A DNA stretch of 63,321 nt, counting the filler, from Klebsormidium nitens (Eukaryota; Plantae; Klebsormidiophyceae): assembly GCA_000708835.1 (NCBI GenBank). It is 3 parts of 3 records of this genome, joined end to end, with 100 filler letters (N's around TTAATTAATTAA, not from the genome) between each part and the next. Parts side by side here need not be neighbours in the genome. Positions count along the whole stretch, not along the records: positions 20,384 to 43,280 come from DF237885.1; 2 more parts are not named here. One strand, 5' to 3'. The first letter of the stretch is position 1. Each line of letters begins with the position of its first letter. Under the pieces are notes generated by a model. It did no database searches. It had not been told where the DNA came from and saw nothing but the letters and a program-made list of their open reading frames with translations. The translations under genes and the position numbers were made by a program. Below, piece after piece: positions 1 through 63,321 of this stretch.

Positions 1-241
1 GACAGATAAGTCACGTGGTGTAACTGACGGCTAGCAACCTCCAAGGTCTAGGAATTGACGGCTCGCATGTACGCGCCTTGGAGTTGCAAAAGTGTCCCAC
101 CCTCCGAAACCACCAACGCACTGGCGCAAAAAGCACCGGCATGCCCACATTGCTATCTGCATCGCAAAGCTGGTGGCAGAGGCAGTGGCAAGGGCGCTTG
201 AAGTTGGAGGCCCTTCACAAGAGCACCACGGAGTCTCCAAT

Positions 242-2013
242 ATGGACATTGTGTCGCAATTGCAGGACCAGGTCGACCACATTGCGAGCCTCCTCTTCAA
301 CCACGTGGGGACTCTACAAAGAGATGCCCCGCCTGCGTCTTTGGATAAAAGAGCGGCGAAGAAAGAGGTGAGCTTTTTCTGCTGTTGACAGTATTTCGCG
401 CCTATTCCCTCGATCTACGCTTTAATATCCAGCTGGAAAAGCAGATTGCAAGCTCTGCAGCTGCACTCATCAGGAAGAAACAGGTCGGTGACTGCGATTA
501 AGTGCACCGTTAAATTCAGATGACATCATCAGCAACTAGGAATTGGCTGGTGAAGTTTGTGCAAGTGTTCCTATGAATCATGCCAGTCTTTGAGCTTTAG
601 GGGAGATTTGCCAGACAGTCTCTCTATCTGCCCTGACTTTCGGAGACTCCCTGGGGGCCAGGTCTCAGCTCAACAAAGTAGAAGAAATCTCCTTCTGACT
701 CTTTCTCAAGAGGAAGTTTTGATTGCAAACTCACAAATGCAGGGTGCGCCCCATCCTGAGCCGCTGGCCGCAGCGGTGGTGCAAGCGGCACGAGTGGTAA
801 GACTCTTCCCTTGAACAATACTCTTCCTCAGCGTTTCCCTGCTGTTCAATGAGAAGGGTGGTCGCTTTGAACAACCTAATAAGCGGTGTGGCGGCGTTGG
901 GAGCCCCGCTCTGTAACCTGTCAAGGCTAAACGGCTGCCCTTTGCCCTATGATCTAAACCAGGATATAGTTTCCCTGGCTGACTCGGTGGGGTAGTCCGA
1001 GCAAGAATCGGCTGACCACACTGGGTTTTGTTTCCAACTTCGCAGTTAGTTTCACGGAAGGGTGTTCAAGAGGTAGATCCTTGTGGCCACTTCGTGTGAA
1101 TTGCCAAAGTGACAGTGAGCTGTGTTCGAAGAATGGATGCTTGCTAACCTTTTGACCGGCAATCAAAGCTTCTTTTCCATGCGCAGCTTGACGAGCTCAT
1201 AGCGGCATGTCCTGCAACTGCTCAAGGAGAGGAGGCGCAATTGGCTCGCATTGAAGAGCTGCAGGTGAGCTGTCTACCATGAAAATCTAGCACACGGTGT
1301 TGTGATCTTGCTTTGTATACAGGATACATATTTGGGTCTTGACCACAAGAGGCCACTAGGGGGCGCCTGATGACACAGAGTGTGTTTGCTTTTATTGTAG
1401 GTCGTACGACTTCAGCTCTCGTTGTTTCTACAATTTACATTGGACCCGTTGCGAGTTAGTGGCATCGTCTGCCAAGTTCTGATGCGTCTTGTCTTTATTG
1501 CAGAACGAGAGCGATAGGCTGGGGGAAGAAATCCGTGAGGAGCTTGAAGGGGCAGGTGAGGACAAAGATGCCCCGCTTTGATCCTCAAGCTCTTCCTTCA
1601 AAGTATCAGGAGCTTTTCAATTAAATGATCAGTACTATTTGGGCCTGCCCCTAGATGAGCCTCTCAAAAAGCTGTCTGTCTGCTTCTTGGTTCCGGGATT
1701 GAGACTGGGTCACCAATTTGTGCAGCAGAGTTGAGTATCGAGTCCTAGCAGAATTTTGAAAGCGTGAGTCCAAGGGCTTGAATCTGTTGAGGCTCTTAGT
1801 CAGGATATCAGGCGGTCAGTTGCCATTCCTGAGTCTTTACATTTCTTCTTTGCAGAAGCTGACCAAGAGATCGTAGACGCAATGTTCTTATCTCTTGCGG
1901 ATAGTTGTCTTCCAATGGCCAAAAAACCTAATGGAGCAACAGAAACGAGGGTCGTAGATGCGAGTAAACAGATAGACACGCACATGAGTATGGATGAAGA
2001 CTTTCCACCGTGA
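242..2013 (+). CDS. MED21: Mediator subunit 21 (Srb7), 5 exons, about 156 aa
   Basis: Exons 242-370, 743-796, 1187-1264, 1504-1555 and 1856-2013 have GT-AG borders and consistent phases. Spliced protein: MDIVSQLQDQVDHIASLLFNHVGTLQRDAPP...LAAAVVQAARVLDELIAACP...GEEAQLARIEELQNESDRLGEEIREELEGAE...FLSLADSCL. This matches plant MED21 motifs as I recall them. Confidence 0.9.
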
Positions 2014-3038
2014 GAGTTTGCAATACGGGACAGTGCTTAGTATATCAAAGTTGCATAGAAGATTCCAAAGTACATATCAAGATCCGGTATATGTATCTAG
2101 TAAATACTAAGACGTGACACGAATTGCATCATGTGGCCGATCTGACTAACGCCGCGCGCTTGCTGGCCACGTGTCAGCCGCACATATCTACCTAAGATCG
2201 TCGGACGTGCACTGCCGCCATGTACGTGCCAGGGGCATTGGTCACATGTATCATGTGATATGCATCATGCATTGCAAGTGCGCGCCGCGGCACGCTGCAA
2301 CTCATGATGTGCGCGGTCGGCCCCCTAGCTACATGAGCATGATCCAATCTTAGCTGAGCCGCGCCGCCGCGTCGCGCGCGAATTCATGTGGATCCGGATG
2401 CCGCACGTAGCTGCTGCATACTAATATACAGCCCGCGTACCATGTCGTACTACACTCAAGCATATCAGTGTGTGTAGTGCCTCAATACCATGTGATGGAG
2501 TCGCTAAATATGGAGCCTTTAATTAGCTGATTCGCGCCCATGTGTGTCTGCAGTGTGCGACCATCATCATGCATGGCCATGATTATGTAAAAACGCACAA
2601 ATTTCTCAAAATCATTGTGGCGGTCGCCGTCTGCTATAATTGCTATTTTCATTAGGTGGCTAGCTCTTGAGACTCTCTGAAAGTTGTCTTCAGTCTATGA
2701 TTCAAAGATCGATTTGATTATTTGATACCGTAAACTCTTTTGATTGTAGTCACTTCTGGCTAATCGTTAGAAACTTAGATTTTGAGATACTGTCACAGTG
2801 TTGCATGGCTCAGGGCAATGATGATAAGTCACCATCACAGTAATAGCTCTCTGGACGGCATACAAGCATGAGATGCCGTGACAAACTTGAACAACAGAAG
2901 CATAGGAGCGCGCGACAAAATAGAGGGACTTGGCTGTCAAAGGGGCATATCTGCCCCCTATACAGTTTTTAGGCTGGGGTTTCTTAGGGGTCCGACGTCC
3001 AACTGAACGTCCAACCTCGGACCAAGCGACCAAGGTCA

Positions 3039-6000
3039 TTACGCAGGCTGGATTACCGGGGGAAGATCTATAGTGCTCGAGTTCAGGCTAATGCCCCGGA
3101 TGGCACCTTCATGGGATTGCCGCAAGCGGTAAGTCAAGAGAGCAATCACGTCCCAGATCGCGGTTCGACCCTGCAGAGAGACCCAGAATTAGGACCACGA
3201 GCCTGCCAAACCCTTCGCCGCAACAAAGCATAAAACAATGAAAGCGGATTGCAGAGGATGAGGGGGGCGTGTCACACGAGGGGGACGCAAGAAGAAACCC
3301 TCAACTTTTCCTCTTCCTTGAGACGTCTCGTCCTTTCAGCCACGTTCAAGCGACATCCACTTCAGACCTGACATTAGAGAAGTCGAGTCCGGGTACTTCA
3401 TCAAAAGCGGGACTGATTGCTTATGGACAGAGGGCGGCTTTTTCAAGTATGGCAGCCTACCTGCAGAACGAACTGGAACTTGCCCCCCCAGAGCAGGTAG
3501 AAGACGGGGGCCGGGCTCTGTTTCCCGACCAGAACTACCGTCGCCTTCGGCTGCCGCACAAAAGCCCGCAGCTCCGCACTGAGAGGGGGCTGGAGAATGG
3601 CGACGAACTGCTCGGGGTGGCGACTAGGAATGTCGCCCATGAAGAAGAAGCCCCCCTGTCAAAAGATAAGAAGAGGCTCAAGGGGGTTCCGAGCGATGAA
3701 AAAAATCACATGGTAGGAAAGCAGTAAAGCTCAGGGAGAAAGGTTGCATGGGCCGCATTTAGACACTCACCAGACCGGCTGCATCCTTCATCGAAGGATG
3801 CAACTCTCCGATGAATGAACCAAACCCGTAACTCGATTGTTGAGGCTTGCACCGTATCCGAAACCGTCCATTGAGGATGCTGATCATACGTCGAAGCGTT
3901 TTGTGAGGATTTGAAACCCCGGAACCTGACAGGGAGCTTGTAAGACCCCCGAAACCGTAGACTTCGAAGTCCTCACGACCACAAACTTCCTCCGTTCCCG
4001 ACATCTCAATCTACCACAGATCATACAACACAGCAATGTCCTCCAAGCCTAGTATTACTGCGGATCCCGTTGACCCTGAATTCTCACGATTCTTGACAAT
4101 TCGCAAAGCCAAATGATCCAACACCCCAAAAATCCTGGAACCACAACACTTTAACAGCCCGAGGGAGTACACCACAGGAACTCCAGGTCAAGCCCTTCTC
4201 CCTGAAAGAAGTTGCGTCCCACCTGGTGTCCCGGCCCGGTCAGTGGTTCCTGGTGCAGGCTCCACCCGGGGAACTCCAGGAACGCGGTGAAAAGATAGAA
4301 GAGCAGGTGCGCGTCGCTCGGGAGGTTTGCCGCGGCGGTCCACGGCTGCTGGCCCGGGATGACGTCACCCCCGCCGGACCAGTCGAAGCGCCTGACGCAG
4401 GCACCCTCCGCCAGCTCTGTGAGAGGGAGGCGGTAGTAGACTGACTAGCTGAGCGTGAGATTAATTTGAGACCTGGATTCTTCGAAGGAAGCGACTAGAG
4501 GGAGACTCAACTGCCCGAAGTTTAAGAATCTAGATCCTGCTCTGGACTTCCTACATCACAGGGCTTACGGAAGCGCATGTTTTTGAGTGGAAGGGCAAGG
4601 GTTGGTTACCAGGTAAGATGACTTAATTAGACCCCGCTGAAAATTATGAGCAGGTTGCACAAGCGACTGATAACCGAGCGGGCTTGACGCAGTTGACTCC
4701 CATGAAGACAAAAGACACCTTTAAGAGAGTCTCATCCTGGTGACGCCAGAACTGATCGCGAAACACGTAGCGCCGGTCGTCTCTGATAGTCACCTCTAAT
4801 CCGTCGAGCAACGAAGGTTGGCTGCACGGTGGGCAGTGGCAGGACTCTCGGAACCAGCTCCCCCCGAAGGAGCAACCTCAGCCGTTGGTTCTCCGTGACT
4901 GCGTCCAAGCAGGCTTGGATCGACGGCAGGGACGGTCTGCGAGGATCGAGTAAAGACGGAATCAGCGAACCAAACCAAGAGCAGCAGCGGTGGCAAAACT
5001 CTCTCAGTAATCTGAGAATTGGAGCCCGACTGACAGGTGCTTACTGAATACCGTCACACAAGCAGAACAGCAAAGCTTTTCCTCGACCGCTACGAGATTG
5101 TCAATCATCCAGATCTTCCGACCCTGCACTCAAGGGAGAAGAACGACCAAAATTTATAAAGATATCTTGGGCTCTTGTTCCGACAAACTTCGTGGCCCCA
5201 CCCAGATTCCAAACGACTTTGACAGCTGTTCAATGGCCTGCCAGAACTTGTGGAAGGATAACATAAGTTCAGTCGCTCGGAATGGGGAATCCAATGTTCG
5301 ATCCGGTGCCACGAGTCGTGTTCAAACAACGTCACCATTTGGACACTTTAATGCATCCAGGATTCTGTTTCTAACTTCTAACCTGGTCGTGCTTTCAAAC
5401 AGGTCGACTACGATTGCTTCGGGACCAGAGTCAGACGCGCACCGTGAGGTGCTAAACGGGGCCAAGTTTCAAACGAGAGCCACGTTCCCCTTCTACAACT
5501 TCCTGTCAGCAGATCACACGATCGCCGACGCGACTGCCCCCCGACCCTAGTTGCAGACCCACCTCTGCTGCGCTGCCTGCGGCTGCCCGAACATCGTCGT
5601 TGGCGCCGGCGCCGCCGGCTGCATCGCCTTTTTCCTCTCCTCCTCTAGTTTCTCGCCCAGCATCTTGAGCACCGTTTCTTCGCTGGGCGCCGCCGGGACC
5701 GCCAGACTGACGCTCGTGACGGCCGCGGCCGCTTCCACCGCTCGAGAATCGGTACCGAGAGGGGAGAGCGTAACTGGAAGCGACATGTTGAGCGCAGTGC
5801 AGGCGTTCCTGACCTGCAAAGAAAGGAAATCTCTTGAGTCGCAAGGTGGCGTGCTTTCTGTTCTTAACCTGTAAATCAAACCTTGTCTGGAAATCGTACT
5901 TGAGAACTAAACAAGATAGACGCGATTGGACAGTCGTGATCCGGACCTGCAAAGACGGGGGAAGCATCCAAGCGTTGGGGTGCGAGTTGCTGTCCGCCAC

Positions 6001-9000
6001 AGATGGCAGCTATAATGTTGATATAATGCATCCCCACTGCTGATTGGGCAGAAGCTCACAGTAGCTAAGAGCACCTTCGAAAGATCTACGCTTATGTTAA
6101 GAACAAAGTAAGGAATTTGACAAGAGAGCCCAACGCCCCTCACTCTCAAGTAAACTCGCATCCGCAGTTGCAGCGTGAATCCCACAGCTGTCCCTTATCC
6201 CTGCTTCAGTCATTTCTTGCTGCAAAATTCATTTTCATCCGTTTGCGTACAATCTGGTGTATGAGCCAACGAGAAGGTTGCCCAGTCTCTGCTTGTCTAA
6301 ATACGTTCCTTGACAGGCTTGATCAGCTCACAGGATATTGATAGAAACGCAAGAGGTGCTAGGAAGGCAAGGGATATTCCTTACCTTGGAAGGGCTCGCG
6401 TCCATCTTCCGCACAAGCGGCGCCAGTAGCTTCTCTGCGAACCATACCCGCAGCTCGTCCCGCCATGCATCCAGCTCTCTCGACGATATTCCCAACCCCT
6501 TGAGCCGCCGTTCGATCACTTCTGGAGGCATCGGGCTTGGCATTTCGCGGTCAGCCTTAACCCCAATCGTAACCCCGGGTTTCGGTTGCGAGGGGGAAGA
6601 CCGGGTGAATGACCGGCCGCTCGGCGGGAGGGGGGAGGCAGAAAGGGCGGCTTGTGCCCCCTGGAGCGGAGAAGGTGCCGCAAAGGGGTATGGAGATCCG
6701 GGGTATGGGGAGCCAGGTGTGGCTGAGAGGTTCGAAGGCTGGTTATAAGCGGATGGCGGGGTCATAGGATATGCATTACTGAACGACGGGCTGAGCGTGT
6801 ATTGCCCTGGGGCGGTGCCTCCTGGGGACTGGTTGTAAGGGCTCGAATAGGGGCCATATGCGGGCGGCGTTTGAGCTCCGTAAGCGGGGGTGCTAACTGA
6901 GTACGGGGATGGAGTTGGCGATTGATGAGTTGAATACGGGGACTGCTGATAGCTTGCTGCCGCTCCATAAGCATTCGTGCCAGAAGGGCTCGTCCCGACA
7001 GCTCCCCCCACAGGCGACTGCTGGGGCAGTGCCGATAGCGGCGGGGCTGACGGGGCATAAGGTGGCGGACTCGTGGAGAGGTTATATGGGCTGCTTACGG
7101 GGCCGGGCCCTTGCTGCTGGAAACCGGTAGGTTGCGGAGTGGTTTGTGCAGGTGCCCCAAAGATCGGACTCGCAGCCGCAGGAGTTTGCGGGTACATACC
7201 CGTCCCTGGAGCATTCGCTGTAGTACTAACCTGCTCTGCAAAGTACCCGGAACCAGCCCGGGCCCCACCTAGAGAAAAAGTTCCTGGTGACATCGGTCCA
7301 AGGGACTGGAAGCCCGCATCGGAAGTCTGATTGGCTCCTGGTTCCGGAGAGGGACCAAATCGAGGGCTCTGGGGCGTCGGGGTCTCCATCCGACGGTCTA
7401 GATCCGCCAAGAAATCGTCGAGGGCCTCCTCCGACTGCAGGGGAGTGAAACTCCTGTCCCTGACTGAGACTCCCGCTGACCCGCTTGGGTTATTGGTTGG
7501 GGTGACCATATTCTGAGTGGGAGGAGTGACGGGCTGAGTGTTCAAAGGCAACGGAACTGGGGAGAAGGGGCTAGTCGGAACAAACGACGAGGATTCGAAG
7601 GCGGGGGTAGCTTTGCCTGGGAGGGTGCCCCCCCCCGACGAGGTGCCGTCCGTTACCTCCTTTCCTCCGCTGCCCCAGAGTGCTAGCGAACTGCCACCTG
7701 TCGGTTTCTGGATCTCTGGGTGGAGGGGCGCCAAAAACGGGGCTGGGGACTCCGGCTTCGTAGGTGGGGGTTGCGGATTTGGTTCGGTGTCGGAAGCACT
7801 TTGGGGAGGTGCGTCGTCTGCGGCGTTCGACCTTCCCAGCCGGTGGGCTGCGGAAGAAGCCGCATCGTGGAGCACAATCTTGGTCTTTTTGAGCAGGGAG
7901 GATGCTAGGTGGGACGCATGGGAAGGGGTCTCCTTGACCGACTGGACGATATCCGGCAGTTTGGCGAGGGCCTTTGGGGCTTGCTTTGGGAAGAGCAGTG
8001 CTAGCTGTTCGGTGGACAAAAGGGGTTGCTTCTGGCCCATGTTGATGGACTGGTTTCCAGAAGGGGGCGGGGCAGGGACCGAAAAGACAGTGGCAGTGGT
8101 GTAGAGCTTGAGGAAGAAGTAGAGGGAGGCGGCGTAGATGAGGGAGAGGAGGGCGAATGCGATGCGGAAAGCCAGGAGGAGGAGCCCTGCAGAGAACAAG
8201 AGGCAGGGTCGAACCTATAAGATAGAACTGCATAGCCAGCTGGTGTCTTTTTGCTAAGGTTGACGGCACACTCTTAAAAGTTGAGTTGATTGGTGTAACA
8301 GAAAGTGTGGGTTTCGGCCGGGACATCATGACATCCACAAACAAGTTTCTCATTGCGGAAAAGCAAACGAAGCAACGCACACCAAGGAAGAGAGTTTCTC
8401 TGTGAGAATCCTATACCACTTACCAAAATTGGCGGTAGGAGGAGGCCTAAACATGTTATGGAGACATCAAAGTCAAATACTGCCCAATACCTTACCCTCA
8501 TCCAGTCCCTGCCATCCCATGATCTGCATCAGTTCTGAGACGGCTCTACTCCTGTGGAGAGGGGGAGTTGTCAACAACTGTTTGTTTTTGTGCATGCCCC
8601 ATCGATTGTTCCATGTGATGTGGCGCCGTCAACCTGTCTCTGAAAACTTGGACGAAGCACATCCACTCGTACAACCTGGTTCAGATTCGAAGCTCAAATG
8701 TGGTAAGGATGGGCAGGTGATTCTTGACGAGTGGACAGAGATGATATCTTTCCAAGAATCAGCTGCACATTCAAAGTATGTTGCTTTTTGTTGCACTGTT
8801 CAGACCCACCTTGTGCGCAAAAGAGCGAAGACGGAAGGGAAGAGACGCATCAAAAGTAATTCCTTTTCTCTCTCACATCATTTAAACCCCTGGCTCATCA
8901 GACATATGGGCGCATGCAAGGCACCACTTTGTGGTCCCACCGGCCTGACTGCTGCAGCTCTCACATCACTGCCGCTTTTCCATGTCAACCAGATGTGTTA

Positions 9001-9493
9001 AACCCAATTACAAATGTGAAGAACCGAGGGCGAGAAAGAGGCGTTTGAGCTTGCCTGGCAAGCTTCATCATGGTTTCGCCACTGTAAGAAAGCCCCAGCA
9101 GTGCCAAGGAGAGAATCAGCACCACTGCTGACCAGACCACATCTCTGCGCTTTGGTAGCTCACTCCGCGCCTGCAGCGCCTGATACAGAAGGAGTGGAAC
9201 ATATTGAGCAAACCTCTTTCAGAAAATAGTGGGTTGACCAAGACACCATAAATGTGTTGGTCGGGGTCATCGACACTGCTTGCAGATTTAAAGCCACGAA
9301 TCCACACAGCATCAGCGCAAAATGCCTCATGATTAGGCAAAAGAAGATCATTTTTGAAAGAAATATCTGCTATATTTCTTACCTTCTCCACCGTTGGGTG
9401 CTGATATGAAGTGAAACTGCGAGCGGTTCTGGACAGAATGGTGGTGGCAGGTGCAGAACTTCCCACCAGGCCGGGAACAATGGGGACCGCCAT
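3039..9493 (-). CDS. TMEM209: TMEM209 / plant PNET1-like nuclear envelope transmembrane protein, 9 exons, about 1002 aa
   Basis: Exons 9493-9383, 9179-9055, 8551-8496, 8186-6385, 5813-5563, 4936-4794, 4416-4223, 3655-3461 and 3170-3039 are phase-consistent (intron 2 is GC-AG). Motifs: FTSYQHPTVEKAL, two N-terminal TM segments, LDAWRDELRVWFAEKLLAPL, IQACLDAVTENQRL, RRIRELAEGAC, LPSDAHLLFYLFTAFLE, VGKQSPAPVFYLLWGGKFQFVLQGRTAIWD. Confidence 0.88.
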
Positions 9494-11013
9494 GAAGACT
9501 CCCAAAAAGGAATCTGCCTCAGGAAGCTGCAAGCAACTACAGACTACTGCCTCTATTCGTTGCACCCATCGCAAGGTCCTTTTTCAGCAGTTCAAGACCT
9601 TACGATGCACGGAACAAAAAGCATCAGGCCACCAATCCTTCCAGGGGAGCCTGCTACTTCGATTCTCCAAAAGCTTCCGCATTTGTCTTTCTGAAATGGC
9701 AAAGGCGTTTCAGTCTGTTCTGAACCTTGCAGATTGCAACTTTGACAAGCAATTCAATTGATTGCGCCGCAATGAAGTTCCCTTCAAAAGCAGCGAACAT
9801 GTGGAGTGGTGTGAATAAACTAGTCGGGTTTGCAAAGCCTCCTCTGCCGTCAGATATGATTAGTCCCGATCGTCCGATCGGCGATGCGCCGAGATTGCTG
9901 TGATCGCCCTGTCGCGTTGAACCCGGCGATTATCCATCTTCTCGGGGGCACATGCACAGCCTTAGGACTCTCCTGCGTGGTCGGAAGCATGTGAGATCAG
10001 CGGGGCAGATACAACCCGATAAGGTATGATAAAATATATGTATACTTATAGAAGACGGTCAGCTTGGTTATATCGACTCTAGATTTTTGAAAGTATTAAA
10101 TGTGCAATGTTCATGGCCCATCATGGGACATGAAAGAGACCTCTCGGCGCAAATGCGTGCATCTTCATCGTGCACTCTATGCATACGCCGACAGATACGG
10201 ATCATACGACCTTGCTCGTCGATGGTCATGTTACCTGTGCAGTGTGCACGAACGCAGCTCGACATGTGTACACTGCAGTGCGCCAGCTCGCACAAAAGGT
10301 CACACGACCGACGATAGGCGCTCCTGGGCCACGATTCTCTTCCAAACCGGGGCGAGCTGAAACTACCTACCTCTAACCCAATGAGCTTTCCGGAGAAAGT
10401 TTTGCTGGATCCTTGTACGTGTGTTCATAACCAGCATTCAGACCCTACCCACCATACTACTGGGGACCACCATGAAATCGTTAAAAAGTGCAAGGATTCA
10501 ATGCATTATGATTGACAAAGTACTCGGCTTGTGACTCGTGACTCAGAGTCGAAGGGATGGACGACGATCTGTAGTACTACCTACGGTAGTAGTGCAAGTG
10601 GAGCTAGGGAAGACGAGCCCGCAGCTGGGCCGCAGCTTCTGGCTGGCGCAGGTGGCGTCTTGGTACTGCTACATGTGAACATGCTCAGGTGGTGAAGATC
10701 GCTGCCTCTGCTGAAAGAGGGAGCTGGAGGAACGCACAAAAGCTCAGTTGATCGCAGTTTGAGTCGCCGAGGTAGTCTTTCTGGCTTACTCAACTGTGAG
10801 CTTGTTTTTAATTTTCACTCCATCAGCATTTGACTGCAGTCGGAAGGGTGCACCAGCTTTCTCTGGTGGACTTGCAGGAACCACTTCGATTGTGGCGATT
10901 CTCTTCACACCACTGTAAGGATTCTCCAGATTAGGAAAGCGGAGGGACTCGTTCACTACTACATCTGTTGTGAGTGGGCCTGCCGTGTTGAGGCTTTTCC
11001 CGTGCGCCCCAAG

Positions 11014-14000
11014 ATGGCTGAAGCTGCGCAAAAGCATGATGCTGATAGCACTCCAGCAGTGCAGGGGCTGGAAAGTACAGGCCCTCCAAGTGGCAGGATC
11101 ATAAGAAAAGTTAGTCGCAAGAGTTCTATGGCTCGTTTCCGTGGACTGTTCGAGCGTGTGACTCGGGCTCAGTGGACGGCTGATGCTGACATCAAGGTCC
11201 CTGAGACTCACTCCACTAAGGTGGGCGAGGTCCTCCTTTTCTTGTACGTTGTTGCCAAGACTGATGATGTCTTGCAGGACAGACTCCTACTTCTGCTCTA
11301 TTAGCCCCTGCTTTGCCAGACAAAGCTGTGTGTATCATTTGTGGATCGTTCCTTCTATGTTTCCTGTTTGTACCTTCCATTAGCCCCAAGTTGTTACTTC
11401 CATGGTACCGTAGAATGATGTCAGGACCCTCCTGCATTTCACAAGTTTCTGATCCCCAGTATCATGAATGACACTAGGTGCACCATTCAAAGGAACTCTG
11501 ACTGATTTGATTGATCTTTCTAGGTTCTTTCTCCAAGAGTAGTTTTCAGATTTGTTCAGCTTCTTCAAAGCTTGATTGATCATAAGGCCAAACTTTATTG
11601 CACAGCTTCTCAAACAGCATCTAAGAGTGCCCGGTCCGTGATTCGCAGCTTAACATCACTATTACTCCTTAACGTCATTGGTGCACACATCACTCCTTAC
11701 TAGTCCTCATGTTTGTCATGTTCAAGCACACATCACTCCTACTAGTCCTCATGTTTGGTCATGTTCAAGAACCTGTTTGCCGTCGACCTGTCAACATTGC
11801 CTTCCTCAGTAATGTAGCATCATGTGGCAGATCTAGCCTGCCGTTTGCAAGGCAGCTGGTTTGACTCACTGCTATTCCTCCACAGGGAGCTGGCTTGCTT
11901 TGGTTGGCCTTTGGCACGGTGAGTGTAACACACGTATCATAACATTGCGTCCAATTGTTCGCTCAGTTTTCTTTGCTCATACATGCACGATCGCACATCA
12001 CTTCGTATGTTGGTGCTTTTGGTTTGAGTGGTGGCTCTTTGTTGAGTCTTCCTGCCCTTGTAAAGTTCTTCTTGCTTACCTTTTAGGATAGTGGTTCAGA
12101 AGCAGACTGTATTTCATTACCCTGCTGACTCATAGAAGCATTGGATTTGGCTGCAGATTGGGGTTGTGTACGGAGATATTGGTAGGTCACTTTACTTCCT
12201 CTCTTCTAACTGGCTAAACTTTCCATGTTGTCTATGGTGCCAAGAAACTGCAGTAGCAATTGCCTGTGAAACCTCTCCCTGCTATTTTCTCTGCCAGCTG
12301 CTGGAAGTGTTTTACTATTACATAAGTGAAGGGCCTAACCGAGGTTTTGAAGAAAGCAAGTCGTCCAGCTTGCTCTTATATGCGATGCTTTGACCTTGAA
12401 TCTAGAGAGTCGAATTGTTTCTTGTAGGTACGTCGCCCCTCTACGTCTACGCTAGTATCTTTCCAGAGGGACCACCGAGCAACACGGAAGTCATCGGTGC
12501 CATGTCTCTCATCTTCTGGACCATCACTCTGCTACTTCTTGTAAAGTGAGTCTCTGGGGCTGCGCAACCTGATCCGCTGCCGATGCTTACTGGAAGCGCA
12601 TCGATACCGTTCATGCTGCTGATGCAACTTTCCAACAGTATCTTGACCTTCCTTCATCATCATTTCATCATACCCCTAACTCTTGTACTCTTCGCATCGC
12701 GTCCCCTCTGTACGAAGTTGCACAGAGGGCAGTGGACCCTACCTTTTACAAAAGCTTCCTTATCCTCCATCAATGCTGACATTTTGATGGTCTGGCAGGT
12801 ATGCCTTGATCGTGCTCTTTGCGGACGACAATGGGAATGGAGGCACTTTTGCCCTCTACTCCCTGCTAAGGCGGCAAGCGGAAAGGGGTGTCATGGGGCC
12901 TGCTCTTCCATCAGAGTTAGAGCTTTCTCATTATGGTTCTGGGTCGTTTGCCAAGGCCAAGGCGCAAAGCATGCAGAGGGGCTGGCGGCAGAGGGTAGTC
13001 ACGAACGAGACGTTACAGAAGATTGTACGTGTACTGGTTGTGATTGGTGTTGGAGCAATTCTGGGGGACGGGGTCCTTACTCCGGCCATCTCAGGTATGA
13101 TCCTGCTCGAGCCGGCTCTTAAAGGGGTGCAACTGCTCCGTTTTGCCTTTGTTCATTTGGTCGTCAGGATGTCGGGAGTGGGTTCGATCAAACCTGCTCC
13201 TTATTTGCTGTTGAAAGATGAAGAAGGTAGAAGCGGAAGACCAGTTGTGCACAACTGTCTTCGCACACTGTCTTTCGCTTGACAGAATCACACCGGATTG
13301 ACAGATGTTGCATTGATGGCTACTCTGCCTTCTGTCATGCTATCTTAGTGGGTTGAAGAGCTGGGGTTCCTCTTTATCTTCCTCCTGCTGTTGCTTTGCA
13401 GTTGTATCCGCCTGTGAAGGCATTCAGATCGCAGACCCGTCCTTCACCCGAGGGGCCATTGTGGGTTTGGCTATGGCGATTCTGGCCGGCCTCTTTCTCA
13501 TACAACAGTTTGGGACAGCCCTGATGTCAAAAGTATTCTCGCCAGTTGTCATGCTATGGCTGCTTGGGAACGCGGTCATAGGGGTAGTCAACATTGCCAA
13601 GTATGATGCTTCAGTGTTCAAGGCAATCAGCCCCCACTACTTCATGAGGTACTTCATCGATGACGGAAAGACTGCCTGGAAGTCGCTGGGTGGAGTTCTG
13701 CTCTGTGCGACAGGGGTGGAGGCACTCTTTGCGGACCTTGGGCACTTTAACAGGCAATCTGTTCAGGTAGGAGGCCCGACCCTCGTTACTGAGTAGCTGC
13801 GTCTCGACCTGATCTGTTTGCCCTGGTTTAATCTGGTTCTGGATCGTCCTTCCACTGGCACATCATGTCTCTGGCTATCAACGTCTTGTTTCTCGTCCAT
13901 CAGGGGGTGCTAAAACCTTTCTCCGAGTTTGGATGGTGTCACTGAGCACATGTTCTCGTTCCTGTTCCTGCCCTTTCTGGAAGACTTTTTAGTGCTGTGA

Positions 14001-17000
14001 CCCCAACGTCAACCTCGTCCACGAGAGCATCCGACGATCTTACATTTACACTCTCAAAATCTTCTGCGTCTTCTGAAGCCCGTCTGTTTTCCACGTGCCT
14101 TCCCTGCAGCTCTCCTGCTTCGCCCTCTTGTACCCCTGCATCATCCTGACCTACTTTGGCCAGACAGCTTACCTTCTGAAACACCCGGAGAACGTCGGCA
14201 GCACGTACTACAAGTCGCTGCCTCATGGGACGTTCTGGCCGATGTTCATTCTCGCCACGCTGGCCGCCATAGTCGCCAGCCAAGCGCTCATCTCTGCCAG
14301 CTTCCAGATCGTGTACCAGGCGATTGCCCAGGTAAGAAGGTGCAGGGGAAACAGTTTGGCAGTCCTGAAATGGCGACTCTGATTGCGATTGTACGAGGAG
14401 TTTTGGCGTACCCGAGACTCCTTGAATGCCGAAAGTCCCTGAAGGTGCCATTAACTGGGATTGTGAATTCGCAGGCTTGCTACATCGAGGTCGAGCGCAC
14501 CCTCGCCGTTTTAGCGCGTCTGGTCAACATTCGTTGCCCTCAAGTGTGCCCGCACAGTTGCGACTTGTTTTTTTGACGAGTTGATGACACGGGCTCTGCT
14601 GTTCTCCACCCGCAGGGGTTCTTCCCCCGGTTCCACGTGGTTCACACCAGCAGGAAGATCTTGGGCCAAGTCTACATCCCCCTCGTGAACTACATGCTGA
14701 TGACGCTCACCCTAGTTGTGGTGGGCATCTTTCAGAAGTCAGCGAAACTGGGGCAAGCGTACGGTAAGCATACCAATTATTGGTTCTGACGGTTTTCTAT
14801 TTGCATCAAGACTGGACAGAGTTACAGAGACTCGTTGCCGCTCTTTGTGGTACCGTTTAGACCGCTGGAATCAGCTTAATGTACGCATAACCTCGAATCG
14901 CCGTTCCTAAGATGGCAGGCAGTAGCTCGGACTTTGCTGTAGAGATGGTGCAGCACACGCTCACAAAAGTATCATTCAATTCAAAGAACATACGAGCGGG
15001 ACGGAAGATAGTCGTGGAAGGCAAAGATAAAGTCTGGAGGGAGTGTCAGCGGAGGGATTTTGGACTCAATTTTGGAATCAATGGTAATATTCCTTCTCAC
15101 TTGGTGTAGGGCTCGCTGTTATCACCGACATGGTGCTGACCACCCATTTCATGACGCTGGTCATCCTAACCGTTTGGCGGCGACCGCTCTACGAGGGACT
15201 GGTCTTCTACTTCTTCTTCCTGCTCGTCGAAGGCAGTTTCCTGTCATCGACCATCGAGAAGATCCCCAAAGGTAAGCATGTTCATCAGAGTTTTAGAGAA
15301 TCTATCTGAGAGCATCGAGGCCCAACATTCCTCAGGATTTCGCTCACCCAACAGATGGCGGGGTCAGTACGGCATCTTGCTCGGCGCGGGTTACAGCCAG
15401 GCTGGCTTGAGAACGCAACTATACAGGCGGAACGCTCAATTGCGACATGACTGAGGAATAAGCGGGGAGACTGCAACAATTGTCCATCTTGTCAACGTCG
15501 ACAGATTGACGGCTCCGATATGCTCTTGCAAGAGCAGGGGCCCAAGCTTACATATCTGGGTGCTGATAGCTAACGCCCAAATGCATATCCAGACCGGCTT
15601 CATTACATGAAGGTTGGACGGCTGTGACACCATTACGGCCATTTCAGAACTGTGCGCTCCGCCTGTATGTCATTGCATCTTGCGATGATCTTCGTCGGAG
15701 ACTGGTTCATGGCGCGCTTCTGACCTGATTTGTGCGCTCCCTGCAGGCGGTTGGTTCTCCATCATGATGGCCCTCATCTACGCCGCCATCATGTTGTGGT
15801 GGTACTGGGGGTCCAGCCACAAGCGCGCTTTCTTCCACACCAAGCTGATGCCCAAGCTGGACAGGTTCTTCCGGGTCAAGGTGGCAGAGGACAGTAAAGG
15901 TAGGTGTGCTCTTCTTAGCTTTTCCGACACTTCCATCTCCACTTGTGCTTGGAAGTTACGCTTAGTACATACGTGTAAGCGCAGGACTCCCACAGGACCT
16001 AGAGTGTTGTTCCCGTGTACGTTAATCGCCTGCAATTCTTGTGGTTGTCAAACGGCTGACATACTTGCCGGTGAGACGTCGCCAGCACCGTTTCAAGTTG
16101 CATGTCTTGTAGCAGAATCTGCTGCGGAAGGGTGCGGTTCACCAGCCGTTTGCCGTGATCCTTGGCCGTGCCCGCTTCGACAATTCTGGGTTCAGCTTGC
16201 GCTGTGGGCTCCGATCCGACTTTTCTCAGAATTTGCAAGGTTCTATCGCCGCTATCTCGTCAAACCTTGACTCGTTTCTTCTGCACTTTCAATGGCTCCC
16301 GCTGATGACCAGAAGGCATTTTCTTCGTTGATCTGCAGATGAGCAGCTTTTCATCGCCAAGTCCGACACTCGCGTCTTGCGCTCTCCCGGGCTCGGCCTC
16401 TACTACTCCGACAGCATCTTCGGCACTCCCCCGGTGCTTGTTCAGCACCTCAAGTCGTTCCCCATCATCCACGAGGTCGTCATCTTCATGACCAACCGCT
16501 TCGTTCCGGTTCCGGAGGTGCTTCCGGCGGAACGATTCCTCATCGAGCAGCTTGGCGTCGGAGGCTTTTACCACTGCATCGCACGGTAAGCGTTCGCCTT
16601 CGCAACCCAAACAACCCAAACAATGCCGTTGAATCTTATGCAGAGCCGATCCTTGACTTGAGGCTTGCACCTGGTGAATATGTTCTCGGTGCTTGTATCT
16701 TCGGCAGTCTCGCTTTTGAGCCTCTTAGCGAAGCTGCAAGCGTGGGCACTTCAAACCTGTCGTTCGCAAACCCCAATCAACCCAGACGGAACCTTTGCTT
16801 GTGAAGTGCCGCGGCGGGGCGTGTTTCAAGCGCTCGCTTGATTCCCGCTTGCTTGTACTGAACACTTTTCAGCCTCTATACTGTTTCCTGTCTGTTGCCT
16901 TGCAAAGGTAATCAAAGAAAGCGGATTTGAACTGTTGTCTGACGGAGGCTAAACAACGCTCATTTTCAAAGCCCATATTTTTCTGGCAGGTACGGTTACA

Positions 17001-19858
17001 TGGACCGGGTACAGCAGGGAACCGACTTCGCGGAGACGGTCCTTCAGCACATTCTAATCCTGCTGACGGATTCATTGAAGGAGGCTGTGAGCGACAACGG
17101 GGCTTACAGGATGCGCAGCCCCACTGACACATGGGGTAGCCTGGACTTCAGCCATCACGGAAATCAAAGTGAGGCTGCGATGAGACATTCTGGCACGATT
17201 GGTCGAGTAAAAGCTTCGGTACTTCGTCGGTAAATCGTCTTGAAGTTGCTTCTGTGATACTTCTGTGCTGATGCGCGGTCGGAAGCTTTCAGTAAGAGAC
17301 AAACGAGACCCGCACAGCAAGAGACTATTGTTGTCACTGTCCTTTTCTACTTGTCGATTACTTGGCGCGATCAAGGTTCAAGTCCTGTTCCGAAGTGGGC
17401 CAACCGCTCTATGTGCAAGATCTGTTGGGCTGACTTTGGTAGCCTCTGTGCGGCCAGCTGGAGGCTGCATCCGGCTGCATCCGGCTGACAAGTTCCTTCC
17501 TAACCCTTCTGCAGCAAGCGTTCAGAAGCATGCGTTGAGAACTTTTAGCGACCTGAACCGGTTGCTGACTCAGTGCCTCATGCCTCCAGATTCGCTGCGG
17601 TCCATCCGAGAGACTGCTCCCGTCACGCACCCGCCGCCCCCACCTGCTGACGTCAGCATCATGATCCCTCCCGAAGTCGAACGGCGGAAGGCCACCCCTT
17701 CATCGACCCCTTCATCCTCTGCGTATGGGGACCTTGAGATGCAGCAGCTCGACGCGGTGGCAAACGGATCGCAGGTCAGGAAGCCATGGCTGCGCTTGAC
17801 GTAGTAGTTGAATCTTCTTTGTCCTGCTTCTCTACTTCAAACACCATCTGCTGGAAGACTTTGTATTATTTTGACCATTCTGACCCAGCCGTAGGATACG
17901 ACTCCGACGAGAACGCAGCGTTTCTCTGTCCCGTTGAACACCTTCAACGATACAGCTCTTTGCGTCAAACCACTCTACTTTTGGTCCGCAATCTTGAGCC
18001 GTCGGATGCCAGTTCGTCGTCAAAACGCACGGTCCAAGATCAGGATCCATGCTCCGAGCATCTGGTATCCGATGGCAAGTTCGACGCAAACAGCTGTGGC
18101 CCAATGCTTCGCCCGTTGCTCAACGTGAAGGCCCCACGTCTTCCCTGCGCAGATCAATGACGAGCAGGACTTCACCTCCGAGAACGAGAACACAGTCGGC
18201 TCCGCGAAGGACCTGTCGCTCCCCGCGAATCCGGAGGTACGGTGGGGCGCTGCGGATTTCTCCTTGGGGCGGGTCGCGGGGGAGGCGCTTAGGAAGCTGG
18301 ACGAGGCGACCAAGGAGTGGCTGGACGAAGTAGTGGACAAGCTGGCGGACGCGGAGCGGGTAAGCGCCGCGCTGACTGAATCATCGACAGTGGGTTTATT
18401 TCGCTACATGAGTTAGGTGGCTGCCAGGGGATGGATAGGGTAATTTTGGGGGGTACGGGTGCGGACATGTTAAAATCTGCGTTTTTAGACCTCTGCTTTG
18501 CGTGAAATCAGAGGTCTCGTTGATTTTCTTGGGCAGAAGGATTTGGTACTGTGCGGTCTGATGATGCATTGGCTGTAAACCAGGCGGGATATGTTTGTTT
18601 CCGGGAGCAGAAGGCGAGTATTTGGGTTCCGAACGTGGTTCGTGGGATAGTGACCGTGACACTCTGCGGACACTCAACAAAATTCTCGCTTTGCATCCGG
18701 AACCCCGTTTACATGTTTTTGCGGAGAGCCCAGCAGTTGGATGAAAAATCAAATCTAAGGAGACCACTGTGTAAAGCAGACGAGGTGTATCGGTCTTGAA
18801 GGCGCAGAGCTCGCAGTAAGTTTGTTTTGCAGAAAAGGTTCTGTGGTCTTCCCTACGCACGTTTCAGTGACTCGTGAAGTGTTCCATAAGATGTCCTGCC
18901 TGGCTCTGCTCACGCATTTCACAAGCAAAGCGTTGATGCAGAGCATATAGTACGGGCCAGGATGAACGAAACGCCACAGTTTGTAACCCATTGCACCTTA
19001 TCACCCGACTTGCAGCACTCAGGAAAATCCAGAAGGTTCTTTGGGTTCCTTGTCAGCTCGACCAGCCTGCATACCCCTCTAGAATAGAGTGGTTATAGTA
19101 AGAACGAAGCCAACACTAGAAACCTAATTCCAAATAATCACCCGCTCCGCACCCGTATCCGCACCGACCAATCATACCCGTCCCAGTTTCATAACTTGAG
19201 CTTAGTTTACCTATCCTAGAGACCCATCCAGCTTAGCTGACATTCATCATTTTGCCACACCAGGTACCGTCCCGGCACAAGCGCGCTGCGGTACTGGCGA
19301 AGGAGATCAGGCTGGTCCGGAAGGCGCGCGACTCCCAGCACGTCGTCTACATGCTGGGCAGGGCGACCCCACAGATCGCGGAGAAGCCGACCAACATCTT
19401 CAAGCGACTCTTCCTCGAGATCCCCTACCTGGTAAGGATTGTGCCAATCTAGTATCTCGGTCGTAATCGGGCTGAGGCTGAGGCGTTGTGGCTCGTGTGT
19501 CGACCGTTCGCTTGTGGTTCTGGCCACGCAGCTGAGGCTCACTTTGATTTCAAGTGTCGTTCCTACGAGGTTTACTAAGTCTATCCTTCTCCGCAGACTG
19601 GGTGGTCGAGATTGCCGGATTGCCTTTTGATGTTGTACACGAGTACAGGCTCAATTTTACCGCTCATACCTGCGTGCAGAACGGGTTTCGTGCCACGGTG
19701 TTCTCTGCACTTGATGAACTTTCAGCCAAGTTTTCCTCACTCTAGTCGTAACATATCTCTTGCAGATTCTCGTCAACAATTTCCACTCCGATGCTGCCAA
19801 GACCTACAACATCCCGCAAGACAAGCTGTACGAGGTTGGGATGCAATACAAGATCTAG
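11014..19858 (+). CDS. KUP: KUP/HAK/KT potassium transporter, 16 exons, about 924 aa
   Basis: Exons 11014-11220, 11886-11918, 12157-12181, 12428-12545, 12799-13094, 13402-13766, 14110-14331, 14616-14763, 15110-15271, 15747-15899, 16339-16585, 16990-17135, 17590-17774, 18153-18359, 19264-19431 and 19766-19858. Signatures: IGVVYGDIGTSPLYVY, ADDNGNGGTFALYSLL, GDGVLTPAISV, GVEALFADLGHF, GQVYIPLVNY, ARYGYMD, LYEVGMQYKI. The 17.1-18.4 kb exons are less certain. Confidence 0.95.
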
Positions 19859-20283
19859 CTTACTTCGTACAGCTCATGTAAACAACTGAGATCGAGCTGA
19901 TTTTTAGCAGCGGCCGGTTGAAATGGACCGACGTTGATGTCTTAGATAGTGTTACTGGGAAGTTGTTGGCTCTCTCATAGGATGCCCTTTTAGGAAAGTG
20001 CAACCAATAATTCGACACTTAGTAAAAAGACAGCTATCCTTTTGACCCGTTCCTATTAGTGGTCGGTAGTTAATACTGGGTCCTCGGTTGCTTTGTTGAC
20101 TCGCAATTGGAATCCCTTATTGCTATTTCGTAACTCTGCAGCAGACAAAGCTACGAAAGATTGTGAAAGATTGTCGTATGCATATCGTATCATTTGTATA
20201 CGGAGTGGAGGATTGCTTGCCAACTCTCTCGTTAGACAAAATCGTAGTTCGACAGCATGCATGCGGTATGACAGATCATCTTA

Positions 20284-20383
20284 NNNNNNNNNNNNNNNNN
20301 NNNNNNNNNNNNNNNNNNNNNNNNNNNTTAATTAATTAANNNNNNNNNNNNNNNNNNNNNNNNNNNNNNNNNNNNNNNNNNNN
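20284..20383. other. 100-bp scaffold gap with artificial TTAATTAATTAA linker (20328-20339)
   Basis: N run with a central six-frame-stop palindrome. An identical construct lies at 43281-43380. Confidence 0.95.
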
Positions 20384-21069
20384 TCGCCGAAGATAACGAG
20401 CAATTTCGCCGATTTTAAATTCTGACTCGGTAATTAAACTTCCGTCCGGACGATCGACAGAACTCTCCCGACTCCTCCGGTCAATTGTCCTGACGATCTC
20501 CGGTCAAATGATAGACCTACCCTCCAATCGTCCGGAGGGCCCCAACCTCATATAAGTAGCCTGTGGCCGGCCCCATGTCGGATCAGTCAATGTTCCGACC
20601 AATGCATCATGAGAGACGGACGTGGTTGGCTAGCTAGGTGCGGCGGTCATCTGCGTGCCGCCTCTTCCCAGACTTTTGCAAGTCCTGTAGGTCTTTCGAC
20701 CCTAGTACGGTTGGTTTAAGCACAGTTTGTGGAACAACTTGAAACTTTTGAGTCCAACATGAAACACAGTGATTGGACGAGGATAAAACTTAGGAGGGCA
20801 ACTTAGCTTTTATATGTTCCGCCCACATATGGTAGCTTGAGCAATAAGTTGAGCACGACATGCCGGAACTCTGACCGCGTTGCTGATTGGTCCAACCAGT
20901 GTCAACGATAAGATTTCGTCTTATAATCCGTACACTTGATAGCAAGAAATTAAAACCAATTCAATATATCCCCACTGTCAATAAAGTAGAGCCGATCAGC
21001 CGTCCCTGCATCATGCAAGCAACCTCAATATTGATAAAAAGTACAAAATTATGTGCGAACCTATCCGCC

Positions 21070-24000
21070 CTAAATAGGGAAGAGGTAGTAGATATATACA
21101 AGAAGCCAAAGCGTGACGGAGAAGAGGGCGCAGATGTGCTCCCAGAAGAGCGCAGCAGAGATCTCCTTCTCTCCATACCCACGAAGTGTAGCCGCCGTAC
21201 CTGCATATCATAGAGGATGCGCAGTTGATTCTGAGGTCTTTCGGCTGCGACACTTTGTCCTATGCAAAAAGTACAATTTGATTCGGCCTTGCTTTCAATC
21301 GGAAAAGCACGGACGATAAGCGATTCGGCAACAAGGATTTGCGGCGAAAGCACTGATCTTGAAATCCAATTCCACGAGTGAAAGACATGCATCTCGGCAA
21401 AGTTTATTCTACGGATCAAATTGAAGCGCTACTGCTTGCAAGCCACATGGTAACCATTAAGCATCCACTTCTGATTGGTGCAGCAGGGAGACCAGTTGTA
21501 TATCTCGCTTTCCTCGAGGAATAGTCCAACTCGAGTTGGAAGCGTCAACCCCTTAGCTTCAACGCAACAGAACCCAGCTCAAAGCCAGAGACTGTTGAAG
21601 TATCCAAAGGTCAGCTCTAAGGGTCAATTACCGGTCTGAAAGGGTTCAGGCATGACGTGTTCGAAGCGATATGACCATTATATCATTTGCGAGCAGCAGC
21701 CCAGAGCACTCCATGAAACTCTCGGTTCCAGAGGTCGAGAGACCTTGCGTTTCAGAATTGAAAGCTACTCACCGACTTGGATAAACGTAGGCATGGTATG
21801 TTGCAGCAGAAGAGCGAATGTACAAATTTGTCTTCAACACGGAAAGAGCCCAAAGTCCTTCACGCCTTTCTCAACATGGTTTTTGAGTCCTAAGATTGGA
21901 GTTACTCAACGACATTGAATGACGTAGGCATGGTGAGTTGCGGCAGTAAATCCACTGTAGCATGCCCATCTTGGTTTCCACGACGAGGCCCGAACTGCTC
22001 TGCAAGATTTCGTTCTCAAAATAAAAGCAGCTTCTAGGAATACTCACCGACTTGGATGGATGTAGGCATAGTATGTTGCAGTAAAAGCACGAATATGTAC
22101 ATCTTGTCTTCCACGAGGAGCAGCCCCAAGTGCTTGGCGGTCAGCACGAAACACATGCCGAGCGCAGGCAGCACCACCAGGCGCATAATGCAGATCCCCA
22201 CCATAGTTGCGCTGTTCAGATCCGACGCGCCGGGACCTGCCGGAATGAGAAACGTTCAGTGCCGGAACTTAAAACGGATAACCGGGAGTTTGTCATTCTG
22301 TGTGTCCCTGCGTTCTAAGTTTACTGTAATGTCTGCAGAAGCACACCAGGCGCGTCACGCAAATTTCCACCATAGTCGCGCTGTTCAGATCCGATGCGCC
22401 GGGACCTGCCGGAATAAGAAACGTCAGTGGCTGAGGTTTCGGACTTGAGGACCGACTGGATTGTATTCTCAAGTTTGCAAAGAGTCGCAAAACCTAACCG
22501 GCGCGTCAAGTAGATGTCAACCGTAATGGCGCTGTTCAGAGTCGATGGGCTAAGACCTGCCAAGACTGGAAAACGTCAGGGGCGGTTCTGGAGTTGCGTG
22601 GGGCTAAAAAGTGTGTTCGCGAACGAAACATTGCACTCTTTCGAGTGAGAAGTCACCCAGTGTCTAGTAAGACCTTGGATTAAACTGCGCCCGGATCAAG
22701 CGCCACCAGAAGCGTAACACAGAAGCCCACCGTACTCGCCCTCTTCAGATTCGATGTGCCATACTGCCAAATCGTCAGTGGCGTAACCTCTGGACCGAGT
22801 AGGTGAAAGGTGTAATCGTAGGTGACGTTTTTGCGTTCTCGTAGAGTTGTATAAGAATTTTCAGCAACACCAACCGTCCTATGCAGATGCCCATCATAGT
22901 GAAGCTGTTCAGATGGGATGCGCTAAGACCTGTCGAACTGCAAGAGGTTGAACTGGCCGAAGCAGAGTGGCGGAGGCTATGCTTAAAGGTAAAGCGTTAT
23001 CGCTCTTGGATGATCGAACTCGAGAAAACCAAAACGTGCATCCCGGGGTCTACCTCTTTTTAGGGGTAGCCCCAGGTCAAAGAAGCACGACTGGCTGGCG
23101 CGTTGATGACTAAATGGAAAGACGCGATCCGATAAACCCTCATGGCGCTCCAAACAAGACGCCCAATGTTGTCGCATCCTTGGAAACAGCGCGCCGGCAG
23201 CTCGCGAGAGACTGAACGGTCAGCATCTTTTCAAATGCATTCTGAGCTTGTAGTGTGGGTCGAAACGCGTTTTGAATTCGAGAACGCACACATGGAAATC
23301 TGATGTCAGATTCTGAGAGGCCCGCAACCCAGTATGAAGAAAAGAGGGGCCTGCGAAACTTCCGCCTACCTCAAAAATGAAAACAACAAAATATTGGAAG
23401 TGGAGAGGAGTGGTAAAAACTAGTGGGCCCGAAACAGACTCGACTGTGCAGCTAGCTCGGAACGCTGTCTGAGATTGCCCGCAGTGGACAGAGGCAGCAT
23501 TTGTAGAATCCATCTAGTAGCAAAGGAATCCACGCCACCACCGGTGTGCAAGACAAAAAGGTCCAAAAAAGTAAAGAGCCCTTACCGCCGCCTAGATTGC
23601 CTCCCAACACCAGGATAAGGCACGGAATCATCGCTTGCCTGTCAAAAAAGCGAAACGAGTTTGATGTCATGTACGGGTCGGCTCGCAAGTTCGCTTTAAG
23701 TGCTCTGCGTTTGTCAGCCCTCGTCAATTTATTCGTTGCATTTCACCATTTGCGAGCTACAGCGCCCGTCACAAGGGGTTGCAAAATGCGTCGCGGATTG
23801 AGGAGAGCGGTCGCGCCGCTCCTCATTTTATGTCAGCAGGATGAAATCAAACGAGTTAGCCGCAATTCGGAGTCAACAGAGAAGACGTGCTTCGAGCCAG
23901 TGAAGGACCTCAACGATTACAAAGAGAGCATAGTTGCTGAAGGAAGACCTCTTGTCTGTTTTAGCAGGTAAATTAGCGACGTATTTACGCCTGGCTGATC

Positions 24001-27000
24001 TCAATAATGCGAGCCCTTAAATGATTTCTGACGCAGTCCGAGCGATTCCGGAGACAAGGAAAAGTCAAAGCCTTTCAGCCACGTTTCCGTAAACTAGAAT
24101 GTCCTCCCCCTTGGAAGTTCTGCGATGGAGGGTTAAGTACGGGGTTAAGAATGTCCCGTTTTCGCAGTAGGGAATTTGCTGGGGGTAGTAGGGGGGTTAG
24201 TAGCTCAAGTTTCGATCTCGGTCAATGCGGTCAACCCGGTAAGGGTTTCGGCCAATAGGATCACGATCACTTACCATTTTTGGAACATGTCATGTCAATA
24301 AGGGAGGCAAACAGTAAGGAGCTCATCCGCAGAGTGCCACGTTCGCTTGAAGCTTGACCAATGAGTGGACACCAACTCGCCACGTGTCACGAGGTCAGAT
24401 GAAAGGCTGACGTGCCTCACCCAATGATCGAGACGGAATCCGTGACGACCCGGAACGGTCCGTAGGTGTCAAACAGCGCCCACTTGAGCGGCGGAATGGC
24501 ACCCACGAAAAGTGCGGCCAACTGCGCAGAAAAAAACTTTTATTCTCAGAAACCATTAAATTTTCGGTCACAATGAGCGTACACCCTCAGAACCGGCGCC
24601 TTTGTAAAGCGAGAGAGTGTGCGTAGCCAACCGCAGGAGGTTGTCCTCAAAAGGCAACACAATGGGTGGACAAGCCTGCTATCAGGTCGCCGCCAATGAA
24701 CCGGTCTTTCGACACCCGCTGCGTTCTGGACACCGGGCCGTCACGCGGGCAGCATTTCCCGGATTGTAACGACAGTGCATTCTCGGAAACGTAATCGTCC
24801 TCCCTTAACTGCAACGTGTATTTGTCTGTCGCAGAATGGAAAGTGCGTTCGCAACTCCAAATCCTGCCTTAGATTCTCTCCTGTGAATGGTAACCGTCCC
24901 AGGAAGCCAATGAAACATGATTCGCGCTTACGTGTATTCCAAGAAAAATGGTAGCATTGCTCGAACGAGCAGCGAAAAAGAGTCAACGAGCGACGGAAAG
25001 CTCACCGAGAGTGCGACTCAATGCAGAACTGTGTGCAGAAAGCAGAAGAAAACCAAAGACGTTTGCGGAACTCACCGCGCCGGCGATCGGCGGCCGCATG
25101 ATTTGATGCAGCCGCAAGAGCTTCGCGAAGCTCTTGACCTGCAGGACCGCGGGTCTAGGGAATTGGTTAAGAATGGTTCAGAATCGACTATCAGGGTTTA
25201 CAGAGATACCGTGTCAAACGCTTCAGTACCAGCAGAAGGTGATGCACCAGGGGCTTCAAGAGAATTCTGAATTCCTGGCGCGCTATCTTTAGAACCCAGA
25301 TTTCCGATTCTAGCTGTAAACCCAAGAAGGAAAGGAACAGTTTGCTCTAGCGTTCTGTGAAGGGTCTAGTCTGCTAGCGAACCCATCCTCAATGAGAAGG
25401 ACGCGCATGCCATCAGTGCACCCATCACAACGAACCCAACCCTCGTATTCAAATCGGACAGATCCGCCCCACATCTTTGGACATGCTTCAGGTTGGCTTG
25501 CGCTTCCCGGCCTAATAAAACGAGCGCAGGCTCACAGAGTCTTACACGGTCACAGGACCAAAGCTGTCAAACCGTGTCCTGACTTGGATTGTAACAGATA
25601 GGCAGAGGGACCTGCAGGCCCATGTTACTGACGCATTAAGAGGAACCTGGACCTTTAACCCTAGAACGAGACCGTTTCACTTGCCCCACCTTTTCGTAAA
25701 CGCTCCGGGTTAGTTTGCGCTCTGAATCCTCGAGCAGCGGGGCATGCAACCTACACGACCTTCAAACCATCGCCCTTGACTAAAATTTTGACCCACCTTT
25801 TTGTAAACGCTTCGGGTTAGTTTGCGGCTCCGAGTCGAAAAGCGGGGCGCGCAGGACCTTAAAATCAACACAACAGGGGGACCTGAGCCTCCTCAACCTA
25901 TCCCTTAACCCGCCCTTAACCCCGAAACCTCATCCCTTAACCCAGACCGTTTCGACCCACCTTTTTGTAGAGGCTTCGGGTTAACTTGCGCTCTGAGTCG
26001 TCGAGCAGCGGGGCGCGCAACCCGGTCGCGACGGAGAGGCGGCGGCGCGGCGTGGTCCCCATGCGGAGGGAGTGCTCCGCGGGGAGTTGGAGGGAGTCGT
26101 ACACAAGCGTCCACAGAATGATGGCGAGCGGCTGAGGGGACGATTCCAAGTATATTCTACTTTTTGCTTATTCCAGATTTGGAAAAGTCGCTTCCTTGCT
26201 TCCTCCCGTCTCTTGTGCGTCTCAGGGTGACAGAGCTCTGATTGGTGGTTATTCAACAAACATCGACGTTTCAGAGATCACGGGTTGGTTTGAATCTGCA
26301 TCCGGAACTCGGTTCGTGGATGGTCGGTTTTGTGGACAGAACGATGGCCAATAGCGGGAGAGAAACAAATTTGCTGATTCAGTTTCAGTACTCGACGTAA
26401 TGAGAATTGATTTTGGGAGTGTTGACGAGTCAAGAATTTTGATGTGGCATCATAGCTCTACGTCCGGATCAAACGGACTTTGAAAGAGCAAGTAAAGGGC
26501 ACGTAGGGTCGAAACAGGGGCTCGAACCATTCAACGCACGAAACCGGGGCTTGAACGATTTTGATTGTCGGTCCTTCCTGGTGTCAGGCAAACCGCCCCA
26601 ACAAAATGGTTTGACCGAGCGCTTTTAACGAGCCTGGCGAATTGTTCTTTCCAACTCTGTTGCAGTGAGAGTGATGTAGGTTATGGGTCCTTAAACGGCG
26701 AAACAAGAAGAAGTTGCGAGGCAAAAGCAAAGAAACAGGAAAGCGACAGGAAACGCGCGAAGTCGTATTCTTGGCAACTCACCCACATCCCAAAAGCAAC
26801 GTAAGATACGCCCCTGGCAAGACATGAAGCGGTGTCACCGAACGGGTTCGACGGGTCTTGGCACACGGCGGTCACCAGAACCAACGGCAGGTTGCCCATG
26901 TTACCTGAAATTGAAGGAAGCAGATAGTTTTGAAGACCTGGCGTTGATTGTGCCGTTCATCAGTGGGAAGGACTTGGCTTTCAGCCGCCATGAGATGTGC

Positions 27001-28976
27001 ACATAAGCCAGCCTCAATAAGTATGTTCGTAAGTGGAACGAGTCTAGGCGGTATGCTAACAGGGCGTGCTTGGAAATCAGCGTTCTGCGACGCTCCGTAC
27101 AGTTTGGAGAGAGCCCCCACTGCGATGTTGAATTGCTAACAGGCCAAGTGGATGGCTATGAAAGGGTTGGCTGGGGACGAAACGAGGTGGGCAAACGGAA
27201 GATAGGAGAGGGGATGTGCAGAAAGCGAGATGGGCTGTTGACAAAACGAGCGACTGTTGGCAAATTGGATTTGGGCTGTCAAGGTCAAAAGACAGGTTGT
27301 AAAGATACGAGATGGGCTCCTATCTTAACCGACGGGCTGTGTGAGAAATGACGATGGGCTGCTATTGAGGGGACGAGGTGTTGGGGAATAAGCTGTTGAT
27401 AATAAGAGACGGGCCTTGGATACAAGAGTGAGGCCCTGATGCTCACCTATACCCACGGTGAAAATGACGAGCCGTGTGTATTCCAGAGGCGGTTTGCAGA
27501 TGAGGACCACTATATACCCTAAGAAGCAACCGATCGTGCAACCCGCCAAGATGTTAATCGGAATAAAGTACCTGCAGATTCAACGATTGGACTCTTCAGG
27601 CTTCAGCAGCCCAGCAAGCTAACTCTGACAGGTCCTCATTCACTATTGAAGAGCACAAGGTGCCTTTTGCAGACTTCAGTCTCAGCCGCACATTGATGGC
27701 CTTAGCAAGCGATACGGTTGAGCCATTTTGAGTAAACGTCTTCACATGAGACCTTCTTTTTAGACAGGCTGGGCGTTTGTCATTCAGGGCACGGGTCGCT
27801 CAACAAAGACTAGGCCAGACGTCCGTAAGAACGGGATACCAAAGTCAATTCAAATTAGACAACCACTCATTGATAAACAGGACTCCATCGATTCCGGGAG
27901 TTCTTTCTTTGACGAACGGATTCCAGACTAATCGACAAAGGGGTTTTGCACTTGATTGGCCACCCCCCCCAAGTCCAAACGGCACTTCGCAGAGCAGGCA
28001 ATTCAAAAGCGCTTTGGTGAGAAGGCCCGGAAACTCAGACTTGCCCTTCAATGCAAAAGTGATATCGACACCCAGACTGAGCTTTACAACCCACATCGTA
28101 GGTTTTCAAATTATAAGAAGAACGTCAAGTATCGTGATACCATAAAACTCACCACTTGATCATGTTTGTGATGTCGACACCTTGGCCCAGTTTCACAAAC
28201 ACCAGTGCCGGCAGTAGCAACACGAAAACGAGCTGCGAAAACGGGATGTTTGTCAGCTTTTATGAAGTTACGAAGCTAAACTCTCTGGGCGGAACGGGGG
28301 TAGATTAGCCGACCCATGCTGGGGACGCTTGTATCGACGGCTATGAAGCGTTGCGATGAAACTTCCTTGCTTGACTTGGGCTTTCGAAACATCCTGATTG
28401 GTAGTTGGCAACCTAGATGGAGTTACTGTCAGTATTTCTCTAGTTCAAAGCGAGTAGCCAGAGAATGGCTCTAGGCAGGATCAGAGTGGCTACCAGGAAA
28501 ATATATTGTGTCGCTCACTTGACAGCGTGACAGCGATTGGCCTCTGGGAACAGCGAGTCACATAGATTCCGACAGTCCTGATTGTGTAATTTCCCACGGT
28601 GCTACAGTGTTTCTGGGCCTCGTTGTCAGCATTCTCAAGGAGGGCGTTTCTCAGCACAAGACCAGTCCCCACAATCAGGAGAACTTTAAGCACAGCAAGA
28701 ACCCAACATCACCACTAGCTGTCAGCACTCAACCATTTTACAACTTACCTTGCTGATGTGCTTCCGAGCCTCGACATTCAGCACACCCATGTAGGGGGTC
28801 GCCAGCACCAGGCCCGTCCCCGCAATGATGAGCACTTTCAGGACCGGTAGACAGGCCGAAAGAATCAGCTTCCGTAGGTCCATTTGGTGGGCCGGTTGGG
28901 GGGCGCCCGTTAACGCCCCCGCCGCACCCTCTAGGGCGCCACTCAGCCATGGGGGGAGGAAACCGGCGTCCGCCAT
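21070..28976 (-). CDS. PILS: PIN-LIKES (PILS) auxin carrier, 10 exons, about 420 aa
   Basis: Exons 28976-28749, 28232-28153, 27571-27447, 26904-26783, 26131-25961, 25138-25076, 24521-24421, 23638-23586, 22236-22048 and 21200-21070 total 1263 nt and are phase-consistent. Motifs: LPVLKVL, LVFVLLLPALVFVKLGQ, WYFIPINI, GNMGNLPLVLVTAVCQDPSNPFGD, AMIPCLILVLGGNL, DKMYIFVLLLQHTMPTSI, EKEISAALFWEHICALFS. Confidence 0.93.
21773..22000 (-). repeat. Two diverged tandem copies of the 3' end of PILS exon 9 plus donor region
   Basis: Copies end at 21910 (donor mutated to TTGAGT) and 21773 (intact GTGAGT, reading LLLQHTMPTFIQVG). They are spaced 138 and 137 bp from the true donor at 22047. Confidence 0.8.
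22345..22960 (-). repeat. Four diverged tandem copies of the PILS intron 8 acceptor plus exon 9 5' end
   Basis: Copies start after CAG at 22405 (GPGASDLNSATMVEICVTRLV), 22556 (GLSPSTLNSAITV), 22763 (YGTSNLKRASTVGFC) and 22929 (GLSASHLNSFTMMGICIGRLV). The real exon at 22236 reads GPGASDLNSATMVGICIMRLV. Confidence 0.85.
25690..25857 (-). repeat. Two copies of the PILS exon 5 3' end, each bounded by AG and GT (61 nt each)
   Basis: 25857-25797 and 25750-25690 align to LRAPLLDDSERKLTRSLYKK and end in AAG|GTGGG like the real donor at 25960. Confidence 0.85.
28045..28090 (-). repeat. Diverged copy of the PILS exon 2 3' end
   Basis: Reads VVKLSLGVDITFALKG|gcaagt versus the real FVKLGQGVDITNMIKW|gtgagt. 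Confidence 0.65.
28598..28700 (-). repeat. Diverged copy of the PILS exon 1 3' half
   Basis: Reads VLKVLLIVGTGLVL...NEAQKHCST|gtggga versus the real VLKVLIIAGTGLVL...VEARKHISK|gtaagt. Confidence 0.8.
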
Positions 28977-31900
28977 GGGTGTGAATTGGCTCTTTCTGAA
29001 GTACTGGTGTAAATTGGCTCACAGGGACTTGGTGGTGAGAATGGACAAAAGAGGAGACACTCCGGTTGGACTAGCGGAAGTGTGCGGTGTGAACTGGTCT
29101 GTGGATCACGTGGTGTGAATCAGCTTCAAGGGATTGGCGTGTGAATGGCCTTTGGAAAGCGGGATTGGACAGGCAGTCTGGTTTAAACAGGCTCCGGGAC
29201 AAACTCCTTCCTGATGGGGCTACTTGCGCCAATAGTTTTGAACAGGCTGATTAAATTCCAAAAGTTTCCTCCGCCCTTGCTTGACTACGTTAGTATGTAT
29301 GGTTTCAACGGATCAGGGAATTAGTACCTGCAAGCGCAAAGGCATCACCTCAGAGCGGAAGTAGTTGAGATTCCTCAAGAGATAAGAGTCAGTTTGATTG
29401 CAAGGCCGCTTGCTGTAAAACGAGAGGGACTTCCAAAAGTCAATCTGATGTAGAAACTCTGCCAAGGTTCAAAATACGAGCAGTCTGAGCTGCAAAAGTC
29501 CAAACTTCTAGCGGCCTAAATGACCTCCTTTGACAAGTCTAGCGCATACCCTCGTTGCTTGCGATCTGGAGTCATCGCAGGATACTATTCAAATCAATCA
29601 CATCCTTAAGGAAAAATGAAGATGTGATGTCCACTACGGATAATGTCTCCAGCGTGAGAACCACAGAATTGCGGCAATGCTGTCAATGCTGTCAATGCTT
29701 GTTTGTCCAAAACCACAAATCTGAAGATGTTATTACATATGAATTGAGATGAGCCCTCTGCCTGATCTGCATGTCGAGCACCCTTCAATAGATGGCCGCA
29801 GATTTACCGGTAGCGTTTGTAGCCAAGTAATCTGTGAACTGGGAGAGATGTACCTTCAAAGAATGAAATTGTACGGCAGATACAATTTCCAGGGAGCCCG
29901 CAGCCAGAATCTCGTCCTTCAGCCTAGATCACATTGAGACCAATGCAATTGAGTGAAACATTGTTTGTTTGCTTACCTGGCAAATTGAAAATCTCGATGC
30001 AAAGTCTGTGCAATAGGCGAATGCTGTGTCTAAACTTCACGTGTGCTCAATGCTGCCTAGGTTGGGACGGGCTTCATACAACTCAAAATGCAAAATTCCT
30101 CGCAGTGCATCCTGTCACTGCAAAACGCAGCCACCTAATGCAGCGCCTCCGACAATCCACTTTCTTTGGGAAGATGCTCATTCCAGTGGTCAACCAGCTC
30201 AAACCTCAACATTGATCCAAGCTCCCGAATTTGATCAGTGGCGAGAAGAGTGCGCAGACCTAGCGGTGCTTCGCACACATGCGAGCAGCATCTTCCTTTT
30301 GACTGGAAATTCCAGCTTTCAAGCCATGGATTCGAAACTTGGAACTTGGCAGTCAGTATGCACGCTTCTGGGGCTTTGACACCACCGTCCTTTTCTGTGC
30401 CCTGTTGGCAGGCTGTGTCAAAACAAAAGTTCGGCAACGCGGCGACGCCCTCACTCTAATTACTGGAGGGCGTCGCCAGCAAACTTTAGGGTCCGCATTT
30501 GTGGTTGCCAGAGAGCATTTAATGCTAACTCCATCGGACGATCCAAAGGGTCAGAGTTGGGGGCTGCCCCCAGCAAACCAAATGGAGTTCGACCTTGTTT
30601 TCAACCGCTCGATGGGCGCCACGTGTCTCCCCTGGCCCGAGGCTCGTGCGGTCCGCATAAATCGTGACTTTGCGCCGTCGAAGTGCAAAAGTTGGGTCAG
30701 TGCCGCTGGGCTGCCGGTTTTTGGCTACCGGCGGGCCTTTCCGACTAAAGGTAAGGTGGTGATCCTGTCCATGTTACCTAATGCCCATTGGTCTACCCGC
30801 TGATTGTATACGAATGGGCATTAGGAAAGCCCGGCCGCTATATTTCACCGCTTTTCATCAAAATAGCTCAGGTGGTTTTGAATCGATCTCAGACCTGCTG
30901 GTAAGTTGTCGCGACGTGAAGATCAGAAATTTTGTCACGAGCAGATGGATAGCATGCACGGACAAGCCCGCCGGAGTTGCACCATTTCTCAATCCCGGAG
31001 CTCAATCCGATTGAATAGGTCGTGCGGGGACAATGTAAAGACTCGCACAACCGGGCTAGCTTCTGCTCGCAACTTGTATAATCTGCAACTGACAGGATTC
31101 GAGATGCTTAGATGATAGATGCACAAAGCTTGCTCGGATACATATCGAGTATGGTCCGATTGACCACAAATGTTGCCTTCGCGCGTCATGGCATTCAAAC
31201 GTTCGTCACTACGGCGGTATGTGTATCGATCAAAGCGTAGAACAGATCCAGGCTTTGACTTGGTACCGTACGTGGAATTCGTAAGCATTTCATAAGGAGC
31301 TAGACCGGTTCTGCATGTTCGTATTCTACCCAACTGCATGGGCGATGCTTAAGGCATGCGCAATAACGTAAAGACTTCAGGTGATTCATGTAATGCACGC
31401 ATGACTCAATCAACTGATGGCAGTTAATGGAGCAGAGGAAAAGCATTCAAGGAATGTAAAAGAGCCATTAGCTGGCTGGTGGGATTGCATGGTACCGTGT
31501 GTTCTATTAAGACCATGAGATTAATTTTGGGTCAAATTAATATGAGAAGCAGAATAACACTATGTGTCTGTAGTACCTAAAGTCCACATGCATGACAGAC
31601 GCGCAAGTTGTACAGAAGTAAGGGGTACAAGTGCAGCTCGTCAATCATGCGAGAATAGCGAGAATCTGGGAAATCAAGCACCTCATCATGCAGGCACGTA
31701 TAGTTGTACATGATAGCCAATTGAATGCCATGAGGGTCTAGCTTTGAGAGCAAGAAGCATAACACTGAGACGAGCGTCTTGGTATACACACAGCTTGCGG
31801 TGTTCAAACAACATCTCACATTTACTCTCACCAACCATGCACTTAGACTCATATCGAAACCTCTACCCGAAACTTTATAGTGCCCTGCAGGCCCGTCTTA

Positions 31901-32566
31901 TGCAAATTTCTTTACGGCCACAACAAGCCCGGCCCGCTCCAACCGGCCCTTGTAAACCATACCCAAATCCCCCTTCCCGAGCAGGTTTTGACGGCGGGGC
32001 GTTGAACAGACTTCTTTTTACCGCCTATAAAGGAAGTATCTCATTCCAACTTTCACTCCTCACCTCCTTCGACGCCAAGCCAAGGTCGCGACTTCAACAA
32101 ACATCTGAATTTCTCTCACCAACTCTGTGTTACCTATGTGCCCCCTCTCTTGAGCCGCATTATTTCTTCCTTGAGCGCTTCGTTCTCTGACCGTAGTCGG
32201 GTTATCTCGTTCACGTTCGCCTAACATGGACAGAAAAGGAGCTCATAAGCCAAAGAATTGGAATCAGAGAAGCCTGACCTGTGCAAATTTCAATTTAAAC
32301 AGCAATAAATTCTCCAGAAACAGCTTGATGTAGCCAAAGAAATATCCAAATTCGATGTTGGATGTCAAACCAAATGAAAAGATATTCCAAGCCTTCAACC
32401 TTCTTTTTCAGGAAATGTGTGCCTTCTTCTCTTGCAAAACGTGAACACTCGTCTAAGAACTCGAACAGAAGAACCATGAGTTATGCGCATCTTCACTCAA
32501 TAAAAGAACACGCAACTCCTGTTTCATTCCAACTCTTCCCCTATCTAAAGAAGAAGTTGCTCTCTT

Positions 32567-34484
32567 CTAAGTAAAAAGATGAATCATATAAGTAGCCCAC
32601 ACCTTCAGAAGCTCTGCTCTCTTTGTTGACAGCAATCCACACCGCTGCAGCACGCTGAGAGAGTTTTCTGCCATGTGCTGTTCCATTGCCTGCGCCCGCT
32701 CAGCCCACACTTCATAAGGCTGCTCGCACATCTCCGGCAGCATGAGGGCCACAATCAACCGTAGTAGGCCGATCATGCCGTCGGGCCCCGTCTTCCGCCA
32801 GTAGGCCTCTCCGGAGCACCGCACCTTCGCTCTGACAGTGCCGTCTTTCTGCCGGTTTGCAATGACCAGCACCCCCAACCACCGCTCCCAGTCCGTTGGG
32901 AAGCCAAACCCTCTTCCAAACCGGGGGACAACCTCATCCTCTTGCAGGAGAGAAGAGGAGCTGGAGCTCCGGGTTAAGCCAGCACTACTGCTGGCAGCAC
33001 CTGAGTCACCATCGCTTTTCCGCCTCTTCTGGACGTCTATTGTTGCCTCAGCCTCGTCATCGAGCCGCCAGTTCTCCTCTAACTGCGCAGACACTCCCCC
33101 GATGCACTGGAAGAACCCCCCCCACTCTGTCTTCAAGTTCTTTTTCACCTCGGCATTGCCTTCGTGCCGCGTTGCCGATGGACCCTTTGCAGTGTGAACG
33201 CGCAAAACCGCACATTCGGTCCTCCCCTTCGTCTGCTTGCCAGTCACCCACTGCTCGTGGGATACAATCATTTCCGGCTCCAGCAGGAGCGCTTCGAATG
33301 CATCCATCACGTTCTGCTCGGCGAGATGCTGTGGATCTTCAGGAATGCTGTCCCCAACAAGACGCTCCTTGCTGGAAAACGCAGCTGCAGAACACAGAAG
33401 ACAGCTTTCAATAGTCTGCTTAAATTTGGATGAGCGATGCAGCCCTTGAAACGACTGCAGGTCCAGGGAATAACTCCAAAAATGCATACCATAATTGATC
33501 TAGAAGCCAGACTGCAGCTGTCCTTAAAAACTTTACAGCTCATCCAGCTTGTTGAGTGGATTTCATATGCAAGGCCACCAGATAACATCGGCACCCCTCA
33601 TTTGAAGCAGGATGACAAAAATATGGAATTCTTGAAGCAGGAGGCCACTAAGCACCATTAATTTTAGCACCTCAAGAAGCTGCAGGTGACAAGCCCCAAG
33701 CATACCTCAAGCCGGCAGGAACTTGTTTAAAGAAAGCTTGCACTCCTCATGCCAACTTCTTGTCAAACAAAGAATTGGAGTCTCTCTACTTACCGATGGC
33801 TGTAAGGAGTGTACACACATGCATGTACAACTTTCTTTCGTCGCAGCCCATGATGTTCTGGGAGCTGTCCCCATAAAACATGTACAACTCGGCAAGGTAC
33901 AGGAACCTGAGCGTCACGTCAGCCAAGAGGGCGACAGTCTCCTCGCCAATCTTTTCAACATCAAGATCCAGCGATCCTTTAAGGCCCCTGGATTGCCAGC
34001 GAATATCGTTCGCTTTTGCTGGAATCTCGAAGTCCCAGATCCACTGCGGAAATGCTCTACAGAGCTCTTCCTTCCCCTTGATCTCGCCCAGCGAAGGTCC
34101 TCCCCGTTCTGCTGCCGTCCGCTTCCCAACCACCTTCTCCTTGTGTGCTATTTCATCTGGAGAGGTTGGAGGTGTCCACTTCTGGAGTTGTTTAATCAGA
34201 AGGTTCATGTCATTCTCGTTCTTGGCAACTCCAGCTTGTTTGTATAAAGCTTTGACAAACGCGTGGAAGCCTTTGCCAACCTCGAAAAGCACAGTGGCAT
34301 TCTCAGGCAGACTTCTTTGTGGATCATATGTTGCAAGCGCCGCGAGCGAATCCCGGAGATGCTGCTTCGCCTCCACTTTTCCCAGACGGGATTCTTGTAC
34401 TGCAAGACTACCCCTTGTGAGCCTCCCATGACAGGCCTCCATGGCGGTGCGGGTTGAGTTTTCTGGGCTCTCAAATCCCCTCAT
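32567..34484 (-). CDS. Hypothetical protein, 2 exons (34484-33794, 33384-32567), about 500 aa
   Basis: Two long protein-like ORFs are joined by a phase-1 GTAAGT...TGCAG intron. I recognise no domain. Confidence 0.6.
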
Positions 34485-34558
34485 ATATTACCAAAACAGC
34501 AGATGCTGGCTACCTGTCAGTCTGATATGTACACTGTACGCACATGCCAAGGAACCTA

Positions 34559-34845
34559 CCGTACCCACATGACGCTTGGGCAGAAATTAATTATTTTCTG
34601 GCGTGCCCAAATTATTAAAAATAATTGGGTAAAATCTGCCCAATGTTTTCAAATCTTCAAAAATTTCAATATTCAATTTTCAATCCGCGATTCATTTTGC
34701 CCCATAAAAAAACAGGAATATGGCAATATCTGCATTTGCCCAAAGTTTCAAACGGATCAGAAAACGAGTTTGTGCTTGCCCAAACGCCGTGAGATACGTT
34801 AATAAATATTGTGCAAAAAAGTGCCCAAGCGTCATGTGGGTACGG
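34559..34845. mobile_element. MITE, Tc1/mariner-type (TA TSD)
   Basis: Perfect 24-bp TIRs CCGTACCCACATGACGCTTGGGCA (34559-34582 and 34822-34845), flanked by TA on both sides, with an AT-rich non-coding interior. Confidence 0.75.
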
Positions 34846-35489
34846 TACTTCCGTCCATGTATTTTGGCCGGTTCCGTCCATTTTGTCTTGTCGACGACGG
34901 CCGGAAAAATCACGCCTTACTTTTTCCGTCCGGCGCTCGGACAGACTGCAACTTCCGTCCACAGAGCTGCCCCGGGGTGCTTTTCCGCAGGGATCTCTAG
35001 CCGGTAGAGGCCACCGGGCATCGGAAAAGGCTCGAACGGGAACCCCGGCCTGGAGGTTCAGTCTTGGGCCCGTGAGTGGCCGGTGTGGGAACAAGAACAT
35101 TTTATATATGTTGTCCATTTTGGAGAGCCCATGAGGTTTATGGTTTTCACTGCCTAAGTGGGGGCCCGGGTGAAAGCAGAGCTACCTCCACAGCCCGGGC
35201 ACCGCCGATATGCTCCGGCGACCTCAGCACGAAACCCTCTTTCAATTTTGAGCTAACCCGGCTAAGTGGGGGGTTATTTGACACTCAATTAGTGCAGTAA
35301 CCCTCGCTGCCAGACCACTTCTTCAACGTCCACTTCCAGCTTTCACTTCCACCAACTTCCACCTTTTTCTACCGGGCACCTTGTACTTGATCGCATGGGG
35401 GGTTGAATAGAACCGGCCCCGGGGGCAGAATTTGCGAGAAAACAAAGCGTGTGTTCGCCCCCCACTGCCAGAGCGGACCGTAGCCCCCG

Positions 35490-35551
35490 CAGTCGATTTT
35501 TGCAATCTATATAGTCCTTTAGATATAGTTATTAGTCGCAAAAATCTACTG
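35490..35551 (-). repeat. 62-bp hairpin element, copy 1
   Basis: CAGTCGATTTTTGCA...TCGCAAAAATCTACTG, the reverse-complement orientation of the intronic copies downstream. Confidence 0.9.
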
Positions 35552-36142
35552 ATATTTTGGGGACCGTCCGCTGCAGACCGCGTCGATTCCCGACCGTTCG
35601 ATCGCGCGTCGACGGTTTTCCTAAAGCGGTTGCGGTTTCCTCCCCGGCGGGCCGCCGATGCTGACTCGGCGGGCAGCCGACATGTTCCAGAAGCTTCCAT
35701 TATGCTCCGATTGGTGGGGAAGGTGCTTCAACTCAGCACTTTCCCGCCTCTGTATTCAAACCTCAGTTGCCGACCAGCCGCTCAGGGGCGCAACAAAAGC
35801 ATCATCGCAAGTGCAGCGCTGCCTCCTCAAACTTGCTTTGCATCTCAGCGCCCATCGCAAACATGGCAGCACGACCGGTCCATGGCTTGCAATCAATGGA
35901 ACTTACAGTTTGCAGATTTCCGAAGAACTATGCGCCTATCAGGAACTCCGACCTCGGAGAGGCTCACCATGATGCTGCTGAAAGAACGAGCGCTTGCCTC
36001 TTGATCAACCAGGTGAGCTGTAAGAGCTCACCAACTCAGTCGTCAACCGAGGGTTTGCGATAGGTTCCAGCTCCATCACAAGGCCAGCTCCGGTCATGCT
36101 CCTGTTTCTCAGCTCCACTCCAGGATTTGGTGCGCCTGATTG

Positions 36143-36907
36143 TCAGAGCTCCCAATCAATTTGTGTATGCTTCCAGGCCATGGCTGCGGTCTCCCCATCA
36201 TCATCCTGCAACAGCGCATCGCTTTCAGAGGGCTCCTCCAGAGGCAGTCTAGACTCGTCCGACGGCGGTCGGATGCAGTCGCCGGTGAGCTTTCTATTGG
36301 ATTGCCTTCCAACCATCCATCGATGATTGATGCACGGTCCTTCCGAAGGATTGGCAGCTGTTGTTTGCGAGTCGTGCGGGATGCCTTGGGGGTTTCGTCT
36401 GAGCCTAGACTCCAGACAGGATTTGCGAGCTAGCGCGTGGTTCTGGTCCCCCCTCCTCTCGCCAGAGCCTCAGCAGTCGATTTTTGTCAGGTATATTGTT
36501 CTATAATCTATAGAGTTGTTTGCAAGAATCTACTGATTCCAAGTTCCTGCAACGCGTCAGCCCTAGCTAGAGAGGGGCGCGTGCCAGCTGGCGGTAAGCC
36601 TCACATGCTCGCGCAGAGTTTGCAGAGAGTCGGGAGTTGCGAGCTAGCGCGCGGTCCTCCTCCATCTCTTCCGGCTGACGGTCACCCAGTAGATTTTTGT
36701 CACCTATATAGTCCTAAAGATATAGAGTATAGTCGCAAGAATCTACTAATTTTTTGAGTGACCCCACGCCTTCCAGGTCGCGCTACCCATCAGCAATCTA
36801 CCGCACCCAGAGGGCTCCCCCGGGGTGGGCACCGGAACTCCGGGTGGCGGCCCTCCACAATCTCCGGTAACCAGCCACCCCATGCTCGTGGATGCGCTTG
36901 CTTCCAT
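36143..36907 (-). CDS. Possible small 2-exon protein (about 119 aa) with an internal TGDC..PP......EPS repeat
   Basis: Exons 36907-36763 and 36357-36143 join in phase 1 across an intron that contains hairpin copies 2-3. The donor GTCACT is weak. Confidence 0.3.
36420..36760 (-). repeat. Two tandem ~213-bp units containing 62-bp hairpin copies 2 and 3 (36474-36535, 36687-36748)
   Basis: Reverse complement of the unit arrayed at 40445-40969. It shares both the hairpin and the downstream GGTGACCGTCAG...GGAGGAGGACC...GCAAACTCTGCGCGAGCA...CCAGCTGGCAC tract. Confidence 0.88.
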
Positions 36908-37331
36908 GACTCTGCACGAGGAATCCAGCAACCCCTCTCTTGCAAAGCGCTATCGCCCGCGCCCCCGCCACTGCAAGATCCCATCATCCGTGGATCTAAC
37001 CTCTGACCTTGCGCTCCTCGCTTGCAGGAAGGCAACGGCGCGGATATTCACGGTGCATCCGAGTCCCGCTCGGACGAAGAAGACAGCACCGTCACCCAGC
37101 TTCCCACCCCAAAGCGCAGCAGGTAGGGGCGCTTTGCTAGGGGCTTCGCCCGCCTCCTCTTCGATCGCCAAGCTGCTCGTGCATCTTGCAAGCCCACACG
37201 AGTCTGTCGCAAGCAGGCCTCGCTCTTTCTGCACTCTGGACCTAATCGTTATTAGTACATTCAACAGGCGCACAGCAAACACTCAACTGCCAACGCACAC
37301 CGCTGAGACGAGCAGAAAGGCCGCCTCCTTC

Positions 37332-40300
37332 ATGGCCGAGCAGAAGGCCGATCTGAAAGCCGTTCGAGCCCGTCAGAGACGCGAACCCGGCAGAGCGCGC
37401 TCGGAGGACACGCTCGACGATGTTTTAAAGGCGGATGTGGATTTCGAACCTCGGCGCTGGGATTTGATGGACGGTAACTTCATCCGGGAAAAGCCACCCC
37501 CTAAACCGAAGGACACCCACAAGCAGAGCACGTTGCCGGAATGCCTGACCTCCGTCCAATCAGCAAATGCGGTGAGGCATGCCTGCGATAAACGCTCAGA
37601 AACTAGATGATGGAAAGCTCTTCCCTCACCCGTGCCCGCAGCTGACGACGAGTCTGCGAGCCTCGTCTTGCTCCCTACATTCCCGTCGGACCTCATCACC
37701 CCAAAGCTTGCCTCTCTTCTTTGCCAGTGCAATCATTGCATTGGTCCTCTCCTCAGCTTGAAGCGCTCGAGCAGCGTTTGCTTTTGCCGCCTTTGCGAGC
37801 TTCACCTCTTCCACGGAGTTCGTCATCGATATGTATGTTCACCACCGGAAATGTCCGACTGGCCTTGAACGTGCGGACCGTTCTGGGAACCCTCACCCTC
37901 GTGGCACATGAGGCGCTCCACGAGTGTGTTCTGGAGGAAATCCTATCATACCTGCAGATTCTGCCGCGAGTCGAATTCAACTGGAGGACCGAGGCGCAGA
38001 CCAGGCCAGGCCAGGAGCAAGGCAGGTGAAGCATCTGCCTCCAGCCTCTCGACCGCTTCGCTTGAGGGGCGGGGCAAAGCCCCTAGCAAAGCGCCATCGC
38101 GCCCCCCCCCCCCTTAGTTGTCAGTGCTTACGGATGCCAGTACTTTGCGTGCACATGTATCGTTCAATTCCCTCCCTTTGCAAGCTCGTGTTGTATAGGT
38201 CTGTCCTGGAAACCCATTTGTGAATATCTACATGTGTACATTTTCTTGCGGATTCCGAAATATCATAGGTCCTTTTGACTATCTGTCACACTCTTCCTCA
38301 GACGCGCACACCCGCAAGTCGAGCATACTCCCGCCATGAGCGAGCAGGCCGCGGAGCTCATGGCCAACAACAGAGAGGGTCTCCGCGCCTACGAGGTGGA
38401 AAGGGCAGCTGAGATCGAGGCCGTGCGGACCGGCCCCATCAGCAAGCCGGGCCCCTCAATCAGCTGCATGGGGGATCTGGCCGCCGGCATCGGAGCCAAC
38501 AGAACGACTCCGATCACGCAGGAGCGATCAACGCTGCGGGACTGGCTTGTCACGCAGGAAGAAACCCCCGAGGTAGGAGGCTCGTTTCGTGCTCGAGCGC
38601 GAGAGGCATGGTTCTCAAAAATTCAGTAGATTCTTGCGAAGAAGTATATAGACTATAGAACTAGATAGGTGACAAAAATCTACTGCTGAGTCTTTGGCAG
38701 GAGGAGGAAGGCGGAGGGCCAGACGCTGGCTCGCAGGCCAGCAATCGGTTGGGGTCCTTGCCCAGGAGTGAAAGGCTTATGGACCCAGTCAGCAAGCCAG
38801 TCAGTCCCCCTCTTGACCGGCGCACTCCCTGCTGGCCCCACAAAACAAACCGTTTTTACGTCTATGTTGAATGAGGTTTATTGAGTACTCTGTCAACCCA
38901 TGAGAGCAACATGTGCGGGGACTTACGGGTTCATTAAATGCATGCCTGGCAACCCCCTGAGCCTGGGATCCCCTGAGCCTACACCTGCTTTCCGAGCATC
39001 GAAGGTGCCATCGCCATCTCAATTGTTACACCGTTCCAAGCAAGTAGAAGCAATAGCTACTGAGTTGTTGGCCTGGTGCACATGGACATTCAAAGGTCGT
39101 TTCGAATTTTTGCAGCAGCTTCCGTCCGACGCAAGAGGCGAGAGCATCGATGACACCATGGAGGGCTCCGCAGACGGTGGTGACTCTGAGGCAACCAACA
39201 GCAAGCGTGAGGACGTGAGCATGTGTGTGCAGTCACGACCGGAGATCGACGCTGCAGGACAGTATTGGTTCACCACGGAAAAGCCGCTGGAGCAGTGCCG
39301 ACGGACGATGGCGGCTGGCGAAGACCGTATCTTGATCGTCTGCGACGTGTCGAATCACTCGGGGGCGAAGAAGTACGGCAGCATCCGTGACCCGTCCGCC
39401 CTGCAGGACTACGTCACGCGCCGCAAGGAGATGAGCCTCGGCCACCCCAATCTGTACGAGGGCTTGACCGAGGGCCTGCCGACCAAGCTGTACGCGGACA
39501 TCGATCTGCGGACGGCAAGCAAGGTGGCGGGGGACTTCGAGCGGTACAAGAGACACCTGGACGAAGTGAGAGACGCCTTCCTGGTGGACGTGCTAGGCAT
39601 CCCACCCGAGAGCATCCGGTTCGAGGCCAGCGAGGCGCACGGGGACGCGGCCGATGGCGGTTACAAGTGGAGCATCCACGAGCTGTTGCGCGGATACTAC
39701 CTCGAGAACTTCCACGCCCGCAACGAGTTCAAAAAGGCCTTCGAGCACTTCCAGAGGAACCTCTCCGCGCACCTCCAGCACTGCGACGAGTACCTCTGGC
39801 ATACGCCCGACCCCCAGACAGGCCCCAAGCTGATCTGGGACCCCTCTGTGTTCGCCAAGTTCAAGTGCTTCCGGATGCTCTACTCCCGAAAGAGGGGGTC
39901 GGACCGGCCCCTGCTCCCCGTCGAGGGAAGCTCCCCGCAGCTGCTGGACCACCTGGTGGGCATCTACTCGGCGGAGGAGCTCGCGTCTCTGACGAAGATC
40001 GACGTTGGAGTGCTGGAGCGGTACAACCAAGAGGTTGGGGTGGACGCGGGAAAGCGGCGCGAGATCCCTCGCCGTCACACTACCCGGGTCGCGGTGGAGG
40101 GGGGCTCAGTCGAAGGCGGAACTCGGGACGACGCGTTAGGCGCGCCTCTGACCGCGCATGAGCTGGAGCGTCTGACGAGCGTTTACAGGGAGGACCATCC
40201 CGGGGCGGAGATCCGGACCACTCTGCAGGTCGCCACCGACGTCTTCACCCTTCACTTCCGCATCCAGCAGCCGATGTGCCGCATCCTTGGGGCCGCGCAC

Positions 40301-43155
40301 GACAGCGACGGGAACAACGGAGGGTACCTCGTGTATAGGCGGAGCGATCCGACGGTGGCCTACTACAAGTGCCACTCCGCGCGGTGCAGGTGAGCTTGCT
40401 GGTTACCGCGGGCTGGCATGCGACTTGGTGCAGGACATTGAAATCAGTAGATTTTTGCGACTATCTCTATAGACTATGGGACTATATAGGTGACAAAAAT
40501 CGACTGCGTGACCGTCACCCGGAAGGATGGAGGAGGACCGCCCGCTGGGTGGCAACTCCTGACTCTTTGCAAACTCTGTGCGAGCACGTGTGGCATGCCT
40601 CCATTTCTTGCAATGGCACCAGCTGGCACACGCCCCTCTCCAGCTAGGACTGCCGCTGTGCAAGAACTTGGAATCAGTAGATTTTTGCGACTATCTCTAT
40701 AGACTATAGGACTATATAGGTGACAAAAATCTACTGGGTGACCGTCAGCTGGAAGGATGGAGGAGGACCGCCCGCTGGGTGGCAACTCCTGACTCTTTGC
40801 AAACTCTGCGCGAGCACGTGTGGCATGCCTCCATTTCTTGCAAGTCACCAGCTGGCACACGCCCCTCTCCAGCTAGGACTGGGCACCGCTGTTTAGGAAT
40901 TCGGAATCAGTAGATTTTTGCGACTATCTCTATAGACTATAGGACTATATAGGTGACAAAAATCTACTGGGTGACCGACAGTCGGAAGAATGATGGAGGA
41001 CGGCGCGCCAAGTGGCAACTCCTGACTGAACAGCTTGGTCTCCATGCAGTGGTACCGTGCGGCGGCTGCAGCTCCAAGTCCACAAAATACCCGGGTGGTC
41101 TGAGGACTATATGGATTCGAGCGGCATGCGGTCGTACCCCCTATTTGACATCAAGAGAGGAGCCCCGAAGCACACGGTCTTGGTGACAGCAAATAAAGGC
41201 ATTGGGAAATCGAAGGAGAGCTACGATTGGCTGTGGAAGATGCTGCAGCGGAACGAGGGCGTGGGTGTCGTCATCATTGCTGCCAACATTGCCCTGGCAA
41301 AGAAGTGTGAGTCGGACCTGCGGATCGAGTGCGAACGCAAGATGAGAGCGGGCCTCTGCCTGTACGGGCTCGACCTGTTCGTCAACTACCTGGACGCGCC
41401 CGGTGGCGACATCAAACAGCCGAGGGTCATATCCTGCATCAACTCGCTCCACCGAGTGCGATCCAGCCCGGCGATAGTCATCGTCGACGAGGCGGACATG
41501 GTGCTCGCCAACTGCAACTCCGACGTGATGACGAACCGGAAACAGGTCTTCATGGCCGCTGAGCGCATCATGGGAAACGCCCGCATCCTCATCGCGATGG
41601 ACGCGCACATCGACTGCCCAAGGGTCCTCGAGTGGTTCTACATGGTTCGTCCGGACAGTGAGCTGCACTCGATCCGGAACGCCGGCGTACACCCGAGCCA
41701 GCTGGGGAGGACGGCCACCATCTACCGACTGCCGAAGTTGAAGAACTTGGAGCTCACGTGCGCCCCGGCCGTTGCGCGCACCCTGGAACTTTTGAAGAGC
41801 GGCCTGAAAGTCGGGGTGAGTGTCTCAAAAAATCAGTAGATTCTTGCGACCAATCATATAGACTATAGGACTATATAGATTGCAAAAATCTACTGCTGAG
41901 TCTTTGGCAGGAGGAGGAAAGGAGGAGGACCACACGCTAGGTTGCAATTCGTGTGGCCGGTCGCTCTCGAGTCAGAGCTCTAACCCTGGTCGCACATGCC
42001 ACAGGCACCCTCGGCTAGCCTGCGCTACGTGAAGCAGCTGACGGAGGCCGCCGCTTCAGAATTCGGGCCATCAAAGGATGTGAAGGCATTCCACGGCGCG
42101 CAGAAGTCTCCGGAGGACAAGAAGCGTCTGTTTCAAGCCGTGGCGGAACCGGACGTGCACATGCTGGCGGATTTGATGACCCACACATCGGTCATAGGCC
42201 CGGGAGTATCAGTGGAGAGGCCTTGGTATGACACGGTGGTGGCGCTGGCTTACAATAGCTCCTTCCACCCGGACGTGTTCGCCTTCATCCAGATGCTCTT
42301 TCGGCTTCGCATCGCGGGGCCCATGGATATCTACCTCAGCGCCGACAACCCGCGCAACTGCCAGCCGGCGTGCTTGCCCACGACGAAGGAAGACGTCTTC
42401 CGAGCGATCGAGGATGAGGACGAGGAACTTCGCAAAATGCTAGGGTCCACCGACCACCTCGACTTTCTTGTCAGACGACGCGGCAAGCGGGCGATATGCA
42501 ACCGGGAGTCTGCCACGTGCGTGTTGTACGCCAACAACGTGCTCGCGAGATGCGACAGCATCCGCCACTACCTGAAGATCATGACGGAGGATCTGCAGAA
42601 GCAGGGGCTGACGGTCATCGAAAAGGGAGCACCGTGTGTGGAGACCGAACATGCTCCACCGGAGGCTTGCGATCCCGATGCAGAGCTGACGGCTGAGGAG
42701 TGGCGAAACAAGTACGTGGTTCACGGGGACCAATACTCGCACCTCAAGGTGCTGGAGGAGTCGCAGGACGTTGGCTTACTCGAGCTGAAGCAGATCAAGC
42801 TGTACGAGGCGATCCATGAGTTTTACAAGGTCGACCCCGCGCTGGTCGACTTTGACTTCTTCGACGAGTTCTGCGCGGAGGATGACAAGAATCACGACAT
42901 GTATGGGAATTACATGAGGTGAGCATTGACTCAAGGGAGGGAGCTTTCCTACTAAGCTGATGGCGTTTGATTGGTTGTCCGGTGGAAGCTTTGTCCCTGC
43001 AATGATTATTGTCGAAACATTCAATCGATGCTTTTACTATTGCCTCTCACAGGTTCCGCGAGCTCTCCCGCGACCAGATCGCTGCGGGGCTTTGCAATCC
43101 GCTGAAGGAAGCCGATGCGGTGGGCGTTACTCAAGACTATCTGGCGGAGCTGTGA
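37332..43155 (+). CDS. AEP (PrimPol-like) primase fused to a herpes UL9-like origin-binding SF2 helicase, spliced, over 1250 aa, 3' end possibly truncated
   Basis: Phase-consistent exons 37332-37571, 37757-38025, 38302-38572, 39116-40389, 41050-41815, 42005-42918 and 43053-43119/43155. AEP motifs: KLYADIDL, SIH, WDPSVFAKFKCFRMLYSRK, then a Cys/His segment (C..H...GGY...YKCHSARC). Helicase motifs: VTANKGIGKS (Walker A), ISCINSLHRV, IVIVDEADMV (Walker B), LIAMDAHID, FHG, THTSVIGPGVS, QMLFRLR. The first two exons are less certain than the 39116-42918 core. Confidence 0.8.
38624..38685 (+). repeat. 62-bp hairpin element, copy 4 (intron 3 of the primase-helicase)
   Basis: CAGTAGATTCTTGCGA...GTGACAAAAATCTACTG, followed by CTGAGTCTTTGGCAGGAGGAGGAA as in copy 8. 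Confidence 0.9.
40445..40969 (+). repeat. Tandem array of ~230-bp units making up most of intron 4, with hairpin copies 5-7 (40445-40506, 40675-40736, 40908-40969)
   Basis: Near-identical units with periods of 230 and 233 bp. Confidence 0.93.
41834..41895 (+). repeat. 62-bp hairpin element, copy 8 (intron 5)
   Basis: CAGTAGATTCTTGCGA...TTGCAAAAATCTACTG, starting 18 nt after the donor at 41816. Confidence 0.9.
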
Positions 43156-43280
43156 CGATTACGTCTGGTTAAGCCTAACCTCGTTCTCGTCAGGATTTCG
43201 TTAGCTGCTTGTTAGCGAAACGACAGCGGTTACGTCTTAACGGCGCGCTGTGAGACCGTTGATGTACGGCGTTCTATCCA

Positions 43281-43380
43281 NNNNNNNNNNNNNNNNNNNN
43301 NNNNNNNNNNNNNNNNNNNNNNNNTTAATTAATTAANNNNNNNNNNNNNNNNNNNNNNNNNNNNNNNNNNNNNNNNNNNN
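43281..43380. other. 100-bp scaffold gap with artificial TTAATTAATTAA linker (43325-43336)
   Basis: N run with the same linker as at 20328. Confidence 0.95.
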
Positions 43381-43565
43381 CTCGGCCGGTAATCTCGGCG
43401 GTCTACCACTAACCACACACTAGTGGACTAACCCTAGACTCTATCCGCGGCGCGCGCGCCGGGCTTGCAAGCCGGCCGCGGCTCGCCCTATCGCCGCCAC
43501 GTGGCACGTCTGCGCCACGTGTCGCTATCTGGACACTACCCGGCACGGACCGCCCTCGGCATGGC
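43381..43565 (-). mobile_element. Fragment of the Gypsy terminal (LTR-like) sequence
   Basis: Reverse-complement match, roughly 80% by eye, to 60280-60461 (for example CTCGGCCGG..ATCT.GGC.GTCTACCACTAACCA.ACACTAGTGG and ACACTACCCGGCACGGAC). Confidence 0.75.
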
Positions 43566-43879
43566 ATTTCAAAGATATATTTGTGCAGAGTCAAGGTTTC
43601 CCTCAGCCTTTAGTAGTCCGCCTCATCGAGACCTACGGGGGCGTTCGACGGCTAACAAATAGTGGACTGAATAGTGTTCTTCCAATTTATCGGAATCGAA
43701 TGCCAGCTTCTGATTTTACAGGAGTTTTAGGGTTGCGCCGCCCGGAACTCTCGACTTCATTTCTATCCATCGCTGAAAGCTAGGGCTCTCTTCAAGGCAG
43801 TTGCAGGTCTCCATTGCGTCCAACATTTGCAGCTCCGAGCGCTCATCATGAGAGAAAAACGGAACGTGCTATGTGCTTT

Positions 43880-44565
43880 TAATGTTGAGGCCCAAAGGTA
43901 GCTTTGCAAAAGGAGAGGGCGCAGGCTCAGGCAGAGGGAGCTTCGGAAATGAAGGAGGCGCAGGCACTGGCTCAATTGTTGGAACCAACAGTCCATAACT
44001 CTCATCTTGCTGCTAGAGTTGCAGCTTATACCCAGGTGCCACATGGTTTCGATTTGGTTCATATAGACCCTTTTTAGTTCATTGACTACAAGGCGGCGCA
44101 AAACGACTCGGGTACTGAAGAAGCGGAAGAGAAGAAAGCAAGGGTTAGAGCGTATATTATGCACATCATCAAGGGGAAGTCGCAGCCACTTTTGCAGCAA
44201 ATTATCACGCGGGTGAGTTTGATGACGATGAAGTTCTAGACATTATGGCCTTGAAGCATTAGAAAGTGCAGGAGTTGGAGGCCATTCTTCAGGAAGGTGC
44301 ACAACAAAACGAAGTGCCTGCAGAGGATGGGGCAAAAGAGCAAGCGATTAGTGAGTGGGATTGGACCATGAGACCAGGGACCGGTGCTGATATGTTCGAT
44401 CTGCTAGCAGCAATCCAGCCGAAGCCCTCTTTGGTTGCAGAAATGGAGGACATTACGCTTGAGCCTCCGACGGAGGGGCAGATGGACGAGCTTCAGGGTT
44501 TCATCCAAGAACTTGCACACCAGAATAGAATGCGGGCACAGGATGGGGCTCAGGTGGAGAGATAG
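43880..44565 (+). pseudogene. Degenerate acidic/coiled-coil coding fragments
   Basis: Protein-like segments (QKERAQAQAEGASEMKEAQALAQLLE; QELEAILQEGAQQNE...MDELQGFIQELAHQNR) interrupted by stops. No domain recognised. Confidence 0.35.
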
Positions 44566-45218
44566 AGCAGCCAATGTTGAGAAACGGAGTTGATTGACGG
44601 CCAAATTGTTGGTTTAGGCTCGATAGATTTGAGCCGTAGGATCGTGAGTTGTGTCGGGTAATATCGACAGTCGGATTGCGGTTTGTTGTGTAATATCGAC
44701 CGTAGAATTAGAGGTTTGTGTCGTGGAGTATCGATCGTCGGATTGCGTTTGAATCGGATTCTGGATCGTGAGATGTGAGTCGAATCGAGTAGAATAGTAC
44801 CCCGACCACTAGTATCTAGTACGGTACTACCGACCACTAGTAGTATAGTGCCCCGGTCACAAGTCCTAGTGGAATATAGGCCGTATTGACAATTGTGAGT
44901 GATAGAGTGACCGGTTGATGGAAAGGAGTCCATATAGTTGAACCGACCAGTGGGTGGTGGAAGTAGATCCGATCTTGCTAGAGTACACCTAGCTACGGGA
45001 TTGGAGTGACTTTGGACTATTATCATGTGACGGTATTCATTCTAAGAGATGCTTGAGAGGAAAAAGGCGCTTCTTTGTGAAGGCGCTTATGTGCAAGGGT
45101 GGTTTGACCCTAGCTTGTGACAAGCATGAGTGGTTGATGTCAACAGCCAAGGCGTAAATCAGTATATTACAAGGAGTTACGAAGCGCCTCCAAAACTCTC
45201 GGGGACAAGGGAAGGCCG

Positions 45219-46768
45219 GTGGCTGGGGCGGCGGTGCTTGCTGCCAGTCCAGCTACAGCTGGCGGCACTGGAAAGGAGAAGGCACAAGGGGGTGCTAGCA
45301 GCAAGGCCGCGATTGGCAAGCATGCAACGACCGCGGGTGAGCAATCCGCTTTCAAGATTTCCAAAGGACCGCATGGGTTCATTTCCCACACTCTGATGTA
45401 TGATCGCTCTTTGGTATACAGTGCGGTCAATCTCAGCTCTAAGCAGCTTATTCCGTTTTCGTGGCAGACGGTTTATTTACAAAAAACGGGTCATGAGTGC
45501 GCTAGGATATTGCACTATTTCAGTTGGAAGCAGCTTATATGGGTCTCTGCTGACTCGAGCTCGAATTCTTGTTTGGAACCCCGGTGCACATGCTCAATAT
45601 GGTGGGCTTTCATCTTGAGTATATATGCACTTGCGGAGACGTTGTGGGCAAAAGGGCGCAAACCTCAAGGCAGCGACAAGCGGCAAGGGAAAGGCACTGG
45701 AGAGTCATACTACACAGGCTGGCAAAGGTACGGAAGTCATGTTCACCTCATTCCGCAGTTCCTACGAGCTTTGGATTTTGAATCTTTGGATATGGATCAA
45801 GCGCACGCTCTACCTTTTGGGCTTTTGCCAGGTTGTGCTTTCATGTTTCAAGCAAGATGCTTCCGGTTAATTCATTGACCATGTTTCGAAAGGCTCCAAG
45901 CGTAAGGCGCCGGAAGGCGCTGCCTCTGGCAATCCCCAACTAGAGAAGAAGGCGCGTCGGTACAGGCCGGACACCCTAACTCTTAGGGGGATCCGCAAGT
46001 ACCAGAAGAGCACGGACCCGCTCATCCCGCGGCTCTCGTTTGCTCGTCTCGTGCACGAGCTATGCGATGCAGAGACTGCCCGGCGACCTGGTACCAACGA
46101 AGACGGCAAGTTTAGGCATGCAGTTCCACCTGGCTTGGAATGCCTAGGTGTTGATACGGCGTGAGCTGAAGCAAGTGGCTAGATCGATCGACGTCTCCAA
46201 GTATGGACGTGGAATATTCAAAAGTGAGCAATTCTTCTTATTTTTGAGAATCGTGCGGATTCGAGGCTGTCACCCCTTTATCATCGTGCTGATCCGAGTT
46301 GGCAAGCTTGCCTCTAGGTAAAAGGCGTCGGCGTTGGACGCCCTGATTAAGGTAAGTCGGGACTTTGTCGTAGGGTTGTTCGGTGACGTGATCTTCTGCC
46401 AGGCGCACGGCAAGCGGAAGACCCTTCACACGAAGGATCTGGACCTAGCGCGCAGGATCCGCGGGATTCGGAACGAAGACAACACTCTGCCCTTGCAAGC
46501 CGCCGTGGAGCACGGCCTTGGGCACAAACGTGAGAAGGTCGGGTACGAGCCCGGCAAAGCGGATGAAAAGAAAAGGAAGTCCGCAAAGCAAACCGAACGG
46601 GAGGCAAGAGAGAGGGCGACAAAGGATGTTAAATGGGTTCAGAAGGCGGAGTTGCAGCGCCAGACGCGAATGGCTGCGGAGCGCGCGGCTCGGGAAGCTG
46701 CGCATGGGCCTCAGGGAGGGGCTAAAAGGTCAAAGCAGAGTGGAAAGAGGGAGAAGAGAGCGGCTTGA
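45219..46768 (+). pseudogene. Divergent histone H3-like gene with Lys-rich N-tail and coiled-coil C-extension, premature stop
   Basis: About 45945-46115 reads [39 protein letters not shown]. After an intron, 46318 onward reads R*KASALDALIKVSRDFVVGLFGDVIFCQAHGKRKTLHTKDLDLARRIRG, aligning to H3 helices aN, a1, a2 and a3. TAA at 46319-46321 falls where W or F is expected. Confidence 0.75.
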
Positions 46769-47988
46769 GAGGGGGGCCAGAACGTCGCCGCGCCAAAGGG
46801 ACGGTGAAGTAGCCTACTAATGATGAGTTGCTATAGGGCGGAAACAATAAACATTGTGCATAAGGGTTCGTCGTCTTGACTTTCGTGATGTAGTGGATCT
46901 CCATTCGTGACAGCATATATAATACTTTTTACAATGGCATACACCAACCAAATTGTATCGATTGCAAAATCAATTTCCCCAATCAAATGACTTGCTTGGA
47001 TAAGGTCACACGATCATGATGTAAGCACGTCGACATGCATCGTACAGTGAACGTTACATACGAGTGGCCTATGTCGGGATTTCTTGGAAACTCCCTCATT
47101 GCATTTCGGGTATTTCGGGGCAAGGTCTCAAAAGACAAGTGGTGCTTGGCAACTAATGTTATCTATTGACGCCGCCTTGCTACGCTACTTGCAACTATCA
47201 TACAACCTCTAGCACGAACGAAGTTTGCTGCTTGCACCGAATGTACAGCTACGCACAATCACAAATTCTATGCTCTTAGAACGTATTTGGGATCTCGTGC
47301 ACGCTATACTGCTCACTTCACAACAGCCCGTGCTTCAAGTGCCATTAGAACAGACTTACTTTCTGCTTTCTATTTTACCGCTTGTGTGTATAAACGCAAT
47401 CGTTGTGTACAATTTCGCACCTTTCCTAAAGTTTGCATACGGCTCCTGTTGCACGCACCGGTCAAGCCACTTTCTTCTCTCCTCTTGCACCTTCCTTGCA
47501 CGATTATGTCCCTTCCCGACGCTTCTTCCGGCTTCCTTATCCCCCTTGGACAACTCCACCCCTCTCTAAGCCTCCTTCTCCGCTTTCTCCCCCTCCACTT
47601 CACCCGAGTTGGAGGCTTCGCTCTCTCCTCCAGGCTTCTCCTTTGCTTCTTTTCCCCTCTTCGTCCCCCGCTTCGACTTCCCTGCGCCTCACTAGGATTT
47701 CTCCAACGTTCCCTCCACCATCTCGGCACGCACCCCAGACGATTTAGCCCCTACGCCAGGCCCCTGCTTCGCTTTCGTCTCTTTGCGTTTCTCAGGTAGC
47801 TTCTCTGTTTCAGCCCCTTCTTCCGGCCCCTGCGCTGTTTGTTTTGCCTTTGTTTTTCCCCTCCGACTTTTCAGTCGCTTTTTTGGGTCGGATCGGGTCA
47901 TGAACGAAAGCAAGGCGGGTTGCATGCTCCCAAAACCATGAAACTTAATAGAGAAAGCTTTTCAGTCCAAATAAACGGCTGCCCATCA

Positions 47989-49197
47989 TCAAAAAAACTT
48001 GCCGGAGGTCGTTCTGTTCGAATACTTGTTGCACAGGCGCTTCACGATCCGAGCGAATGTGCTTCGTGGAATGAGGAAGTCCGTGCTCTTCTGTTTCTTC
48101 CTAAATTCTCTGAGAGCTAAGGTGCCTAGCTTGTACCGCCGCAGCTTCTTCTCGGGCCGAGAGGGCGTGGTCGCCGCCGATGCTTTCTGCCTGCCTCCAA
48201 CCACCGCCTTTCCACTGCCTCCCTTCGCGACCTTCTGCTTCCCCTCCCCAGCTGCCGGGTTCTCGATGGCGCCCGTCGGTGCCACTTTCTTTCTTTTTTT
48301 GGCATCCCTTGAGCCCTTCTGCCCCGTGGCCTCTACTGCCTCCGGCTTACCTGCAAGCACCGCCGCCCAAGCCACCGGCTTCTTGCCCCCCACCACGCCC
48401 CAGACGCTTGATGGCTTCCGACGTGTTGCTTTGCTTCGCCGCTTCTTTTGAGGCTGCTTGCCGGCCGTCACAAGTTCTCTCGAGATCTTCCCGAAGCTTT
48501 TTATTGATGCCTTGTGCTTCTTGTGCTGCTCCGCTGGGTCCACTTCCCAAACAGGCTCTCCCAACATCGAATGCAGCTCCTCCCTTCTTTCTTCCTCAAC
48601 CTCTGCGGGCGCTTCCTCCCCTCGTGCATGCTCCATGAACATCAGGTTTTCTTGGAGCTCCGATTTGGTGGGCGCATCGGGATCGTCTTCCCCTGCATTC
48701 AAGTGTCCGCTTTTAGGAGGATCGTCCTCATCAGGTTCTGAGTCTTGGAAGGGTTTTTCAAATGGAGCATTGTTCCGTGCAATTTCGTCAAGCTCCGCCT
48801 GGTATTCTTCTGGGATCATAATGCCCCGCTCCTTTTGGACTTCTTCCGGAGCCCCTTCCTCTGTCTGCACGGTCACTGGCGGAGGAGATTGCTCCCCGCT
48901 GACTCGCTCTGCAAACTGTGCTTGATAATGAGCTTCTGCCTCCGTTTTATTCTCTCGAGACCACTTTTTTTGCGCAGCTAGAGTTTCCACGTATGACAGA
49001 TAATCCTTTGGTCCCCAGGCGCCTCGAAGGCCAAACTCTTCACGCTCTAGTCTGTCGATTGCAGGTTCGGACTCACTCGGGACTTGCGCCTTCCCCGAGT
49101 TCTCATAGTTACCAACTTCATCCTCCGGCGCGGCCACCTTCTCCGCTTGGTGGCCCCGTTGCAATTTTGGTCGCATGCTGATGCGCGGCCTTTGCAA
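47989..49197 (-). pseudogene. Second H3-like gene: ~340-aa acidic then basic N-terminus plus H3 aN/a1, fold incomplete
   Basis: The ORF ends in KKLRRYKLGTLALREFRKKQKSTDFLIPRSTFARIVKRLC and stops at a T7 run. Helices a2/a3 are not recognisable. K/E-rich degenerate frames continue to about 47356. Confidence 0.7.
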
Positions 49198-49560
49198 ATG
49201 AAGGAAGCGGTGGAAGCTTGCAGCTGATCAAAAGTGGCGCCCTTTAAGCGAAAGAGACCACGAAAAATAACATTTGACAGACTTTTGACGAAGTTGTAAT
49301 GGATTGTTCAATTTTAGGGTTTGTTTAGGGTTTCACACGCTCGGGAATGTCAAACTCCCGCTCTTTTACTTGAATTTGGACGATATAGCTCTGCAACTCA
49401 TGTTGGTCGACTCAAGGCTCCCAAAATCGAAACCGGACGAAAGTCGACGGATAGCGGGCCCCAATATTCGCTGCAATCTGTCAAGCTATCGAAATCGAAC
49501 GCAAATTACGAAATGTCTTGGATAGACTTTTAAAGTCGGCCCATGCACGGCCAAATCTCC

Positions 49561-49596
49561 GGTTGCTTGCATGGTTGCTTGCATGGTTGCTTGCAT
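49561..49596 (+). repeat. Tandem repeat (GGTTGCTTGCAT)x3
   Basis: Three perfect 12-bp units. Confidence 0.9.
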
Positions 49597-50853
49597 GGTA
49601 GGGGTCAAAGTTCGAAGGTGCTCAAAGCAGCTGCGAACATCCATTGGCGTTGCTTCCACTGTGCTTGATAATGAGAGCAGCTGTCCGGTCTTCTAGCGGC
49701 GATGACATTCCAGACGAAGAGCTCAATGGGCTAGAGGACCCAAACATTCTGTCGGAGCAAGCAAATCTGAATCAGCAAGAAGCAGAGGATTTGGAGGCGG
49801 CCGCATACACATGCCACGTACGCGGATTCGCCTGCTTCAAACTCCGCCGAGTCGGCGCATTGTCAGCGCGGTACCACCGCAGTACCAGTTCGACAATTAC
49901 CGTACGGTACTCTAAAATTTCAGGGTCGTATCACGATGACTCCGGGTTCGTACCAAGGTGCTAGTACACTCGCACTGCACTGGCACCGTACTGGCGGCGG
50001 GCAAGAAATTAGGGTTCCGAACAGTGAGCGTAGAGTTGGCAAGCAAACATGGTTTTCAAGCGGCGAAATCGTTCTGAAAGATCTAAACAATGGCTGCGGT
50101 ATGCGCAGCTTGCTCATTCATGCCGCTCTTCAGAAATTTGCAAGCAGCATTGGTTGACAATCTTGAATGCAAAGAAAGCCTTCATTGGGTTTGAGAAAAT
50201 CTTTTAAGGTGCATTTTCAGCTAGTCAACTTTGGATGCCCCTCAAGACGATTCTGAATGTCCCCCTTTTTCTGCTGAGAGCTGCGTGGAGCTGCTCTCTT
50301 AGCTCTTTCAGCTAGTACGGAGCGCACTGGAGACAATGACATACACTCACGTTCAGCCAGTCCAGCTTCCCAGCTTCCCAGCTGATAAGTACCATCCATG
50401 TACCACTTACTGTGCCAGAGTGTTGCAGGCCTTTCTTGCGCCCTAATCGAGCACTCACACGAGCCGTCGATGAGCAGACCGGTGGATGATCCGAAGGCTA
50501 CCAGGTTCCGGCAGGCCTCGACTGTTCGTTAAGGTGGAAGTATGGCAATCAACCGCCTGCAGAACCCTAGGTCACGTTTTGGGTCACGAAATGGTCAAAA
50601 CTCAACCAAAGTGAGTCGAGCTTTTTGCATTGGGTTCGAGAACCCAAGGGGATCCTCTAACCCCAATCTCGAAGTCTTCGGACCCCTCGAGCCATTGCCG
50701 CCATCCGGGATCCTACAACCCAAGAAAACCAGAGGGGGTTCCCTAAAATATTATTCTCCTGACCATATACGATGGGAGCGCATGGCGGAAAGGCGCTTCG
50801 TAGGCTTAGGCCCATGCAGGGATATCCCAAGAATTATGGGGGGGAGAAGCCCG

Positions 50854-51087
50854 NNNNNNNNNNNNNNNNNNNNNNNNNNNNNNNNNNNNNNNNNNNNNNN
50901 NNNNNNNNNNNNNNNNNNNNNNNNNNNNNNNNNNNNNNNNNNNNNNNNNNNNNNNNNNNNNNNNNNNNNNNNNNNNNNNNNNNNNNNNNNNNNNNNNNNN
51001 NNNNNNNNNNNNNNNNNNNNNNNNNNNNNNNNNNNNNNNNNNNNNNNNNNNNNNNNNNNNNNNNNNNNNNNNNNNNNNNNNNNNNNN
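50854..51087. other. Assembly gap
   Basis: N run. Confidence 0.98.
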
Positions 51088-51360
51088 CCACCTTAATACG
51101 GATTTTCAAACTTATACCTACCGTAGATTGTACGTTCGGTATTACGGTACCTAGGCAGGACTACAACCGGTACTTGTTAGGTACCTACTGTAACAGCCTT
51201 CATACCGTGACCGTAGAAATTTGTCCGACCGTACCTAGTACCGTAGGTACCTACCTACTACCTACCTACCTAGCAGCCCTAGCTATCGTACGGTACGGTA
51301 CCTGTCAAGTATACGGTACCTGGTAATTCGGCTACCTAGGTACCCTACTTTTGTACCGAC
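51088..51360. repeat. GTAC/CTAG-rich low-complexity tract
   Basis: Dense GGTACC, GTACCTA and CTAG words. The same vocabulary occurs at 54030-54520 inside the CAC element. Confidence 0.6.
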
Positions 51361-52112
51361 GGTGGGCAGGCTCGACCGGCCTACCGCTGCTGGTGGTTCT
51401 TTCGACCGGGCACCTCTATCTGCCAAGTGTGAAGGTAAAAGAAGGCCCGAGAAGTTAAAAGTTTCCAGGCCGGGAACACTTGTAGCTCTGCGGAGCCAGG
51501 ATTCTTCCAAGAAACCACCGCAAATCGCGGATCTGAACAGAGTTTCACGCAACTTCTGTGCGACCAACACGGTGCCTCTTGAAGATTCTGCACTGCTTTT
51601 GTCGAAAGGAGTGCGGTCCCGACGGGCGGAAATTTGTGCTTTGTGTACACGATACACGGCGGTACCATGCATGGACCGAGGTTGGAGTGTACTAACAGTG
51701 CAGTACCACCGCGCCGTACTCCGTGAAACTTCACGGTCTGAAACCCGCGTACGTGACATGTGTATAGCAAGAGATCGCTCTTGGAAAGGGGACCTCTTGT
51801 TATGTAATCCCCTTGCAGTTTGCAGCCTTTTGAAGACGTTACCGAAGTGACCAAAGAGGAGGAAGAAGACCCATTGCCTTTTGCGCAGATTGCACTCGTA
51901 GAGGACGTCACCAAAGAAGAACACGCAGCTTATGAAGCAGCGCATGTAACGGCACGACTGCGCACCGACTTCTGGCTGCGCGCCAAACTCGCGGCCGCGC
52001 ATCGTCCGTTATTATACGCTATCGACTTATTTGATATATCGAATCACTACACGACACGTGTCTGGGTTACTGCTTCACCGCGTGACCGTCCGATAAGACC
52101 CACGTGCACCGC

Positions 52113-52280
52113 NNNNNNNNNNNNNNNNNNNNNNNNNNNNNNNNNNNNNNNNNNNNNNNNNNNNNNNNNNNNNNNNNNNNNNNNNNNNNNNNNNNNNNNN
52201 NNNNNNNNNNNNNNNNNNNNNNNNNNNNNNNNNNNNNNNNNNNNNNNNNNNNNNNNNNNNNNNNNNNNNNNNNNNNNNNN
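52113..52280. other. Assembly gap
   Basis: N run. Confidence 0.98.
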
Positions 52281-52499
52281 CTTCACCTTGTATTCAACTC
52301 CTCGTATATCGTCTCTCCAGCCCGTATATCTCTCACCCCGAGTCGATTCTGTTCAGCGCCGCTTCAGCGCAGGCTAGAAAGGGTCACCAAAGAAGCACGC
52401 CAGGGGGCAGGCGGCCGCACTAGCGGCATTCCAGGCCGCGAGCAGAGCTCCTCCCCCTCAAATGAGAGAGGGCTAGATAACAGGAAGTCCTTTGCCAAG

Positions 52500-52667
52500 C
52501 TCGGGCCAATAGGAAGGCCGAGGCCTGGTGTCGCGGTGCTTCAAGGGTTCTTGGCAGTGGCATCAGGGGGAAGCAGCAAGGAGAAGGGGAAAGAGCAAGG
52601 TGGCACCAAGAAGGCACCAGCACGGGAGACACCCACCAAGAAGACTCCAGCAGGTTTGAAATCTTGA
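52500..52667 (+). pseudogene. Fragment related to the tail region of the H3-like genes
   Basis: GRPRPGVAVLQ...GGSSKEKGKEQGG resembles GRPVAGAAVLA...GGTGKEKAQGG (about 45205-45290) and KKPVAWAAVLAG (about 48345-48385). No histone fold is seen. Confidence 0.4.
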
Positions 52668-53393
52668 ACGCCTTGCAAATTGCCAGGTCTGCCTTTTTCA
52701 GCTCAATGCCTTTAATTACAGTATTCTAGCGAGCGGGTTGTATCCCAAACAAGTTGCATGAGTGGTTTATGGTAAATGGGCTGTAGAAGTTGAGCTCAAA
52801 TGTGAGCGTTCCATGAGCAATCTAGGCATAGGTGCGAGCGAGTTGTCCCTGAACATGATGCTTGGGCGCCTCCCTAGTACATCAACTGCCAAGTTGTGAT
52901 CAATGCTTTGATACATTCGCAATTTCAGCTAGGAGTTTGTTCACCACTAGATAATTGCTCTCGTTTTAGAGTGGTGGGCGCTCATGTTGATCGTAATGCA
53001 AATGGTTTATTGCAAAATACGAGCACCTCCTTGTTTGTTCTATGAAGAGTTTGTTCAAAAGCAGGTGCATGCTTGCTGAACTGCAAGATCGTGAGGCTCT
53101 TTTTGTCAGCTCAGTGCACTTGGTTTGAGCATTCTAAACAAGCTAGTGCAAAAAAACAGGGGGCAGAAGCAGTTTCTGGTATATGGGCTGTAAAGGTTAA
53201 GCTAATTTTAATGACTTCATGAGCGTCATGGGCATGGTTTGCAAGGGGAGGGTCTCTAAAACACGGTGCTTGCGGCGTCTCTTGGTACACCAACTGCCAA
53301 CTGGTGGTCAATCCTATGGTTTTAGAGCTGCTCCAGCTATTATTGGGAGTTTGACTTGTTGTGCCAACAAGTGTTGCTCGACCACCAAACGAC

Positions 53394-55088
53394 TGTTGAA
53401 AGCAAGCGCCTTTCAAGTGCACAACTACTAGGAATGAGTGTGGTTCTTTTGCTGCATGAGTCCAAGTGATATTGCCTAGCTCAAGTCTAGCAATTACCCC
53501 AGGTGTTTCAATCGATAAATCGACGGTCCCTATTCGATGTTATCTCACGGGATAGTTATGGTGCTTTTTAGCCCGGGGGAAAATTGCCAGAGACCAATTT
53601 AAGTCGGGCGCGCGCCGTAGCATATTCCCACAGTATCGCAAAATTCGGCCGGCGGAACTCCGGTGAGATGTAGGATCTCTGTGGGTACTTCGTGCGATAT
53701 AGCCCCCGTGAAAAGGTCATTTGCCCCCAAATATTGCTCTTCTATTGCATTTTAGCACTGAAAATGGCCTTGAAAGATAGCTACAAAAAGTGCATGTTTT
53801 AGAGACATGTCTGTGGGAAACTTCTACAGTACGTCCATGTTGATGTTGACAAGACATGCTGAAAGTTGAATAGCATTCTCCTAAGCTTTTGTCACAAAAC
53901 TAGAGCCATTCTTCTTCATAATAGCTTTGGTGGTGAACCACCATTCTTCTTGAATTTCGTAGGAAGATGGTCATTTGACACTTTGGTTCCGTCCGGTCAA
54001 AAACGCTCGTAGGTGGGGGCACTTTCCAGTAGGCCGGGATCGGGGTCCCAGGAAGTGAGGTAGGTACTTGAGAACAGAGCTTGTAGGTACGTACCCTGGT
54101 CCCTACCGGTAGGTGGAACCTGTCCCGGGGCCTTGCATACATTACTTACCTATACTGCCGGGCTGCCCGGTGATTCACAACGGTCACGCCAAATTTCAAA
54201 CTCAATTTAGGTAGTACCGTATTGACCGTAGTACCTAGACACGCTAGACACTGCCTAGGTACATTAGTACACCCGTATCTAGGTACCGTACGGTTCGTAC
54301 CTACCACCTTGGTAGCTTGAGGCAAGGCAACAATGTATATCTGAAGGTACCGTACAACCTACCGCAGTCATAAATCTGGCTACAGTACCTAGCAGCTACT
54401 AAATACGGTACCTACCTTAGCTAGTATCTAGCTAGCTAGGTACTAGTGTACCTAGCTACCATACTAGCCTCGGTACCTACCTTGTAGCCTTAGGTTCGTT
54501 GCCTACTGAGCAGTGTAATCTTGCTAATTTGGCCCGAACATGTGTCGAGACTTGCAGTGTTTGTCGCTCCTAAGTAACACTACGGGTACTTTTGCCTGCA
54601 TGCTACAAAGCTAAAAGCGGGTGATTTTCGATACGAACTAGTTTCCGGGGAAATTGCAATCGCAGGAACCGGAACGTCACCAGCCGAATATTGCCCCAAT
54701 TTTCCGGCGGTTCTGCGTGCCGCATGAAATGTTCGGGCGCAGTTCCGGCGAGAGCACGGCGCACGGACAAGTAATTATTCGTGCGAGATTTCCACGCTTA
54801 ACGCGCGAAACCTGCCGCAACTTTCCATTGGGCAGGAGAGCACCGTAATTGCCCGGCCCGTGCTACAAAAGAACCCATCGAACGGCTACACCGAAATACA
54901 TGCCACATAAGAACCCATGAACAATGGACTCAATCCTACGGCTTACGTTTCGCACACCCTACGGTGGATATTCAATCATGCGAGCTCACAATCGTACTGC
55001 CGACCTTATGCATCCAACCTACGATTCTATGGACGATATATCATAGGATATTAGGGCGTACTTAAGGCTAGTACCGCCCAAATCTAAC
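53394..55088 (-). repeat. Copia 3' LTR (about 390 bp, interrupted by a 1.3-kb insertion)
   Basis: On the minus strand it follows the pol stop and the purine tract GTGGGAAGAG, begins GTTAGATTTGGGCGGTAC and ends ...GAAAGGCGCTTGCTTTCAACA. Confidence 0.85.
53556..54862. mobile_element. Non-autonomous DNA transposon with CACGGG...CCCGTG ends inserted in the copia LTR (CMC/EnSpm-like)
   Basis: Absent from the sister LTR (CTATTCGACGATGCCTACAAAAG is contiguous there). Imperfect TIRs, apparent 2-bp TSD CT, no ORF. Confidence 0.6.
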
Positions 55089-55109
55089 TCTTCCCACGCA
55101 CAAAGTATC

Positions 55110-58100
55110 CTATGCAACTCCTATCTCCTTCTTGCAGTTCAGAAACTTTCCGGGTGCCAACGCCTTAGTCAAGATGTCCGCCTTCATGTCCTCCGTTTTG
55201 CAATACGCGAACTCGACTTCCTTCCGCGCCACCCGCTCCCGCGCAAAGTGATGAATCACGTCCATGTGCTTCGATTGCTGCGAAGCGATCGGATGCTTGA
55301 GGAGCCGTATTGCTCCTTGGTTGTTGCAATGAGTCAAGACCGTTCTGAGATCCAACCCCAAGCCTCCCCCGAGTTTCCGAACCACAACGCCTCCTTCACG
55401 GCGTTCCCTGCGCTCATATACTCTGCCTCTACCATCGAGGCCGCCACCGTCGGTTGAATACGGCTCGACCAACCCACCGCTCCCCCGTACATCAAGAAGA
55501 CGTACCCCGTTGAGCGCTTTGTGTCGACGTTCCCCGCATGATCGGCGTCGCAAAACGCCTCAAGGACCTCGCCGCTCCCCCCAAAGGTTATTCGGCTTCC
55601 GCCGTTCCCGCCAAGTAGCGCACCACCCTAAGCGCCGCCGCCCAATGCGCCTCCGTTGGCGCGCTCGTGCAGCGCGCCAAAGCACCCACTGCTTGAGCGA
55701 TGTCGGGCCGCGTGCACACGCTCAAGTACAACAAGCTTCCAATGAGCTCGCTATAGGGGAATCTCGCTGTGTCGAGCGGCTCACCCTCTCTCGTCAACTT
55801 CTCCCCTGCACCAAGGGGGACCGACCGCGCCCGTGCGCCCACCAATCCGTGCCGCCCAAGAAGCTTCCCCGTAAGCTTCTTTTGCGTGAGCTTCAAAGTG
55901 CGCGCCTTCCGGTCGCGCGCCAACTCCATCCCAAGGAAGTAGATCGCCTCCCCCAAGTCGTGCACGTCGAACTTCTCCGTCAAGTGCACCTTTACCTTTA
56001 AAATCCGCTCCGCCCCCCGGGCCGCGACGAGAATGTCGTCCACCCACACAATGAGGTAAACCCGCTCCCCGTCCACCACTCCCGAAAAGAGCGCCGCGTC
56101 CGCCCAAAACGCCACGAACTCAAAGTTCCCGAGCTCCTCCTTCAAGCGCGTGTGCCACGCACGCAGCGCTTGGCGCAACCCGTACAAGGTGCGCTTGAGG
56201 TGGCAAATCACGTTGGGCCCGCCTTGCTCGTACCCTTGCGGTTGTTGCATGTAGATCTTCTCCTCGAGCTCCCCGTTGAGAATCGCCGTCTTGACGTCCA
56301 ATTCATGAAGCTCCAAGTAGCGCTCCGCGACTACCGCTAGGAGCGCCCGCAACGTGGTGTGCTTGCTCACGGGGGAATAGACCTCCTCGAAGTCTATCCC
56401 TTGCTTTTGCAAGTACCCCTTCGCCACGAGTCGCGACTTGTACCGCTCACGTTCCCAAGCGCATCCCGCTTAATCTTGTAAAGGTGGGAACCGGCTTCAC
56501 CCCCTCCGTTTTTTCGACAAGCTCCCACGTCCCGTTCTCCAACAAGGACTGCATCTCCTCGTCCATGGACTTCCCCCAAAGCTCGCTCTTCTCCCCCTAC
56601 GGCTTCTTGATACGTTTGCGGCTCTGGATGCTCCCCCGACCTCTTGGGATGCTTCCCCGTTTCCGCTAGATTCGCTCGGTACCACTCCCCGAGCGCCTGC
56701 CTTTCGCGTGCGGGGTATCTTCTCGCCGTCTCCTCTTGAAGGCCGTCTTCCTCAACGGAATCCTCGCTCTCGGTGTCGGCCTTCCCCGTAGGAGTAGCCC
56801 CTACACCGGGCTAAGTGTCGGCCTCCCCCGAAGGGGTAGCCCCTACACCCATCCGAGTCGGGGATTCACACGACTAGGACCGCGAGCATCTCCCTTCTCC
56901 TTCCCCGGATCAAGCTCAACGATCACGGAGGGCCCGCGCTCATCCACGATGACATCGCGGGAAGTCAAAATCCTACCGGCCCGCTCTCGGAGAACCCGGT
57001 AGGACTTGAAGCTGGGCTCGTACCCCAACAACACCCCTCGCTCGCTCACCGGCCCCATCTTTTTCCGGTTGCCCTTGGGCACGTGGATGTAGGCACCCCC
57101 CCCAAACACCCGCAAATGGCCAAAATTTGGCTTCTTCCCGTAGAACTCTTCTCCCACGGCGTCTTGTCGTGCACGCTCGAAGGAACCCGGCTCCAGGTGT
57201 AGTTGGCCGTGACCATCGCTTCCGCCCACAACTCCGGCTCCAACCGGGCGTCCTCTAAGAAAGCCCGCGCTCTTTCCTCGAGCGTCCGGTTCAATCGCTC
57301 CGCCGAACCGTTTTGTTCGGGAGAGTGCCCCGCCGTGTTGCGGTGCACCGTCCCTCTCTTCCCGAGAAGGGCCGTCATTCCCCCGTTGACGTACTCCCCG
57401 CCCCGGTCCGTTTGCATCCCCTTAACCTTCATTCCGGATTGCAACTCCAAGCGGGCAAACGCGCTCTCCGTGACCGCCGTGGCGTCACTCTTCCGCTTCA
57501 TCGGTTGCACCACCAAAAGCTTGCAATAGTCGTCTAGGAAAGTGGCTAAGTACCTACTCCCCCCCTTTGACGTCACCCGCATGGGCTCGGACACGTCCAT
57601 GTGCATGACCTCGAGGGGTTCTTTGCGATAGCTTGGAGTCTAACTTCCTGGGGAAGGGCTCACGGGTTTGCTTTCCGATGATGCAAGGCTCACACACCGA
57701 GGTTCTTTTGCTCCGGAATGCCTCCGCTTTGACTCCCACACCCCGGACCGCGTCCCCCTCAACCATTTTGATTAGGCTTTCGTACCCGGCGTGCACCAAC
57801 CTCCGGTGCCACAACACCGGGCTCTCGGCGTCTTTCACGAGCAAGCAAGTATCTCCCCACGTTGTCTTCGGTTGACAAACAACGGGCATGCCGTCCGCAT
57901 TCTCTTCGCCCGAAGCACAACCTGTCCATCCATGGAAACCTCGCACACTTTCCCACGGAACACAACCTCGGCTCCTACCGCGGTGGCTTTCTTGACTGAA
58001 AAGAGGTTCTCCGCCACACCGGGAACATAGGCAACCTCACGGAGAAGGTTGACTTGCTCACCTTCCGGCGTCTCGCATTGCAACTCTACCGTGCCCACCC

Positions 58101-58611
58101 CGGCTACTTCAAGGAACCCCTTGTTCCCAAACTTGATTGCGCAAGTTCCCTGCTCAAGCATCTCCAACGTTGAGAGCGAGCTCTTGACCCCCGTCATGTG
58201 TTGGCTAGGCCCCGAGCCAACGATCCACCTTCCGGTCTCCGCACCTTCCCCGGCCACAAAGGCAACCCCTTGCCGGCCACCGGTTTCCCCTTCTTTGGAC
58301 ACCCCTCTTGAAGTGGTCCGGGCTACCGCATATGTAGCACTTCTTTCCCGACGTGGGCTTCTCTGTCTCACAAGATCCGGACCGGCACTCTCTCTCAAAG
58401 TGCCCCAACTTACCACACTTGTGGCAAGCCATGGAAGCCTTCCTTGGGCCACCCTTGCCCTTGCCGGCAAAGTTGCCACCCTTGGCCGCGTAGGCCACCG
58501 CCGAGCCCGAGGCCCCGCTATCTAGCTCCCCAAGAAGCCCATGCCTTTGTCAAACACTTGCAACGTGGAAAGAAGCTCTTCCACCTTGTGAACCTTGAGC
58601 CCTTCAGCCAT
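55110..58611 (-). pseudogene. Copia gag-pol with frameshifts and a gag deletion
   Basis: MAEGLKV start; CCHC knuckles CHKCGKLGHFERECR and CYICGSPDHF; protease WIVGSGPSQHMT; WHRRLVH...CEPCIIGK; integrase HMDVSEPM, TDRGGEY, NGSAERLNRTLEE; RT AKGYLQKQGIDFEEVYSP, LDVKTAILNG, VWVDDIL; RNase H SKHMDVIHHFARE...ADILTKAL. Confidence 0.93.
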
Positions 58612-58867
58612 GGTTATAGCTAGCAAAAAACAACGCTTCTCCGGCTGGGCACTCCTTTGTGCGTAGAGTGGTTTGTGGGTATTTTCACCGGCGTCGCGAG
58701 ATGGAGTGCTACTCCACTTCTTTAGCCCCCACTGGAATACCTCTCACCAACCTAGAATTGTTGTTGCTAGCAACGGCTTACTATTCTCCTCTCACTCCAC
58801 AGCATTTTGGGCCCAAAACTGTTGAAAGCAAGCGCCTTTCCCCCCCCCCCCCTTTTCCGGGGGTCAC

Positions 58868-59280
58868 CTTTTTGGGCGGTACTAGCGGTATTAGCGGTAC
58901 TAGCGATACTAGGCGGTACTATCTTAAGCACGCCTTAATATCCTATAACATATCGTCCATAGAATCGTAGGTTTGATGCATAAGGTAGGCCGTAAGATTG
59001 TGAGCTTGCATGATTGAATATCCACCGTAGGATGTGCGAAACGTAAGCCGTAGGATTGAGTCCATTGTTCATGGGTTCCAACTTTTGTGATGTGTATTTC
59101 GGTGTAGCCGTTCGATGGGTTCTTTTGTAGGCATCGTCGAATAGGGACCGTTGATTTATCGATTGAAACACTTAGGGTAATAGCTAGGCTTAAGCTAGGC
59201 TATAAGACTTGGACTCATGTAGCAAAAGAACCACACTCATTCCTAGTAGTTGTGCACTTGAAAGGCGCTTGCTGTCAACA
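58868..59280 (+). repeat. Second copia LTR, in opposite orientation, with a 9-bp (GCGGTACTA) microarray at its start
   Basis: Reverse complement of the 53394-55088 LTR, roughly 85-90% identical by eye. A 21-bp LTR end in the normal orientation lies at 58820-58840, followed by a C run. Confidence 0.85.
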
Positions 59281-60128
59281 ACGACGTCGCGCTACCATCC
59301 CAAGTCGAACGGGCTGACGGAGAGGCTGGTGCGGACGATCAAGGCGGGCATCACCAAGTTCGGGTCGGAAGCGGGCCGGCGGACGTGGGACGAGTGGCTG
59401 CCGTGGATGGTGATGGGCTATCGGATGAGCCGGCAGGCGGCGCTCGCGGGCTACTCACCGTACTTTCTGACCGGAAACCCATGCTGGCATGCGCGACGGA
59501 GCAGAAGTTACTCGGTGAGACGGTCGATTTCGATTCCTCGAATGTGTGGATGCAGCCGTGTGAGCAACGGGCGGCGGCACTGAACAAGGAGATGCCCTTG
59601 GCGCTGGGGTACCTGCTGTCGGCGCAACATCGGGATCGGCGACGATATGAGCACGTGCGGAACAGCGGATAACGGCCGCGGGAGCGGAAGTTTGAGACGT
59701 GGTGTTCCTGCCACGGCAGCCAGGGGACAATACAGATCTTGGTGACGAGGGGCGCATACAAGGTGCACCAGGTAGGGGCGAATGGACGACTTGTGTTGCT
59801 GGGCGCTGACGGCACGCTCTTCAAGGAGCACTCGGAGAACTGCGCCTCCTCCCATAACCCCAACATCGACCTCACCGTCGACTCGACGCTGACGGGCGTG
59901 CCGGCAAGCCACGCGTGCCAAGTCTGCAAGAGCGCCGGCAACCCCAGCATGATGCTGCTCTGCGACTACAGCCTGGAGGGGTACCACATGGGTTGCCTGG
60001 AGCCGGCGGTGAAGAAGGTCCCAGACGGCATGTGGATGTGCCCGAGGTGCCGAGAAGCGGAGGCGCAGCGTGTGTGGCTCGCTTTGGCCTCAGGGTCCGC
60101 AGCCGGCGAGTGGGGGAAACCTGGATAG
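59281..60128 (+). pseudogene. Ty3/Gypsy integrase C-terminal half with a terminal PHD finger (frameshifted), 5' remnant at 53347-53393
   Basis: TTSRYHPKSNGLTERLVRTIK...WDEWLPWMVMGYRMSRQAALAGYSPYFL, then CQVCKSAGNPSMMLLCDYSLEGYHMGCLEPAVKKVPDGMWMCPRC. It joins in frame to EFDLLCQQVLLDHQT across the copia insertion. Confidence 0.85.
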
Positions 60129-61790
60129 GCCCAGTCGAACAGGGTCATTTGTTCATTCTCATCATGTCGCGAGGAGTCAAGGGTCGAGTTGGCCGTACAT
60201 AGCCATTGCCGGCAGGGAAAGATGTGTGTGATTAGGCCCAATGCTAGCCGGCAGAGGAGACGAGGCCGCACGGCAGCTGCCATGCCAAAGATTGTCCGTG
60301 CCGGGTAGTGTCCGGATTGCGACACGTGGCGCTGAAGTGCCATGTGACAGCGATAGGGCGAGCCGCGAACGGCTTGCAAGCGTAGCGCGCGCGTCGCGGG
60401 CAGCGTCAAGGGTTAGGCCACTAGTGTCTGGTTAGTGGTAGACGGCCAAGATAACCGGCCGAGTCTAGGGTACGAGACCAGAGCCTATGATTGAGACTCG
60501 TGCCGGCCGAACACATAGGGCCAAGGAGAGGTGATCCCTTCACTTCTCTTTGGCAAGTCTCCATAGCTAGGCGCTGCGAGCATAGGGCGCTAGTGGTCAT
60601 TGCGTAGTGTAGCGAGCTTATTGACAGCGGGAGTGTGAACAGTAGCGAAGGTTCTCGTCCTTTCAGGTGAGTGCGGGAAAAAGCGCTGTCAGCTCATGTG
60701 GTGCGCATGATTGGAGCCGCAACCACGAACAAGAGAGAAGTCACGATGTCCATAAGCATTGCATGATCGGTGATGTGCATGGTGCATGAGAGAGTGCAAG
60801 GAGATCTCTAGCACTTGTGCGCCTCCACGCCGCCGTGTAAGGTTCAACACGCCATCACTCGATAGGCCCGGTCGAATAAGGTAATTTGTTCATTTTCATC
60901 ATGTCGCAAGGAGTCAAGGGTCGAGTAGGCGGCCGTACATAGCCATTGCCGGCAAGGATAGATGTGTATGATTAGGCCACGTGACCGTTCCCGATGCCAG
61001 CCGGCAGGCACAAGCTACCTAGGGTGGGTATCGGGGGTATCGATCGCATTACGATTTGGTCACAAATTTGTATCACCGGTGTTACGCGTCGCGACAATTT
61101 TCGATCGCGGACCTGACGATTGTACTCGGCAGTACTTGAGAACCGGGTCCGAGTTCATGAATCGCGAATTATTTGACAGGCCGATGATTGGAGAGACCTG
61201 TACTTTTCGGCGGTACTATACCGTCGCGCCAGACCCAAGTCTGAAATTTCAAATTTATGGTTTCGGTCGGAACTTCCGACTCCAACCACGCAAGGGTACC
61301 GCGGTACCTAGGCTGGAAGAAGAGTGCAGGAACTCGAAAGAGAAGTGTAAGAGAACGCGCTTTTCAAAAACCAACAATGGCGTCCAACTTTGCGCCTCGT
61401 ATGCAGATTCTTCAGATTTGTCCTCAACAAAACAAGCACTTGTAGCTTCAAAGGACTCCTAATGACGCTCTCCCAACATTTTTTTATGCTTGTCAAAGGC
61501 TTCTAAATGCTGCATAAGCCTAAGCTTTGAGCACTATTTTATGCTTCATTCAAAGTGTGAAACATAACACTATCTTACATTTTTATCACACCGACTCACG
61601 GCCGAGCGAAAATTCCTAAGTACTCGTACCGTACGTGTAACACAAATGTGAGTCGTCGTAACGCAAACCGCAAGTTACACTGACGAAATTTGATACCCGG
61701 TATCACATTTTTGTCGCGAATCGAGTCAAAATCAACTCGGCCGGTACCCACCCTAGGTAGCTTGTGGGGGAGACGAGGCCGCACAGCACT
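60121..61790 (+). repeat. Gypsy 3' terminal (LTR-like) region with an internal ~150-bp direct duplication
   Basis: Follows the purine tract GAGTGGGGGAAA. 60124-60272 recurs at 60861-61008 plus 61767-61787. Confidence 0.6.
61009..61766. mobile_element. Non-autonomous DNA transposon with 25-bp TIRs (CMC/EnSpm-like)
   Basis: TIR CACAAGCTACCTAGGGTGGGTA(T/C)CG at both ends. It splits the second copy of the repeat GCCGGCAG|GGAGACGAGGCCGCAC, with an apparent 2-bp TSD GG. Confidence 0.75.
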
Positions 61791-63321
61791 TCCTAAAATG
61801 GTCTTTTACGCCACCCAGGCGCCCCCCAGGCGTTCAACTTTTAGCCATTCCATCGACGATCCGCACTCATCTGGATTATGCATTCTGGGATGATTTTGGG
61901 ATTGCACAGCTGACCCACAGGGAGTTGCTCATGCACACAGGCTGTGAAGTCAATCCAATAGAGATCATTTCATTTGGGAATGGTTTGGAGCCATGCTTCA
62001 ACATCCGGATTGCAATCAATTCCACAGGGATCACAACTACTCCATGCAGTAACACTTTTCAGGGGTTTGCCAAAACGTGGTTTACATTATGGTTGTAGAC
62101 AATTAATCCTCTTTAATACATTAAGTCCAATTCAGCAGCTGAGATCTCTCTGTGATTCACAGATTCAGCAACTTGGACAATCATCATAAGAATTCTGCAT
62201 GCCTTTCTCAGGTCGCAAACCTGAGTTATACATGCATCTATTCTGATTTGTCCTCGTTTTCATAATCGAATCTACACTAAGCTAGCTATCTAGGGAGAGT
62301 CCCCAACCACATTACAAATCAGCCAGACCTGCTGATCTACTTTGAGACCGCCCCCAGTTGCTTCGCCAACAGTGACACGCCTGAGAGCCTTGTTAGGATT
62401 TCGAAGCCACCACACAGCCTCCACCACCTAGAACAACACCATACTAACAAATTTGATTAATTCCTTCGAGGTATCCCAATCAAACAGTAAATTCTCCTTT
62501 TTTGCAAAAAACCCATCAAAACTCACTTTTCTCTGCAGAATGTTTGTGAAACTGTATCTTTCTACCACTTCCATCTGCAACTTTACATTCCAAAACAGCG
62601 TAGAGCCCTTCACAAATAATTCTTTCCCCTGCCAATCACAACAGTATTAGGACGAATTTAAATCCATACTAACCTTCTACCTCCAAATCTTATTTTATTT
62701 GCACTACCCTTGGCAGCTGCAGCCGACTCTCCAACCACTTCAGCCTGCTATTTAGCTACCCCGACCACTTCGCGCCACCAATAGCCGCAAAAACCCTGCA
62801 ACTTCACAATACCTAGCACTGATATATATTTTCGGTTAAACAATCCACGCCAATCAATAGATTCATCCACATAAAATTGAACATTTTTGAAACGAAATTT
62901 GCAAAAACTCATGGTCCTCTCTGCCACCTCACATCCTAAACGCCTTGTCATTACAAAACCAAGCGGCTGGCAGGCACCAGAGGCCACGAGGCCTTTTACA
63001 CAACTTCCATTCAATCTGGTGAAATAAAATTGTTCTAATAAAATTCAAAATCCACTTTGCCCGTATGGCTTGATCAATATAATTAGCAAGTTCTGCTAAT
63101 GGTAGAGCCTTTTCTTGTAGCCCCTATCGTTATTATCAAACTTAGAACTATAAGATCCTAGAACCCCATTGATTCTTACTAGCTTCTCACATCCAACATC
63201 GTGCAACCCACTTGCCTAGTACTCTCTACCGGCAATTTTCATAGCCATCTTTGCGACCCTTCCGCCCTGGTAGTAGCACGAAAATGGTTCCAGATCAACA
63301 TAGGGGAGAACTCGTTGTAGG

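Follow-up and report, generated by a model that had tools for sequence, protein, structure and literature searches.

The window, the whole 63,321-nucleotide stretch of Klebsormidium nitens DNA analysed here, contains a spliced gene whose seven exons, from an ATG at 37332 (first exon 37332–37571) to a stop codon at 43153–43155 (last exon 43053–43155; inner exons in Table 1), form a single open frame of 1,211 codons. The six introns (37572–37957, 38026–38301, 38573–39115, 40390–41049, 41816–42004 and 42919–43052) are all GT..AG, as originally predicted, and GC3 is 0.68–0.84 across exons 1–6 of this primase-helicase gene, in keeping with the GC3-rich exons described at the outset. The uninterrupted frame claimed there is also found, but at 1,211 codons it is shorter than the more than 1250 proposed. 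Among the joints listed, 5/6 introns are joined in contigs of public sequencing runs: introns 1 and 2 are skipped in run X1, introns 3 and 6 in run X2, and intron 4, which lies between the primase and helicase exons, is skipped in frame in one X4 contig (660 nt, GT..AG, 36 nt on the short side), so that splicing does join the primase and helicase exons. Intron 5 is absent from the joints listed. X1, X2 and X4 are taken to be RNA runs, since GT..AG introns are spliced out of their contigs, a reading from splicing and not from the run records.

The start proposed at 37332 is probably not the gene's own, as the frame continues upstream through two further exons. Together, 35863–36012, 36177–36284 and 36777–37571 keep the frame open for a total of 1,482 codons. 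The first upstream intron (between exons 35863–36012 and 36177–36284) is joined in an X4 contig, and the second, predicted at 36285–36776, is absent from the joints listed. Ten of the 21 substitutions in the upstream exons fall at third codon positions, a share compatible with selection or with its absence. The gene probably starts upstream of ATG 37332, and its low-complexity upstream extension may be translated.

The stop at 43153–43155 likewise proved not to be the gene's own, since it is supplied by a repeat inserted at 43151. Two X3 contigs match the gene as far as 43150 and then continue in frame (R-D-R-P-Q-N-K-V-L-F), in register with the tail of the K. nitens protein GAQ89318.1. The repeat begins an X4 contig exactly at 43151, and in X3 the same sequence has a different left flank. 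In an alignment of 33 long relatives around this end, all 31 that are intronless reached 119–169 residues beyond the window's stop; the two annotated algal proteins gave 56 (a partial model) and −7 residues. The missing C-terminal piece was not found in the rest of the window. Judged from these alignments, the inserted repeat truncates the gene from 43151 onward, at a cost of about 120–170 residues. The window copy lacks a complete C-terminal domain, which is not necessarily so for the whole family. In UL9, origin binding is a function of the C-terminal domain, according to the accessible text of PMC12543377. The window copy is probably defective because part of this domain is lost and, by analogy with UL9, is probably unable to bind its sites.

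Table 1. Features of the primase-helicase gene, its dyads and the repeated unit, in window positions
Feature	Position	Strand	Evidence
Repeated unit, minimum extent	35310..43150	+	Left limit estimated from bin depths; right arm lost
Probable first coding exon	35863..36012	+	In frame; X4 contig covers 35867-36008 with 0 differences; GT..AG joint to next exon
Probable second coding exon, Ser-rich	36177..36284	+	In frame; next intron (36285-36776) predicted
Exon with ATG 37332, low-complexity N-terminal region	36777..37571	+	Open frame 36762-37610; X1 contig 37265-37570 joined to next exon
Small exon	37958..38025	+	Flanking introns both joined in X1
Exon, N-terminal region	38302..38572	+	Joint to 39116 in X2
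Exon, AEP primase-polymerase domain and Cys/His finger	39116..40389	+	AlphaFold2 model, Foldseek and VIA matches, PrimPol motif alignment
Exon, first half of UL9-like SF2 helicase (Walker A and B)	41050..41815	+	Pfam Herpes_ori_bp; ESM Atlas
Exon, helicase motifs IV-VI and start of C-terminal domain	42005..42918	+	37% identity to K. nitens GAQ89318.1, 23% to intronless P0038
Last exon, cut short	43053..43150	+	Intron 6 joined in X2; two X3 contigs continue in frame past 43150
Inserted repeat (starts TG, supplies stop, enters assembly gap)	43151..43280	.	X4 contig starts exactly at 43151
Dyad 1, upstream of gene	35490..35551	-	13-bp arms, 36-bp AT-rich spacer
Dyad 2, predicted intron 36285-36776	36474..36535	-	
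Dyad 3, predicted intron 36285-36776	36687..36748	-	
Dyad 4, intron 38573-39115	38624..38685	+	
Dyads 5-7 (at 40445, 40675, 40908), 230-bp tandem unit filling the primase/helicase intron	40445..40969	+	TRF
Dyad 8, intron 41816-42004	41834..41895	+	

All of the motifs claimed earlier are found in the spliced protein: the AEP motifs DxD, SxH and WD..FR, a C-H-C-C finger after the AEP domain, and the SF2 segments GxGKS, DE, MDA, SVIGPGVS and QMLFRLR, which comprise Walker A, Walker B and what we take to be helicase motifs III, V and VI. The first helicase exon matches Pfam Herpes_ori_bp at E 9.6e-13, against 4.5e-4 (below its cut-off) for DEAD; the top ESM Atlas matches of this exon are Herpes_ori_bp, and solved UL9 chains are matched by the family profile at E 3e-9. 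Pfam gives no match for the AEP exon, and single-sequence phmmer matched nothing among solved structures (PDB). An AlphaFold2 model of the AEP domain reached a pLDDT of 82.9 with a 21-sequence alignment versus 35.6 with the single sequence. The best solved-structure match of the domain is human PrimPol (E 3.9e-10, Z 21.3, rmsd 3.0, 229 aligned), with DxD, SxH and the motif III Asp aligned with PrimPol residues; the vaccinia (poxvirus) D5 structure gives Z 16.9. Predicted viral structures matching the domain include pithovirus primases (1.9e-16), ASFV F1055L (7.3e-14), the Bodo saltans virus origin-binding protein (9.1e-14) and the Ostreid herpesvirus 1 (OsHV-1) primase (2e-9).

That the closest solved structure is PrimPol speaks against a simple viral call, yet PrimPol itself shares the NCLDV-herpesvirus AEP clade and has two domains only (PMC4538821, accessible part). 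The algal AEP and eukaryotic PrimPol have in common this clade, the fold and a C-terminal finger; PrimPol differs in having no helicase, and its identity to the algal AEP is 17–18%. The host PrimPol layout of AEP and finger alone is not what we found, as a helicase is spliced on. Both domains lie in a single polypeptide, given the in-frame joint across intron 4 and the existence of intronless fused relatives, and the protein aligns collinearly along its whole length with intronless AEP-UL9 proteins of 1,040–1,190 aa (about 21–26% identity over 700–1,000 residues). The possibility raised at the outset that host PrimPol would be the best match is borne out for the solved AEP structure but not for the protein as a whole. 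As read from its sequence, the encoded protein is a PrimPol/NCLDV-type AEP with a Cys/His finger and a UL9-like SF2 helicase, its catalytic motifs intact. The original call of a viral-type AEP fused to a UL9-like helicase is upheld by the Herpes_ori_bp match, the AEP structural matches and the splicing joint.

The first reading of the sequence was right that the gene is real and missed eight 62-bp imperfect palindromes (dyads), all of them intronic or upstream of the gene. Their arms are 13 bp long and their spacers measure exactly 36 bp in 8/8 cases; the spacers are 61–72% AT and vary in sequence while their length stays fixed. All eight dyads show an OriS-type layout, with inverted boxes around a fixed-length AT-rich spacer, and 16 of the 17 half-sites of the window belong to dyads. 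The tandem repeat in intron 4 has a period of 230 and 2.5 copies with 92% matches (TRF). Five independent dyad sites fall inside 6.4 kb of the 63 kb (p ~5e-4), and a profile search detected no further dyads in the remaining 57 kb of the window or in viral loci. The exact dyad pattern had no match in metagenome or viral contigs, the dyad had no Rfam match at E 0.5, and the inverted-repeat lists of two viral loci held no comparable repeated dyad array (for L003, among 25 of the 179 listed).

The dyad flanks are homologous over about 110 bp on one side, and MITE identity for the 62-bp dyad was ruled out by the lack of target duplications. Hairpin folding of six dyads gave four good folds (z −3.0 to −6.9) and two no better than shuffles (z −0.9, −1.2). 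Because two dyads fold poorly, it is the fixed spacing, not pairing, that is the conserved trait, and the folding pattern fits a duplex site, not a cruciform. Two out-of-frame relatives read into intron 4 via arm-like sequence, and the sequence suggests that other copies of the family carry the dyad too.

Gene and dyads lie in a repeated unit of at least 7.8 kb, in which only one gene was found. X3 contigs, mostly 85–99% alike, cover most bins of about 35.3–43.2 kb, introns included; their coverage includes known repeats and none of the neighbouring host gene at 31.7–34.4 kb. X3 is probably a DNA run, and we read its pattern as a low-coverage assembly of multi-copy DNA, in which coverage holes carry no weight. 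To the left of the unit are a small element with 26-bp perfect inverted ends (34557–34847), then the spliced host gene, whose contigs match with 0–1 differences, and farther left K+ transporter and Med21 matches. On the right, the insertion runs into a gap, beyond which lie two histone-fold ORFs, a copia element and a PHD-bearing ORF. The window yielded no second copy of the primase-helicase gene.

Pfam was run on 151 of the 158 window ORFs of at least 100 aa (the seven left out span runs of N) and returned no capsid, polymerase or transposase, and no recombinase outside the copia element. The sole integrase match in the window belongs to this separate copia element (~55.6–58.5 kb). The earlier statement that no capsid, integrase or transposase is visible in the window holds for capsid and transposase in these 151 ORFs, and for integrase with the copia match excepted. 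Giant-virus hallmarks (capsid, PolB, packaging ATPase, VLTF3) were absent from the same ORFs, in a locus whose right arm is cut and gapped and where short spliced exons could escape. Polinton features (capsid, ATPase, integrase, PolB) were also absent, and no long inverted repeat brackets the unit, the right end of which is missing.

An HMMER scan yielded 41 relatives of the AEP exon. Word-indexed protein searches with the AEP exon and the first helicase exon gave no longer relatives; IMG/VR viral contigs held no direct relatives of the AEP exon, the first helicase exon or P0062, JGI metagenome contigs no relative of P0006, and INPHARED phages no relatives. K. nitens is the only organism named among the 30 relatives looked up and their cluster members, and its relatives lie on four scaffolds (GAQ92101.1, GAQ89317.1/GAQ89318.1, GAQ88463.1 and GAQ92586.1). 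GAQ89318.1 has the identical AEP-finger-UL9 order at 37% identity, and in GAQ92586.1 the family AEP is joined to a D5-type helicase instead of the UL9-type. Every one of the 55 proteins matched by the family profile carries Herpes_ori_bp. One intronless AEP-UL9 relative is encoded on a contig of 548 kb that also carries NCLDV capsid and PolB genes. Several relatives at about 30–40% identity end their frame directly after the last Cys of the finger, like the window gene, which suggests that the intron after the finger is old.

A quick, provisional IQ-TREE covered 80 rows after removal of fragments <150 aa and of P0082, which duplicates L003. It unites 19 AEP rows (SH-aLRT 99) and divides them into about six deep branches, one of them with the D5-type helicase. 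No viral donor is identifiable in this tree or in an equally provisional FastTree of 48 rows, the algal proteins being placed on a long branch; in both trees long branches meet, and the sample is biased towards P0038 relatives. Eleven close relatives have 62–90% identity; in four of them the frame shifts within the exon, and a fifth matches only in another frame. Assembly errors or strain mixtures may explain some of these frameshifts in the metagenome relatives. X4 holds exact and divergent contigs together, with 0 differences at 41045–41232 (across intron 4) and 25 in 247 nt at 40099–40345. By these comparisons the gene is assigned to a multi-copy Klebsormidium-type family with frameshifted copies, and the family is dispersed and includes decayed members, as is characteristic of a transposable element. 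The metagenome copies may stem from several strains, a possibility that counts against the mobile-element reading favoured below.

Polintons, Polinton-like viruses and Helitrons are eukaryotic DNA elements with their own replication protein. The present locus is set apart from Polintons and Helitrons by description, not by sequence comparison, in that the copia match aside it has no protein-primed PolB, capsid, integrase or HUH nuclease match, and no terminal repeats were found. AEP-UL9 fusions, for their part, have already been described in mimivirus R8, ASFV pF1055L, the OsHV-1 primase, some mriyaviruses (SF2_hel) and SmDNAV (accessible portions of bioRxiv 10.1101/2024.02.29.582850 and 10.64898/2026.08.29.747986). 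The algal protein has the identical domain order and intact AEP motifs, but its gene differs from the viral ones in being nuclear, spliced (6–8 introns) and multi-copy, in its long low-complexity N-terminus, in having no viral neighbours in the window and in being truncated in this copy.

In HSV OriS, inverted boxes flank an AT-rich spacer, the length of which is important, as set out in the available part of PMC12543377. The algal helicase is a UL9-type SF2 enzyme and the algal dyads resemble these boxes and their spacer; however, HSV-1 UL9 lacks an active primase whereas the algal protein has an AEP, and HSV-1 has a few intergenic origins whereas the alga has eight dyads inside introns and upstream of the gene. 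Binding is proven for UL9, and the algal dyads are candidate sites proposed from sequence. The K. flaccidum assembly contains several diverged, multi-gene NCLDV inserts (PMC5294986, section 3.3, as far as accessible), which likewise present a viral-type replication gene in several diverged copies but consist mainly of viral genes (PolB, capsid, ATPase, VLTF3); the 151 window ORFs scanned yielded none of these.

A spliced multi-copy nuclear AEP-UL9 gene with intronic dyads was not found in the literature covered, a body to which most subscription papers and Repbase do not belong. The same literature gave nothing on Klebsormidium together with UL9, and the accessible part of PMC4889955 does not mention UL9. 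The protein architecture is known; what is new is the truncation by a repeat, the intronic and upstream dyads, and the multi-copy family with a D5-type branch.

We favour, with moderate confidence, the reading that the window holds a 3′-truncated, still spliced copy of a multi-copy family that serves a selfish DNA element of viral origin as its replication module in a Klebsormidium-type alga. The original prediction had offered either a domesticated initiator or the replicase of a self-synthesising element. Given the insertion that truncates this copy, the multi-copy family with frameshifted members and the gene's own dyad array, the mobile-element reading is favoured and domestication disfavoured, and "self-synthesising" was an overstatement, as no DNA polymerase gene was found. 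We infer that the repeated unit is mobile, although the window yielded neither element ends nor a target duplication, integrase or transposase for it. The nearness of the AEP to host-type PrimPol rather than D5 (Z 21.3 vs 16.9), the want of a viral donor and the NCLDV inserts of K. flaccidum are observations that count against the favoured reading.

Rather unlikely, but the best placed of the other explanations, is that the gene belonged to an endogenous large DNA virus with introns (NCLDV- or mirusvirus-like) and is a fragment of it, with the dyads as its origin or repeat array and the remainder beyond the insertion and gap on the right. The cut and gapped right side of the gene would accommodate this, as would its intronless nearest non-algal relatives, one of them on an NCLDV contig, and the several diverged NCLDV inserts of K. 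flaccidum reported in the accessible text of PMC5294986. Intron-rich nuclear mirusviruses have also been described (bioRxiv 10.64898/2026.08.29.747986, accessible part). However, the 151 of 158 ORFs contain no viral hallmark, the repeated unit of at least 7.8 kb has one gene only, the left neighbour is a spliced gene with 0–1 contig differences, K+ transporter and Med21 matches lie beyond it, and the K. flaccidum inserts, unlike the window, are dominated by viral genes according to the same portion of PMC5294986.

Domestication of the gene for re-priming or repair in the alga, its product acting as a PrimPol-like primase equipped with a helicase and its extra copies being ordinary duplicates, appears improbable. 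It would sit well with the canonical introns, the high GC3, the splicing in public contigs, the old intron suggested by relatives that end their frame after the finger, and an AEP fold closest to PrimPol, but an insertion has cut the window copy short, frameshifts occur in many close relatives, one branch has a helicase of another type, and a repair gene would not be expected to have a dyad array of its own. Most doubtful of all is that the dyads, which could be an unrelated short repeat and to that extent count against the favoured reading, are a mobile repeat or local duplication that landed in introns with no tie to the protein: the unit duplicates as a 110–230-bp block in both orientations, X1, X2 and X4 contigs join dyad sequence to other contexts, and the arms start CAGT, as do some transposon ends, but the profile search came up empty in the remaining 57 kb, the flanks are homologous and not target duplications, spacer length is invariant while spacer sequence drifts, and Rfam gave no match.

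Under the mobile-element reading, the C-terminal domain of an intact copy would bind both inverted 13-bp arms, like UL9 on Boxes 1 and 2 of OriS. The UL9-like helicase would then open the AT-rich spacer of 36 bp, the AEP would synthesise a primer, and host polymerases, invoked because no polymerase gene was found, would complete the copying. New copies would return to the chromosomes either by means of an integrase encoded in the missing right arm or when host repair inserts copies that have come free. More tentatively, the family may represent a new class of eukaryotic selfish DNA, namely capsid-less, polymerase-less nuclear replicons that are built on one spliced primase-helicase gene (with UL9- and D5-type helicases interchangeable), carry their origins in introns and have long diversified in streptophyte algae.

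The viral AEP-UL9 proteins have no defined DNA target in the accessible parts of the literature examined, and the dyads offer a concrete candidate site for binding, melting and priming. If the family moves without a capsid or a polymerase, it would add a replication strategy to those of eukaryotic mobile DNA, and may show one way in which a replication gene of giant viruses endures among close relatives of land plants.

Features around the primase-helicase element are listed in the table below. On its left side lies a MITE-like element with perfect terminal inverted repeats, which has other flanks in X3 (a public sequencing run, probably of DNA), and an adjoining spliced gene that has no Pfam match. 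At the truncation point, the inserted repeat resembles an LTR in its TG start and exists in numerous variants among public contigs. A second repeat, past the gap (43381-43566), has an inverted copy 16.7 kb away (60278-60463, 85% identity).

Features around the primase-helicase element and 2A-like motif positions in family members
Feature	Position	Strand	Detail
Three small direct-repeat families	21766-22948 and 25669-26022		54-95-bp repeats
Spliced gene adjoining the element	31741-34487	(-)	deep contig support
MITE-like element	34557-34847		291 bp; 26-bp perfect terminal inverted repeats
Inserted repeat	43151-43280		begins TG
Divergent histone-fold gene	45943-46768	(+)	Pfam Histone; faces partner
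Divergent histone-fold gene	47989-49227	(-)	Pfam Histone; faces partner
Copia-type element	53394-59280		RVT_2, rve, gag_pre-integrase, zf-CCHC
PHD-finger ORF	59673-60128		Pfam E 1.3e-9
G-x-V-E/D-x-N/H-P-G motif, P0012	GAQ92101.1 residue 120
G-x-V-E/D-x-N/H-P-G motif, P0023	GAQ88463.1 residue 332
G-x-V-E/D-x-N/H-P-G motif, P0051	GAQ92586.1 residue 86

Further right, a repeat-rich region contains two histone-fold genes (Pfam E 6e-7 and 2e-8) that form an inverted match, one of them carrying ~350 additional N-terminal residues. We read both as H3-like, and the pair may be mobile-element cargo. The copia-type element is bracketed by nested inverted repeats (144-220 bp, 91-94% identity), an arrangement atypical of LTR elements. 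The sequence ahead of the PHD-finger ORF looks to us like a decayed retroelement integrase tail.

One 842-nt contig (record 11 of X4, a public run taken as RNA) joins distant parts of the primase-helicase gene, aligning to 36158-36286 and 41060-41095. It runs from upstream-exon sequence through a forward unit of the 62-bp dyad into the start of the helicase exon, and then diverges from the window. This contig may be an internally deleted derivative produced by dyad-dyad recombination, or may be an alignment artefact.

Three K. nitens family members (P0012, P0023 and P0051) carry a hydrophobic stretch with a terminal G-x-V-E/D-x-N/H-P-G motif, far N-terminal of the AEP domain. We take this motif to be 2A-like; it is absent from the window copy of the AEP-UL9 gene. 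In P0051, a D5-type SF3 helicase replaces the UL9-type helicase and is joined to the same AEP lineage, which indicates that the helicase module has been exchanged inside the family.

Follow-up and report, generated by a model that had tools for sequence, protein, structure and literature searches.

A Copia-type insertion with inverted LTRs in Klebsormidium nitens, probably integrated through two U5 ends

How does a Copia-type element come to lie between two LTRs that point towards each other, and did it enter its target in this form? This question is raised by a locus of the alga Klebsormidium nitens (assembly GCA_000708835.1) within a window of 63,321 nt, by which we mean the whole stretch of DNA that was analysed. 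The relevant piece of the window (positions 43381–63321, record DF237929.1) belongs to a draft scaffold with runs of N at 50854–51087 and 52113–52280; N gaps of estimated size are usual in short-read scaffolding. The initial annotation had described the locus as a Copia element with inverted LTRs that integrated as a single unit, and we examined the target site, the repeats, the internal region and the inner junction of this unit as well as the ways in which it may have arisen.

The unit interrupts a coding region which is the remnant of an rve-type integrase with a downstream PHD finger; the Gypsy label given to this region in the initial annotation is putative. Its left part (53338–53393, + strand) was detected by tblastn with the integrase fragments P0121 and P0122 and is recognisable only from about position 53338 onward, and its right part (59286–60128, + strand) contains the catalytic-Glu motif YHP..NG..ER and, after a frame change, the PHD finger (ORF 59739–60128, + strand). 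Scanned on their own against Pfam and PDB, the two flanks of the host gave signals too weak for an identification, which was obtained instead from homologs recovered by word search. The right flank retrieved the integrase fragments P0121 to P0128 with identities of up to 94%, and these fragments run uninterrupted through the insertion site. Pfam rve is present in the cluster members P0138 and P0132, and no RT was found in the larger ORFs scanned in the host flanks.

The sequence ACGAC is present on both sides of the unit (53389–53393 and 59281–59285), as had been noted before, and adjoins both outer termini directly and without a gap, bounding a unit of 5.9 kb. A target duplication of 5 bp corresponds to the length known for Copia/Ty1 elements (PMC1950507, PMC2939329). 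For an empty-site test, positions 53394–59285 were deleted by script, and the resulting sequence was searched by tblastn with the integrase fragments. In the unmodified sequence, the alignments of P0121, P0122, P0123 and P0125 break at 53394 and 59281, and each of these fragments yielded one gapless alignment over the join once the segment was deleted, in agreement with the previous statement that removal of the unit restores an in-frame integrase. The alignment of P0121 over the join comprised 70 identities in 77 positions (E 8e-47; ..LLDHQTTSRYHPKSNG.. vs. ..LLDHRTTSRYHPKSNG..) and contained exactly two threonines at the join, the number predicted by the 5-bp duplication. Both outer termini represent the U5 end ..TCAACA with an exact ..CA on each side, and the right junction lacks the U3 start which a normal minus-strand insertion would have there. 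Because the integrase fragments align gaplessly over the join, the 5.9-kb unit is interpreted as one insertion with a 5-bp duplication; taken together, the exact duplication, the gapless empty site in four integrases and the ..CA termini provide good support for a single-unit insertion through two U5-type ends.

The same LTR end indeed occurs at both outer ends of the unit and faces inward, as had been claimed. A 21-mer representing the LTR terminus is present in exactly three copies in the 43381–63321 piece, compared to a chance expectation of 0.01 matches obtained from shuffles. Its outer two copies are located at 53394–53414 (+) and 59260–59280 (−, with one A/C difference) and face inward, and the remaining copy is located at 58820–58840 (+). 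The homology extends into inverted arms, which match between 53394–53537 and 59137–59280 with 92% identity and between 54863–55078 and 58912–59130 with 91% identity. In an alignment that begins at the U3 start common to both (TTTGGGCGG) and runs up to the U5 end, the two LTRs differ by about 27 substitutions in 360 aligned bases, corresponding to 91–92% identity.

The 3' LTR of the element is the reverse complement of 53394–55082 and is split into two parts on the minus strand, a U5/R-side part (53394–53545) with the outer terminus TGTTGA on the + strand and a U3-side part (54863–55082), whose homology with the other LTR stops at TTTGGGCGG (55082–55074). Between them lies a secondary insertion of about 1.32 kb (53546–54862) with the ends CACGGG..CCCGTG, a block that is missing from the inverted LTR and had not been mentioned in the initial annotation. 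The other LTR is complete and reversed relative to the element (58871–59280, + strand), with its U5 terminus at 59280 and a 9-nt unit repeated five times in tandem at 58876–58921, near the U3 start. Because the U3 starts of this reversed LTR and of the 3' LTR agree to within 0–2 nt, and because the reversed LTR carries none of the PPT-side sequence of the element, it represents a precise LTR unit and not a random fragment.

The internal region of the unit (55083–58804, − strand) is assigned to a Ty1/Copia element by its predicted domains. Pfam detected, all on the minus strand, a zinc knuckle (58205–58498), a Pol beta-barrel protease (within 57835–58479), gag_pre-integrs (57554–57946), rve (57046–57606), a retroviral SH3 domain (56843–57229) and RVT_2 (55588–56427), and an RNase H-like tail (55116–55591, − strand) was identified by its match to the Copia fragment P0129. 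The minus-strand pol order of protease, integrase, RVT_2 and RNase H is that of Ty1/Copia, and tblastn searches with the Copia fragments P0129 and P0094 agree with this assignment. The pol reading frame stops at 55110–55112, and a purine tract precedes the 3' LTR at 55088–55095. The closest named protein relatives stem from the charophyte K. nitens itself, with RT fragments of 76–85% identity, and RT hits of 82–85% identity were also obtained. The element is an old, dead copy, the coding region of which contains many frameshifts and in-frame stops; upstream of the zinc knuckle there is room for no more than about 60 codons, so that most of gag, including its N-terminal part, is missing.

The unusual orientation of the LTRs becomes apparent at the inner junction, where the order on the + strand is internal region, 14-nt palindrome, 21-bp U5 end, 12 further C, a filler of about 18 nt and the U3 start of the reversed LTR. 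The palindrome is perfect (58805–58818) and occupies the expected position of the primer-binding site (58805–58819, − strand), where no TGG-type tRNA site was apparent by direct reading. The adjacent last 21 bp of U5 are in normal orientation (58820–58840, − strand) and constitute the only remnant of a direct 5' LTR, and the 12 extra C and the filler make up the head-to-head junction proper (58841–58870). This bears out the description of 21 bp of direct LTR at the primer-binding position followed by a C run and a full reversed LTR, which together span 58820–59280, to which we add as a correction that non-LTR filler of about 18 nt follows the C run. The sequence of the inner junction is that of a draft assembly, and it coincides with the only long homopolymer, since the run of 13 C at 58840–58852 is the only one of at least 9 nt in the 43381–63321 piece. 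A 9-mer scan of the same piece for a source of the filler produced chance-level matches only, and Rfam and tRNA searches with the junction and filler were without a match.

Several readings of this arrangement were tried and rejected. The 21 bp are not part of a terminal inverted repeat that belongs to the normal LTR, because the 3' LTR does not carry them at its U3 end. A simple in-place inversion is excluded, as the 21 bp are duplicated in both orientations and not moved. Self-priming of minus-strand strong-stop DNA would invert R-U5 only, not U3, and recombination between inverted LTRs of nested copies would have left the outer junction unchanged.

We consider it probable that the Copia integrase acted on an abnormal cDNA product of head-to-head structure and joined its two U5 termini to the target. 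Going beyond the observed anatomy, duplication, empty site and Copia identity, we infer a head-to-head origin of the inserted DNA, which would have consisted of a minus-strand element keeping the last 21 bp of its 5' LTR and of a full LTR facing the other way. The two arms would have been joined from the U3 terminus to the U5 remnant via the short filler (12 C plus about 18 nt), which may be non-templated or foreign, and the second arm may have started out as an entire inverted copy, which was reduced to a solo LTR by a later collapse. To the integrase, the two identical ends would have been no different from a normal pair, and its usual 5-bp staggered cut would have followed. Because an inverted 5' LTR yields no R-to-R transcript, the product could not have replicated and would then have decayed in place, acquiring about 8% LTR divergence, frameshifts and the 1.3-kb insertion. 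The unit is probably a rare dead-end product of faulty copying and not a new kind of element.

The head-to-head product may have been formed along different routes. After the second strand transfer, the minus strand must copy the plus-strand strong-stop DNA, in the course of which its own 5' end is displaced. A switch after 21 nt onto a minus-strand LTR template, possibly the displaced strand, with copying up to the 5' end of this template, would produce exactly the observed order and a precise U5 terminus, with the C run possibly arising by non-templated tailing. Alternatively, a processed U3 end may have attacked its own DNA at 21 bp from the primer site in a one-ended self-attack, and replication of the fold-back would result in an inverted dimer with two U5 ends, one arm of which would collapse to a solo LTR. 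This route leaves the filler unexplained. It is also conceivable that two cDNAs from one particle were each used by the integrase through their U5 end and that end joining by the host connected the free ends and added the filler, after which a solo LTR was formed. All three routes fit the anatomy, and the data do not choose between them. From the earlier proposal that an aberrant cDNA with two U5-type ends had been accepted by the integrase, we retain the single-unit insertion through two U5 ends. The suggested cause (an aberrant second strand transfer or fold-back) is plausible but not distinguishable here from the joining of two cDNA molecules or from an inverted dimer that was later reduced to a solo LTR.

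Some observations weigh against the U5/U5 reading. The unit is a single copy in a gapped draft scaffold, with its inner junction at the only long homopolymer, and the filler has no matched source in the 9-mer scan of the piece. The difference of about 8% between the LTRs is in keeping with a long residence, as are the many frameshifts and the secondary insertion; two different parent LTRs are equally compatible with it, and one shared cycle of reverse transcription is not demonstrable from it. Moreover, every route needs at least one unusual step, none of which is documented for Copia elements in the literature searched.

The position of the inner junction raises the question of whether the interior was assembled incorrectly. 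The outer junctions would then be real and the join at the C run would be an assembly or gap-filling error, concealing a different or larger true interior, for which a full head-to-head dimer or unrelated sequence could be envisaged. The scaffold does contain N gaps whose sizes are estimates, no homopolymer of at least 9 nt other than that at the junction occurs in 20 kb, and repeats of one family are involved. However, a 13-nt run alone is too short for an assembler overlap and has unique sequence on either side, namely the 21-mer and the internal region to its left and the filler to its right, and we regard a misassembled interior as unlikely. Because an interior error cannot turn a direct-LTR insertion into a right junction with a U5 end, a matching duplication and an in-frame host, the use of two U5 ends would stand even if the join at the C run were wrong. 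A stepwise history would instead start with a plus-strand solo LTR (or an element reduced to one) at ACGAC, continue with the insertion of a minus-strand copy into the same 5 bp and end with a deletion accompanied by filler. This deletion would have removed the 5' LTR of the second copy, save 21 bp, together with the middle copy of the duplication. Each of these steps (nesting, formation of a solo LTR, deletion) is common in itself, deletions by end joining typically leave filler DNA, and the 8% LTR divergence would need no special account, but we consider such a series very unlikely. It requires two insertions into an identical 5-bp target and a deletion whose right edge falls within 0–2 nt of the U3 start, and the junction contains neither a third ACGAC nor a trace of one.

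Alternatively, the 5' LTR of a normal insertion may have been duplicated in inverted form at its own site, as might result from the switching of a replication fork. Fold-back duplications with filler are known in genomes, and the 21-bp remnant with the adjacent filler resembles a breakpoint, but the duplicated segment would have to end at the boundary between LTR and duplication with a complete U5 terminus and also to start at the exact U3 start, and random breakpoints rarely do both; this renders an in-place duplication highly improbable. We give hardly any credence to a propagating Copia subfamily with inverted LTRs as its standard architecture, the other option offered in the initial annotation. 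The first strand transfer depends on a terminal R repeat that an inverted 5' LTR is unable to provide, which makes propagation unlikely. The 21-bp stump of a direct 5' LTR and the filler are marks of a rearrangement rather than of a design, and no second copy was found in the 43381–63321 piece. Nothing beyond the single copy speaks for the idea. Elements with inverted terminal repeats do exist, namely DIRS (PMC7192593, PMC3950715), from which the unit differs by its DDE integrase and 5-bp duplication.

Further relatives with the same LTR were sought in other sequence collections. Exact searches with the LTR 21-mer found nothing in metagenome, viral or prokaryotic genome contigs, and at the protein level the metagenome contigs yielded only relatives of at most 59% identity, which are of no use for an LTR comparison. 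If the assembly is right, the unit provides natural evidence of a Copia integrase pairing two identical U5 ends in a normal concerted insertion, and it indicates that reverse transcription or the handling of cDNA before integration can yield head-to-head LTR products. Copies with inverted LTRs make long inverted repeats, which may be a source of hairpin RNAs and of genome instability; LTR finders, which demand direct repeats, miss such copies. We find it rather doubtful that inverted-LTR U5/U5 insertions form a recurrent class of LTR-retrotransposon products generated by strand switch or cDNA fold-back; if this were true, the unit would represent the first dissected natural example of in vivo concerted U5/U5 integration by a Copia integrase. 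The wider weight of a single, old and dead copy is limited, and we regard it as a modestly interesting one-off structural variant.

Compared to ordinary Ty1/Copia insertions, the unit shares the zinc knuckle, protease, integrase, RVT_2 and RNase H in Copia order as well as the 5-bp duplication, the LTR ending in ..CA and the purine tract before the 3' LTR. It differs from them by the inverted LTRs, the U5 identity of both outer termini, the truncation of the 5' LTR to 21 bp and, as far as can be judged by reading, a primer-binding position without a recognisable tRNA-type site. Because the LTRs of Ty1/Copia elements are direct, we read the unit as a defective product of a Copia element and not as a canonical copy. 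Faulty reverse transcription or template switching has already been invoked for complex Copia insertions bounded by a duplication, always with direct LTRs (PMC1950507; rice survey, bioRxiv 10.1101/452573). The complexes of Sabot and Schulman 2007 (PMC1950507) resemble the unit in presenting an abnormal multi-LTR Copia structure within one 5-bp duplication, which is read as a product of faulty reverse transcription or of the pre-integration stage that was inserted in a single step. They contain three direct LTRs and two internal domains with near-identical outer LTRs, whereas the unit contains two inverted LTRs of about 92% identity, joined head to head with filler, and one internal domain.

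In retroviral autointegration, activated cDNA ends attack their own DNA and can invert segments, and the resulting inverted circles are dead ends that are not chromosomal (PMC2644782). A one-ended self-attack of this kind is one of the routes proposed for the unit, which in contrast is inserted in a chromosome and contains a junction filler not expected from integrase chemistry. Inverted terminal repeats are the rule in DIRS elements alone, and these use a tyrosine recombinase and produce no target duplication (PMC3950715, PMC7192593), unlike the unit with its rve (DDE) integrase core, gag_pre-integrs domain and 5-bp duplication. Apart from DIRS, the openly searchable literature on inverted LTRs yielded only one passing remark on such repeats in an element of the integrase type, an endogenous retrovirus of the guppy (PMC5210030). 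The yeast Ty1 integrase inserts foreign DNA that shares only the TG..CA ends, with 5-bp duplications (PMC2939329). Because a Copia-type integrase takes any two ends with the correct terminal dinucleotides and needs little beyond the terminal TG..CA, the use of two U5 ends would be chemically unsurprising; the insertion of non-Ty DNA was observed upon experimental overexpression in yeast, whereas the unit would represent a natural and ancient event in a genome of the green lineage.

At the expected primer-binding site of the Copia element, the decayed minus-strand Ty1/Copia insertion at 53394-59280, there is a perfect 14-nt palindrome (58805-58818), and no TGG-type tRNA site is present at this position. 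The palindrome and the U3 start (58870-58877) have 8 nt in common. In the reversed LTR, the complete LTR inverted relative to the element (58871-59280, plus strand), the U3 start also contains five copies of the 9-nt unit GCGGTACTA (58876-58921), compared to roughly one in the 3' LTR (53394-55082, minus strand). The 3' LTR is further interrupted at 53546-54862 by a block of about 1.32 kb, which the reversed LTR lacks. The block has the termini CACGGG..CCCGTG, is flanked by CT on either side, and is rich in GGTACC and CTAG in its core (54200-54490); it is probably a small element that was inserted later into the 3' LTR.

The Copia gag region (58430-58805) lacks about 180 N-terminal residues: its first ATG is located at position 58612, and no more than about 60 codons come before the zinc knuckle. 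The short gag represents either a deleted derivative or another scar of the proposed faulty copying.

The piece derived from DF237929.1 (43381-63321) contains N gaps at 50854-51087 (234 bases) and 52113-52280 (168 bases), which identify its assembly as a scaffolded draft; this bears on how far its repeat junctions can be trusted. Most of the piece is enclosed by a 186-nt inverted repeat with 85% identity (43381-43566 and 60278-60463), and a direct repeat of about 120 nt (60121-60238 and 60858-60978, spacing 737 bp) is located downstream of the host integrase. Elsewhere, a 402-aa ORF on the minus strand (47989-49197) codes for a long acidic/basic N-terminal region and ends with a histone-fold segment resembling H3 (Pfam Histone, E 1.8e-8). 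This ORF may represent a centromeric-H3-like gene, or else a fragment that was captured.

The host integrase remnant, the rve-type sequence split by the Copia insertion (53338-53393 and from 59286 onward, plus strand), is followed downstream by a PHD finger in a shifted frame (59739-60128; Pfam E 1.2e-9), suggesting that the host integrase carried a chromatin-reading C-terminal module.
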